Part shown: positions 1-64,000 of the stretch, piece by piece
How positions within the stretch are numbered: the first letter of the stretch is position 1
How the letters are laid out: the number at the start of each line of letters is the position of its first letter
Assembly (NCBI GenBank): GCA_050739575.1
Contig: JBOIBN010000003.1
Location: 608-64,607 of the forward strand
DNA from: Gammaproteobacteria bacterium
Lineage (GTDB): Bacteria > Pseudomonadota > Gammaproteobacteria > JAKDMP01
Length of the DNA: 64,000 bases
Direction of reading: 5' to 3'
Position numbers and translations under genes: made by a program
Notes under the pieces: model-generated
What the model was told of the DNA's origin: nothing
Databases searched by the model: none
Seen by the model: only the letters and a program-made list of their open reading frames with translations

Positions 1-1554
1 ATCAATACGGGAACGAATACGATTGCCCGTACCATCCAGAACCTGTCCGGTGCCGATGCGGTTGCGATCAGTTCGGACGGTACGCGCATTTATGTCTCCG
101 AATCCGCGAGCGGCAAGATAGCCGTGTTCGACGGAACGAAGATAAGCGATCCGAACCAGAATCCGCTGATCAAGGAACTCGACATCGGCGGCCAGCCGGT
201 CGGGCTTGCATTGTCGCCCGACAATAAGACACTTTATGTCGCCGACGCCCAGAACAATCAGGCCGAAGCCGTGGATCTCAATTCCGGTAAGATCGCCAAG
301 CAGTACGCCGCCGGATCGGGCGTGCGTGCGCTTGCCCTGTCGCCCGACGGACATCTTCTTGCGATCGGCGCCAACGACAAGACCGTGACGCTTTATACAT
401 TGCCCTGGCAGTCGGGCTTCAGCGCCGTCAAGGTCGTCGTCAGTCTGTCGGCCGCACCCAAGGCGCTCGCGTTCGATGCACAGGGCCAGACCTTGTGGAT
501 CGCGACGGCTACGGGCTTTTCGAGCTACGATCGCAACTCCGGCGCGGTGACCGATCACCCCGAAAGCGGCGGCACGACCTCGGTGGCTTATTCCCCGCGC
601 CTGAACCTGGTGTACACGGGGGCCGGTACCGGCAACCTCGTTTACACCTATGTTCCCGGCGCCGGTACCGTGGGACAGATCGGCACCTATAAGCCGGTCA
701 GAGGATTGGCGCTTTCGCCCGACGGCACGCGCCTCTACGCGGTCCAGAACTGCTCCAACTGCGGTGTTGCAGTCATCTCCACCGCGCAGGGGCAGGCGCT
801 TACCCAAGTCAGTTTCGGCACCGCACCCGTGACCGCGGGACAGTTTGTGGGACCGGGTCCGATATACGCAGCGTACGCAACCACGAACAGTTCGGTCGGC
901 GAGCAGATATCGGGTACCGTCACCGCGACCGACGGCAAGAATCGCAGCCTGACCTATTCGAACCTGATTGCGCCGACGCTCGGGCAACTGAGCTTCAACG
1001 CCACGGGCGACTTTGCCTACACGCCGCCCGCCGGCTACTCGGGTCTCCAGGCCTTCGTGTGGCAGGCCGCGGCCGGAAGTGGCGACGGCTCGCCGAACCT
1101 GCCTTATTCACGGCCGATCACCCAGTCGCTCGCCATTTCGCCTACGGTAAGCTCTTTTGACAGTCAGAGTGCCGACGGCGGCGCCACCATCGGTCCGCTC
1201 ACGTTCACGATTGCCGGCACCACGCCGCTCACCGTCACCGTAATCAGCAACAACAACGGCGTCGTCAATCCGGCCAAGGCCACCATCAGTTCCGGCTGCG
1301 GCACGGACAGCATGAATTGCAACCTGACGCTGGTGGCGGGCAAATCCTCCGGCCAGAGTGCAAGGGTCACGGTGCAGGTCAGCGATCCCAGCGGACTGGT
1401 GGCGAGTACCTATTTCAAGGTGACGATCAAGGGCGGCAGCAGTGGCGGCGGCGCCCTCGCGCCGTGGTCGCTCGCATTGCTCGCCGTGCTCGCCGTGCTC
1501 GCCGGGTTCGTCGCACTGCGGAAAAGACGCCATGGAAACCTTCGCGAGCGTTAA
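1..1554 (+). CDS. YVTN-family beta-propeller repeat protein with Ig-like C-terminal region and C-terminal Gly-rich/hydrophobic/RKRR anchor; 5' end outside window
   Basis: Frame 1 is open from base 1. Repeated 'LSPDxxxLYVA...V.V.D' ~40-aa units match the YVTN repeat. C-terminus [34 protein letters not shown]. Confidence 0.7.
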   Translation: MNTGTNTIARTIQNLSGADAVAISSDGTRIYVSESASGKIAVFDGTKISDPNQNPLIKELDIGGQPVGLALSPDNKTLYVADAQNNQAEAVDLNSGKIAKQYAAGSGVRALALSPDGHLLAIGANDKTVTLYTLPWQSGFSAVKVVVSLSAAPKALAFDAQGQTLWIATATGFSSYDRNSGAVTDHPESGGTTSVAYSPRLNLVYTGAGTGNLVYTYVPGAGTVGQIGTYKPVRGLALSPDGTRLYAVQNCSNCGVAVISTAQGQALTQVSFGTAPVTAGQFVGPGPIYAAYATTNSSVGEQISGTVTATDGKNRSLTYSNLIAPTLGQLSFNATGDFAYTPPAGYSGLQAFVWQAAAGSGDGSPNLPYSRPITQSLAISPTVSSFDSQSADGGATIGPLTFTIAGTTPLTVTVISNNNGVVNPAKATISSGCGTDSMNCNLTLVAGKSSGQSARVTVQVSDPSGLVASTYFKVTIKGGSSGGGALAPWSLALLAVLAVLAGFVALRKRRHGNLRER

Positions 1555-2908
1555 TCCCGCGAGTGGCGAAACGATCGAGCGTTACGCACTCAGCTCCCCG
1601 GCCGAAACAGATGCAGCGCTCGCCCGCGCCGTCAAGGCCCAGTGGGACTGGGCCGAGCGACCGCTCTCCGAACGACTTGCGAAACTTTCATGCTTCGCCG
1701 ATCTCTTCGGGAAAAAGCAGGACGAACTCGCACGCCTGATGACGCGCGAAATGGGGAAACCCATCGCGCAAGCGCGAGCCGAAGCCGCCAAATGCGCGCT
1801 CGCCTTCCGCTATTACTGCGAGCATGCGCCGCGCCTTCTCGCCGACGAGCCGGTGGCAACCGATGCGGGTAAAAGCGCGATCGTCTATCAGCCGCTCGGC
1901 GTCGTATTCGCGATCATGCCGTGGAACTTCCCGTTCTGGCAGGTTGCGCGCTTTGCCGCGCCGGCGCTCGCCGCCGGCAACGCGGGCGTCTTGAAGCATG
2001 CGCCGAACACCACCGGTTGCGGGCTCGCCTTCGCCGCGCTCGCAAAGGAAGCCGACATTCCCGACGGCGTCTTCCAGACGTTGGTGCTGGACAACGACCA
2101 AGCCGCACGCGTGATCGCCGATTCGCGCATTGCCGCGGTCACGCTCACCGGCAGCGAACGCGCCGGGCGCGCGGTGGCAAAGACCGCGGGCGAGCATCTC
2201 AAGAAGTGCGTGCTCGAACTCGGCGGCTCGGATCCCTTCGTCGTGCTCGCCGACGCCGATCTCGAGCGTGCCGTCGAGGTTGGCGTCACGGCGCGCTTCC
2301 AGAATAACGGCCAGAGTTGCATCGCGGCCAAGCGCTTCATCGTCGAAGCGCCGCTCTACGACGAATTCTGCCAGCGTTTCCGCGCGCGCGTTGCAGTCCT
2401 CGAGGTCGGCGATCCGGCGGACGAGGCGAACGACATCGGTCCGCTCGCTCGCGACGATCTCCGCACGACACTCGCCGAACAGGTGCAGGCGAGCACGAAG
2501 GCAGGCGCGCGCGTACTCACGGGCGGCGAATCCGTCGCCGGAGCCGGTTTCTTTTACGCCCCGACCGTGCTCGCCGACGTCACCCGCGGCATGACGGCCG
2601 CCGAAGAAGAAGTCTTCGGACCGGTCGCGGCCGTGCTCCGCGCTGACGACGAAGCCGACGCGCTCGCGCTCGCCAATGCGACGCCCTACGGACTCGGCGG
2701 CAGCGTGTGGACATGCGATCTCGCCCGCGGCGAACGCTTCGCGCGCGCGCTTGCGAGCGGTTCGGCCTTCGTCAACGGCATGGTGAAAAGCGATCCGCGC
2801 CTGCCCTTCGGCGGAGTCAAACACTCTGGCTACGGGCGCGAACTCGCCGAAGCGGGATTGCGCGAATTCCTCAATATAAAAACACTATGGATTGCCGCCG
2901 ATTCCTGA
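1532..2908 (+). CDS. NAD(P)+-dependent aldehyde dehydrogenase (succinate-semialdehyde dehydrogenase-like)
   Basis: [13 protein letters not shown]... start at ATG 1532. Full-length ALDH-family similarity ([17 protein letters not shown], catalytic Cys region [12 protein letters not shown]). The upstream ORF extension is out of context. Confidence 0.85.
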
Positions 2909-3011
2909 CCGCATAGTCGATGATGGCGCAATGCCTTCGATTTCCACGCTGGATAAGGGAATTAACGTGACTCCCCCTCAACCCTAATACAGAGGCTTGA
3001 CAATTCTCTGA

Positions 3012-3020
3012 GGGGGGGGG
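3012..3020. repeat. G9 homopolymer immediately 5' of a TATAAG -10-like hexamer, 84 bp upstream of lipoprotein start
   Basis: Direct read: ctctga-ggggggggg-tataagaacg. Confidence 0.9.
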
Positions 3021-3103
3021 TATAAGAACGCTGGGACCACCGTAATGCCGGCCGCATATTTGGTGGGTCGGCATATCTATAGCTCAAGAGAGCGGAGGTT
3101 TTT

Positions 3104-3724
3104 ATGTCGATCAAAATGTTACTGCCAATGAATTTAGGAGACGGAGGCACAAAGAAGCGGATACGGATTAGGATGGGGGTGCTTTTTTTAGCTGGGCTGC
3201 CAATCGTGGCATTAGTAGGTTGTACCTGCGGAGTGGGCGTCAGTCAAAAACAAGGGCTGTATGCAGGATGTTGGACAGATGTCGACCCCCCAGCTAACAC
3301 TCTAGGATCACTCGATACAACCCAAGCAATCGGTGGCCTAACCACCCAAAATGGAACCGTTGAAAATACCTCAGGAACATTTACGGTTACTGTATCCGAT
3401 ACAACGACTTCGGAAGTACTGGGTGAGACACAATTCGCGTATTACATCAGCAACAATTCTATATATGCTCAGGACCCGACTTTGGTACATACGTGGTTGG
3501 AAGGATTCTCTCAATACGGTAACGAGGATGTCACAGTTCACGTCGAGGCGGACGATATCGCGTTCCAACCCACAATAGAACAAGGAACGGCCACACTAAC
3601 TTTTGCTGCCAAATACCAGGGACTTACATACGGTTTGGCAACACTTCAGGAAGAAATAAACCCGCCGCGCTGCAAACCCCCAGCCGTAAATTGTCAACCC
3701 AAGCGACCGGGAGCTTCAGATTAA
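3104..3724 (+). CDS. hypothetical lipoprotein (lipobox LVGC) in low-GC islet
   Basis: GGAGG RBS 7 nt upstream of ATG 3104. Signal peptide with LVGC lipobox. Thr/Ser-rich mature part. Local GC ~45-50% versus ~67% in flanks. Confidence 0.55.
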   Translation: MSIKMLLPMNLGDGGTKKRIRIRMGVLFLAGLPIVALVGCTCGVGVSQKQGLYAGCWTDVDPPANTLGSLDTTQAIGGLTTQNGTVENTSGTFTVTVSDTTTSEVLGETQFAYYISNNSIYAQDPTLVHTWLEGFSQYGNEDVTVHVEADDIAFQPTIEQGTATLTFAAKYQGLTYGLATLQEEINPPRCKPPAVNCQPKRPGASD

Positions 3725-3751
3725 ACATGTAAATCATTTTTTAATTCCCAG

Positions 3752-3787
3752 GGCCAACGGCCTAACGGCCGTTGGCCTGATTTTTCT
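3752..3787 (+). terminator. rho-independent terminator (ggccaacggcc-taac-ggccgttggcc + T-run)
   Basis: Perfect 11-bp inverted repeat followed by tgatttttctt, 28 bp after the lipoprotein stop. Confidence 0.65.
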
Positions 3788-3911
3788 TATCTTAACGGGG
3801 TGTGTCAGTAGCTCTTATATTGCACGACAAATAGTCAGCCCAAGCCGACAGCAACGGTTCACAGAATCCACGCAGATTGTTGCTGAACCGTTTTATTCGC
3901 ATCGCTTTTCA

Positions 3912-4922
3912 TTGCCGGTCCATGCACCGGATGGTGGAACGATCAATGCGGCCATAATTGAGCCCGCTCTTTATGATCCGGAAATCAAGGTTTGGTATAA
4001 GGAAAATCAGTCGCAGGTTAAAACTAATCTTAATTTCCCCAAACTTCCAGCCCCGCCTGAGACCTCAGCTTTCAAACAGCTTGCCAAAAACAAACCTTTT
4101 GCAACCTACGCGGGAAGATTGAGTGGTTGGCTCGCAACCGTAAAGATAGACATGCCAATCGGCACCGTAATCATGTTGCCAGGTTTTGATATGAACCGAG
4201 CCAGTCTAATGCCTTGGGCACTCTTTTTCGCCGACCGTGGCTGGCGCGTTGTCTTGGTGGACTTGCGTGGACAGGGTACATCCAGTTCTCCTTACCTCAC
4301 GTGGGGAATTAAGGATCGGGATGATCTAAGTCGTCTTGTAGAGTTACTTGAAGCTCAACACATCTTGGTCCATCCGTGGATCTACTTCGGCGTTTCATAT
4401 GGTGCTGGTGTTGCGCTGATGGCGGCGGGAGACCGAGGGCATCCAGATGGTGTGATTGCTATTGCACCTTGGGAAACAGCTTCGGGCGTCATCCCGCGGT
4501 TTGCTCATAGCGTGGCTGGCGGATTGGCTCCCGGAAGCGCTTCTCCAAAGTGGGTGTCGGCAGAACAACAAGCAGGTCGTATCGCCGGGATCAATTTACA
4601 AGAGGCTCGCCCTATAGATTCAGTCGCATCTATCCCCATTCCTGTACTTTATTTAGGAGGAAGCGCAGATAGTGTCGCTCCTCCGGAAAATATCGAAATG
4701 ATGGCTCAAAAGACTCGCGAGGCAACAGTTGCGATAAAGAAGGGGTTAGCCCATATCGTTGTTGTGGCAGATGTGCCGGGTTTTTGTAGTTCGATCAACG
4801 ACTGGCTTAGCGCGACATTGCTAAAAAATCCTGTTCGTAAATGTTTTGTCAGTAAAAGCGTTAAAAACGGTCTGATTGAGGAAACTTACATTGGTGACAA
4901 GCTCAGCTCAGAATCGAATTAA
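3912..4922 (+). CDS. alpha/beta-hydrolase fold serine hydrolase (GVSYG nucleophile elbow)
   Basis: GxSxG motif 'GVSYGAG' and an alpha/beta hydrolase pattern (HG-like 'MLPGFD', LRGQG). Low-GC. The TTG start at 3912 is uncertain. Confidence 0.55.
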   Translation: MPVHAPDGGTINAAIIEPALYDPEIKVWYKENQSQVKTNLNFPKLPAPPETSAFKQLAKNKPFATYAGRLSGWLATVKIDMPIGTVIMLPGFDMNRASLMPWALFFADRGWRVVLVDLRGQGTSSSPYLTWGIKDRDDLSRLVELLEAQHILVHPWIYFGVSYGAGVALMAAGDRGHPDGVIAIAPWETASGVIPRFAHSVAGGLAPGSASPKWVSAEQQAGRIAGINLQEARPIDSVASIPIPVLYLGGSADSVAPPENIEMMAQKTREATVAIKKGLAHIVVVADVPGFCSSINDWLSATLLKNPVRKCFVSKSVKNGLIEETYIGDKLSSESN

Positions 4923-4966
4923 TGTAATACATCCGCTATCCGAAAAATATACAGTGCTCGCAGAGG

Positions 4967-5959
4967 TCAGTGCTCGGTTTTCATGGCGCGGCGCATCAGC
5001 GTCTCCACCGCCGCGCGCGGCGTGTGGATTCCGTCGAGCACGGCACGCACTTCTTCGCTGATTGGCATTTCGACTTCGAGTTCGCGCGCGAGCTTGGTGA
5101 GCGCGCGCGCGGCGGGAATCCCTTCGACGGCGGCGTCGATGGAGCTTTGCGCTTCGGCTACGCTTGCGCCGCGACCGAGCGCGAGTCCGAAGCGACGATT
5201 GCGTGACTGATCGTCGGTCGCGGTGAGCACCAGATCGCCGAGCCCCGCAAGACCGGTGAGTGTGCGGGGGAGGGCGCCGAGCGCCTTGCCCAGGCGCATG
5301 ATTTCGGCCAATCCACGGGTGATGAGTCCGGCGCGAGCATTGGCGCCAAAGCCGAGTCCGTCGCTGATGCCGGCGGCAATTGCAATCACGTTTTTGGCTG
5401 CGCCGCCGAGTTCGACGCCGACGAGATCGGTGCTGACGTAGGCGCGAAAGGTCGGTCCGTGCAGCAGACCGGCGAAACGTTCCGCAAGCCCGGCGTCGGT
5501 GGCCGCTACGGTGACCGCCGTCGGCAGTCCGCGGGCGACTTCAGCGGCGAAGCTGGGTCCGGACACGATGCCGAGTCCGCGCTTGGGACCGAGAATTGTT
5601 TGCGCGCGTTCGTGCAGCGGTCGGCCGTTCGCCGGGTCCAGTCCCTTGGTGGCCCAGAAGACCGGCGCCGCGCAGACCGGGGCGAGCGCGGCGAGTGTGT
5701 CCGCAAAGGCGTGGCTGGGCACGGCGACCAGCACCTGATCGGCACCATCGAGTGCCGCCGCGAAATCGCTTTCGGGTGTCAGTGTGGCTGGAAATTGCGC
5801 GCCCGGCAGGTAGCGATTATTTTCGCGCGCGGCCGCGAGCGTCGCCATGTGTTCGCGCCGATGTCCCCACAGGCGTACGGCATGACCGCTGCGGGAGATC
5901 TGGATGGCGAGCGCGCTGCCCCAGGCGCCGGCGCCGAGCACGGCGATCCTGGATTGCAC
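4967..5959 (-). CDS. gpsA: NAD(P)H-dependent glycerol-3-phosphate dehydrogenase
   Basis: RIAVLGAGAWGSALA Rossmann N-terminus plus GpsA-wide similarity (GLAEIMRLG, NRRFG). A GTG at 5957-5959 sits 4 nt after the secB stop. The alternative ATG at 6016 would overlap secB by 50 bp. Confidence 0.85.
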   Translation of the reverse strand: MQSRIAVLGAGAWGSALAIQISRSGHAVRLWGHRREHMATLAAARENNRYLPGAQFPATLTPESDFAAALDGADQVLVAVPSHAFADTLAALAPVCAAPVFWATKGLDPANGRPLHERAQTILGPKRGLGIVSGPSFAAEVARGLPTAVTVAATDAGLAERFAGLLHGPTFRAYVSTDLVGVELGGAAKNVIAIAAGISDGLGFGANARAGLITRGLAEIMRLGKALGALPRTLTGLAGLGDLVLTATDDQSRNRRFGLALGRGASVAEAQSSIDAAVEGIPAARALTKLARELEVEMPISEEVRAVLDGIHTPRAAVETLMRRAMKTEH

Positions 5960-5963
5960 GGTA

Positions 5964-6455
5964 CTAGCCGTCCAGCGGCCGTCCCTGCTGCGTTGCGTGC
6001 TGCTGATAAACCGCATCGAAGTCGATCGGTTGCAGCATGACGGGCAGGAAACCGCCGCGAACCACCAGATCGGAGACGGCCTGGCGTGCGTAGGGGAATA
6101 GCGCCTCGGGGGCGCGCGCGCCGAGCACCCGGCCCTGTTCGCTTTCCGGTACGTTGCCCAGCGTGACCACCGCGGCCATATGCACCTCGCAGACGAACAG
6201 GCTGCGTTCTCCGCTGCGCGCCTCGACGCTGATGCTCAGTATCACCTCGCGGGCTTCCGGGCGGTTGGCAAACCCATTGACCTGAGTCTGGAGGTTGATG
6301 CTTGCATCCGGCGGGGCGATCTGTTCGTTGAAGACCTCCGGCGACAGCGGAGATTCGAACGAGCAATCCTTCAAGTAGATGTGTTCGAAGGTGAATTGTC
6401 CCGCGCCCGGCGAGGCGAGCGGCGCACCGGCGATTGATTCGAGCGTATCGGCCAT
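5964..6455 (-). CDS. secB: protein-export chaperone SecB
   Basis: 163 aa with full SecB similarity (FEHIYLKDCSFESP...LFVCEVHMAAVV). Conserved secB-gpsA adjacency. Confidence 0.9.
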   Translation of the reverse strand: MADTLESIAGAPLASPGAGQFTFEHIYLKDCSFESPLSPEVFNEQIAPPDASINLQTQVNGFANRPEAREVILSISVEARSGERSLFVCEVHMAAVVTLGNVPESEQGRVLGARAPEALFPYARQAVSDLVVRGGFLPVMLQPIDFDAVYQQHATQQGRPLDG

Positions 6456-6561
6456 GGTTTTAGGTACCTGTGTTGAAATTTAGGAAACTGTAAATGTCAT
6501 GCCATTCGGGAGATTTTTTCGAGCCGAAAAACCGGGAAGCTCTGCGTTAACCGGAGGTTCC

Positions 6562-7056
6562 TTACTTCGCCTGTTCGAGCGGCAGATTTTCCTTGCGCCA
6601 AGTTGCAAGGCCACCCTTGAGCACGAACACGGACTCGAAACCGGCACGGCGCAGTACGTTCGCGGCGCGGCCGGCGTCGCGGGGGGTCGCGCCGACCGCG
6701 AGAACGGGCTTTCCGTGCTTGCGCTTGAGTTCCTCCGCCTGCTTGGCGAGATCACCAAGGGGAAAGTTGCGGGCGCCGACGATGTGTCCGCCGCGGTATT
6801 CGTCGTTTGCGCGACAGTCTACGACCAGTGCCCCGCGGTTGACGAGCAGGACGGCAGCTGCAGGAGTCAGTTCGCGCACGCCCTTTACACGGCGGTAGAT
6901 TTCATCGACGATAAGCAGTATCAGCACTACGACAAGTGCTGCCACCAATTGCCAATGTCGAGCGGCGAAATCCAAGTATTCTTGCACGTGGTTCGGATGA
7001 CAGGCGACAATTTGATAGTTTAGCCCACCGCTGCAGGCATGGTCCGCATGCGACAC
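6562..7056 (-). CDS. rhodanese-domain membrane protein (YibN-like)
   Basis: N-terminal TM helix and a rhodanese domain (VVDCRANDEYRGGHIVGARNFP). yibN-(grxC)-secB-gpsA synteny, with grxC absent. Confidence 0.65.
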   Translation of the reverse strand: MSHADHACSGGLNYQIVACHPNHVQEYLDFAARHWQLVAALVVVLILLIVDEIYRRVKGVRELTPAAAVLLVNRGALVVDCRANDEYRGGHIVGARNFPLGDLAKQAEELKRKHGKPVLAVGATPRDAGRAANVLRRAGFESVFVLKGGLATWRKENLPLEQAK

Positions 7057-7084
7057 TAGCCCGGGCTGTAAGGATTTCGTCTCG

Positions 7085-7981
7085 ATGAACCCGTTTCACG
7101 GCCGCGCGGGCGCCTTTGCCGCGCTCGGTCTGCTCGCCCTGATCTGGGGCTACAACTGGGTCGCGATGAAGGTCGCGCTCGAGTATGTGCCGCCGTTTCC
7201 CTTTGCCGCCCTGCGCGGAATCGGAGGGGGAATCGTTCTGCTGCTGTTGCTCGCGCTTCTGCGTAAACCGCTGCGCGTACGCACGCCGGGATGGATGGTC
7301 CTCCTCGCACTCACCCAGACCACCGGCTTTGCCGCCCTCACCAGCCTCGCGCTCGCCACCGGCAGTGCGGGCAAGGCGGCCATCCTGACTTACACCATGC
7401 CGTTCTGGGTTCTGGTGCTTGCGGCACCGCTCCTCGGCGAACAGATCACGCCCGGGCGGGCGATTGCGGGCGGACTAGGATTAATCGGTGTGGTTCTGAT
7501 TTTCGCGCCCTGGACGGCGCGCCCGGTCTACCTGAGTTCGCTCTATGCCGTGGGCGCGGGAATAAGCTGGGCGGCGGCGGTAGTCATCGCGAAGAAGACG
7601 CCCGTACACGGTATCTGGGAATTGCTAAACCTTAACGGGTGGCAGTCGCTCGTCGGCGGCGTGCCGCTCGCAGTGGCGGCAGTGCTGATGCCCTCGCCGC
7701 CGATTCACTGGACCTTGAGCTTCGATCTAGTGCTCGCCTACAACATCGTGCTCGCCACCAGCCTCGCCTGGTTTCTGTGGTTGTTCGTGCTTTCGCGCCT
7801 GTCGGCGGGTCTTTCGGGTCTCGCTTCGCTCGCGGTGCCGGTGATCGGCATCGTGGCGGCGTGGTTCCAACTCGGCGAACGGCCGACGCCCTGGGAAGGC
7901 GCCGGCGCGTTGGTGGTGATTGCCGGCCTGGCCGCGCTGGCCTGGAACAGAAGCCCTAGGAACCGCCTTGGGAAAGCTTGA
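7085..7981 (+). CDS. DMT-superfamily (EamA) transporter
   Basis: 10-TM hydrophobic profile with two EamA-like halves. Confidence 0.7.
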   Translation: MNPFHGRAGAFAALGLLALIWGYNWVAMKVALEYVPPFPFAALRGIGGGIVLLLLLALLRKPLRVRTPGWMVLLALTQTTGFAALTSLALATGSAGKAAILTYTMPFWVLVLAAPLLGEQITPGRAIAGGLGLIGVVLIFAPWTARPVYLSSLYAVGAGISWAAAVVIAKKTPVHGIWELLNLNGWQSLVGGVPLAVAAVLMPSPPIHWTLSFDLVLAYNIVLATSLAWFLWLFVLSRLSAGLSGLASLAVPVIGIVAAWFQLGERPTPWEGAGALVVIAGLAALAWNRSPRNRLGKA

Positions 7982-8783
7982 GCAGCGCGCCATTGGCGGC
8001 CGTCACCCCTGGCGCCGAGCAGACGTCATCAGGGTTGCCGCCGTCGAGCCGGCAGATCGCCGCGGTGAGGGCATTTACCTGCGGCATCGCTTGCTGGAAC
8101 AATGCGCTTTGTGGATCGGCGAAGGCTTTCGCAGCGGTATCCCAGTCCTTGCCCGTGAGATCTCCCGGCAGCAGCATCGGGCGATTAAGGACATATTGTC
8201 CGTCGAGATAGATGAACGGGATGGACCCGAACACTGGAGTGTAGGGTGGGGCGTCGTACGTGCTGTAAATTTTGTTTTGCTCATCCGTCGGCTTCATCAG
8301 CACCTTGCCGTTGCGGTCCTCGGTTTCTACCGGCTGGAAGACGAGATGATCGCTGGTGTATGTCGCGTGCAGGAAGGAGAATGTCGGCGTATTCGGATAG
8401 GCGTCCTGCGACGAGGAGAGCATGTAGTCAACCCCTTCGAGCTTGCCGAAGCGCACCAGCGTCAGTATCAGAGCCCAGCGCTGGCCCGCGCAGTAGGGGC
8501 AGAAATCCGCGCCCATGTAGAGCAAACCAACCTTGTCGCCGGTGCCGAGACGGGGGCCGTCTATGGCTTTGAGGTCCACCGGCTCGGGTACGACGGAAAG
8601 TCGGAGCCCCGCCTTGCTCGCTTGCTCGAGAGTGGTAATGAGGCTCGCAGGCACCGGCTTGTTGAGTTTCGCGGCGAGAGCGGGCGAGGTATTGTCTTGG
8701 GCGGAACCTAATACGCCGGCGGCGAACGCCGGGCTCGCAAATCCAGCGAGTACAAGAGCGAACAGTTTCAGGGGGCGGGGCAT
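7956..8783 (-). CDS. DUF929 thioredoxin-like secreted protein
   Basis: Signal peptide MPRPLKLFALVLAGFASPAFA. A CPYC motif (FCPYCAGQRWAL) lies in a DUF929-type context. Confidence 0.6.
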   Translation of the reverse strand: MPRPLKLFALVLAGFASPAFAAGVLGSAQDNTSPALAAKLNKPVPASLITTLEQASKAGLRLSVVPEPVDLKAIDGPRLGTGDKVGLLYMGADFCPYCAGQRWALILTLVRFGKLEGVDYMLSSSQDAYPNTPTFSFLHATYTSDHLVFQPVETEDRNGKVLMKPTDEQNKIYSTYDAPPYTPVFGSIPFIYLDGQYVLNRPMLLPGDLTGKDWDTAAKAFADPQSALFQQAMPQVNALTAAICRLDGGNPDDVCSAPGVTAANGALLKLSQGGS

Positions 8784-8854
8784 GGCGGTCTCCGTGTTGG
8801 CCTCGGGCCTATTATCGGCTACCGTGTGTGACCACACCAAATCTTCGACGTTCC

Positions 8855-9580
8855 ATGTGTGTCATCGCATGGGCCTGGCAGGTCCATCCCCGCTATCCGC
8901 TGATGGTGCTCGCAAACCGTGACGAACGCCATGCGCGTCCGGCCTTGTCCGCCCACTGGTGGACGGATGCGCCCGAGGTGCTCGCCGGGCGGGATGTCGA
9001 AGCGGGCGGAACTTGGCTCGGCATTACGCGTACAGGACGATTTGCGGCGGTGACCAATCGTCCCGGCGCGAAACCGCCGGACGCATCTTCACGCGGCGAT
9101 CTAACGGCGGATTTTCTTCGTGGCTTGGCAAGCGTCGAGGCGACTGCGGATGCGATCGCGACCCGGGCGGAAGCTTATGCGGGGTTCAACCTGCTGCTCG
9201 GCGACCGGACGACACTCGTGTTCGTCTCCAATCGGGAGACTTGCCGCCGGCTCGATCCTGGCGTTTACGGCATGGCGAACGGTGCACTCGACGAGCCGCT
9301 GCCCAAAGTAGAGCGGCTGGTTGTCGCGCTCGACGGTTCGAGCGCGGACGGCGCTGAGGCGGATGTGTGTCGCTGGCTTCATCTCCTCGAAGACGACAAG
9401 CCAGAACGCGGACGCGACAGCACCGGTGCGATCTTCGTGCGGGGCGCGGAGTACGGTACGCGTGCATCAAGCCTGCTCCTGATTTGCGCCGACGACCGTG
9501 TCCGTTTCGTCGAGCATGGTTTCGGCCCGCTTGGGCAGCGGCTGGGCATCGTGACCTTCGAATTCTGGATCGCGGCATGA
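8855..9580 (+). CDS. NRDE-family (DUF833/TANGO2-like) protein
   Basis: MCVIAW...LANRDE N-terminal signature and ~240 aa length. Confidence 0.7.
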   Translation: MCVIAWAWQVHPRYPLMVLANRDERHARPALSAHWWTDAPEVLAGRDVEAGGTWLGITRTGRFAAVTNRPGAKPPDASSRGDLTADFLRGLASVEATADAIATRAEAYAGFNLLLGDRTTLVFVSNRETCRRLDPGVYGMANGALDEPLPKVERLVVALDGSSADGAEADVCRWLHLLEDDKPERGRDSTGAIFVRGAEYGTRASSLLLICADDRVRFVEHGFGPLGQRLGIVTFEFWIAA

Positions 9581-11472
9581 ATCGCTCTCCCGTCTTGTGG
9601 GACTCTGAATTGTCGGCGCAAGCGGTGGCGACCGGAGCATGCCTGCTCGCCGAACCCTGGGTGGATTCGAAGCGGTTCTACTGGCTGCAGAGCCTGCCGG
9701 CCGAAGGCGGGCGGATCACGGTCATGGCGGCCGCCGCCTGCGCCACTCCTCGCTCTTTGGTGACGGCGCCGTTGAGCGTGCGTAGCCGAGTGAACGAATA
9801 CGGCGGCGGCGCCTATGCCGTCGCGCCCGCTGCGCTCTGGTTCGTGAACGATGAGGATCAGGCGTTGTGGCGCGTTACCGCGGACGGGGGCGGGCCGGTC
9901 TTCCGGCGCGAGGGCGTCGCGCTCGGCGATCTCGCCTGGGACAGCGCACGGCGGCGCATTCTGGCCGTGGCCGAGGATCGGTATGCGCCCAGGCAGGTAT
10001 GCCAGCGTTTGATTGCGATCGGAGAAGGCGGCGAGGTTACGGTACTCGCGTCCGGCGCGGACTTTTACGCCGCGCCACGCCCGGCGCCAAACGGCGCTGC
10101 GCTTGCCTGGCTGGAATGGTCCGCGCCGGACATGCCCTGGGATGTAACGCGTCTGATGTACGCGCGGATCAATGAGCGGGGCAACGTCATCGATATTCAT
10201 CCTGTGGCCGGCGGTTCCGGTGAATCGCTCGCGCAACCGGAATGGTCGCCCGAAGGTGATTTATACGTCGTTTCGGACCGCGAAGGCGGATTCTGGAATC
10301 TTCATCGGGTGAGCGAAAACGGTCTCGAGGCGGTACGCCGCGCTCCGGCCGAATGCGCACGGCCGGCCTTTGTGTTTGCACAGCGGCAGTATGCCTTCAC
10401 GCCCGCTGGCGGTCTCATCCTCGCCGAAGTGGGCGATGGACTGTGGCGTTGTCTGGAGGGACGGCGCGACGGCGGCGATTTCAAGGGAATCCTGCCAGGG
10501 CTCACCGAGATCGCCGGGGTTGCGGCCGGGTCCGCCGGCATTGCGGTGCTCGGCGGCGGCGCCACCGAGCCCCTCGCGCTGTGGGCGCGGGCGGGCGCGG
10601 AACCGGAATTCCGCCGCCTTGCGGGCAGCCTCGATTTTGCGCTCGATCCAGGTTATCTGAGCAAGGTCGAATCGCTCAACTTTGCAAGCGCCGATGGCGC
10701 GATCACGCACGGACTTTATTTCCCGCCCGCGCATCCGCGCATGCATGTCGCCGGAGCGGTGCCGGTGCGCGTGCGTTGTCACGGCGGACCCACTTCGGCC
10801 GCTTCGAGTGCGCTGGAGTCGAAGACACTTTACTGGACCAGCCGTGGCTTCGGCGTGCTCGAACTCAACTACCGCGGCTCCAGCGGCTACGGCCGCAGCT
10901 ATCGCGAGGCGCTCTACGGCAACTGGGGCGTCGTCGACGTCGCCGATGCCTGGGCTGCGGCCCGCGGACTCGTCGCCGCCGGCGTGGCCGATCCTCGAAG
11001 CCTCGTCATCGCTGGCGGCAGCGCTGGCGGACTTACCGTGCTGCTCGCGCTCATCGGCGATAGTCCGTATGCCGCCGGCGCGAGTTACTACGGCGTAACC
11101 GATCTTGCCCGACTGGCGCAACATACGCACCGTTTCGAGTCCCATTACGGTGACCGGCTTGTGGGCCCTTGGCCCGCTGCCCGCGCGTTATATCTCGAAC
11201 GTTCGCCGCTGGAACGGATGGAAGAGATAACCTGCCCGGTAATTTTCTTTCAGGGGCTGAACGACCCGGTCGTGCCGCCAGCGCAGAGCGAACGCATGGC
11301 ACGTGCTCTCGCCGGGCGCGGCGTGACAGTGGCCTACGAAACCTTTGCCGGCGAGCGCCATGGCTTTCGCCGCCCGGAAACGATCGCCCGCACGCTCGCC
11401 GCCGAACTCGACTTCTACGTTCGCGTCCTCGATTCCGCGCCTTCAGCGACTCTTGATCCGAACCCCGGTTAA
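9577..11472 (+). CDS. S9-family serine peptidase (prolyl oligopeptidase/acylaminoacyl peptidase-like) with N-terminal beta-propeller
   Basis: GGSAGG nucleophile motif and C-terminal alpha/beta hydrolase with D...H. ATGA start/stop overlap with the upstream NRDE gene. Confidence 0.8.
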   Translation: MNRSPVLWDSELSAQAVATGACLLAEPWVDSKRFYWLQSLPAEGGRITVMAAAACATPRSLVTAPLSVRSRVNEYGGGAYAVAPAALWFVNDEDQALWRVTADGGGPVFRREGVALGDLAWDSARRRILAVAEDRYAPRQVCQRLIAIGEGGEVTVLASGADFYAAPRPAPNGAALAWLEWSAPDMPWDVTRLMYARINERGNVIDIHPVAGGSGESLAQPEWSPEGDLYVVSDREGGFWNLHRVSENGLEAVRRAPAECARPAFVFAQRQYAFTPAGGLILAEVGDGLWRCLEGRRDGGDFKGILPGLTEIAGVAAGSAGIAVLGGGATEPLALWARAGAEPEFRRLAGSLDFALDPGYLSKVESLNFASADGAITHGLYFPPAHPRMHVAGAVPVRVRCHGGPTSAASSALESKTLYWTSRGFGVLELNYRGSSGYGRSYREALYGNWGVVDVADAWAAARGLVAAGVADPRSLVIAGGSAGGLTVLLALIGDSPYAAGASYYGVTDLARLAQHTHRFESHYGDRLVGPWPAARALYLERSPLERMEEITCPVIFFQGLNDPVVPPAQSERMARALAGRGVTVAYETFAGERHGFRRPETIARTLAAELDFYVRVLDSAPSATLDPNPG

Positions 11473-11564
11473 CGGCTTCGGCACTATGTGTACAGGCCTC
11501 GTGCGGAAGACGCCGCATAAGGCGGAAAGATCGCTGCGCGGCTCCCTCGGTGCTTGATCCGGCG

Positions 11565-12620
11565 TCAGGTGAAGTGGATTTTCGCCTCGAGGTTGGCGCG
11601 TGAATCGGCGTTGGCGAGGGCCTCGTCGAGTGAAATGCGGCCCTCGCGATACAGAGCCAAAAGGGCCTGATCGAAACTTTGCATCCCAGGCTCGCCCGAA
11701 TCTTCCATGGCCGCCTTGATTTCGCGCAGGCGGCTCTCCCGGATGAGATCCGCAATGAAGGGTGTGTTCAGCATCACCTCGACGGCGGGGAGCAATTTGC
11801 CGTCCAAGCCGGTGAGGAGACGCTGCGAGATCACCGCGCGCAGATTGGCGCTCAAGTCGAGCAGAATCTCATGCTGCATGAGTTCTGGGAACATGCTCAG
11901 GATCCGGTCCAGCGTCTGCGCCGCATTCGTCGTGTGCAGGGTGGAAAGCCCGAAGTGTCCCGTGTTGGCAAGCGTGATCACGGCGCCCATCGTCGCGCGA
12001 TCGTGAATTTCGCCCACCATCACCACGTCGGGTGCGGCGCGCAGCGCGCTGCGCAGGGCGAGAGGATAGGAAGGCGTATCGGTGAACAGCTCGCGCTGGT
12101 TGACGATCGAACGCCGATGCGCGTGGGTAAATTCGATCGGATCTTCGATCGTGATGATGTGATCGGCGCGTTCGCGGTTGCGCTTGTCGAGCATCGCGGC
12201 GAGCGTGGTGGATTTGCCGGCGCCGCTCGCGCCGACCATGAGTATCAGACCGCGCGGCGACATCGCAAGTTCGCCCAGAATCGGAGGCAGGTTCAGCGTC
12301 TCCAGCGCAGGGATTTCCGCCGGGATATAGCGGATCGTGAGCGACGTCATGCCGCGCTGGCGGAAAACATTGAAACGGAAGCGGCCGTTCTCCGGATCTT
12401 CGAATCCGAAATCAACTTGTAGTTGTTCGCGAAAGCGTTGCCGCTGGTTTTCGTTCATCAGGCCGGTCGCGGCAACTTCGATGTCATGGTCCGAGGGCGT
12501 CTCCTCTCCGACGGAGAGCATTTGTCCCTCGACCCGGAGTTTGAGGCGTGCATTCGCCGTCAAGTAAAGATCTGAGGCCGAGCGCTCGCGCATGAGCTGG
12601 AGATACGGTTTCAATTGCAT
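11565..12620 (-). CDS. PilT/PilU-family type IV pilus retraction ATPase (third paralog)
   Basis: Walker A GASGAGKST. PilT signature region AHRRSIVNQRE plus His-box GHFGLSTLHT. Confidence 0.8.
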   Translation of the reverse strand: MQLKPYLQLMRERSASDLYLTANARLKLRVEGQMLSVGEETPSDHDIEVAATGLMNENQRQRFREQLQVDFGFEDPENGRFRFNVFRQRGMTSLTIRYIPAEIPALETLNLPPILGELAMSPRGLILMVGASGAGKSTTLAAMLDKRNRERADHIITIEDPIEFTHAHRRSIVNQRELFTDTPSYPLALRSALRAAPDVVMVGEIHDRATMGAVITLANTGHFGLSTLHTTNAAQTLDRILSMFPELMQHEILLDLSANLRAVISQRLLTGLDGKLLPAVEVMLNTPFIADLIRESRLREIKAAMEDSGEPGMQSFDQALLALYREGRISLDEALANADSRANLEAKIHFT

Positions 12621-12707
12621 GTGTGACTCCCGCGGAGGTGACGGACGCAGGCTGCCCACAGGCGGCGCGCAACCAGCGGCGCCCGCTGCACCCCCACTTC
12701 CCGCCTG

Positions 12708-13868
12708 TCAGCTGAGGCGCCGGCCATGGTCGGCGTCATCGAGCGTCATGCTGTCCAGTCCCTCGTCGAAGCGGTGATCCTCGCGTTTGCTCTCGAGCTT
12801 GATGCGCAGCCGGAGTTCGTTCTGGGAATCGGCATTGCGTATGGCCTCTTCGTAGACCACGGCGCCGGATTCGTAGAGATTGAAAATGGATTGATCGAAG
12901 GTCTGCATCCCGGCGCGCGGGGACTTCGCCATGACTTCCTTCAGCCCCGCCACGTCGCCCTTGAAGATCATGTCGGCGACGAGCGGTGTATTGATAAGTA
13001 CCTCGACGGCGGGCAGGCGGCCCTCGCCGCCCGCCTTGCGCATCAGCCGCTGGGATATGACTGCCTTCAGATTGAACGAAAGGTCCATCAGCAACTGTTG
13101 GCGCCGCTCTTGCGTGTAGAGATTGATGATGCGGTCGAGCGCCTGATTGGCGTTGGTGGCGTGCAGCGTGGCGAGGCACAAGTGGCCGGTTTCGGCGAAA
13201 ATCACCGCCTGCTCCATGGTTTCGCGGTCGCGGATCTCGCCGATCTGGACGACGTCAGGCGCCTGGCGCAGCACGTTCTTGAGCGCGGTGTGCCATTCGG
13301 TCGTATCCACGCCGACTTCGCGCTGGGTCACGACGCAACCCGCGTGTTCGTGCACGTATTCGATCGGATCCTCGATGGTCACGATGTGGCCGTGCGAATT
13401 GCGATTGCGATGGCCGATCAAGGCGGCGAGCGTGGCCGTCTTGCCGGCTCCGGTCGCGCCGACCACGATCACGAGGCCGCGTGGGGTCAGCGCGATGTCC
13501 TTCAGCGCCGGCGGCAGGTTGAGTTCTTCGACGGTCGGGATCGTAGGGCTGATGGTGCGCAGCACCGCACCCTGGCGTCCGCGCTGCACGAAGGCGCTCA
13601 CCCGGAACCGGCCGATCCCCTCCGGGCTGATCGCGAAGTTGCATTCCTTGGTGGCGTCGAACTCGCGATTTTGCCGGTCGTTCATGATTGCGCGCACGAG
13701 GACTGCGCTCTGTTCGCCGCTAAGCGGGCTTTCGGTAAGGGGTCGCACCTGACCGTCCACCCGGATCGCCGGCGGAAACCCGGCGGTGATGATGAGATCC
13801 GAGGCGCCGTGGGTAAGCATGGAGCGCAGCAAATCCTGCATGAACCCTGCGGCCTGTTCGAGTTCCAT
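12708..13868 (-). CDS. pilU: type IV pilus ATPase PilU with ~45-aa acidic C-terminal extension
   Basis: Walker A GATGAGKT. HEHAGCVVTQREV and GHLCLATLHATNA motifs. Position between pilT and a third paralog. Confidence 0.8.
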   Translation of the reverse strand: MELEQAAGFMQDLLRSMLTHGASDLIITAGFPPAIRVDGQVRPLTESPLSGEQSAVLVRAIMNDRQNREFDATKECNFAISPEGIGRFRVSAFVQRGRQGAVLRTISPTIPTVEELNLPPALKDIALTPRGLVIVVGATGAGKTATLAALIGHRNRNSHGHIVTIEDPIEYVHEHAGCVVTQREVGVDTTEWHTALKNVLRQAPDVVQIGEIRDRETMEQAVIFAETGHLCLATLHATNANQALDRIINLYTQERRQQLLMDLSFNLKAVISQRLMRKAGGEGRLPAVEVLINTPLVADMIFKGDVAGLKEVMAKSPRAGMQTFDQSIFNLYESGAVVYEEAIRNADSQNELRLRIKLESKREDHRFDEGLDSMTLDDADHGRRLS

Positions 13869-13894
13869 CGGCGCTCCCGGGCCCTGGGCCGCGG

Positions 13895-14938
13895 TCACAG
13901 GAAGTTGTCCTTGTTCTGGGCCTTGAGACGCGCGTCTTCGCGGTTGATAAGGCCGTGGCGCAGCAGTTCCTTGAGGGACTGATCCAGGGTCTGCATGCCG
14001 ACGCCCTGTCCGGTCTGGATCGTCGAGTAGAGCTGGGGAACCTTGCCTTCGCGGATGAGGTTGCGCACCGCCGGCGTACCGATCATGATTTCCCATGCGG
14101 CAATGCGTCCGCCGCCGTTCTTCTTCATCAGGGTCTGTGCGATCACCGCACGCAGCGACTCCGAGAGCATGCCGCGCACCATCTCCTTCTCGCCGGCGGG
14201 GAAGACGTCTACCACCCGGTCAATGGTCTTGGCGGCCGAGCTCGTATGCAGGGTGGCGAACACGAGATGGCCGGTTTCGGCCGCGGTCAAAGCGAGGCGG
14301 ATGGTTTCGAGATCGCGCATCTCGCCGACCAGGATCACGTCCGGGTCCTCGCGCAGTGCGCTGCGCAGGGCCTCGGCAAAACCGAGCGTGTCGCGGTGCA
14401 CCTCGCGCTGGTTGATCAGGCACTTCTTGGATTCGTGCACGAACTCGATCGGATCCTCGATCGTCACGATGTGCGCGTTCCAGTTTTCGTTGACGAAGTT
14501 CACCATCGCGGCGAGTGTCGTGGTCTTGCCGGAGCCGGTCGGTCCGGTCACCAGCACGATGCCGCGCGGCTGCATCGCGATATCCCGGAACACCGGCGGT
14601 GCTCCGACGTCCTCGAGCGTCACCACGCCCTGGGGGATGGTCCGGAATACCGCGCCGGGGCCGTTTTTCTGATTGAACGCATTCACCCGGAAGCGGGCGA
14701 GGCCCGGGATCTCGAAGGAAAAGTCGGTCTCCAGGAATTCTTCATAGTTCTTGCGTTGCCGGTCGCTCATGATGTCGTAGAGCATGTCGTGCACATCCTT
14801 GTGCTCGAGTACCGGCTCATTGATGCGGCGCATGTCCCCATCCACCCGGATCATGGGCGGCACCCCCGTCGACAGGTGCAGATCCGAGGCGTTGTGCCTC
14901 TTGCCGAAGGCCAGAAGCTGGGAAACGTCCAGTGCCAT
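13895..14938 (-). CDS. pilT: twitching-motility ATPase PilT
   Basis: 348 aa. GPTGSGKTTT Walker A, PilT motif AIVNFVNENWNAHIVTIEDPIEF, and GHLVFATLHTSSA His-box. Divergent from proC/yggT as in Pseudomonas. Confidence 0.88.
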   Translation of the reverse strand: MALDVSQLLAFGKRHNASDLHLSTGVPPMIRVDGDMRRINEPVLEHKDVHDMLYDIMSDRQRKNYEEFLETDFSFEIPGLARFRVNAFNQKNGPGAVFRTIPQGVVTLEDVGAPPVFRDIAMQPRGIVLVTGPTGSGKTTTLAAMVNFVNENWNAHIVTIEDPIEFVHESKKCLINQREVHRDTLGFAEALRSALREDPDVILVGEMRDLETIRLALTAAETGHLVFATLHTSSAAKTIDRVVDVFPAGEKEMVRGMLSESLRAVIAQTLMKKNGGGRIAAWEIMIGTPAVRNLIREGKVPQLYSTIQTGQGVGMQTLDQSLKELLRHGLINREDARLKAQNKDNFL

Positions 14939-15054
14939 TCGTCGCGCCCCCCCTTGATCTTTGCGCATCTTATAACGTGTTGGCCGCTTATGTGCAAGCC
15001 TTAGGCTCCCGGCGCGGTAGCGAGCCCTCGATCCGGTGCCTATAGAATGTCGGC

Positions 15055-15900
15055 TTGGCGGCAAAATACACGGGTGGTCGGGTGACGTACGGCGGCCGAG
15101 TTGCCTTTATCGGCGGCGGCAACATGGCGCAGAGTCTCGCGGGCGGACTGATCGCCGCGGGCTGGCCGGCACCGGCGCTCGCCATCGCCGACCCCGACCC
15201 CATGCAGCGCGATCGTCTCGCACGTTTCGCGCCGGCCGCGATCACGGCTGACAATGCGATGGCCGTGACCGGCGCGCAACTGGTCGTACTCGCGGTCAAG
15301 CCGCAAGCGGCGGCGCAGGCGCTTGCCGAGGTGGCCGAAGTATTGCGGCGCGAACGTCCGCTGCTGCTTTCCATCGCGGCGGGTTTGCGTCTTGCCGCCA
15401 TCGAGTCCGCCGTCGGAGCTGAACTCGCTGCCGTGCGGGCGATGCCGAACATGGCGGCGCTCGTCGGCCGCGGGGCGAGTGCCTTTTTTGCCAATGCGCG
15501 GGTGGACGCTGCCGGGCGGGCACTTGTACGCGAGGTATTGGAAGCCGTGGGCATGACGGTCGAGGTGGACGAGGAGACGCTGCTCGATGCGGTGACGGCG
15601 GTCTCGGGCAGCGGACCCGCGTATTTCTTTTTGTTGGTCGAGACCTTGGCCGAAGCGGGAGTGGCGGCGGGACTCAGGCGCGAGACTGCACTTACGCTTG
15701 CGAGCGCCACAGGCGCCGGTGCGATGGCGCTTCTCGCCACGAGCGGCGAGACGCCAGCTGCGCTGCGCAAGCGGGTGACTTCGCCCGGCGGCACCACAGC
15801 CGCTGCGCTCGGGGAATTTGACCGCGGTGATTTCGCAGGATTGGTGCAACGCGCGGTGTTGTGCGCCGCACAGCGGGCGCGCGAACTCGGCGGCGGTTAG
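15055..15900 (+). CDS. proC: pyrroline-5-carboxylate reductase
   Basis: VAFIGGGNMAQSL Rossmann motif and ProC C-terminal STGGTT-like PGGTTAAAL. The start (TTG 15055 versus GTG 15082) is uncertain. Confidence 0.85.
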   Translation: MAAKYTGGRVTYGGRVAFIGGGNMAQSLAGGLIAAGWPAPALAIADPDPMQRDRLARFAPAAITADNAMAVTGAQLVVLAVKPQAAAQALAEVAEVLRRERPLLLSIAAGLRLAAIESAVGAELAAVRAMPNMAALVGRGASAFFANARVDAAGRALVREVLEAVGMTVEVDEETLLDAVTAVSGSGPAYFFLLVETLAEAGVAAGLRRETALTLASATGAGAMALLATSGETPAALRKRVTSPGGTTAAALGEFDRGDFAGLVQRAVLCAAQRARELGGG

Positions 15901-15913
15901 GGGCATGGGGACA

Positions 15914-16471
15914 ATGGCGGACAACGGCGTACGCGCGCTCATTTTCATAATCAACGTGGCGTTCACCCTTTACATTGCCGCCCTGTATCTGCGCATCCTG
16001 CTGCAGAAGCTGGGAGCGGATTACTACAACCCGCTCGTGCAATTCGTCGTGCGAATCACCGATCCGCCGGTGCGGCCGTTGCGGCGGCTGATTCCCGGCC
16101 TCGCGGGCTGGGACATGGCCTCGCTCACGCTCGCCGTCGTCTGTGCGGTGCTGAATGCCTGGCTCGTGCTCTCGCTGCTTGGACTCGGATCCGCGGGCAG
16201 CCTGATCGGCCGTTATGCGGGCATGAAGCTCCTCGCGGTGCTGATCAACCTTTATATCGTTTCGATTCTGGTGCAGGCGATCATGAGCTGGTTCAATCCC
16301 CGGCGCTACAATCCGATCGCCGTGGTGCTGTGGCGCCTGAATGAACCGCTGCTCGCGCCCGTGCGCCGGATTGTGCCGCCGCTTGGCATGTTCGATCTCT
16401 CGGCACTGATCGTCATCATCGTGCTGGAGGCGGTCTCGATTTTCCTCGGGCTTCCCGGCTTTCTTTCCTGA
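15914..16471 (+). CDS. yggT: YggT-family membrane protein
   Basis: Two YGGT repeats and 4 TM segments. Canonical proC-yggT adjacency. Confidence 0.8.
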   Translation: MADNGVRALIFIINVAFTLYIAALYLRILLQKLGADYYNPLVQFVVRITDPPVRPLRRLIPGLAGWDMASLTLAVVCAVLNAWLVLSLLGLGSAGSLIGRYAGMKLLAVLINLYIVSILVQAIMSWFNPRRYNPIAVVLWRLNEPLLAPVRRIVPPLGMFDLSALIVIIVLEAVSIFLGLPGFLS

Positions 16472-16582
16472 ACCGGCCCGACGTCGGTAGAACCGATAAA
16501 AGACTGCAAAAAGCCGTATTCTGTGCTATTGTTTGTTTCGCTTTTACCTTAACTTGGCCTACTGAATCAGGAGTTATTATTT

Positions 16583-16921
16583 ATGGCGAAGACAAACAAG
16601 GCTGGGGCTGCTTCTGCGGCCAAGCCGCTCACCAAGTCCGAGATCGTACGCTATGTCGCGGAACACAACGATCTCACCCGTGCCCAGGCTTCCGGCGTTC
16701 TCGAGTCGCTCGAGAAGCTCATCAAGCGTGAGTTGGGACGCAAGGGCCCCGGCGTATTCAATCTTGCCGGCCTGCTCAAGATTCGCTTGGCGAAAAAGGC
16801 CGCGACCAAGGCTCGCGAGGGCCGGAACCCCTTTACCGGCGAGACGATCATGATCAAGGCGAAACCGGCGCGGCACACGGTGCGTGTGACTGCGCTCAAG
16901 AAACTGAAGGAGATGGTTTAA
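16583..16921 (+). CDS. HU-family DNA-binding protein with Lys/Ala-rich N-terminal extension
   Basis: HU fold motifs (RKGPGVFNLAGLLKIRL, GRNPFTGETIMIKAK). An ~18-aa extension MAKTNKAGAASAAKPLTK precedes them. Confidence 0.8.
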   Translation: MAKTNKAGAASAAKPLTKSEIVRYVAEHNDLTRAQASGVLESLEKLIKRELGRKGPGVFNLAGLLKIRLAKKAATKAREGRNPFTGETIMIKAKPARHTVRVTALKKLKEMV

Positions 16922-16948
16922 GCCTCTCGAGGCTTAAGCGCAAGCCCG

Positions 16949-16980
16949 GGTGCCGCCGGTCCTGCGCCGGCGGCACCTTT
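16949..16980. terminator. bidirectional rho-independent terminator between convergent HU and terB-like genes
   Basis: 11-bp perfect stem ggtgccgccgg/ccggcggcacc with a 7-nt loop and flanking T/A runs. A second palindrome aagcctctcgaggctt lies at 16920-16935. Confidence 0.6.
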
Positions 16981-17443
16981 CAGTCCGCCTTGTCGAGGTG
17001 TTGTCGCACCGCCACCTTGATGCGTATGAGATCGGAGTGACGCACGTGCAGCAGATCGCCCACCTTGTGCGCCAGATAATCCTCGTTGCCGTCCAGGCTG
17101 CCATCGGCGAAGGCAACCTCCCACAGGGCCTCGATCACCGCGAACTTTTCCTGCTCGTCGAGCCCGACGTCGAGGGCACGAGTGTGTTCGAAGAGCGATA
17201 CCGCGCGATCTGCCGCGCGCTCGCCTTGGGCGAGGAGACGCTTCGCCGTTTCGGCATCAAGACCGAAACGGCGTGCGAGCATCCTCTGTGCCATTTCGCG
17301 TTCGCCGGGATCGCTCCGGTAATCGGCGCGCATCATCTCGACCAGTAACGCGGCAAGCGCGAGTTCCGTGCCTTCCAGTTGCGCGTCGCTTGATTCGGAT
17401 GCCGTAAACCACCGGCGCAGCCGCGCTCGCAATACCGCTTCCA
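16980..17443 (-). CDS. TerB-family (tellurite-resistance TerB-like) protein
   Basis: ~150 aa with paired helical repeats ending 'EALWEVAFADGSLDGNEDYLAHKVGDLL', typical of TerB N-domain proteins. Confidence 0.6.
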
Positions 17444-18115
17444 TCAGTTTTCTTTCTCCTCGGTGGTCCGGCCCGGCACGAGCACTGCGAGCACACGCTC
17501 GCGCAGTTCCCTCAACCGGCCGTGAAAAAAATGCCCGGCGCCTGCGATCACCTGCAACTCGGGCACCGGTTCGAGTCCGCGCGCCCATTCGAACACCGTC
17601 TGCGGATTGACGACTTCGTCGGCATCGCCCTGAACCAGCAGCCAGCATGCGGCGCGCGGCGCGCCCCCGGGTAGACCGTAATCACCGAAGTTTTTCACGG
17701 GCGGTGCGACGGTCACCAGAATCGCGCAGGGCTCGGCGAGACTTACCTTGATGACCATCGCCGCGCCGAAAGAAAACCCGAGCCGCCAGCGCTGCAGTCC
17801 GGGAAAGCGGTTTGCAAGCCATTGTTCCGCCGCCCGCAGATCCTCCGCTTCGCCGTGTCCTCCGTCCCAAGTGCCTTCGCTTGCGCCTACGCCGCGGAAA
17901 TTGAAGCGCAGCGCCGCGGCGCCGGCTTCAACGGCGGCGCGTGCGAGCGTGAACGCCACCTTGTTGTTCAATGTCCCCTGATACAACGGGTGCGGGTGAC
18001 AGACCACGGCATTTGCACGCGGGGCGGTGTCGCGCGGACATTCAAGCATCGCTTCGAGTCGACCTGCGGGGCCGGGAATTAAGAATTTCTGGCGTTCGCT
18101 GGCCGTGCGGGTCAT
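17444..18115 (-). CDS. alpha/beta hydrolase (Dienelactone-hydrolase/Ser-hydrolase-like)
   Basis: Nucleophile elbow GFSFGA and C-terminal GAGHFF histidine motif. Confidence 0.65.
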   Translation of the reverse strand: MTRTASERQKFLIPGPAGRLEAMLECPRDTAPRANAVVCHPHPLYQGTLNNKVAFTLARAAVEAGAAALRFNFRGVGASEGTWDGGHGEAEDLRAAEQWLANRFPGLQRWRLGFSFGAAMVIKVSLAEPCAILVTVAPPVKNFGDYGLPGGAPRAACWLLVQGDADEVVNPQTVFEWARGLEPVPELQVIAGAGHFFHGRLRELRERVLAVLVPGRTTEEKEN

Positions 18116-18369
18116 TTGCCCTTTTGCAAACCTGGTGGGCTACATTTTAACGGACGCGTCATTTACGGCATGCCAGACGATAGGGGCATAAAGGCAGCGA
18201 GGAACTGTCGGAATCAACGGGTGTAATATGCAAAACGGGTAGGCGACCTGTGCGCGGCCGACATGCAGGCACTGGTTTATAAAGACCAATCGGCAAGGAA
18301 TGCCGAAGCCGTCCGCATTCAAAAGGCAACGCTCTCCCGGGGGTTTAAAGGGAGGACAAGGAGGACATA

Positions 18370-18678
18370 ATGGACATCGCAAATTACGGCAAAAGACTGT
18401 TGGGCGGCGTCGCAATCGGATCGATGAGCTTGTTGACCGCTTGCGTAGTGCAGTCCGCTCCACCACCGGCGCCGGCTCTCGCATTGACCGCCGCGCCCAC
18501 GACTGCCCCTTGTGCCAGTTGCGGGGTAATTACCTCAATCCAGGCGATTGCGCCGAGCGATTACCGGGTAAGCATCCGTCTGGACACTGGGGCGATGGAG
18601 ACCCTGGATCAGGCCCAGCAGCCGGCTTTCCGGGTCGGAGATCGGGTGCAGATTCTCCAGCGGACCTCGTCCCCTTAG
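18370..18678 (+). CDS. small hypothetical lipoprotein
   Basis: AAGGAGG RBS. Signal peptide with LTAC lipobox. Pro/Ala linker followed by a small C-terminal domain. Confidence 0.5.
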   Translation: MDIANYGKRLLGGVAIGSMSLLTACVVQSAPPPAPALALTAAPTTAPCASCGVITSIQAIAPSDYRVSIRLDTGAMETLDQAQQPAFRVGDRVQILQRTSSP

Positions 18679-19004
18679 CAGTAGCGCAACGCCGAATTTT
18701 GTGGTCGGCTGCGTAATAAGATCTCTGGGTAAGGCGAGTCCGGACATGTGCCGGACTCGTCGCACCTGAGAAATTCACGGACGAATCGACCAGAGTTTCC
18801 GTTAAGAGCCGGTATATGTGTGGGCTGTGCCGGGGGAAAAGCCTTTAGCGGCGGCTTGGTTGCGCGGAGCTAAACGCGGGGCGGCACGGAGTTCCATTGA
18901 CGTGGGCGATGTCAACGTACATCCTTCGAACGTGCAGCACGGATATTGGAATCGAGTCGCCCTCGGATTGCTATGATGTTTTGGGTTGGCGGGGAGTTTG
19001 GCCG

Positions 19005-19640
19005 ATGAAGCTCGTAATCGAGGATCTGGACAACGGCGGCTGGATTGCCGCGCGTTTTGCCTTCGGCGTGCAAGATGCCGAGGAGCATGTGCGTCTGGGA
19101 GACAATCACAACCCCGCTATCCACTGGTCCCAGGAGCCGGCCGGCACCCGCACTCTGGTGCTGCTCTGCTACGACGACGACGTGCCGGCGCGCGCGGACG
19201 ACGTCAATCGAGAAGATCGGACCATCCCGCGCGATTTTCCGCGTATGCGCTTCTACCACTGGGTCATGGTGGATATTGCTCCGGGAGCCGAGTTGATTCC
19301 CGAGGCGGACGTCTCCGACGAGGTTACCCCGCGCGGGAAACATCCGTCCAAGGTGCCGGCTGGCGCGCGTCAGGGTCTCAACGACTTCACTGGGTTCCTG
19401 CAGGGCGACCCGCAGATGACCGGCAAGTACTACGGTTATGACGGACCCTGCCCGCCATGGAACGATGAGCGGATGCACCACTACCACTTCGTCTTGTATG
19501 CGACGGATCTCGAGCGCTGCCCGGTCGAGGGAGACTTCACGGGAGCCGATGTCGAGGCCGCGATCGCCGGTCACGTACTGGAATCGGCAATCGTGACGGG
19601 CCGTTATAGCCTCTATCTGCCGCTGCTCGGGAAGGCCTGA
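19005..19640 (+). CDS. YbhB/YbcL-family PEBP (Raf-kinase-inhibitor-like) protein
   Basis: PEBP signature HYHWVMVDI plus YGYDGPCPP...HHYHFVLYA. Confidence 0.8.
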   Translation: MKLVIEDLDNGGWIAARFAFGVQDAEEHVRLGDNHNPAIHWSQEPAGTRTLVLLCYDDDVPARADDVNREDRTIPRDFPRMRFYHWVMVDIAPGAELIPEADVSDEVTPRGKHPSKVPAGARQGLNDFTGFLQGDPQMTGKYYGYDGPCPPWNDERMHHYHFVLYATDLERCPVEGDFTGADVEAAIAGHVLESAIVTGRYSLYLPLLGKA

Positions 19641-19675
19641 AGCGCTCGTCGTGGCTGCAGAGCGCGGTCGCCGCC

Positions 19676-29910: not shown

Positions 29911-30371
29911 TGCGCCTCTCGCGCCTTGGCCTGTGCCCGATGCAGCGCTTGGCGAACATCGTGCTTGAGTTTGTCCATGAGCGGCGGCGGAATCCGGAAA
30001 CCTTGCGGTTCATTGGGATTCAGGCGAATGCCGGCACCCTCCGGAACCTGCAGCAGCGCCCAGGAACTGGCGGTCTCGAAGGGGGCGAATTGCCCGTCCT
30101 GAACATTTTCACGGCAGAACTTCTCGGCGCGTGCGGGGCGACTGAAAAGCGCCAGCATGGGTTGCTCCTGATTGCTGCCGTCGGAAACGATCAGCAGTTT
30201 GCGGCCGACCGGAGGAGGGACGTCGACTTCTTCCCACGGCGGACTCACGGCGACAGTTACATGCTCGGTTGCGAGCGCGATGAAGAAGTCGCTGTACCAT
30301 TGCGGGTCTTCGGCATAGCTGTTCAGCAATTGTTCCAAGCGGTTGGGCGGCGTCTCGTCGTCGGGGGTCAT
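29907..30371 (-). CDS. hypothetical 154-aa protein embedded between sulfotransferase paralogs
   Basis: ORF with ATGA overlap onto the downstream sulfotransferase start. No recognisable catalytic motif. Acidic N-terminus. Confidence 0.5.
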   Translation of the reverse strand: MTPDDETPPNRLEQLLNSYAEDPQWYSDFFIALATEHVTVAVSPPWEEVDVPPPVGRKLLIVSDGSNQEQPMLALFSRPARAEKFCRENVQDGQFAPFETASSWALLQVPEGAGIRLNPNEPQGFRIPPPLMDKLKHDVRQALHRAQAKAREAQ

Positions 30372-30461
30372 CCGTTGTAATCGGTTGGATCGTGAGAGCG
30401 ACTTATTATAGTTGGATCAACCGGTTTCGCGGCCGCTGACTGCGGGCGGATCACTTATCCA

Positions 30462-32234
30462 TCACTTTGCTTCGGACGCGAGGCTCGCGGCCAGTTCCGC
30501 CTCGTAGGCGGCGATGTCGTCGGCGAGTCGCGCGGCGACCGGGGCGAGCAGTTCCCGATAATGTTCATGTCGTTCGATCCCGCGCCGATCGAGCGGCCGG
30601 CGTACCTGGGTGATGCTTGCAGTGCTCACGGGCCGTTCGAGCCGGTAGAACTCCAGGCAGACAGGCTCGAACGCGAGCCCGATGTAATCGAAGATACGAC
30701 GCAATTCGCATTCGGGGTTCGTGACGAGGGTCTCGTAGAAAACTTCAATGTAGGCCTCGGGCACGGTTTTATGCCAATGCGCCATCAGCTCCCGATAGGC
30801 CCGGTAGTAGCGCATGAAGTCATGCAGGTCGTAGCCGTACTCGAGACCGTAACCGAAAAGTTGGCGGTAAAGTCCGAGGGCGGTTGCCAGCGGATGGCGG
30901 CGGACGTGCACGATCCGCGCCGCGGGCAGCATCAGGTGTATCAGCCCGATGTAGAGAAAATTGCCCAGGTTCTTGTCGGTGAATAAAGGAGTGGTGGAAT
31001 GCAGGGTACTCGTGGCCTGCGCGTAACGCCGGGCGGCATCAAGAAGGTCGTGCCGCGCCTGCTGCGAAGCGCTGCCGGAAACGCCGGCGTATGTCCCCCA
31101 GCGTCGACTGAGGTCGTCGGCGATCAGAGTCATCTGGTTGAGTTCGCCTCCGCCCTTCACTTGTGAATGCGAGGCCAGCATTTGTTCCACGAGGGTGGAA
31201 CCCGAACGCGGCAAGCTGGTGATAAAAACAGGCCGAATGCTCCGATACGCCGTCTGACCGAGTTGCTCGATGCGCTCGGCGGTAAAAAATCCGGCGATAC
31301 GCTGCATCAGGGCTTCATCGCGGGCCACGTCGTAGTGGCTGTGCTTGCGGTGCAGCGTATTGCCTTCCTGCAGGCATTGCGCCGCACGCGGGTAATCCTC
31401 GATGTCCTCATAAACCTTGGCGAGCGCGAAAAGACAGTCTTCGCGCACCCTTGGAGATTCTCGCCCGAGCGCCGTCCGGCGTCGTTCGAGTAGCGCAATG
31501 ATCGGATCGTTGCGGGAGACCTGCCGCAACTGCACCAGGGTGAGCCAGGCGGGAAAATCGGGGTTCGCATCGAGCAGCGCCCGGACTTCCCGCTCGGCAT
31601 CGTCCTCCTGTCCCAGAATGCGTTTGAGTCGTGCGAGGCCGAGACGCGCGGCAATGTGCCGGGGGTTCAGTTCCAGGGCCTCGAGCAGCGGACGCCCCGC
31701 CTCCTCGTACTGCTCCCGGACAATCAGCAGTTGCGCGTAGGTGACGAGCGCGGGAACGTTTTGCGGGGCGACGGCCAGCAGCTCGCGGACGAGTGTGAGC
31801 GCCGCTTCTTCTTCCATGTTTCGGTACAGGGCCTCGGCCAGTCCCGCCCGGGCGGCGATCAGCTTCGGCCGCAGGCGCAGGGCCTGCCGGAACGCGTCGC
31901 GCGCGAGCGCGGGTTCGGCCAGATCCAGCCGGACGCGTCCGAGCCCGACCCAGGCCGCGGCGGCGGTGCCAGCGTCGGGGGCCAAATGACAGGCGAGCGT
32001 GAAATGTTCACGCGCCTGGAGAGTTGCGCCGAGAAACAGTGCGGCCATGCCCGCGAGTTGGTGGTTCGCGCAGGAGCCAGGTTGATTCCGGCAGGCTTCC
32101 GTGGCGTATTCCAGGGCGTCGCGAGGATCGTCGCGACGCAGCGCCAAGGCCGCCTGTCGCGCCAGCCCCGTCAATGCCTCCGGACTCATCGAGTTTCCCG
32201 TGTCCATGTCTGTTTGCGGGGCAGCGTTCCGCAT
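30462..32234 (-). CDS. TPR-repeat / sulfotransferase fusion protein (subfamily B, copy 2)
   Basis: TPR N-half. 5'-PSB motif VFITSLPRSGSTLVEQ. Start codon choice (32234/32207/32189) is uncertain. Confidence 0.8.
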   Translation of the reverse strand: MRNAAPQTDMDTGNSMSPEALTGLARQAALALRRDDPRDALEYATEACRNQPGSCANHQLAGMAALFLGATLQAREHFTLACHLAPDAGTAAAAWVGLGRVRLDLAEPALARDAFRQALRLRPKLIAARAGLAEALYRNMEEEAALTLVRELLAVAPQNVPALVTYAQLLIVREQYEEAGRPLLEALELNPRHIAARLGLARLKRILGQEDDAEREVRALLDANPDFPAWLTLVQLRQVSRNDPIIALLERRRTALGRESPRVREDCLFALAKVYEDIEDYPRAAQCLQEGNTLHRKHSHYDVARDEALMQRIAGFFTAERIEQLGQTAYRSIRPVFITSLPRSGSTLVEQMLASHSQVKGGGELNQMTLIADDLSRRWGTYAGVSGSASQQARHDLLDAARRYAQATSTLHSTTPLFTDKNLGNFLYIGLIHLMLPAARIVHVRRHPLATALGLYRQLFGYGLEYGYDLHDFMRYYRAYRELMAHWHKTVPEAYIEVFYETLVTNPECELRRIFDYIGLAFEPVCLEFYRLERPVSTASITQVRRPLDRRGIERHEHYRELLAPVAARLADDIAAYEAELAASLASEAK

Positions 32235-32237
32235 GCT

Positions 32238-34073
32238 TCAAGATACCGCTTCGTCGTCCCGGACGGGCGAATGTTTCTCCCCCGACGGATTCAACGGTGC
32301 CGCCGCCGAGGGCTGCTGCAGCGCCTTGCGCAGGGGCTCGAGATGACGTTCGAAGTGGCGCCAGCGCCCCTGTGCGCTGCGATATACGGGTTGGCGCGCC
32401 TGCCACAGGCTCGCGGTCCGGATCAGGAGGCGTTCCCGATAGCGTTCGAGGCAGTCCTCCTCCCACGGCAAGTCTAGCGCCACCATCAGGTCGCGCAGTG
32501 CCTGCTCGGGCTCCGCAACCAGCCGTTCGTAGCGTACCTCGATAAGACGTTTGGCGCCCAAAGTTCTGCGCCAATGCACCATGAGCGCTTCGTAGAAGAG
32601 ATAGAACTCGCCCAGCGTGGCCAGCTCGTTGCTGAAGGAATGGCCCTGGCCGAAGGCGGTGGCGAAGCAGGAAAAGCAATTATCAAGAGGGTCGCGGCGC
32701 ACATGCACGATGGCGGCGCGGGGAAAGCACAGGTGCAGCAGTGCGACCAGCATGAAATTGGTGGGCATCTTGTCGGTAATGCGCGCGCCGTCCGGGGCGA
32801 GTGTCTCGAGGCCGCGCCGCCACTCCCCGGCGATGTCGGCGAGTTGCGCGTCGCTGCGCGACGCCAGCCATTCCCCAACCCGCTCCTTGGCATTCACGCG
32901 TCCAGCGCGACGGCGCAGCAAATCGTGCACCCAGTGCATCTCGCCGCCGGCATGGACCGTGCTGTGCGCCGCGAGCAGGCTTTCGGTCAGGGTGGTGCCC
33001 GAGCGCGGCATGCCGAGCACGAAGATCGGCCGCGTCGTAGAATCGCCGATGCGCCCGGCGCGGGCGGCGAAGTCCTTGCCGAGATACGCTATGATGCCGC
33101 GGAAATAGTCAATCTGACCGTCCCGGTCGTAGGGCAGCTCGTGCGCCCGACGGACGTTGGCTTCGGCGTAGGCGGTGAAGGCGCCGTCGTAGTCGCCGGC
33201 CGCTTCCCGGCACATGCCGAGCGCAAAGTAAAGCGGCGAGGCCGCGGGATCGGCCCCCGCCTCGTGCGTCGCCGCCACCAGTCCGGACATCAAATCGGAG
33301 GCCGCGCGATCGCGGCACCCCAGCACCCGATTCAGCCACGCCTCGTAGCAGCTCCGATCGGCTTCCAGAGCCCGCCGTGCCAAGCGTTCGCCCTCGGCAA
33401 AATTGCCCCGCTGCCCGGCGAGGGAACCGAGTGCGCAAATCGCCGAGGCACAGCGCGGATCGAGCGCGAGCGCGTGACGATAACTGGATTCGGCCTGATC
33501 GGCGAGGCCCAGGCGCTCCTCGATCTCGGCGCGGTGCAACCAGGGTTCGGGATCACGGGGAGCCAGGTTCGCGGCCCGGGCGTAGGCCGCGAGCGCGCAC
33601 TCCCAGTCCGCAGCCTGCTCGTGACAGCTGCCGCTCAGCGTCCACAGTTGGGCCGCATCGGGATAGCGCGCGAGCAGGTGTGCAAAGGGCTCGCGCAGTT
33701 CGTCGGCCCGATCCTGTGCGATGCGGATCAGGGCGAGCTGAATCCATGCGGGCGGGTGCATGGGGGCGAGCGCGAGGACATGCGCGAGCTGCCGTTCCGC
33801 GGCCTCGGGCTCTCCGGTCTCACGCAGCATGCGGGCGAGATTGGTCAGGACGGAGATCTCGTCGGGCGCGAGCCGCGCGGCGCGTTCCATGAAGCGGCGT
33901 GCCGTGCGAGCGTGCCCCCGCTCATAGATCAGGAGCGCATAAAAGTGCCAGGCCTCGACGCAGCGCGGATCGGCGCGCAGGATACGACAGTAGCCGGCGG
34001 CCGCCGGGCGCCAGCGTCCGGCGCGCTGCCAGGCCAGCAGCCGCTGCAGATTCTCCCCGGCCCCGGCCCTCAC
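32238..34073 (-). CDS. TPR-repeat / sulfotransferase fusion protein (subfamily A, copy 2)
   Basis: TPR N-half. 5'-PSB motif IFVLGMPRSGTTLTES. Its stop lies 3 nt before the next gene's start. Confidence 0.8.
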   Translation of the reverse strand: MRAGAGENLQRLLAWQRAGRWRPAAAGYCRILRADPRCVEAWHFYALLIYERGHARTARRFMERAARLAPDEISVLTNLARMLRETGEPEAAERQLAHVLALAPMHPPAWIQLALIRIAQDRADELREPFAHLLARYPDAAQLWTLSGSCHEQAADWECALAAYARAANLAPRDPEPWLHRAEIEERLGLADQAESSYRHALALDPRCASAICALGSLAGQRGNFAEGERLARRALEADRSCYEAWLNRVLGCRDRAASDLMSGLVAATHEAGADPAASPLYFALGMCREAAGDYDGAFTAYAEANVRRAHELPYDRDGQIDYFRGIIAYLGKDFAARAGRIGDSTTRPIFVLGMPRSGTTLTESLLAAHSTVHAGGEMHWVHDLLRRRAGRVNAKERVGEWLASRSDAQLADIAGEWRRGLETLAPDGARITDKMPTNFMLVALLHLCFPRAAIVHVRRDPLDNCFSCFATAFGQGHSFSNELATLGEFYLFYEALMVHWRRTLGAKRLIEVRYERLVAEPEQALRDLMVALDLPWEEDCLERYRERLLIRTASLWQARQPVYRSAQGRWRHFERHLEPLRKALQQPSAAAPLNPSGEKHSPVRDDEAVS

Positions 34074-34467
34074 GCCCGCTCCGTCCTTGAGTGTTTCGTG
34101 GAGCTGAAATCATAGCCGTTTACCGCTCGTGTCGATTGTTGCTGACACACAACAGTTCGTTATCGAAGCGGAGTCGGACCTATGTCGGACGCTTTCGGTT
34201 TCGCGCCGGCGCGACGCATTTGCGGGCCTGCAAATAGCGAGCGATCAAGTGGCTGGCCGAATGGGGCCGCCCTGGCTCTCGTGACGAGCCACGCCGGACC
34301 GGATGTGGTAGCGATGCCACAAGGGCTTGCAAAACGTTTTTTTTGGTGCTAGGATTCGACTACCACGCTCGCGAGTAGGCACGTGTGTCCGTGCGAACCC
34401 CGCGACGCGGAAGCGGCAATAGGGCCGCGAAATTTGGTCAACCCTCTTAGCTGGGAGGATACTTGTA

Positions 34468-37400
34468 ATGAGTACCGAAACTTTACTTCGACAGGCCGTG
34501 AAGGGTGCTCTTGCGCTCGGATCGGCCGGCACCATGATCGGGGCGGGCGCGGCGCTCGCGCAGACCGCGGCACCGGCGGCTGGCACGAAACTGAGCAATA
34601 TCGTGGTCACCGGTTCGCATATTCCGCAGACCTCCATCGCCACGGCTCAACCGGTCATCACCATCAACCGTCAGGAGATTGACAACTCCGGATACACCTC
34701 CGTGGGCCAATTGCTGCAGAGCCTGAGCGCCGCCGGCCCGGCCTTGAACACCCAGTTCAACAACGGCGGTAACGGCAGCGTGTTTTTCGACCTGCACAAT
34801 CTCGGCTCGCAACGCGTGCTCGTCCTGGTCAACGGCCAGCGCTGGCTGCCGACCCTGGGCGGCAGCGTGGACGTGAGCACCATCCCGACCGCGATCGTGG
34901 ATCGCATCGAAGTGCTTATGGATGGCGCTTCCGCCGTGTACGGATCCGAGGCGATGGCGGGCGTCATCAACATCATCACTATCCAGAACTACAACGGCGC
35001 GCAAGCGGGCGTGTACACGGGCATTTACGATGGCAAGGGCGACGGCGGCGGCTGGGACGGCAAGGTCCAGGAGTACTACTTCACCGTCGGCACCTCGGGT
35101 GACCGCTCGGCCGTGATGCTGTCGGCGAGCTATCGCAACGCCAATCCGGTCTGGGCCGGGCAGCGTACGATCTCCAAGGAGCCCTACGCCGGCACCGGCA
35201 ATGAATTCGGCAGCTCCGGGTCGCCCAACGGCCGGTTCGTGTTCTACGATCCCAACTACGCCAGCTACGGCAACCCGGCGGCCTGCTCCAAGAGTGCGGC
35301 CTTAGGCTACCCGGGCTGTGATTTCACCGGGCCGATAAATCCGACAAATCCGTTCCAGTCGGCGCCCTTCACGCAGGGCTTCAACTACGCCCCGCAGAAC
35401 TATCTGCTGACGCCGCAGGAGCTGTACAGCATCTACTCGCAGGGCCACTACGACCTCACGGACAACATCACCTTCAACTTCACGACCACCTACCAGCGGC
35501 GCAATTCTTCGCAGGTGCTGGCGCCGAATCCGTGGTTCTTCGGTCTCGCGGGCACCGAGTTCGTCAACGGGCACGAAATCGGCGTCGCCGCCAACAACCC
35601 CTACAACCCCTTCGGCAAGGACCTGGTGCCGGGCTTCCCCTCCTACGGAAGCGGCGCCTACTTCTGCCAGAACTACGGCTCGCCGACCTGCTCGACCAAC
35701 TACGAAACCCTGTTCTTCTTCGGGCGCCGCCCGAACGAGGTGGGCAACCGCGTGTTCACGCAGAATGTCTCGACCTTCTACTTCAACGGCGGCTTCACCG
35801 GCTACTGGGAGATGTTCGGCAACGAGTGGAACTGGAACGCCAACTACATCTACGGCAATACCCTCGAGACCGATCTCACGACGGGTCTCGCGAGCACCAC
35901 GCAAATCGCCAACGCGCTGGGCACCCAATGCCCCACCAGTCCGGGCTGCGTTCCGCTAAATATCTTCGGCGGCGCCGGCACGATCACGAAACCGATGGCG
36001 AACTATGTGCTGTTCGATGCCCACGACATTACCTCGCAGACGCTGCGTGACTACAATGCCAACATCGGCGGCAGCTTTTTCAACGGCTGGTATGCCGGAC
36101 CTTGGGGCGCGGCAGCGGGCTATGAATACGACGAGTTCGACGGCTTCTTCCAGCCCGATGCACTGATTGCGGCGGGCAACACCGTCGGCAACGCGGTCAA
36201 GCCGACGAACGGGCGCGAGAAAACCGACGCCGAGTACGCCGAGTTGAACATCCCGCTGGCCTCCAACATGCCATTCGCCCGCGAACTCGGCATTGATATC
36301 GCCAACCGCTGGTCGCAGGCCACATGGAACGGTATCGGCTCGGTCTTCCAGAACGGCGCGATCGTCAATGAGCCGGCAAGCGGCAGCGCGAGCGACTCGA
36401 CCGGCCGTGTGACCTTCAAATGGAAGCCGATTGACCAGTTGCTGTTCCGGGGAACCTGGGCGGCGGGCTTCCGCATTCCCGCCATCTCGGATCTGTTCTC
36501 CGGGGCGGCCGACAACTACCCGTCCTTGGTTGATCCCTGTGCGCCGGGACCATTCGGCGGCTGGAACGGCATTCCGGCCGATCTTCCGCCCGGATGTAAT
36601 GGAATGAGGCATTCGCAGCCGAACGGACAGATCCACACCACTGTCGGCGGCAATCCGGCCCTGCAGCCGGAGAAGTCCATCTCCCAGAGCCTGGGCTTCG
36701 TGTGGAGTCCCGACTTTGTGCAGGGGCTCGACTTCAGCGCCGATTACTACAAGATCGTGGTGGTGAACCAGATCACGCGCCTGGGCGGACAGTTCTACCT
36801 GAACCAGTGCTACTACAACAGCGATCAGGCCGCCTGCAACAAAATCACGGTGGCGGGCGGCACGGTCCGCAACGTTACCGACACCGAGATCAATGCCGGT
36901 TCGTTCCACACCAACGGCTGGGACGTGGGTTTGAGGTACCAGTTGCCGACCACTCCGGTGGGCGATTTCACGGTGAACCTGAACATGAATTTCGTGAAGT
37001 TCCTGACGCTGTGCAGCAATTCCGGCGAATGCAGGAACGTCGCCGGTACCGGGTCGAGCTTCTCCGGGACCGCCAAGCACAAGTACAACCTGGGCGTGAA
37101 CTGGGATTACGGTCCGTGGGCGGCGACCTGGAATGTGTACCTGATCGGGGATCTGTACGAGCCGTGCAAGAACTCGGTTCGGTGGGATGCTGGCAATCCG
37201 ACCCATGCGGGCAATCCGTGGTGCTCGAACGTGGGTCCGGGTGCGGGTTATCCGACCGGCGAACCGACCAACCACCTCGGCACGACGGTGTACAACGACG
37301 TGCAGGGGTCCTATACGGTGTCGTCGTGGAACACGACCTTCACGCTCGGTATCCAGAACTTGTTCGACAAGTCGCCGCCGATTGCTGCTACTGCCTTCGG

Positions 37401-37476
37401 AAACAGCTTCTTCCCGTCGGGCGGATACCGGATACCCGGCCGCTTCTTCTACGGACGTGTGACCGTCAACTTCTAA
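34468..37476 (+). CDS. large (1002 aa) TonB-dependent outer-membrane receptor
   Basis: Signal peptide. Plug-domain motifs (IVVTGS, DRIEVL...GSEAMAGVINIITI). C-terminal beta-barrel terminating ...FFYGRVTVNF. Confidence 0.85.
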   Translation: MSTETLLRQAVKGALALGSAGTMIGAGAALAQTAAPAAGTKLSNIVVTGSHIPQTSIATAQPVITINRQEIDNSGYTSVGQLLQSLSAAGPALNTQFNNGGNGSVFFDLHNLGSQRVLVLVNGQRWLPTLGGSVDVSTIPTAIVDRIEVLMDGASAVYGSEAMAGVINIITIQNYNGAQAGVYTGIYDGKGDGGGWDGKVQEYYFTVGTSGDRSAVMLSASYRNANPVWAGQRTISKEPYAGTGNEFGSSGSPNGRFVFYDPNYASYGNPAACSKSAALGYPGCDFTGPINPTNPFQSAPFTQGFNYAPQNYLLTPQELYSIYSQGHYDLTDNITFNFTTTYQRRNSSQVLAPNPWFFGLAGTEFVNGHEIGVAANNPYNPFGKDLVPGFPSYGSGAYFCQNYGSPTCSTNYETLFFFGRRPNEVGNRVFTQNVSTFYFNGGFTGYWEMFGNEWNWNANYIYGNTLETDLTTGLASTTQIANALGTQCPTSPGCVPLNIFGGAGTITKPMANYVLFDAHDITSQTLRDYNANIGGSFFNGWYAGPWGAAAGYEYDEFDGFFQPDALIAAGNTVGNAVKPTNGREKTDAEYAELNIPLASNMPFARELGIDIANRWSQATWNGIGSVFQNGAIVNEPASGSASDSTGRVTFKWKPIDQLLFRGTWAAGFRIPAISDLFSGAADNYPSLVDPCAPGPFGGWNGIPADLPPGCNGMRHSQPNGQIHTTVGGNPALQPEKSISQSLGFVWSPDFVQGLDFSADYYKIVVVNQITRLGGQFYLNQCYYNSDQAACNKITVAGGTVRNVTDTEINAGSFHTNGWDVGLRYQLPTTPVGDFTVNLNMNFVKFLTLCSNSGECRNVAGTGSSFSGTAKHKYNLGVNWDYGPWAATWNVYLIGDLYEPCKNSVRWDAGNPTHAGNPWCSNVGPGAGYPTGEPTNHLGTTVYNDVQGSYTVSSWNTTFTLGIQNLFDKSPPIAATAFGNSFFPSGGYRIPGRFFYGRVTVNF

Positions 37477-37717
37477 CCAACGATCGGGACGTAACGACTC
37501 TCAGGCCCGCGGCCGCAAGACCGCGGGCCTTTTCTTTGGCTCGTTACCGCAGGAGCGGCGGTTCCCGCCGCGAATCTTCGCCAAACTCCGGTGCCGATTC
37601 ATCGCGGCGAAGACCGCCGCTCCTACAAAATGTCGGCATCACAGAACAGGTTGATGGCAAGCTGGAAACCAGTGAATGTTCTGCCGATTGCCGTGCATGA
37701 ATTCATTGCCGACGCCT

Positions 37718-38881
37718 TCACGCGCTGATGGGGCGGGCGCGAATCCACAGCGAGGCGAGCCATTTCTCGCCCGCCGCGACCGGTTCGCCGGCGTGCTGGC
37801 TGCGCGTCGCGGGTCGGCCCGCAGCGTCGAGATTGGCGAAGGTGAGCACGTCGCCCGGAATCGGCGCCACCCTGAGATCCAGATGTGGGAACAGGGTGCC
37901 GCCGCCCGCTTCGGGAGCGTTCAGATAGGCAAGTACGGTCGTGGCCCGTTCGCCTGCGTCGCGCAACGGGTCGCGAGCGAGCGCCGCCGGTCCGAGCCAG
38001 TCGTAGTGAGGCTTGTATTCCTGCCCGGGGAGATACCGTAATACCGCAAGCGGTTCGGCGCAGGCGGCAGTACGGCCCGCAAGCAGCGCCATGCGAGCGA
38101 CGATGCGCCGGGCGTAAACACTGGGTACGTAAGGTCCGAAGCACATCGTCTCGCCGGTGCGCGTGGGATCGGCGCGCGGGGCGCCCGTACGCGGATCCAG
38201 CACCAGCGATGGGGCGAGCCGCGATTGTGCGGTAGCCCGCAGCCACGCACACTCGAGCGGATCAAGCGCCTGGCCGAAACGCTCGATCCGCGGCTCTGCA
38301 TTCAGCAGTTCCGATGGGCCTTTGTTCTGATCAGCGCTCGCCCAATCGTCCGGAACGGGGGGCGGACCGTTCTGAGGCGTTTCGCCCGGTGGCAGAAGGG
38401 CCAGGAGCTCACGCGCCGACGGCGAATCGGGTGCCGCCACGGCAAGCCAAGCGCGAGCCGGTGCCAGCCCGGCGTCGCCGTACTCGCGCCAGATCAGCGC
38501 GAGTTCGGTTGCGGCCGTCGCCAGGCCCACTGCGGCGGCAACGGTGAGATCGTCGAGGGCCAACCGCGGTTCCGCCGCTCCGCCCACGCCCGCATAGCGC
38601 AGTTCCGCGCGCAGCAGCCGCGTCTCGGGCGGAAGTTTGTCCCCCGCAGCTTCCAGCCGCTTGCGGGCCTCGCGGGCGTCGCCGGGTATCCGGCGGTTGA
38701 GGAGCAGCCGGACGAGTTCGCCCAACGCCTCTTCGCTGCCGGCGTCCGCCGCCTGACGCAGGCGGGTTCCGCCGCGCACGGTGTAGCCGCGGGCGAGATC
38801 CGCACGCGCCGCCTCGAGCAGTTCCCGGGCATTCACAGCGTCAGCTCCGGGGTTCTGGACGCAGACGCAGGCCCGGTTCAT
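37718..38881 (-). CDS. prolyl-4-hydroxylase-like Fe(II)/2OG oxygenase with helical-repeat N-terminus
   Basis: P4Hc-type motifs PHYDW (HxD), GGGTLFPH, and a distal R. The start is uncertain (ATG 38881 or 38941). Confidence 0.7.
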   Translation of the reverse strand: MNRACVCVQNPGADAVNARELLEAARADLARGYTVRGGTRLRQAADAGSEEALGELVRLLLNRRIPGDAREARKRLEAAGDKLPPETRLLRAELRYAGVGGAAEPRLALDDLTVAAAVGLATAATELALIWREYGDAGLAPARAWLAVAAPDSPSARELLALLPPGETPQNGPPPVPDDWASADQNKGPSELLNAEPRIERFGQALDPLECAWLRATAQSRLAPSLVLDPRTGAPRADPTRTGETMCFGPYVPSVYARRIVARMALLAGRTAACAEPLAVLRYLPGQEYKPHYDWLGPAALARDPLRDAGERATTVLAYLNAPEAGGGTLFPHLDLRVAPIPGDVLTFANLDAAGRPATRSQHAGEPVAAGEKWLASLWIRARPISA

Positions 38882-39545
38882 CCACGGCTTGCCCGGCCTC
38901 GCGAACCCAGGCGTTGAAGGCGACGGTAATGCGCTCGTCATGTCCCCAGTAGGGCGTTACCTCGTGCAGCAACCAGGAGGGGAAGAGCAGCAGTTGGCCG
39001 GGCACGAGCTGAAACGCCACCGTGCCGTGACCATAGGGATCCTGCAAATGTGCATTGCCCGGATCGAGGTACATGGCGGGATTGGGCCGCGGATCGAGAA
39101 AACGCAAGACTCCGTTCTCGCTCTCTCCGGCGGGCGTTTCACCCGGCGCGACGCAGTAAACGCCTGACCATGAGGCCATCGGATGATTGTGGCTTGCGGT
39201 ATAGCCGCCGCGGCGGGTGATGTGATACCAACTATGATGGTAGATGCGCAGGCCTTGCATTTCGGCCGGGGTATAGCGGTTGATGCGCATGATGAGGTCG
39301 GCCAGCAGGGACAGACAGGATTGCGAGAGTTCGGCGATCACAGGGTCATTGCGATAGAAGAGCGAAAAATCGCTCTCGTAAACCGCATGTTTCGGCACCG
39401 GGGTTGGAGCGCTCGTGCGCTCGCCTTCATCGCGTTCCCAGGCGAGGAACCGTTCGCGCAGCAGCGAATTGAGCCGTCCGGCTTGCGGCAGAATCGTGTC
39501 CGCGATGGGAACCGCGAAGCACGGCCGTAGGGTGGTTGGTGCCAT
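38841..39545 (-). CDS. TIGR02466 / 2OG-FeII_Oxy_5-family putative oxygenase (copy 1)
   Basis: SHNHPMASWSGVYCV...LLLFPSWLLHEV signature. ~234 aa. Confidence 0.7.
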   Translation of the reverse strand: MAPTTLRPCFAVPIADTILPQAGRLNSLLRERFLAWERDEGERTSAPTPVPKHAVYESDFSLFYRNDPVIAELSQSCLSLLADLIMRINRYTPAEMQGLRIYHHSWYHITRRGGYTASHNHPMASWSGVYCVAPGETPAGESENGVLRFLDPRPNPAMYLDPGNAHLQDPYGHGTVAFQLVPGQLLLFPSWLLHEVTPYWGHDERITVAFNAWVREAGQAVDEPGLRLRPEPRS

Positions 39546-40200
39546 GAATTCGCCCGAGGACCGCAAATACCTGTGGTATTTTGGGGGGCATCGGCTGGAA
39601 TGGCAAGGACGCTTGGACAAAACCTCCGGTGCGCGGCGCGGCGCGGTGGACGATTTGCCCGTACTGGTAGTGGACGGGTTGATGACGCCGGCGCAGAACG
39701 CGCAACTGTTTCAGTGGTTGAGCAATCTTCCGTTCACACGGACCGAATTCGCGCGCGAGGAGACCCGCGCCTTTCTGCATTGGGTGCACAAGTTGAGCGT
39801 TGCCGAGTGCGAGCGGTTGCCCCTTTACGCGGCGGCGGTGGGCGCGGTCGAGACCTGGTTCCCGGAGCGCGGTCCGCAACGTTGCTACCGAACCTACTGC
39901 AATTCCGCGACCTACGGCGATATGTTGTTCACCCACACCGACAGCCAGCCAGGCGTGGAAGAGTTGACGGCTCTGTGGTACATCGCGCCGCGTTGGGATC
40001 TGGAGTGGGGCGGGGAGACCATTCTTTTCAATGCCGCGGGGGATGCCGAGTTCGTGGTAAGTCCGCGGCCGGGGCGGCTCCTGGTCTTCGACGGACGCAT
40101 CCGTCATGTCGGGCGGGCACCGAACCGGGTCTGCGTGATTCCGCGCCTGACCTTCGCGCTCAAGTTCGAGCCGCTGACTGCTCGGGTGCCGGCGGTCTGA
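39544..40200 (+). CDS. 2OG-Fe(II) oxygenase-superfamily protein (2OG-FeII_Oxy_3-like)
   Basis: HTD...H...R jelly-roll motifs (FTHTDSQ, RIRHVGRAP). Its start shares the CATG tetranucleotide with the divergent gene. Confidence 0.6.
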   Translation: MNSPEDRKYLWYFGGHRLEWQGRLDKTSGARRGAVDDLPVLVVDGLMTPAQNAQLFQWLSNLPFTRTEFAREETRAFLHWVHKLSVAECERLPLYAAAVGAVETWFPERGPQRCYRTYCNSATYGDMLFTHTDSQPGVEELTALWYIAPRWDLEWGGETILFNAAGDAEFVVSPRPGRLLVFDGRIRHVGRAPNRVCVIPRLTFALKFEPLTARVPAV

Positions 40201-41548
40201 GCCGAGCGGTCGCAAAGCGCTTCTCGACGAGCGCATCCGCCTTGAGGTTGAAGCGTGCGAGAGCCGACTGCGCCGTCGAGAGCGCTTCGCGCTCCACCGC
40301 TTTGAGGCTCGGATGCCAGACTTCCAGAATCAACACTACCCGCACTTCCGCGCTGCGGTTCCAAGCCTCGTGCTCGAAGCTGTCGTCGAATATCAGACAT
40401 TTTCGGGGAGTCCAGCCGCGGGTTTGATCCCCGACCCGGATTGAACAATGCGGCGGAATCACCAGCGGCAAATGCACCGCGAGCTTGTAGTTGGCGATGC
40501 CGTAATGCGGCGGAATATGGGTATGAGGTTCGAGGATCGAGAAGAATATTTCCGGCGCGTGGCCCTGCATGCGCACGAGCGGCAGAGCCTCCAGGGCGGC
40601 AGTAGTCGCCGGACAGCGCGTGCAGTGCTCGGCCACGCGCTCGCCGCTGCGATAGAGATGATAGGAACTCCACTTGGAGGAGTAATTCAACTCGCGCCAA
40701 CGGCCTTCCCGACCTTCCGGATCCTGGACATAGGGCGCAAGCTCCTTGCGTTCGGCAAGCACCGCGCGCAGTTCGTGGCGGATCGCGTCGGTCTTGCATT
40801 CGAGGTCGGCAAGAAAGGGCAAGTCTGTCCGTTCAAAAAAGGGATGGGCATCAAGTCCCGGCACATAGGCGTAGGCGGGCCGCTGCAACGGATCACTATA
40901 GGCGGGGAGCGCGGCGCGACACATGTGGCGAATGGTGGGTTCAATGCGGTCCAGCGCAGTTGGAGGATTCGCGCGCAGGAGCGGCGCCAGCGCCGTGTGC
41001 ACCGTGGCTATGCGCGCGCGAGCGAGTTGTACCAAGGCACGGCGAATGGCTCGTTGAGGGCCGTGGGATTCACGACTGGCCGCGGCGAAAGCGCGCAAGC
41101 CGCCGACCCGGTTCTCGGCATGCAGGTAGGAGGCGACGGCTTCCTCGCTGCGCCCGAGCGCCATCAGTACTTCGCCGCGCTGGATCCAAGCCATAGCCAA
41201 CTCCGGGTGCAACTCGAGAGCGGTATCGAATGCCATCAGTGCCCCTTCGAGGTAGCCACGCGCGCGCAGAATAATGCCGAGATTCTGGTGCATTGCGGCC
41301 CCGCGCGGTGCCGCGCGGATCGCCCGTTCAATATACGTCTGCGCCGTATCGAGTTCTTTGCGTAGCAGCGCTCGGTGCGCGAGGTAGCGCAGTGCCGGCA
41401 CGTGCAGGGGTGCAGCATTCACAAGTTCGCGAAAGATGCGTTCCGCGTCGTCGTGCCGCTGGTTGCGAACGAGTTCGGCACCGAGCGCTTCGAGTTGACG
41501 GATTTGAGCGGGGAGTTCGGCGGCTGATGGGGAGGTTGGCTCGTTCAA
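40160..41548 (-). CDS. TPR-repeat / aspartyl-asparaginyl beta-hydroxylase-domain fusion (AspH/LpxO/OlsC superfamily)
   Basis: N-terminal TPRs. C-terminal Asp_Arg_Hydrox motifs HTHIPPHYGIANYKLAVHLPL and FDDSFEHEAWN. Confidence 0.75.
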   Translation of the reverse strand: MNEPTSPSAAELPAQIRQLEALGAELVRNQRHDDAERIFRELVNAAPLHVPALRYLAHRALLRKELDTAQTYIERAIRAAPRGAAMHQNLGIILRARGYLEGALMAFDTALELHPELAMAWIQRGEVLMALGRSEEAVASYLHAENRVGGLRAFAAASRESHGPQRAIRRALVQLARARIATVHTALAPLLRANPPTALDRIEPTIRHMCRAALPAYSDPLQRPAYAYVPGLDAHPFFERTDLPFLADLECKTDAIRHELRAVLAERKELAPYVQDPEGREGRWRELNYSSKWSSYHLYRSGERVAEHCTRCPATTAALEALPLVRMQGHAPEIFFSILEPHTHIPPHYGIANYKLAVHLPLVIPPHCSIRVGDQTRGWTPRKCLIFDDSFEHEAWNRSAEVRVVLILEVWHPSLKAVEREALSTAQSALARFNLKADALVEKRFATARLRPPAPEQSAART

Positions 41549-41604
41549 GGTGGTGTCGGCAGGGGTTTACGGTGACGCAAGTCAGTCTAGCAGGCCGACT
41601 GCCT

Positions 41605-42663
41605 TCACCCGCCGGGCTTTGCGGGGAATTGCCAAGGCAGGAGGGCAAAGGGGAAATCAGCGGTGCCGATGCCGAAGGTGGCGCGCGCATAGTCGAGTCC
41701 GTCGTGTAGGGGTTTGTCCAGCAACCGGCGCGCTAACGTCTGTTCTTCCCGCCGTCGAGCGGGCGTGTAGGCAAGTGAAGGATATTTAGCGTGGCGCATC
41801 CACAATGGCCCTGCCGCGATTCCGGACGCTTCTGCACGCGTCAACGCAACATCCATCCATTCGGCGCATGCCTGAAGGACTGTGACGGGATCGGCGAGGA
41901 GTTCGGTCGCCGTGAGTACACGCACTCTCTCCCGTGTCGTGCTTTCGAGCCAGGCGCGGAGTTCGAGAATTTGCAGTGTCCAGGCAAGTGCCGCACGCTC
42001 GGCAAGTTCTTCGGGAACCGGATTTGTCGCCGCCCATGCGTGGCCGACAGGATCGGCGAGAAACCGGGCAAGAAACTGCTGGATCCCGCGTTCACTTTCG
42101 CGTGGACGCTTGAGCACCGACAGAAGAAAGGGCTCGAGTTCGTCGTAGAGCAGCAGCGCGCGCGAAGCCGGATGCAGGCCCAGCAGCGCGGGGGCCAGGT
42201 TGTTGGCCAGATTCGTAGGCTTGATGATTGTCCGTTCGCCGGTTGTGAACGGACGTATCAGCAGATTCAGGGTCAGGGGCAGGAGCTCCGTCTCACTGCG
42301 AACCGATGTCGTGCGCCTGCGCCTGAGATCGGCAAGTTGGAGGAGCGTCGCCGGTTCGCGGAGCACCAGCGAGCGGCCGGGCCAGTCCAGGCTGCGGGCG
42401 AACAGCGTCGAGCAGCAAAAGGCGGTGTGGAAGATGAAGTGCGGCGGTTCGGTGTTCTCATCGCTATGGGTTCCGGCAAGCAGTTCGGCAATCGGTACCT
42501 CCGCGGGATGGGCGGCATCCGTTGCGATGCGTTGATCGAGAAAACTCGATTGTTGCAGGATGCTTCTCTCCAGGGTGAGAAATTGCGCACTGTCGCGCGC
42601 AAAATCGTAGGCATATAACCAGGCTTGTGGCGCCTGCCACCGGAAGCGGTCAGATTCGTTCAC
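41605..42663 (-). CDS. hypothetical protein, possible degenerate sulfotransferase-like fold
   Basis: 352-aa ORF in the operon. N-terminal 'PHFIFHTAFCCSTLF' sits where sulfotransferases carry PxFIxGxPRSGTT, but the PAPS-binding residues are missing. Confidence 0.45.
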   Translation of the reverse strand: MNESDRFRWQAPQAWLYAYDFARDSAQFLTLERSILQQSSFLDQRIATDAAHPAEVPIAELLAGTHSDENTEPPHFIFHTAFCCSTLFARSLDWPGRSLVLREPATLLQLADLRRRRTTSVRSETELLPLTLNLLIRPFTTGERTIIKPTNLANNLAPALLGLHPASRALLLYDELEPFLLSVLKRPRESERGIQQFLARFLADPVGHAWAATNPVPEELAERAALAWTLQILELRAWLESTTRERVRVLTATELLADPVTVLQACAEWMDVALTRAEASGIAAGPLWMRHAKYPSLAYTPARRREEQTLARRLLDKPLHDGLDYARATFGIGTADFPFALLPWQFPAKPGG

Positions 42664-42671
42664 GCCCGGCT

Positions 42672-43325
42672 TCAGAGGGTTAACTCCAAGGCACCCGGAC
42701 GCACGTCGAAGGCGATGATCGCGCGCTCGCCTTCGCCATGGAAGGGGTGAACGTAGTGCAGGTAGAACGGCGGGAACAGCAGCAGCAGTCCTTCTTCCGG
42801 CACGATCCGCCGGGTGGTGTTGAAGCCGTGGTGCACCGCGATGGGATGCGGGTTGATGAATTCGATACAGCCCTCTGGCGGTTTGAGCGGTGGCAGGCGC
42901 ACGTAGTACACGCCGCTCGCCAGATTGGCTGCGGTGGGATGCATGTGCGGGCTTTGCCAGTCGCCGGAAGCGAGCAGGTTGGCCCAGCCCATCACGTTCG
43001 GGTCGAGCGCGCGGGCCTGGGGGCCGAAGACGTTCTGCAGATAATGGTGCACGGACGGCAGCACATAGCGGTCGCGCAGGGTGCGGATCTCCGGGCGGTT
43101 CACCTGAAAGAGGTTGGTCTGTTTCGAGGTTTGGTAACCGCCCTGGGTGGAGATGCCTGCACTTTTCGCAGCATTTTCTCCGCTGTCACGGTAGCGTGCT
43201 GCCATATCTTTGATCCACGCGAAAAGCTTTTCGTTCAGAGCGCCCATATCGGGATGGTGTCGCGCGAGCACGGTGATGGGAAAGTGCTGCTCGATGGTTT
43301 CCGTGTAGCGCTCGTTTTCGCTCAT
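42672..43325 (-). CDS. TIGR02466 / 2OG-FeII_Oxy_5-family putative oxygenase (copy 2)
   Basis: SPHMHPTAANLASGVYYV...LLLFPPFYLHYVHPF signature. Paralog of 38841..39545. Confidence 0.7.
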   Translation of the reverse strand: MSENERYTETIEQHFPITVLARHHPDMGALNEKLFAWIKDMAARYRDSGENAAKSAGISTQGGYQTSKQTNLFQVNRPEIRTLRDRYVLPSVHHYLQNVFGPQARALDPNVMGWANLLASGDWQSPHMHPTAANLASGVYYVRLPPLKPPEGCIEFINPHPIAVHHGFNTTRRIVPEEGLLLLFPPFYLHYVHPFHGEGERAIIAFDVRPGALELTL

Positions 43326-43486
43326 GCTGCTCTCCTCATAAGCCCCTTCAGTCGTCGAAAAACGTGGCGAGTGAAGGGAGTATTGGGTTGTCGGAGTGCA
43401 GGAACCGCAGTTACATGCAGGTAAATGCGGATTCCGGGCACCGCTCGCCTTTCAAGTCACCAGGCAAGGCGGTTTTTTCGACAAGC

Positions 43487-43573
43487 TGGTGCCGGGAGGG
43501 GGAATCGAACCCCCACGGTGTCGCCACCACCGGATTTTGAGTCCGGCGCGTCTACCAGTTCCGCCATCCCGGC
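43487..43573 (-). tRNA. tRNA-Leu (anticodon CAA), type II with long variable arm
   Basis: The reverse complement reads GCCGGGATGGCGGAACTGGTAGACGCGCCGGACTCAAAATCCGG-[variable arm]-GGGTTCGATTCCCCCTCCCGGCACCA. Acceptor and anticodon stems pair, and the T-loop is GGTTCGATTCC. Confidence 0.85.
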
Positions 43574-43670
43574 CGCAAGGCCACAGTGTAGCGGAGCGGC
43601 TGAAAAGGAGAAAGTGCCTACTTTATGTCAGCCGTATAATAATCAGTTAAGTTTCTTACCGGCGGCCGTA

Positions 43671-45134
43671 ATGCGCATCTCCCGGGAAGCCCTCACTTTC
43701 GACGACGTGCTGCTTCTGCCCGGATACTCCGAGGTGCTACCGCGGGATGCCGATCTGACGACCCGCCTCACGCGCCGTATCGCGCTCAATATCCCCCTTG
43801 TTTCCGCGGCCATGGACAGCGTGACAGAGGCCCGTCTCGCGATTGCCCTCGCTCAGGATGGCGGCATCGGTATCGTCCACAAGAACATGAGCCCGGAGGC
43901 CCAGGCTGCCGAGGTGCGGCGGGTGAAGAAGTTTGAATCGGGCGTAGTCACCGATCCGATCACGGTGAGTCCCGATACTACCATCGTCGAAGTGATCGAG
44001 CTGCGCCGCCAGCATGGGATTTCGGGCTTGCCGGTCGTGGAGGGCACGCGACTCGTGGGCATTGTGACCAGCCGCGATCTGCGCTTCGAGGAGCGCCTGG
44101 ACGAGCCGGTCGCCAGCGTCATGACACCGGCGGCCCGGCTCGTCACCGTGGGCGAGGGAGCCCCTCGCGAGGAGGTCATAGACAAGCTTCAGCGCAACCG
44201 CATCGAGAAGGTGCTGATTGTGAATGAGGCCTTCGAGTTGCGTGGCATGATTACCGTGCGCGACATCAACAAGGCGCGCGACTACCCGCGGGCCGCCAAG
44301 GACGAGGCCGGGCGACTGCGAGTGGGGGCCGCGGCGGGCGTCGGCGCCGAGGCGCTCGAACGGATCGAGGCCTTGGTTGCTGCCGGGGTAGACGTGGTCG
44401 TAATTGACACCGCCCACGGCCATTCGCGCGGCGTCATCGCCATGGTCAGGGAAGTACATGCACGATTCCCGGAACTCCCTCTCATCGCTGGCAATATCGT
44501 GACCGCCGCGGGAGCCAAGGCCTTGGTCGAGGCGGGTGTGGACGGCGTCAAAGTCGGCGTCGGCCCCGGCTCGATCTGTACCACCCGTGTGGTGACCGGC
44601 GTCGGCGTGCCGCAGGTGAGCGCAATCAGCGAAGTTGCGGCGGCGCTCGCGAAGACCGGCATCCCGCTGATTGCCGATGGCGGGGTGCGCTATTCTGGCG
44701 ACTTCGCCAAGGCGATCGCCGCCGGTGCGCACTCAGTGATGATCGGGAGTCTCTTCGCGGGCACCGAGGAGGCGCCCGGCGAGGTCGAGTTGTACCAGGG
44801 ACGCTCCTACAAGACTTATCGTGGCATGGGTTCGCTCGGCGCGATGAGCCAGCGCCACGGCTCAGGTGATCGCTATTTCCAGGAAGGCGCGGATTTCGAA
44901 AAGCTGGTGCCCGAGGGCATCGAGGGACGCGTGCCTTACACGGGCGGTGTCTCGGCCATCATTCATCAACTGATTGGAGGCCTGCGGGCAAGCATGGGCT
45001 ACACCGGTTCGCCTGACATAGAGGCACTGCGCACGCGTGCCGAGTTTGTCCGCGTGACGCTTGCCGGAATGCGCGAAAGTCACGTACACGACGTCGCCAT
45101 CACCAAGGAAGCGCCCAATTACCGCCTCGAATAA
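43671..45134 (+). CDS. guaB: IMP dehydrogenase
   Basis: Full-length IMPDH similarity: CBS pair, catalytic [11 protein letters not shown] loop, and GGVRYSGD. Confidence 0.92.
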
Positions 45135-46717
45135 TGCCGCAAGCAGCGGAGTTTGACGTGACGGCTCCCGCGGGCGAGCGGGTCCTGATTCTTGACTTCG
45201 GCTCCCAATACACTCAGCTCATCGCCCGGCGCGTGCGTGAGGCCGGTGTCTATGCCGAAATCCGGCCGGCAACGGCGATGGCCGACGAGATTGTCCGCTA
45301 TGGCGCCTGCGGCGTGATTTTGTCCGGCAGTCCGGCCTCGACGATTGGGAAGAGTCCGCCAGCGGTGCCGGACATCGTGTTCGAACTCGGTGTGCCGGTG
45401 CTCGGCATTTGTTACGGCATGCAGGCGTTTGCGTCCCAGCTCGGCGGCCGGGTCGAGGCGAACGGTGAACGCGAGTTCGGCTACGCGCGAGTTGTGGTGG
45501 CGGCGCCGGGAAGATTGCTTGCTGGAATTGAGGATCGTCCGGGCGAGCTGGATGTCTGGATGTCGCACGGGGACCGGGTGCTCGCGCCTCCGCCCGGCTT
45601 TTCGATCCTTGCCTGCACGGATTCGGCGCCGATCGCCGCGATGGCGGACGAGAAGCGCGGTTTCTACGGATTGCAATTCCATCCGGAAGTGACCCACACC
45701 CGTCAGGGCCGCCGCATTCTCGAGCGCTTCGTGCGCGAGATCTGCGGTGCTTCGGGTGCTTGGACGACCGACAACATCGTCGCCGGACACATCGCTTCCA
45801 TCCGCGAACAGGTTGGTGAGAGCGAAGTCGTGATGGCGCTTTCGGGCGGCGTGGATTCTTCTGTGGCGGCGGCCCTCATTCACCGCGCGATCGGCGATCG
45901 CTTGACCGCTGTCTTTGTGGATCACGGCCTGCTCAGGGCCAACGAGGCCGAGCAGGTGATGGCCGCGTTCGCGCGGCATCTGGGCGTCAAGATCATCCGG
46001 GTGGATGCCGAAGAGCGATTTCTGGGCGCACTCGCAGACATCACCGACCCGGAAGAAAAGCGCAAACTTATCGGCCGCAGCTTCATCGAGGTCTTCGAGG
46101 AGGAGGCCGCGAAGCTGCCCGCGGCCGAATGGCTGGGACAGGGCACGATCTACCCCGACGTGATCGAGTCGGCGGGCGCCGGCACGGGCGCGGCCGAAGT
46201 CATCAAGTCGCATCACAACGTTGGGGGGCTTCCCGAACGCATGCGGCTCAGGCTGCTCGAGCCGCTGCGCGATCTGTTCAAGGACGAGGTACGGAGAATC
46301 GGGCTCGAATTGGGGCTTCCGGCCGAACTCGTCGGGCGCCATCCATTTCCCGGGCCGGGGCTCGCGGTGCGCATCCTGGGCGAGGTCACGCGCGAGCGGG
46401 CGGAACTCGTGCGCCGCGCGGACGCGATTTTCATCGCGGCATTGCACGAGGCGGGACTCTACGATCGCGTCAGCCAGGCTTTCGCCGTGTTTCTGCCGGT
46501 ACGGTCGGTGGGCGTCATGGGCGACCAACGCCGCTACGAATACGTCGTCGCGCTGCGCGCGGTAGAAACTACCGACTTCATGACGGCACATTGGGCGCAC
46601 CTGCCTTATGAATTTCTCGACGAGGTCGCGCGGCGCATCATTAATCGGGTGCCGGGCATCGCCCGCGTCGTTTACGACATTTCGAACAAGCCCCCGGCGA
46701 CCATCGAGTGGGAATGA
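45134..46717 (+). CDS. guaA: glutamine-hydrolysing GMP synthase
   Basis: GATase domain ([20 protein letters not shown]) plus ATP-PPase SGGVDSSV. guaBA synteny. Confidence 0.92.
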
Positions 46718-46769
46718 AAGAGAGAAGTGGGGAAAGATAAAGTGGGAAGCGAAAAGCGAAAGGTGAGAC

Positions 46770-47273
46770 GTGAATCATAGGCCAGAAAATCCGGCTTCTC
46801 TCACTCCTCGCTCTTTACTTCCCATTTCTCTCGATTCCCGCTGGATGAGACGCGCGCTCCGACTCGCCCGTCGTGCGGGCGCTGCGGGCGAGGTGCCGAT
46901 CGGAGCGGTGCTGATCCGGGACGACCGATTGCTCGCCGCAGCAGCGAATGGACCTATCGCTTGCCACGATCCCACGGCGCATGCCGAGATTCTCGCCCTT
47001 CGCCGTGCGGCCCGCCGTGAGCGCAATTATCGTTTGCCTGGAGCGGTGCTTTACGTCACGCTCGAACCCTGCGCCATGTGCGCTGGCGCGATCGTGCAGG
47101 CTCGGCTCGCCCGCGTGGTGTACGCCGCCGCCGACCCGCGCGTCGGCGCTGCGACCAGCGTATTCAGATTGCTCGACGACGCGCGTCTGAATCATCGCGT
47201 TGAAATTTCTGCGGGAGTCGAAATGCAAGCGGCGTCCGTGTTGCTGCGGGAATTTTTCCGGAACCGTCGTTAA
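46770..47273 (+). CDS. tadA: tRNA adenosine(34) deaminase
   Basis: HAEILALR and PCAMCAGA zinc-binding deaminase motifs. The start may be at 46844. Confidence 0.85.
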   Translation: MNHRPENPASLTPRSLLPISLDSRWMRRALRLARRAGAAGEVPIGAVLIRDDRLLAAAANGPIACHDPTAHAEILALRRAARRERNYRLPGAVLYVTLEPCAMCAGAIVQARLARVVYAAADPRVGAATSVFRLLDDARLNHRVEISAGVEMQAASVLLREFFRNRR

Positions 47274-47342
47274 GTCAGACGCCGATCACCGGTGAACACA
47301 GATTGATTAGGGAGCCTCTGATTTACTCAGGGTTTCCGAGTT

Positions 47343-48830
47343 TTAGAGGGCGGGCAGCGTCAACGCAGACGCCAAGCTGTCGGCAACTTGCCGGGGCAGG
47401 CTGTTTTGTGCCGTACGCCAAGCCAGAATGTCGTAATAGCTACGGATGTTCGCCACGTAGCGTACCGCCTGCTCGCCGTTCGCGTAGCCATAGTGTGCAT
47501 GCGCATAGTACCGCCGTTCCGCGAGGAGCGGTAGCGCCCGCTTCACGTCGGCCCAGCTGTTCGGATTCCAGCCCAATTGCCGAGTCAATTCAAGGGCGTC
47601 GAGAAGATGGGCGTAGCCGATGTTGTAGGCGGCAAGCGTCATCCAGGTGCGGTCCGGCTCGGTGATGGAGGCGGGGAGCCGATCACGCAGCAGCGCGAGA
47701 TAGTGGGCGCCGCCGCGGATGCTCAGATGCGGATCAGCGCGGTCGAGTACCCCCAGCCGGGAGGCAGTGTTCGTGGTCAGCATCATGATGCCGCGGACGC
47801 CGGTCGGTGATTTGGCGTGCGGGTTCCAGTGCGACTCCTGGTAGCCCACCGCCGCGAGCAATTGCCAGGAAAGCCCGGTCGCCGAGGCCGCCTGCTCGAA
47901 GCTTTGGGCGTAGTCCGGGAACCGGTTGCCGAGGTCGTTCAGAAATCCTTCGGCCCGGACCTGATCGTACGCATCGTGGCCGCCATAGTAGCGCCTGAGG
48001 ATGGTCGCCACTTCCGTGTTGGCCTCGGCGCGCGTGAAGAAGGCCACTGTGGCCTGATAAAGACTTGTGTCCTGTCCACTGCGCACCGCCCAAGAGAGTG
48101 GGCGCTCATCGGTGAGCGGGAAGGCGGCCCGCAGTTGCGGATAAAACTGGCGGTAGAGCCGGAATTCGTTTTCGTTTGCGACCGTGTAGGCGATCCTGCC
48201 TTGCGCGAGATCTACCAGCAGCTCATCGGCGCCGGCGTCGGTCGAGACGTGCCAGTCGAGGGTCGGATGAAGTCGCGAGGTGCGCTGCATGAGAGAGCGG
48301 TAACTGGGCGCAACAGTAAGCGGAAAATCTGGACCGGCGAGGCTCGCCACGGTATCGGGCGCGGTCTCCCCGCTGCGATATACGACAAGCTGCGAAATCA
48401 TCTGATAGGGCGGGGTGAAACTGAGCCGCGGAAAGTCCCCGGACCGGACCGCGACGCCCGGCGCCGCGATGTCGGCGCGGCCTTCGGCAACCGCCTTCAG
48501 CGCTTGGTCGCCGTTAGCGACCTTGAGTATCTTGAGGCGCACGCCCAGTTCGTCAGCCAAGCGTCGGGCCAGATCATAGTCCGGACCTGCCGGGCCATAA
48601 GAGGCGAGATAGTAGGTCGTCGGGCTGTTCGGGGTTGCGAGCACGAGCACCCCGGCGTGTTGAACACGGCTGAGGGTGCTGGGCGCTTTGGCCAAGGTGG
48701 CGAGCAGGCAGACGGCCGCGACGACGAGGCTGATCTGGAGTACGCGCAGCCCGAGACTTGTGGCGCGCGCGCCGAACCGGTGCCGCCGGAGGTGGGCCAA
48801 GGCTTTCATCCGCTTTCGTATGGTCGGCAA
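47343..48830 (-). CDS. mltF: membrane-bound lytic murein transglycosylase F
   Basis: N-terminal periplasmic solute-binding-like domain plus C-terminal SLT domain (GYQESHWNP...GIMMLT). Confidence 0.8.
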   Translation of the reverse strand: MPTIRKRMKALAHLRRHRFGARATSLGLRVLQISLVVAAVCLLATLAKAPSTLSRVQHAGVLVLATPNSPTTYYLASYGPAGPDYDLARRLADELGVRLKILKVANGDQALKAVAEGRADIAAPGVAVRSGDFPRLSFTPPYQMISQLVVYRSGETAPDTVASLAGPDFPLTVAPSYRSLMQRTSRLHPTLDWHVSTDAGADELLVDLAQGRIAYTVANENEFRLYRQFYPQLRAAFPLTDERPLSWAVRSGQDTSLYQATVAFFTRAEANTEVATILRRYYGGHDAYDQVRAEGFLNDLGNRFPDYAQSFEQAASATGLSWQLLAAVGYQESHWNPHAKSPTGVRGIMMLTTNTASRLGVLDRADPHLSIRGGAHYLALLRDRLPASITEPDRTWMTLAAYNIGYAHLLDALELTRQLGWNPNSWADVKRALPLLAERRYYAHAHYGYANGEQAVRYVANIRSYYDILAWRTAQNSLPRQVADSLASALTLPAL

Positions 48831-48924
48831 GTCAGCGCCATTGTAACTGTTTAGGGGGATACGTGCTGGGCGGGTCTGGTATTCTTACCCGCCTGTCCCC
48901 CGGAGCCCCGGGGGCGAAGCCAGC

Positions 48925-49014
<90 letters not shown>

Positions 49015-49035
49015 CTTATTCGGGACCCACGATCC

Positions 49036-49821
49036 TTATTCAGGCAGGGTCATGCCGACGACGTGATATCCGGCATCTACATAAAGCGTCATGCCGGTGA
49101 TGCCGCGGGCGAGGTCCGAGCACAGGAACGCGGCGGCGTCACCGACTTCCTCGGCAGTCACGCTGCGCCCGAGCGGGCTGGTCTTTGCGACGGTATCAAG
49201 CATCCGTCGGAAGCCTGATATTCCGGCGGCGGCCAGCGTCTTGATCGGACCCGCGGAAATGGCATTAACGCGGATGCCTTCGGGTCCCAGATCCTGGGCC
49301 AGAAAACGCACCGCCGCCTCGAGGCTCGCCTTAGCCGGGCCCATGACGTTGTAGTTCGGGAGTGCCCGAACGGCGCCGAGATAGCTCAACGTAAGCACGC
49401 TGCCGTGCGCCGCGGCGAGCGCGGATCGGGCGGCGCGGGTCAGTGCAACAAGACTGTAGGCGCTGATGTCCTGGGCAATGCGCCAGGCCTCGCGCGTGGT
49501 GGATTCGGTAAATCCGCCCGCCAAGGCTTCGCGGGGCGCGAAACCAACGGAGTGGACCAGAATGTCCAAGCCGCCCAAGGCGTTCTCGGTGTCGGCTATT
49601 AGACGCTCAATTGCATCGTCGTCGGAGACGTCGCACTCGAACACCGCCTCGGTGCCGAGTTTGCGCCCCATGTCGTGCGCCCGTCCGGCCAGTTTTTCGC
49701 CTTGGTAGCCGAAGGCGATCCGCGCACCTTCTCGATGCATGGCCTGGGCGATCCCCCATGCGATGGAGCGGTTGCTCGCAAGCCCGACGATCAGCGCACG
49801 CTTGCCGGTGAGAAACCCCAT
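49036..49821 (-). CDS. fabI: enoyl-[acyl-carrier-protein] reductase (NADH)
   Basis: [14 protein letters not shown]-terminus. Y-x6-K active-site region ([20 protein letters not shown]). Confidence 0.9.
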
Positions 49822-49834
49822 TACGGAACCGACG

Positions 49835-51664
49835 TTAGTTGCTGGCGCTTACGAACAGCGTCAACAGCTGACCCGGTTGCAGGATGCTGGAGGCGGAAAG
49901 CGAATTCCAGTCCGTGAGTTTGTGCAGCGAGACGTTAAAGCGGTTCGATATCGCGTAGAGCGAATCCCCCGCCTTAACGACGTAATGAATGCGTTGCGGC
50001 TGATTGGATTGTGCAGCTACGCTCTCCGCAACGTTGCCCAAAATCACAAGACGTTGCCCTGGGTGCAGGACGCTGGCGGCGGTAATCGAGTTCCAGCTCG
50101 CCAGCGCATGAGTCGAAACTTTGAAACGGCTTGCAATCAGGGAGAGCGAATCGCCGTCCTTGACTACGTAATGGGTGCTGCTGCCCGCTCGCGCTACCGC
50201 CGAATGGTCCATAGCCGTGGTTGCTCCGCGCAGCACGCTGAGTTGCTGTCCAACGCGGAGTTGGTCGTGCGCGCCCAGATGATTCCATTTCGCAAGATCT
50301 GCGACGCTGACACGATAAGTGTGGGCCAGACCCCAAAGCGTGTCCCCGGAACGGACCTGAATGTGGGAATAAGCAACGCTATGCCGAACCAGGATGGGCG
50401 GAGTGTAATTACGTGCCACCTGCATCGGTTTGTCAGACACGTAGCGCAGATTATTGCCGCCGCTCGAAGTGGGAACTTTCAGAGTTGTACCGACCCGGAT
50501 AAGGTTTCCGTGCAGGCCATTGCGTTCGCGCAAGGTGGCGACCGTGGTGTGGTAATCAGCCGCGATCCCGCTCAAGGTCTCGCCATTATTGACGCGATGG
50601 CTACTCCAGCCCGGCGCCCTCTCTAGTTGCAGGTCGTCGAGCGAGGCCAGAAACTGATTTTTCTTGCCGGCAGGAAGAAGGAGTGTCGAGGGTCCTTCAG
50701 GCGGCGTCTCCCAACGGCTGTAGCCGGGGTTAAGTTGGTACAGTGCCTTGAGGTCCATGCCCGCAAGTTTGGCCGCGATGGCTAGATCCATCTGGCCTTT
50801 CAGGTCAACCTTCGCCAGATAGGGCGTGTTGGCGATGGGCGGCAGATTGAGGCCATACTTGGCGGGATTGGCGATCATGTCGCGAATCGCGAGCAGCCGG
50901 GGCACGTACGCGCGGGTCTGGGCCGGCAAGTTGAGATGCCAGAAGTCGGTCGGACGTCCGTGGCGGCGATTGTAGTCAATCGCATTCTGGACCGTGATGG
51001 AGCCGGAATTGTAGGCCGCGAGCGCGAGCAGCCAGTTGCCGTCGAACTGATCGTGCAGATTCTGGAGATATTTGAGTGCGGCATTGGTCGAGGCCACTAT
51101 GTCGAGCCGTCCGTCGTACCAGCTGTTCTGCTTGAGCCCGTAGATGCGTCCGGTCGAGGAAATGAACTGCCACAGGCCGGCCGCCCGCCCCGGCGAATAA
51201 GCATAAGGATTGAAGCCGCTTTCGACCACCGGCAGCAGGGCTAGATCCGTCGGCATGCCGCGCGCCTGCAACTGTTGGACGACGTAGTAGAGATAGGGCT
51301 CGGAACGTTGCGCGGTGCGCTCGATGAAACCGGTGCGCTCCTTGAAGAAGGCGATCTGTTCGCGCACCTGCGTTTCGTTGCCGTCGGGAAGTGAAAAACT
51401 CTGACGAAGCGCACTCCAGAGGTCTGTCTCGTTCGTTCCCGACTCGGCGCTCCCGGGGGCACCCGACGCCGGGGACTCATCAGGGGCAGGCGATTCCGCC
51501 TGACTGAGCAGGTCGGCGACCGGTATGGGGACGCTGGAAGGCGCCGCGGTGGCGGTGGAATCGCCGCTCGCAACCGGGGCGTGCAGACTGGCGCAGCCTC
51601 CGAGTGCGCTCAGAGCGGCGATGGCGAGGGCGGCCGAGATTGCTCTGGTCGTACGCATCGTCAT
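49835..51664 (-). CDS. mltD: membrane-bound lytic murein transglycosylase D with C-terminal LysM repeats
   Basis: Lipoprotein signal. SLT domain ([20 protein letters not shown]). Three LysM-like repeats (HxVxxGDTLxxIA). Confidence 0.85.
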
Positions 51665-51676
51665 CGTATCCTCTGG

Positions 51677-52441
51677 CTAAAACTGATCTTTCAAATGGCG
51701 TAGTGCCGCAAACACCTCCGCCTCTGGATGCAGAGGACGGCCAAGCTCCTTTTCGACCGCCGTCCGTACCTTCGTCTCCCCGCTGCGTAAAAAAAGATTG
51801 ATCCCGCGTTCCCGTCCAATCGTCGAAGGTAAGGTCGCTTGCCCGTCCGCACGGATTGTAACAACATTTTTCAGCGTTCGTGCAAGTCCGGGATCGGCGG
51901 GGAGAAGCGAGCAGGCAAACCGGAGGTTCGCTTCGGTGTATTCGTGCGCGGGGTAAACGCGGGTTCCAGCGGGCAAGGCCGCGAGTCGGCCGAGCGAAGC
52001 GTGCATTTGCGCGGCCGTTCCTTCGAACAGCCGTCCGCAACCGGCGGAAAAAAGCGTGTCGCCGCAAAACAGGAGATTTGCGCCGTAATAGGCGATGTGC
52101 CCGGCCGTGTGCCCCGGCACCTCGAACACTCTGAAGGCGGGAAACCCCTCCGCTGGAGTGACCGTATCGCCTTCCGCAAGCGCCACGTCCACCCCGGCTA
52201 TGGCTTCCCCCGCCGGCCCGAAGACCTGCGGATGATGGCGAGCCTTGAGCGCAGTCAGTCCGCCAATGTGATCGTGGTGATGATGGGTGATGAAGATGGC
52301 CGCGAGCCGCCCGTTGCCGCGCGTGAGCCATGCTTCAACGGGTGCGGCGTCGCCGGGGTCCACCACGACGGCCTTGGTGCCAACTGTCAGCGCCCAGATG
52401 TAGTTGTCGCGAAATGCCGGGATCGCTTCGATGCGCAACAT
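51677..52441 (-). CDS. gloB: hydroxyacylglutathione hydrolase (glyoxalase II)
   Basis: THHHHDH metallo-beta-lactamase motif plus GloB C-terminal region. Confidence 0.88.
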   Translation of the reverse strand: MLRIEAIPAFRDNYIWALTVGTKAVVVDPGDAAPVEAWLTRGNGRLAAIFITHHHHDHIGGLTALKARHHPQVFGPAGEAIAGVDVALAEGDTVTPAEGFPAFRVFEVPGHTAGHIAYYGANLLFCGDTLFSAGCGRLFEGTAAQMHASLGRLAALPAGTRVYPAHEYTEANLRFACSLLPADPGLARTLKNVVTIRADGQATLPSTIGRERGINLFLRSGETKVRTAVEKELGRPLHPEAEVFAALRHLKDQF

Positions 52442-52516
52442 GCCTTCATGCTAGCGCAGCGGAAGGTACGGCGCGGGCTACAATGCCGGGACAAGGTGAT
52501 AGAGAGCCCCGTCGGT

Positions 52517-53179
52517 ATGTATGCGCTGGACAAGACGATGCTCGCGGAACGGCTGACAGCCGAAGCCGAGGCGCTTGCTCCATTCATAAGCGCCTGGAGC
52601 GGGCGCCTCGCCGTGCAGGTGGGCGCGCCGGGCGTCGCATTTGTCTCGTCCGAAAGATTTGCACGTTGCCTGAACGTGGACCGGGAGACGGCGCCGGGCA
52701 TCGTCCAGGCAATCCCCGCAGCGCTCCCGCTCGCCGAAGGTTGTGTCGACGTATTGTTTCTTGTACATGTACTGGACCAGGCGGAGTCGCCGTCTGCGGT
52801 GCTCGCGGAAGCCGCACGCCTGCTCAGCGGGGAGGGCCGGCTGGTTGTGCTGGGGTTCCGCCCGCTCTCGCCGGCCGTGATGCGTCAGGCACCGGCACGG
52901 CTTTTCAGACCGCGAGCGCGAATGCTGAGTCCTTTTCGTCTGCGCCTGCTGCTGGGGAGGGCGGGTTTCGCTTGGGAGCGTTCGCTCGGCCTCGGTTGCG
53001 GCCCGATCGAGCGTAGATTGCCGGGCCCGTGGCGCCAGCATCTGAGCACGAGCTATGCGGCGATTGCCAGGAAACGGGTCGAGGGCATGACGGTGCTGCG
53101 GCCAAAGTGGCAGCAAAAGGCCCGTGAGCGGCAACAGGCACGGCAGGCGGTGCTTCCGGGTCACGGGCATGCGGGTTGA
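52517..53179 (+). CDS. class I SAM-dependent methyltransferase (YafS-like)
   Basis: Conserved gloB-MTase-rnhA-dnaQ arrangement. Moderate MTase fold signals. The long upstream ORF extension was rejected. Confidence 0.55.
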
Positions 53180-53609
53180 GATTTATACCGATGGCGCTTG
53201 TCTTGGTAATCCGGGACCGGGGGGCTGGGCGGCAATCCTCACGGCGGACGAGCGTCGACGCGAGATTTCCGGGGGCGAGCCCGCGACCACCAATAACCGG
53301 ATGGAACTCACGGCTGCCATCATGGGGCTCGAGGCCTTGAAGCGTGCAAGCACCGTCGTGCTTTGTACCGATTCGCGCTACGTGAAGCAGGGCATTACCG
53401 AGTGGATCCCCCGCTGGCAGGCGAACGGCTGGCGCACGGCGGCCCGTCGCCCGGTCGAAAACCGGGATCTATGGGAGCGTTTGCTGGCCGCCGCCGCCCC
53501 ACACCGGATCGAGTGGCAATGGGTGCGCGGACATGCCGGGGTGGCGGAGAACGAACGGGCCGACGAGCTCGCCTATGCGGCCGCGCAGAAGGTTGTCAAC
53601 GGCGGGTGA
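53169..53609 (+). CDS. rnhA: ribonuclease HI
   Basis: [18 protein letters not shown]... with TNNRMEL and [14 protein letters not shown] motifs. Confidence 0.9.
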
Positions 53610-54340
53610 ATACGCGTCTGGTCATTCTTGATACGGAAACCACCGGACTCAGTCCCGAGGCCGGCCATCGAATCATCGAAATCGGTTGCGTGGAACTGAA
53701 GAACCGGCTCTATACCGGGCGGACCCTGCACCATTACCTCAACCCGGAACGCAAGATCGAAGCCGGGGCGCAGGATGTCCACGGCATCAGCGACGAGCAG
53801 TTAGTCGACAAGCCGCTGTTCGTGCAGATCGCACCCGAACTTAGGGAGTTCGTCGCGGGTGCGGAGTTGATCATTCACAATGCCCCGTTCGATCTCGCTT
53901 TCCTCGACGCCGAGTACCGCCGGATTGATTCCACGCACGGCTCGGTCTCCGAGTGGTGCAGCGTGCTCGATACGCTGGCGCTCGCGCGCGCGCGCTACCC
54001 GGGACAGGCAAACAGCCTCGATGCGCTGTGCCGTCGGCACCAGGTGGATAACAGCGGGCGTGAATATCACGGTGCGCTGCTCGATGCGCAACTGCTCTCC
54101 GAAGTCTATCTTGCACTTACCGGCGGACAGGTAATGCTGGGGTTGGAAAGCGCCAATTCCCGCGACGAATCCGCCGGCGCAGAGATTGTGAGGCGCGATG
54201 GACGAGTCCTGCCCGAGATTGTGGTAAGCGATGCGGAGCGCGGCGCGCATCGCGCGCGCCTCGCCGCTATCCGCGAGCAGGCGGGCTTTTGCCTGTGGGA
54301 TAAAATCGGCGCCGATTTGCCGGAGTCGGGCAGCCCTTGA
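53606..54340 (+). CDS. dnaQ: DNA polymerase III epsilon subunit (3'-5' exonuclease)
   Basis: Exo I LDTETTGL, Exo II, and Exo [13 protein letters not shown] motifs. The GTG start overlaps the rnhA stop. Confidence 0.85.
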
Positions 54341-54403
54341 AAAATCCGGCGGCGAACTTTCGAGTTTCTCCCGGCGGATAAGACCAGGACCTGAGGAGTT
54401 CAC

Positions 54404-55678
54404 ATGGAAACCGTCTCGGAAATCCAAGCCGAACACGTGCTGCTCGCGGCCGCAATCATTCTCGCCGTCGGTTCGCTGCTGGGCTATATTGCAAGCCGCC
54501 TGCGGGTGCCTGACATCGTTCTGTTCCTGATTGCCGGCATCGTGCTCGGACCGGAGGTTTTGGGCTGGATCAATATTCCGGCGACCTCGACCCTCTCCTG
54601 GGCCATCATCATTTTCACCGCAAGCTACATACTCTTCGACGGCGGCGCCACGCTGGAGTTGAAGGTGCTGGGCAAGGTGTGGCTATCGCTCGCGATCATC
54701 GTCACCGTCGGCGTCCTGATCACCGCATTTGTAACCGGTTTTGCCGCGTCCTGGATTCTTGGCCTTCCGGTGACGGTCGGCCTTTTGCTCGGCGCGGCCA
54801 TGGCGGCAACCGATCCCGCGACTCTGGTTCCCGTGTTCAAGCAGGTGCATGTGCGCGACAAGGTCGCGCAATTCGTGGTGGGCGAATCCGCGCTCAACGA
54901 TCCGACGGGCGCGATTATCACGCTGGTGTTTTTGGCCTTGGTGACGGGCGGCGCCGCCAGCGGACAACACATTGCGATTGGCCAGGACGTGCTTGCTCTC
55001 CTCGCGCAGGCCGGCATCGGCATCGGGATCGGACTCGCACTCGGCTACGCCGGATCGTTTCTGGTGGCGCACGTGCGTTACGGATTTCTCGCCGATTATC
55101 TGAAGCTGGTGACCTTGATCGCGGTGATCGGCGGTTATCTCGGTGCGACGGGACTGCACGCAAGCGGCTTCATGGCCGCCTTCGTCGCCGGGCTCGTAAT
55201 GGGCAACATGCACTACCTCGGACTCAAGATGCCGCACGGGCACCACGCGAGATTCGAGGATTTCGTGGGTACGACCTCGCTGATTTCGCGCATGTTCATC
55301 TTCATACTGCTCGGTTCGCAGGTCAAGCTCGAACTGATTGTGCGGTACTGGTGGGAAGGATTGGTGGTGGTCGCCGTGTTCATGTTCATCGCCCGCCCGC
55401 TGACCGTGTTTATCTCCACGCTTCCCGACCGGCGCGCGCGCTGGAGTTGGCGCGAGCTGACGTTTATCGCCTGGACGCGTGAGACGGGCGTGATTCCGGG
55501 CGCGCTCGCGAGCATTCTGGTCGGCGCCAAAGCACCGCATGCTGATGTGCTGGCGGCGATCATCTTCATGGCTATCCTGATTACGATCATTCTTCAGGCG
55601 ACGACCGCAAAATGGGTCGCAGGACGGCTGGGGCTTCTGGTCGAGAAGCATCCACGCAGTGCAGTTGGCACGGATTAG
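54404..55678 (+). CDS. CPA1-family cation/proton (Na+/H+) antiporter
   Basis: 12-TM profile and a Na_H_Exchanger signature region (ATDPATLVPVF). Confidence 0.75.
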   Translation: METVSEIQAEHVLLAAAIILAVGSLLGYIASRLRVPDIVLFLIAGIVLGPEVLGWINIPATSTLSWAIIIFTASYILFDGGATLELKVLGKVWLSLAIIVTVGVLITAFVTGFAASWILGLPVTVGLLLGAAMAATDPATLVPVFKQVHVRDKVAQFVVGESALNDPTGAIITLVFLALVTGGAASGQHIAIGQDVLALLAQAGIGIGIGLALGYAGSFLVAHVRYGFLADYLKLVTLIAVIGGYLGATGLHASGFMAAFVAGLVMGNMHYLGLKMPHGHHARFEDFVGTTSLISRMFIFILLGSQVKLELIVRYWWEGLVVVAVFMFIARPLTVFISTLPDRRARWSWRELTFIAWTRETGVIPGALASILVGAKAPHADVLAAIIFMAILITIILQATTAKWVAGRLGLLVEKHPRSAVGTD

Positions 55679-55917
55679 GCGATGCGTGAAGAGAATTTCC
55701 ATGCAACGTGCTGGATTGATTGGAACGAGACGGAGATTGCCGCCGGGTCAGCGGTTGATGAGCATCATCGGTTGCCAACTAAATTGGCCTTTCTGGTTGT
55801 GGCCGCTCCGTTCTACGCAGGATGATGTGAATCACCTACCATATGCGCTGGTGCTCACCGCGGCCGGACTCGTCTGCGTGTGGGTCTTCATCTGAAAACT
55901 GGTCAGTGAGCGAGGGT

Positions 55918-56541
55918 ATGAAGAAAAGCATCGGAGTTCTGGCATTGACGATCGCGTTCGCATGTGCGGGCGCGCCGGCTGTGCGCGCCGCGACGGATTC
56001 GCCGCTGGCCGCACCGGCGAGTGCTTCCCCCGCGGGCATCGCCGACTACAGCTACATCCAGGTCGAACATATCGATGGAGGCAACTCCGATTATTTCGGC
56101 GATTCCGCCAAGGGCAACGGCGCCAAATTTTCCTTCCAGTTCGGCAGGAATGCCTACGTCTATGGCAGCTATGACCGACTGGCTTTCGATCGCTTGCCGG
56201 GCGATCTCTATCGCACGGGCGTTGGCATCGGCTACGCGCAGACCGAGGGCAAAGTCTCGGCCTACGTGCAGCTCGGTTACTATCGCGAAATGCTATCCGC
56301 CGCGCTCGGCGGCGCGCGCGGTTACTACTTCGAACCGGCTTACGGCATGCGTGCCGCACTCAACCGTTATTTTTCGCTCGAAGGCGAAATGTATACGGAT
56401 ATCCGCCCGGAATTCGGCAGCCGACCCTGGGGCCTAAAGTTCGGCGCAGCCTTTGCACTCGGTCCGGTGTCCCTGCATGTGGTGGCCGATCACAATCGCG
56501 ACGTCAACAGCCTGAGCGGTGCCTTGCGATTTGCCTTCTGA
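55918..56541 (+). CDS. small outer-membrane beta-barrel protein (OmpW/OmpA-like porin family)
   Basis: Signal peptide. Alternating amphipathic beta strands. C-terminal ...LRFAF. Confidence 0.6.
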   Translation: MKKSIGVLALTIAFACAGAPAVRAATDSPLAAPASASPAGIADYSYIQVEHIDGGNSDYFGDSAKGNGAKFSFQFGRNAYVYGSYDRLAFDRLPGDLYRTGVGIGYAQTEGKVSAYVQLGYYREMLSAALGGARGYYFEPAYGMRAALNRYFSLEGEMYTDIRPEFGSRPWGLKFGAAFALGPVSLHVVADHNRDVNSLSGALRFAF

Positions 56542-56580
56542 ACCGGCGCGGACAAGACGAATGATTTTCGGGGATCACGC

Positions 56581-57915
56581 ATGAGAGTCACGATTTTCGG
56601 TACCGGCTATGTAGGACTCGTGACCGGCACCTGCCTTGCCGATGTCGGCAACCACGTGATCTGCGTGGACGTGGACGCGGCCAAGGTCGCGCGCCTCAAC
56701 GCCGGCGAGGTGCCAATCTTCGAGCCCGGACTGGATGCCCTGATTGCCCGCAACCGGCGCGAAGGGCGGCTGCGCTTTACTACCGACGAGAAGGAGGCGC
56801 TGGCTCACGGCACCGTCATCTTCATCGCCGTCGGCACGCCGCCCGAGGAGGACGGGTCGGCGGATCTCAGGCATGTGCTCGCCGTGGCGCGTTCGATCGG
56901 GCAGGCCCTCGTACGCCCGGCCGTGGTGGTCAACAAGTCCACCGTTCCGGTCGGCACCGCGGATCGGGTACGCGCCGTGATCGCAGCCGAACTTAAAGCA
57001 CGCGGCGTCGAAGTTGATTTCGACGTCGCCTCCAACCCGGAGTTTCTCAAGGAAGGTGCCGCGGTGGAGGATTTCAACCGCCCCGACCGCATCATCGTCG
57101 GCGCGGAGCGTGATACGACGATCGAAACTTTGCGTGCGCTTTACTCGCCCTTCAATCGCAATCACGACCGTCTGCTGGTGCTCGACACGCGCTCGGCCGA
57201 ACTCGCGAAGTATGCAGCAAATGCGCTGCTCGCGACCAAGATCAGCTTCATGAACGAAATCGCCGGGGTAGCCGAAAAGGTAGGTGCCGACATCGAATCC
57301 GTGCGCCGGGGAATCGGCTCGGATCCGCGCATCGGCTGGCATTTCATTTATGCCGGCGCCGGCTATGGCGGTTCGTGTTTTCCGAAGGACGTGCGTGCGC
57401 TCGCCGCAACAGCCCGCAGCACCGGCGTGGCCTCCGAACTGCTGGCGGCCGTCGAGGCCGTGAACGAACATCAAAAGCTGGTGCTGTTCGAAAAGATTCG
57501 TGCGCACTATCGCGGAGTCCTCCGCGGGCGTCGTTTCGCGCTGTGGGGACTCGCCTTCAAGCCGCAGACCGACGACATGCGCGAAGCGCCGAGCCGTGCG
57601 TTGCTCGAAGCGTTGTGGGCGGAAGGCGCGACGGTCGCGGCCTACGATCCCGCGGCGCTTCCGACGACCCGCGCACTCTACGGCGAACGAAAGGATCTGC
57701 ATCTCGTCGAGCGGGCCGAGGAGGCGCTCGAGGGTGCCGATGCACTTATCGTCATGACCGAGTGGCATGTATTCCGCAGCCCGGACTTTCAGCTGATCCG
57801 CGAGCGCCTGGCGGCGCCGGTCATCTTCGACGGACGCAACCTCTACGATCCGGCCTGGCTGGCCCGTCAGGGCTTCACTTATTACGGCATCGGTCGCGGT
57901 GCGCAAACGGTCTGA
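56581..57915 (+). CDS. ugd: UDP-glucose 6-dehydrogenase
   Basis: GTGYVGL Rossmann motif and catalytic GGSCFPKD. Confidence 0.9.
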
Positions 57916-57937
57916 CGCCGGCCGCGGGGAACCATCG

Positions 57938-59017
57938 ATGCGGATTCTCCGCAGGATCGGCGGCGTAATGGCCGCGGTGGGTATGGCGCTCGGCGTAGTC
58001 GGGTTCGCGCGCGCGGACGGCGCCACGCGCATCATCGGCGCGGGCTCCTCCTTCGCCTATCCGCTGTATTCGGCCTGGGCCGATTTGTATCACCGGCATT
58101 CGGGCGTCGAAGTCAATTACCAGTCCATCGGTTCGGGCGGCGGAATCCGCCAGATCGAGGCCCGCACGGTGAATTTCGGCGCAACCGATGCGCCGCTCAC
58201 CGCCGAAGAGCTGAAAAAGCAGGAACTGGTGCAGTTTCCCGCCGCGATGGGGAGCGTCGTCCCGACGATCAACCTTGCCGGAATCGCTCCCGGCCGCTTG
58301 GTGCTTTCGGGACCGCTGCTGGCGAAGATCTATCTCGGCAGGATCACGCGCTGGGACGATCCGGCAATCGGCCGGCTCAACCCCGGTCTCACGCTGCCCG
58401 CCCGCCGCATCACCGTCGTCTATCGCTCGGACGGCTCCGGCACCACCTTCATTTTTACCCACTACCTCGCCCAGGTGAGCGCCGAGTGGAAGACGAAGGT
58501 CGGCTTCGGCAAGACGGTGGCGTGGCCGAGCGGCATCGGCGGCAAGGGCAACGAGGGTGTTGCGGCCTATGTGGAACACGTCAAGGGCGCCATCGGCTAC
58601 GTGGAATATGCCCTGGTGCGGCAAAGTCACATGACCTGGACCGACATGGTCAATCGCGCCGGCCGGCGCGTCGGCCCGTGCAAGCAAAGTTTCGCGGCGG
58701 CGGCCGAAAGCGCCGACTGGGCCCATGCCCCTGGCTATTACCTGATGCTGACCGACCAGCCCGGCGCCCTGAGCTGGCCGCTTGTCGGCGCGACCTTCGC
58801 GCTGGTTCCGGCTCGTCCGGGCGATGCCCGCAGCGCCCGAGCCGTACTCGATTTTTTCGATTGGGCTTACCGCAACGGGGATGGAATTGCCGGACAGCTC
58901 GACTACATTCCGATGCCGCGCAGCGTTGTATACCGGATCGAGCAAGCCTGGCATCAAAGCATCGCTGCCGCCGGTAAGCCGCTCTGGCCGGCGCCGGCGG
59001 AGTCCGGCGCGAACTAG
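57938..59017 (+). CDS. pstS: phosphate ABC transporter substrate-binding protein
   Basis: Signal peptide plus PstS-family similarity (GAGSSFAYPLY). Confidence 0.88.
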   Translation: MRILRRIGGVMAAVGMALGVVGFARADGATRIIGAGSSFAYPLYSAWADLYHRHSGVEVNYQSIGSGGGIRQIEARTVNFGATDAPLTAEELKKQELVQFPAAMGSVVPTINLAGIAPGRLVLSGPLLAKIYLGRITRWDDPAIGRLNPGLTLPARRITVVYRSDGSGTTFIFTHYLAQVSAEWKTKVGFGKTVAWPSGIGGKGNEGVAAYVEHVKGAIGYVEYALVRQSHMTWTDMVNRAGRRVGPCKQSFAAAAESADWAHAPGYYLMLTDQPGALSWPLVGATFALVPARPGDARSARAVLDFFDWAYRNGDGIAGQLDYIPMPRSVVYRIEQAWHQSIAAAGKPLWPAPAESGAN

Positions 59018-59104
59018 GCCCTATAATCACCGCCATTCAGGCGGCGGTGCGCTCGAACCCTGTCGTCTTTCGCTAAAGACCCCACGAGCGAACGTATAGC
59101 CGAT

Positions 59105-60091
59105 ATGGCACACACGACGGAAACGGTTCAGTCGCAGGCGCAGGCGATCCGCCTCGTGCGCCGCGGCGGGCGCGCCGACGCCTGGTTCCGCCGGCTTACC
59201 CTGTTATTTGCGTGGGTAGTGCTCGCGGTACTCGGCGCGATCATCGTGGTGCTCGTCAAGGGCGGCTGGCCCGCGCTGTCCACGTTCGGCGTGCATTTTT
59301 TCACCTCCTCGACCTGGAATCCGGTCACCGGCGTGTTCGGCGCCGCGTCCTCGATTCTCGGCACCGTCGCGACATCCGTGATCGCGATCGTGCTCGCCGT
59401 GCCGATCAGCTTCGGCGTCGCGCTCTTCGTGACCGAGATCGCGCCGCGCTGGCTCAGGCGGCCGATCGGCATCGCGGTCGAGCTTCTCGCCGGCATACCC
59501 TCGATCATCTACGGCATTTGGGGTCTGTTCGTATTCGCGCCCTGGTTTGCCGACCACGTGCAGGAGGGCCTGACCGCGAGCCTGGGGCGGATTCCGGTGA
59601 TCGGCGCGCTTTTTCAGGGACCGCCGATCGGTCTTGGTTGGGCAGTCGCGGGCATCATTCTCGCGATCATGATCATCCCCTTCATCGCCGCCGTGATGCG
59701 CGACGTCTTCGAGGTGGTGCCGGTGACGCTCAAGGAATCGGCCTATGCGATGGGCTCGACGCGCTGGGAAGTGGTGCGCAAGATCGTGTGGCCCTACACC
59801 CGCGTCGCCGTGATCGGGGGCATCATGCTCGGTCTCGGGCGCGCGCTCGGCGAAACGATGGCGGTGACTTTCGTGGTCGGCAACGCGCACAATCTCTCCG
59901 CGTCGCTGTTCATGCCCGGCAACACGATCGCCTCCACCATCGCCAACGAATTTACGGAAGCGACGACGCCGCTCTACCTTTCTTCGCTGATCGCCCTCGG
60001 CCTGATCCTCTTCGCCATCACCTTCGTCGTGCTCGCCTGCGCCAAGCTGCTGCTGGCGCGCGTCGAGCGGACCGCGGGCGCGAGCGCATGA
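59105..60091 (+). CDS. pstC: phosphate ABC transporter permease PstC
   Basis: 6-TM permease with an EAA-like loop. Confidence 0.88.
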   Translation: MAHTTETVQSQAQAIRLVRRGGRADAWFRRLTLLFAWVVLAVLGAIIVVLVKGGWPALSTFGVHFFTSSTWNPVTGVFGAASSILGTVATSVIAIVLAVPISFGVALFVTEIAPRWLRRPIGIAVELLAGIPSIIYGIWGLFVFAPWFADHVQEGLTASLGRIPVIGALFQGPPIGLGWAVAGIILAIMIIPFIAAVMRDVFEVVPVTLKESAYAMGSTRWEVVRKIVWPYTRVAVIGGIMLGLGRALGETMAVTFVVGNAHNLSASLFMPGNTIASTIANEFTEATTPLYLSSLIALGLILFAITFVVLACAKLLLARVERTAGASA

Positions 60092-60936
60092 ACGGCAGGT
60101 ATCTGCGCCGGCGCGCAAGCAACGCGAGCGCGCTCGTTCTGTCCGTACTCCTGACCGGTGTCGCGCTGGTCTTTCTCGGCTGGATCCTGTGCGTGCTGGC
60201 GGACCGGGGCTTCCGCTACATCAATCTCGATCTTTTCGTGCATTCCACGCCCGGCGCCGGCATCGAGGGCGGCGGCCTCGCGAACGCGTTCGTCGGCAGT
60301 CTCTTCATCACGCTGCTCGGCATCGTGATCGGCGCGCCCATCGGCGTGCTCGCCGCGACCTGGCTGGTCGAGTTCGGTGCGAAGCGCCGCCTCACCGCCG
60401 TGGTGCGATTCATCAACGATGTACTGCTTTCCGCGCCATCGATCGTGATCGGCGTATTCGTGTACGGCATCGTGGTCGCCCCGGCAGGTCATTTTTCCGG
60501 CTGGGCCGGCGCGATCGCGCTGGCCATCATCGCGCTTCCGGTGGTAGTGCGGACAACCGACAACATGCTCCAGCTCGTGCCCGACCCGTTGCGCGAAGCG
60601 GCGATCGCGCTCGGCTGCCCGCGCTGGAAGGTGACGCTCTCGGTGGTGTACCGCGCCTCGCTTGCGGGCATCGTCACTGGCGTGCTGCTTGCGATCGCGC
60701 GCATCATCGGCGAGGCGGCACCGCTGCTCTTTACCTCGCTCGGCAACCAGTTTTTTTCGCTCAATCCGAATCACCCGATCGCCGCCCTGCCGCAGGTGCT
60801 GTTCAATTTCGCGCTGGGTCCCTACGATAATTGGCACCGCCTAGCTTGGGCGGGCGCGCTCGTGAGCACGCTGTTCGTGCTGGTACTGATGATCGTGGCC
60901 CGGGTGGCGACCGGACGCAGAACCAGGAGACGTTAG
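60088..60936 (+). CDS. pstA: phosphate ABC transporter permease PstA
   Basis: ATGA overlap with pstC. The ORF-track 574-aa frame spanning 59212..60936 is the same frame read through from inside pstC. Confidence 0.85.
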   Translation: MNGRYLRRRASNASALVLSVLLTGVALVFLGWILCVLADRGFRYINLDLFVHSTPGAGIEGGGLANAFVGSLFITLLGIVIGAPIGVLAATWLVEFGAKRRLTAVVRFINDVLLSAPSIVIGVFVYGIVVAPAGHFSGWAGAIALAIIALPVVVRTTDNMLQLVPDPLREAAIALGCPRWKVTLSVVYRASLAGIVTGVLLAIARIIGEAAPLLFTSLGNQFFSLNPNHPIAALPQVLFNFALGPYDNWHRLAWAGALVSTLFVLVLMIVARVATGRRTRRR

Positions 60937-60939
60937 GCG

Positions 60940-64000: not shown

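What the first reader, a model, noticed from the sequence alone, without database searches (positions are those of the whole stretch)
2909..4966. Low-GC two-gene islet (lipoprotein + GxSxG hydrolase) inserted between the aldehyde dehydrogenase and gpsA, with a G9 tract in its promoter
GC drops from ~67% to ~45-50% over ~2 kb. The islet carries a Thr-rich lipoprotein with its own strong terminator and an alpha/beta-hydrolase with a GVSYG nucleophile. A 9-G homopolymer (3012-3020) sits directly 5' of a TATAAG hexamer. Poly-G tracts of this length are slipped-strand mispairing hotspots. They could phase-vary expression by altering -35/-10 spacing or a regulator site. A lipoprotein next to a lipase-like hydrolase is also the layout of T6SS Tle/Tli effector-immunity pairs, although no T6SS genes are in the window.
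Basis: partly seen in the sequence, partly recalled or inferred. Interest (0 to 1): 0.55.

Follow-up and report, generated by a model that had tools for sequence, protein, structure and literature searches.

The report
Poly-G-switched lipoprotein and hydrolase islet
A 2-kb foreign-looking insert in an uncultured gammaproteobacterium carries two envelope lipoprotein genes behind a promoter holding a run of nine Gs, and similar G-run promoters in several related gene cassettes suggest a random on/off switch of a kind known mainly from pathogens.

Summary
Window 2909-4966 is the lowest-GC 2 kb of the 64 kb (0.49 vs 0.63; GC3 0.44 vs 0.75-0.79). It carries a 206-aa lipoprotein gene and an alpha/beta-hydrolase gene (GVSYG Ser, Asp, His). 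A G9 run (3012-3020) lies inside TTGACA-N18-TATAAG.

Relatives have tauE at this site, so the cassette was acquired.

New points:
- The hydrolase family is itself lipoproteins (L-T-G-C lipobox).
- The "terminator" hairpin lies inside the hydrolase's signal-peptide coding region. It is kept by compensatory changes in 7 homologues.
- The window's hydrolase start codon is ATT, not ATG.
- The -35/poly-G/-10 layout recurs in three other lineages (G9, G10, G11/G12), a fourth has G8 before a -10-like hexamer, and one orthologue has an interrupted tract.

Best reading: a mobile cassette of two envelope lipoproteins expressed from a promoter whose spacer length is set by a slippage-prone G tract, as at porA or tp0126. 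Switching itself is not shown; assemblies give only G11 versus G12 in one lineage.

The T6SS Tle/Tli idea is not supported. The hydrolase carries a Sec/lipoprotein signal, no Tle family matches, no T6SS genes are nearby, and hydrolase homologues occur without the small lipoprotein.

This is a new member of a known kind, of moderate interest.

The parts
2909..4966 (.). Low-GC islet between the aldehyde dehydrogenase stop and the gpsA stop. It occupies the place held by tauE in relatives.
   Evidence: GC 0.489 vs 0.631 and GC3 0.44 vs 0.75-0.79. Relatives L053/L055/L057 have TauE next to gpsA. No TauE remnant in the window.
2997..3002 (+). -35 hexamer TTGACA (predicted)
   Evidence: Sequence. 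The composite TTGACA-N15-19-TATAA is unique in the window against 0.03 expected.
3012..3020 (+). G9 homopolymer forming the 3' half of the 18-bp promoter spacer; proposed slippage site
   Evidence: The same layout occurs in L009 (G9), L071 (G10) and the L001 lineage (G11/G12); L036 has G8 before a -10-like hexamer.
3021..3026 (+). -10-like hexamer TATAAG (predicted)
   Evidence: The consensus scan does not list it, because that scan requires T at position 6.
3094..3098 (+). Shine-Dalgarno GGAGG, 5 nt before the ORF1 ATG
   Evidence: Sequence
3104..3724 (+). ORF1: 206-aa lipoprotein (lipobox L-V-G-C, Cys codon 3221-3223). Predicted Ig-like beta-sandwich. Family has no Pfam model.
   Evidence: There are 84 family representatives among 1.84 billion proteins. 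AF2 model has core pLDDT 86-92. Foldseek hits to pilin/adhesin domains are weak.
3709..3713 (+). GGGAG, 6 nt before ATT 3720; possible Shine-Dalgarno for the hydrolase
   Evidence: Sequence. Homologues that start with ATG lack such a motif.
3720..4922 (+). ORF2: alpha/beta-hydrolase lipoprotein, 400 codons open. ATT at 3720 aligns with the ATG of the closest homologues and overlaps the ORF1 stop (ATTAA). Lipobox L-T-G-C, Cys codon 3801-3803. Ser226 at 4395-4397, Asp317 at 4668-4670, His345 at 4752-4754. The first canonical start is TTG 3912.
   Evidence: AF2 pLDDT 85. Fold matches are generic esterases and lipases. NCBI calls no gene here; Logan aa from TTG.
3751..3788 (+). 12-bp GC-rich hairpin plus T-run, inside the signal-peptide coding region of ORF2. 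It looks like a terminator or attenuator.
   Evidence: z = -5.2. Covariation in 7 homologues: 85.7% of cells paired, 8 of 14 pairs changed on both sides, 0 of 500 shuffles as good.

Best explanation
The region is a horizontally acquired two-gene cassette. It replaced tauE between the aldehyde dehydrogenase gene and gpsA.

The cassette encodes two Sec/Lol-exported envelope lipoproteins. One is a small Thr-rich beta-sandwich protein of an uncharacterised family. The other is a Ser-Asp-His alpha/beta hydrolase of an uncharacterised subfamily.

Both genes are probably transcribed from one sigma-70-type promoter, TTGACA-N18-TATAAG, whose spacer ends in a G9 run. The proposed mechanism is slipped-strand mispairing at the G run during replication. 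This would add or remove Gs and change the spacer to 17, 18 or 19 bp. Individual cells would then switch heritably and reversibly between higher and lower expression of the cassette. This is the mechanism known from porA of Neisseria meningitidis and tp0126 of Treponema pallidum.

A conserved hairpin with a T-run in the first 30 codons of the hydrolase gene probably lowers hydrolase expression relative to the small lipoprotein. So does an ATT start that overlaps the ORF1 stop codon.

Shown: composition, gene content, lipoboxes, catalytic triad, absence of the cassette from relatives, promoter geometry, recurrence of the poly-G promoter, covariation of the hairpin.

Inferred: promoter activity, slippage, the effect of slippage on expression, use of ATT as a start, and the biochemical role.
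For: Foreign origin:
- GC and GC3 are far below the flanks.
- Three relatives with 75-76% identical GpsA share the surrounding synteny but carry TauE at this site.
- Every cassette copy is 7-16 points lower in GC than its host DNA.
- Cassette contexts differ between lineages: S41 peptidase/SDR in one, IS3 transposase plus HigBA in another.

Lipoproteins:
- All 5 aligned ORF1 homologues have the L-x-G-C lipobox.
- Nearly all full-length hydrolase homologues have L-[TSA]-[GA]-C.
- The invariant Cys pair C356/C375 fits a periplasmic disulfide.

Switch:
- G9 lies in the spacer of a promoter match that is unique in the window.
- L009 has TTGACT-N9-G9-TAACGT, the same geometry, ahead of other low-GC exported-protein genes and the hydrolase gene.
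- L071, a distant ORF1 homologue, has TTGACA-N10-G10-CAGAAT.
- The L001 lineage has TTGACA-N4-G12 in 9 Logan assemblies and G11 in one ENA assembly. That gap is the only difference in six contigs and the only indel in all nine, across 2-3.3 kb.
- L035/L036 have G8-TAATAC.
- L037, 90% identical to L009, has the tract interrupted (AGGTGGGGG) with the same 18-bp spacer.
- TTGACW-N3-11-G8+ occurs nowhere else in the 77 loci.
- Only 14 G/C runs of 8 or more exist in 488 kb of non-redundant sequence; 5 of them are these promoter tracts.
- Mechanism precedent: tp0126 and porA spacer poly-G (PMC7864442).
- A second G-tract polymorphism in the family: the L014 hydrolase is out of frame at G8, where P0006 needs G7. 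The two clusters have 7 and 11 member sequences.
Against: - No direct evidence of length heterogeneity in the window's own lineage: all three assemblies show G9, and they may come from one population.
- The single G11 versus G12 difference could be an assembler or Illumina homopolymer artefact.
- The -10 hexamer lacks the conserved final T. The promoter scan did not list it, and no transcription start is mapped.
- In L001 and L071 the consensus spacer would be 19-20 bp. The L036 lineage shows no good -35.
- Three lineages of the ORF1 family (L005, L072-74, L075-77) have no poly-G, so the tract is not essential to the cassette.
- The hydrolase lacks a canonical start codon, so half of the cassette may be inactive here.
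Confidence: 0.6

Rival explanations
1. The G run is a fixed promoter element, such as a regulator binding site or a rigid or unusual DNA segment. It is conserved for that reason and does not change length at a useful rate. Expression would then be regulated conventionally.
For: G9 is identical in three assemblies of the window lineage. G12 is identical in nine Logan assemblies. The tract position next to the -10 is conserved.
Against: Tract length differs in every lineage. One orthologue replaces it with an interrupted run of the same length. This points to spacer length rather than G identity as the conserved quantity. G/C runs of 8-9 or more are known to slip at high rates in other bacteria (PMC7864442, PMC1891110). 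Consensus assemblies cannot show minority lengths.
Confidence: 0.2
2. The islet is a decaying remnant. The cassette was acquired but is being lost. The hydrolase has lost its start codon, the ORF1 stop has moved, and the G run is a leftover with no current role.
For: ATG has become ATT at 3720, aligned with the ATG-AAA of L059/L060. ORF1 runs 6 codons past the family's usual end. NCBI annotates no gene at 3725-4966. The hydrolase was absent from the protein database.
Against: The 400-codon frame is open. It keeps all 48 columns that are invariant in the 18-sequence family alignment, including Ser, Asp, His and both Cys. A GGGAG motif sits 6 nt before ATT, and the new ORF1 stop overlaps ATT (ATTAA). 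That layout suits translational coupling. ORF1 itself is intact with a strong SD.
Confidence: 0.15
3. It is a T6SS Tle-type lipase effector with its Tli lipoprotein immunity partner.
For: It has the GxSxG hydrolase next to a small lipoprotein. Known Tli proteins can be outer-membrane lipoproteins (PMC9860674).
Against: The hydrolase family has its own lipoprotein signal peptide, whereas T6SS effectors are not Sec substrates (established knowledge). There is no Pfam, NCBIfam or PADLOC hit to any Tle or other toxin family. The best structural matches are Pf2001 esterase, monoacylglycerol lipase and S9 peptidases. No VgrG, Hcp or PAAR gene appears in any of the cassette loci. None appears among the 26 window proteins scanned, including the two islet genes. 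Hydrolase homologues of 42-52% identity occur without ORF1. ORF1 homologues occur with other partners.
Confidence: 0.03

Closest known systems
Promoter-spacer poly-G phase variation: porA of Neisseria meningitidis and tp0126 (OmpW homologue) of Treponema pallidum
   Same: A G homopolymer lies between the -35 and -10 hexamers of a gene for an envelope protein. Spacing near 17 bp is optimal, and single-G changes alter transcription (PMC7864442). The window has TTGACA-N9-G9-TATAAG with an 18-bp spacer.
   Different: The host is an uncultured environmental gammaproteobacterium, not a host-restricted pathogen. The controlled genes are an uncharacterised lipoprotein and a lipoprotein hydrolase. Length variation and its effect are not demonstrated here.
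Poly-G tracts upstream of the T. pallidum tprE/G/J/L genes, and homopolymeric-tract variation in Bordetella pertussis (including the poly-C tracts of the fim promoters)
   Same: The homopolymer lies directly upstream of the core promoter or start site. Only some lengths permit transcription (PMC7864442, PMC1891110). The L036 and L001 lineages resemble this more than a clean spacer model.
   Different: Those systems also depend on activators (CRP homologue, BvgA). No regulator is known here.
Mycoplasma variable lipoproteins (Vlp) switched by a poly-A tract in the promoter spacer (from my own knowledge, not checked here)
   Same: Surface lipoprotein genes are individually switched by a homopolymer between -35 and -10.
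   Different: Vlp genes form multigene families with repetitive coding regions. Here there is a single cassette with a globular beta-sandwich protein and an enzyme.
T6SS Tle/Tli effector-immunity pairs
   Same: A GxSxG alpha/beta hydrolase lies next to a small lipoprotein gene.
   Different: The hydrolase is Sec/lipoprotein-exported. It has no Tle family signature, no T6SS genes are nearby, and the pairing is not obligate.

Membership tests
Homopolymer-in-promoter phase-variable locus (porA / tp0126 type) | Homopolymer of about 8 nt or more located between (or abutting) the -35 and -10 elements | tested here: met
   G9 at 3012-3020 lies inside TTGACA-N18-TATAAG. The promoter is predicted from sequence only.
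Homopolymer-in-promoter phase-variable locus (porA / tp0126 type) | Tract length varies within or between populations of one strain | tested here: inconclusive
   Window lineage: G9 in 3 of 3 assemblies. L001 lineage: G12 in 9 assemblies and G11 in 1, the only indel in 2-3.3 kb. Between lineages: G8 to G12, and one interrupted allele. Read-level data were not available.
Homopolymer-in-promoter phase-variable locus (porA / tp0126 type) | Expression changes with tract length | not testable with these tools
   Needs reporter fusions or transcript counts for each tract length.
Homopolymer-in-promoter phase-variable locus (porA / tp0126 type) | The controlled product is a surface or envelope component | tested here: met
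   Both products carry lipoboxes without Asp at +2. Localisation is inferred, not shown.
T6SS Tle/Tli effector-immunity pair | The effector belongs to a Tle1-5 family | tested here: not met
   Only generic alpha/beta-hydrolase models match. No Tle structure is among the top 50 PDB matches.
T6SS Tle/Tli effector-immunity pair | The effector lacks a Sec signal and is delivered by the T6SS | tested here: not met
   The hydrolase family has a lipoprotein signal peptide.
T6SS Tle/Tli effector-immunity pair | Genetic linkage to vgrG, hcp, PAAR or a T6SS cluster | tested here: not met
   None in the cassette loci. None among the 26 window proteins scanned, two of them the islet genes. Smaller window ORFs were not scanned.
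T6SS Tle/Tli effector-immunity pair | The immunity gene always accompanies the toxin gene | tested here: not met
   Hydrolase homologues in L008 and L011-L014 have no ORF1 homologue.
Bacterial lipoproteins (Lgt/LspA substrates) | N-terminal signal peptide ending in a lipobox [LVI][ASTVI][GAS]C | tested here: met
   ORF1 ...IVALVGC and ORF2 ...LILTGC, conserved in homologues. For ORF2 this requires initiation upstream of TTG 3912.
Alpha/beta-hydrolase fold serine hydrolases | Nucleophile elbow GxSxG plus Asp and His in the canonical order, and the alpha/beta fold | tested here: met
   S226, D317 and H345 are invariant in 18 sequences. Pfam Abhydrolase_1/Hydrolase_4 match. AF2 pLDDT is 85, with Foldseek E=1e-13 to esterases. 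The substrate is unknown.
Horizontally acquired genomic islet | Atypical composition, and absence from the same site in relatives | tested here: met
   No integrase, tRNA or flanking repeats were found, so the insertion mechanism is unknown.

The most novel reading that the evidence does not exclude
These cassettes may be a family of mobile contingency loci in uncultured, free-living gammaproteobacteria. Hits include Mizugakiibacter MAGs, unclassified gammaproteobacterial MAGs and a mine-drainage metagenome. In this reading a low-GC module of exported proteins (the ORF1-family lipoprotein, the lipoprotein hydrolase or other exported partners) travels together with a poly-G promoter switch. A structured hairpin embedded in the signal-peptide codons, together with a non-AUG coupled start, sets the ratio of the two products. 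Stochastic surface variation by simple-sequence slippage would then be a general strategy against phage or predators in environmental communities, not a speciality of host-adapted pathogens.
Probability: 0.3. Interest if true: 0.65.

Novelty: new member of a known kind. Interest (0 to 1): 0.5.

Why it matters
Homopolymer promoter switches are textbook devices of host-restricted pathogens such as Neisseria, Treponema, Bordetella and Mycoplasma. Here the same architecture is conserved across several lineages of uncultured environmental gammaproteobacteria. It sits on a compositionally foreign cassette that encodes two uncharacterised envelope protein families.

If switching is confirmed, it would give a concrete and testable case of contingency-locus biology in free-living bacteria. 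It would also mark the ORF1 lipoprotein and the hydrolase as probable surface-exposed targets of fluctuating selection by phage, predators or competitors.

There is also an annotation lesson. The hydrolase is missed or truncated by gene callers because it starts with ATT. A terminator-like hairpin is in fact a conserved structure inside a coding region.

Tried and rejected
- Tle/Tli pair: rejected (see rivals).
- Phage moron or defence system: no relatives of either protein in 2.9 million viral contigs. No PADLOC hit. Only generic esterase PHROGs matched.
- Known RNA element in the leader or at the hairpin: no Rfam match at E<=1 in 2800-5100. The leader fold is not significant (z = -1.7).
- Insertion signatures: no terminal direct or inverted repeats, tRNA or integrase at the borders.
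- TauE remnant inside the islet: none.
- Function of the hydrolase from solved structures: the best sequence match is only E=8e-6 and the fold matches are generic.
- The inverted repeat CTCCCCCTCA (2971-2980) / TGAGGGGGGG (3009-3018) around the -35: homologous promoters have no comparable C-run upstream, so it was not pursued.
- Small lipoprotein genes next to the hydrolase-only loci: none recognised, although those high-GC loci produce many spurious ORFs.
Full report
**1. Observation**

- GC drops from 0.66-0.71 in the flanks to 0.43-0.55 between about 2850 and 4950.
- The islet 2909-4966 has 0.489 GC against 0.631 for the window. It is the lowest of all 2,058-nt windows (mean 0.631, sd 0.025).
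- GC3 is 0.44 for both islet genes against 0.67-0.79 for six neighbouring genes.
- G9 lies at 3012-3020 and TATAAG at 3021-3026.
- G9 is the only G/C run of 8 or more in the 64 kb. A first-order model expects 0.02 runs of 9 or more in the islet.
The G run therefore forms the 3' half of an 18-bp spacer.
- TTGACA-N15-19-TATAA occurs once in the window against 0.03 expected.
- Two other assemblies carry the same junctions and the same G9 at 100% identity. One is a 2.6-kb contig that spans both borders. The islet is therefore not an assembly chimera.

**2. The genes**

ORF1 (3104-3724):
- It has a GGAGG 5 nt upstream of the ATG, a basic n-region and the lipobox L-V-G-C.
- The mature part is 15% Thr.
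- It has no Pfam or NCBIfam match.
- The word-indexed search found four homologue clusters at 57-58% identity.
- An exhaustive profile search found 84 cluster representatives. Fourteen of the fifteen sequences read (all but one long multi-repeat hit) are proteins of 170-282 aa with a lipobox-like Cys, and most have a C-terminal Cys pair.
- AF2 predicts a beta-sandwich with core pLDDT 86-92.
- PDB matches are weak and point to Ig-like pilin and adhesin domains.

ORF2:
- It is an alpha/beta hydrolase.
- Ser226 (GVSYG), Asp317, His345 and two Cys are invariant in 18 sequences.
- The AF2 model is confident (pLDDT 85).
- It resembles only generic esterases, monoacylglycerol lipase and S9 peptidase domains.

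**3. Corrections to the gene model**

The hydrolase homologues read in full nearly all begin with a lipoprotein signal peptide ending in L-[TSA]-[GA]-C. Two apparent N-terminal truncations and one His-for-Cys variant are the exceptions.
- In the window, that signal peptide is encoded in frame at 3720-3803. There is no ATG, GTG or TTG between the upstream stop and TTG 3912.
- The closest homologues (L059/L060) read ATG-AAA-TTT-TCA-AAC-TCC-TTT (MKFSNSF). The window reads ATT-AAA-CAT-GTA-AAT-CAT-TTT (IKHVNHF). The start codon has therefore become ATT.
- ORF1 runs six codons beyond the family's usual ...CQPK end. It stops at a TAA that overlaps the ATT (ATTAA).
- A GGGAG lies 6 nt upstream of the ATT.
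- NCBI calls no gene there. Logan calls a truncated 336-aa product. The protein was absent from the 5.8-billion-protein database.
- I read this as coupled initiation at a weak start, with recent inactivation as the alternative.

**4. The 'terminator'**

The 12-bp hairpin plus T-run at 3751-3788 is significant (z = -5.2). However, it encodes residues R-A-N-G-L-T-A-V-G-L of the signal peptide.
- Seven hydrolase genes keep a hairpin in the same register.
- 85.7% of cells are paired, against 27-54% when the partner strand is slid.
- 8 of 14 pairs change on both sides.
- 0 of 500 shuffles score as well.
- Two of the seven genes (L008, L014) have no ORF1 gene upstream and no T-run after the hairpin.
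- The hairpin is therefore a conserved feature of the hydrolase mRNA or DNA. In the lower-GC copies (window, L001) it also looks like an intrinsic terminator and may attenuate read-through from ORF1.
- Its primary role is unexplained.

**5. Origin**

Relatives with 75-76% identical GpsA share the surrounding genes: hopanoid genes, PNP_UDP, secB, rhodanese, EamA and DUF929. They have a 265-aa TauE gene convergent with gpsA where the window has the islet.
- One relative has aldDH-tauE-gpsA.
- No TauE remnant remains in the window.
- The stretch between gpsA and the hopanoid genes differs in all four genomes, so it is a variable zone.
- Each cassette copy found elsewhere is also lower in GC than its host DNA: 0.50/0.63, 0.42/0.55, 0.51/0.58, 0.45/0.61 and 0.54/0.68.
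- Each sits in a different context, once beside an IS3 transposase and HigBA.
- No integrase, tRNA or border repeats were found.

**6. The poly-G promoter recurs**

| Locus | Promoter layout |
|---|---|
| Window | TTGACA-N9-G9-TATAAG |
| L009 (Mizugakiibacter MAG) | TTGACT-N9-G9-TAACGT, ahead of two unrelated low-GC exported-protein genes and then the hydrolase |
| L037 (90% identical to L009) | Same 18-bp spacer, tract interrupted (AGGTGGGGG) |
| L071 (distant ORF1 homologue with a different lipoprotein partner) | TTGACA-N10-G10-CAGAAT |
| L001 lineage (57% identical cassette) | TTGACA-N4-G12-CGAG-TACGCT in nine Logan assemblies, G11 in one ENA assembly |
| L035/L036 | G8-TAATAC just before the annotated start |

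- In the L001 lineage the tract gap is the only indel in all nine comparisons with the ENA contig over 2-3.3 kb. Six of the nine have no mismatch at all.
- The composite TTGACW-N3-11-G8+ is found nowhere else in the 77 fetched loci.
- Only 14 G/C runs of 8 or more occur in 488 kb of non-redundant sequence. Five of them are these promoter tracts.
- Three lineages (L005, L072-74, L075-77) lack the tract.

Two features argue that the tract sets spacer length and is evolutionarily labile. The position stays fixed while the length varies. One orthologue has an interrupted, 'locked' tract. Both are typical of slippage-driven switches such as porA and tp0126 (PMC7864442).

A further hint comes from L014. 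Its hydrolase is frameshifted at a G8 where the otherwise identical P0006 needs G7. The two forms come from clusters of 7 and 11 member sequences.

**7. Limits**

- No read-level data could be examined.
- The window lineage shows only G9.
- G11 versus G12 could be technical.
- The -10 lacks the final T, and the transcription start is unmapped.
- Consensus spacers in L001 and L071 would be 19-20 bp, which may represent 'off' states or a different -10.
- Phase variation is therefore the best-supported mechanism but remains inferred (confidence about 0.6).

**8. Tle/Tli**

This idea is rejected on five counts.
- The hydrolase is Sec/lipoprotein-exported.
- No Tle family, defence or toxin model matches.
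- No T6SS gene occurs in any cassette locus.
- No T6SS gene occurs among the 26 window proteins scanned.
- The pairing is not obligate. Hydrolase-only loci and ORF1 homologues with other partners both exist.

The pair does recur in at least six lineages. A distant ORF1 homologue also lies 1.6 kb from a distant hydrolase homologue, with two further exported-protein genes between them (L023). A functional link of some kind is therefore likely.

**9. Verdict**

The islet is real and was acquired. Its promoter has the anatomy of a homopolymer phase-variation switch, with good comparative support. It is a new member of a known kind, in an unusual ecological setting, controlling two uncharacterised envelope protein families. 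Interest is moderate (0.5). The embedded, covarying hairpin and the ATT start are the least expected details.

Noticed in passing
window 3751-3788; L001 3595-3626; L036 4000-4031; L008 6000-6031; L014 6000-6031; L059 342-373; L060 700-731: A hairpin inside the signal-peptide coding region of the hydrolase genes is kept by compensatory changes: 8 of 14 pairs change on both sides and 0 of 500 shuffles score as well. It is present even where no upstream lipoprotein gene and no T-run exist. Its function is unknown.
   Followed up: partly
window 3700-3730: The hydrolase start codon is ATT where the closest homologues have ATG. The ORF1 stop has moved six codons downstream and overlaps the ATT (ATTAA). 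GGGAG lies 6 nt upstream. NCBI annotates no gene at 3725-4966.
   Followed up: partly
L014 6773-6780 (and L008 6761-6768): A G8 run lies inside the hydrolase coding region. The L014 copy (P0019, cluster of 7 member sequences) is frameshifted there, while the otherwise identical P0006 (cluster of 11 member sequences) needs G7. This may be a second, coding-region G-tract switch in the same family, or a recurrent sequencing error.
   Followed up: partly
L037 798-842 vs L009 233-262: These are orthologous promoters at 90% identity. L009 has a pure G9. L037 has AGGTGGGGG with the same 18-bp spacer, which looks like a 'locked' allele.
   Followed up: partly
L009 180-1852: Behind the G9 promoter lie two other low-GC genes for exported proteins, one of 270 aa and one of 162 aa with an N-terminal TM helix. 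They are followed by a strong terminator hairpin and the hydrolase gene. The first gene's signal peptide appears split by a stop at an AAA run (about 449-560).
   Followed up: no
L023 103-3427: A distant ORF1-family lipoprotein, an OMP-like beta-barrel protein, a secreted 168-aa protein and a distant hydrolase homologue form one low-GC cluster (0.54 vs 0.68).
   Followed up: no
window 1-8000 vs L053, L055, L057: The stretch between gpsA and the hopanoid (SQS/SHC/PNP_UDP) genes differs in all four relatives. TauE is present in all three relatives. The aldehyde dehydrogenase and the beta-propeller protein are present or absent. This looks like a local plasticity zone.
   Followed up: partly
L005 1295-2451 and 4832-5470; L008 7300-8840; L011 3633-5311; L013 5015-6633: Cassette and hydrolase-only loci often lie beside mobile or toxin-antitoxin-like genes. 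IS3 and HigBA were identified by Pfam. The PIN/VapB-like and AbiEi/Eii-like genes were judged by eye only.
   Followed up: no
window 2971-2980 and 3009-3018: The inverted repeat CTCCCCCTCA / TGAGGGGGGG brackets the -35 hexamer. The right arm is part of the G run. Homologous promoters show no comparable C-run upstream.
   Followed up: partly
window 28177-34073: Three tandem paralogous genes encode TPR plus sulfotransferase (Sulfotransfer_3) proteins. They lie next to a TonB-dependent receptor gene (34468-37476).
   Followed up: no
window 11565-15064: Three adjacent T2SSE-family ATPase genes (PilT/PilU-like). A C7 run at 14947-14953 lies inside the third gene.
   Followed up: no
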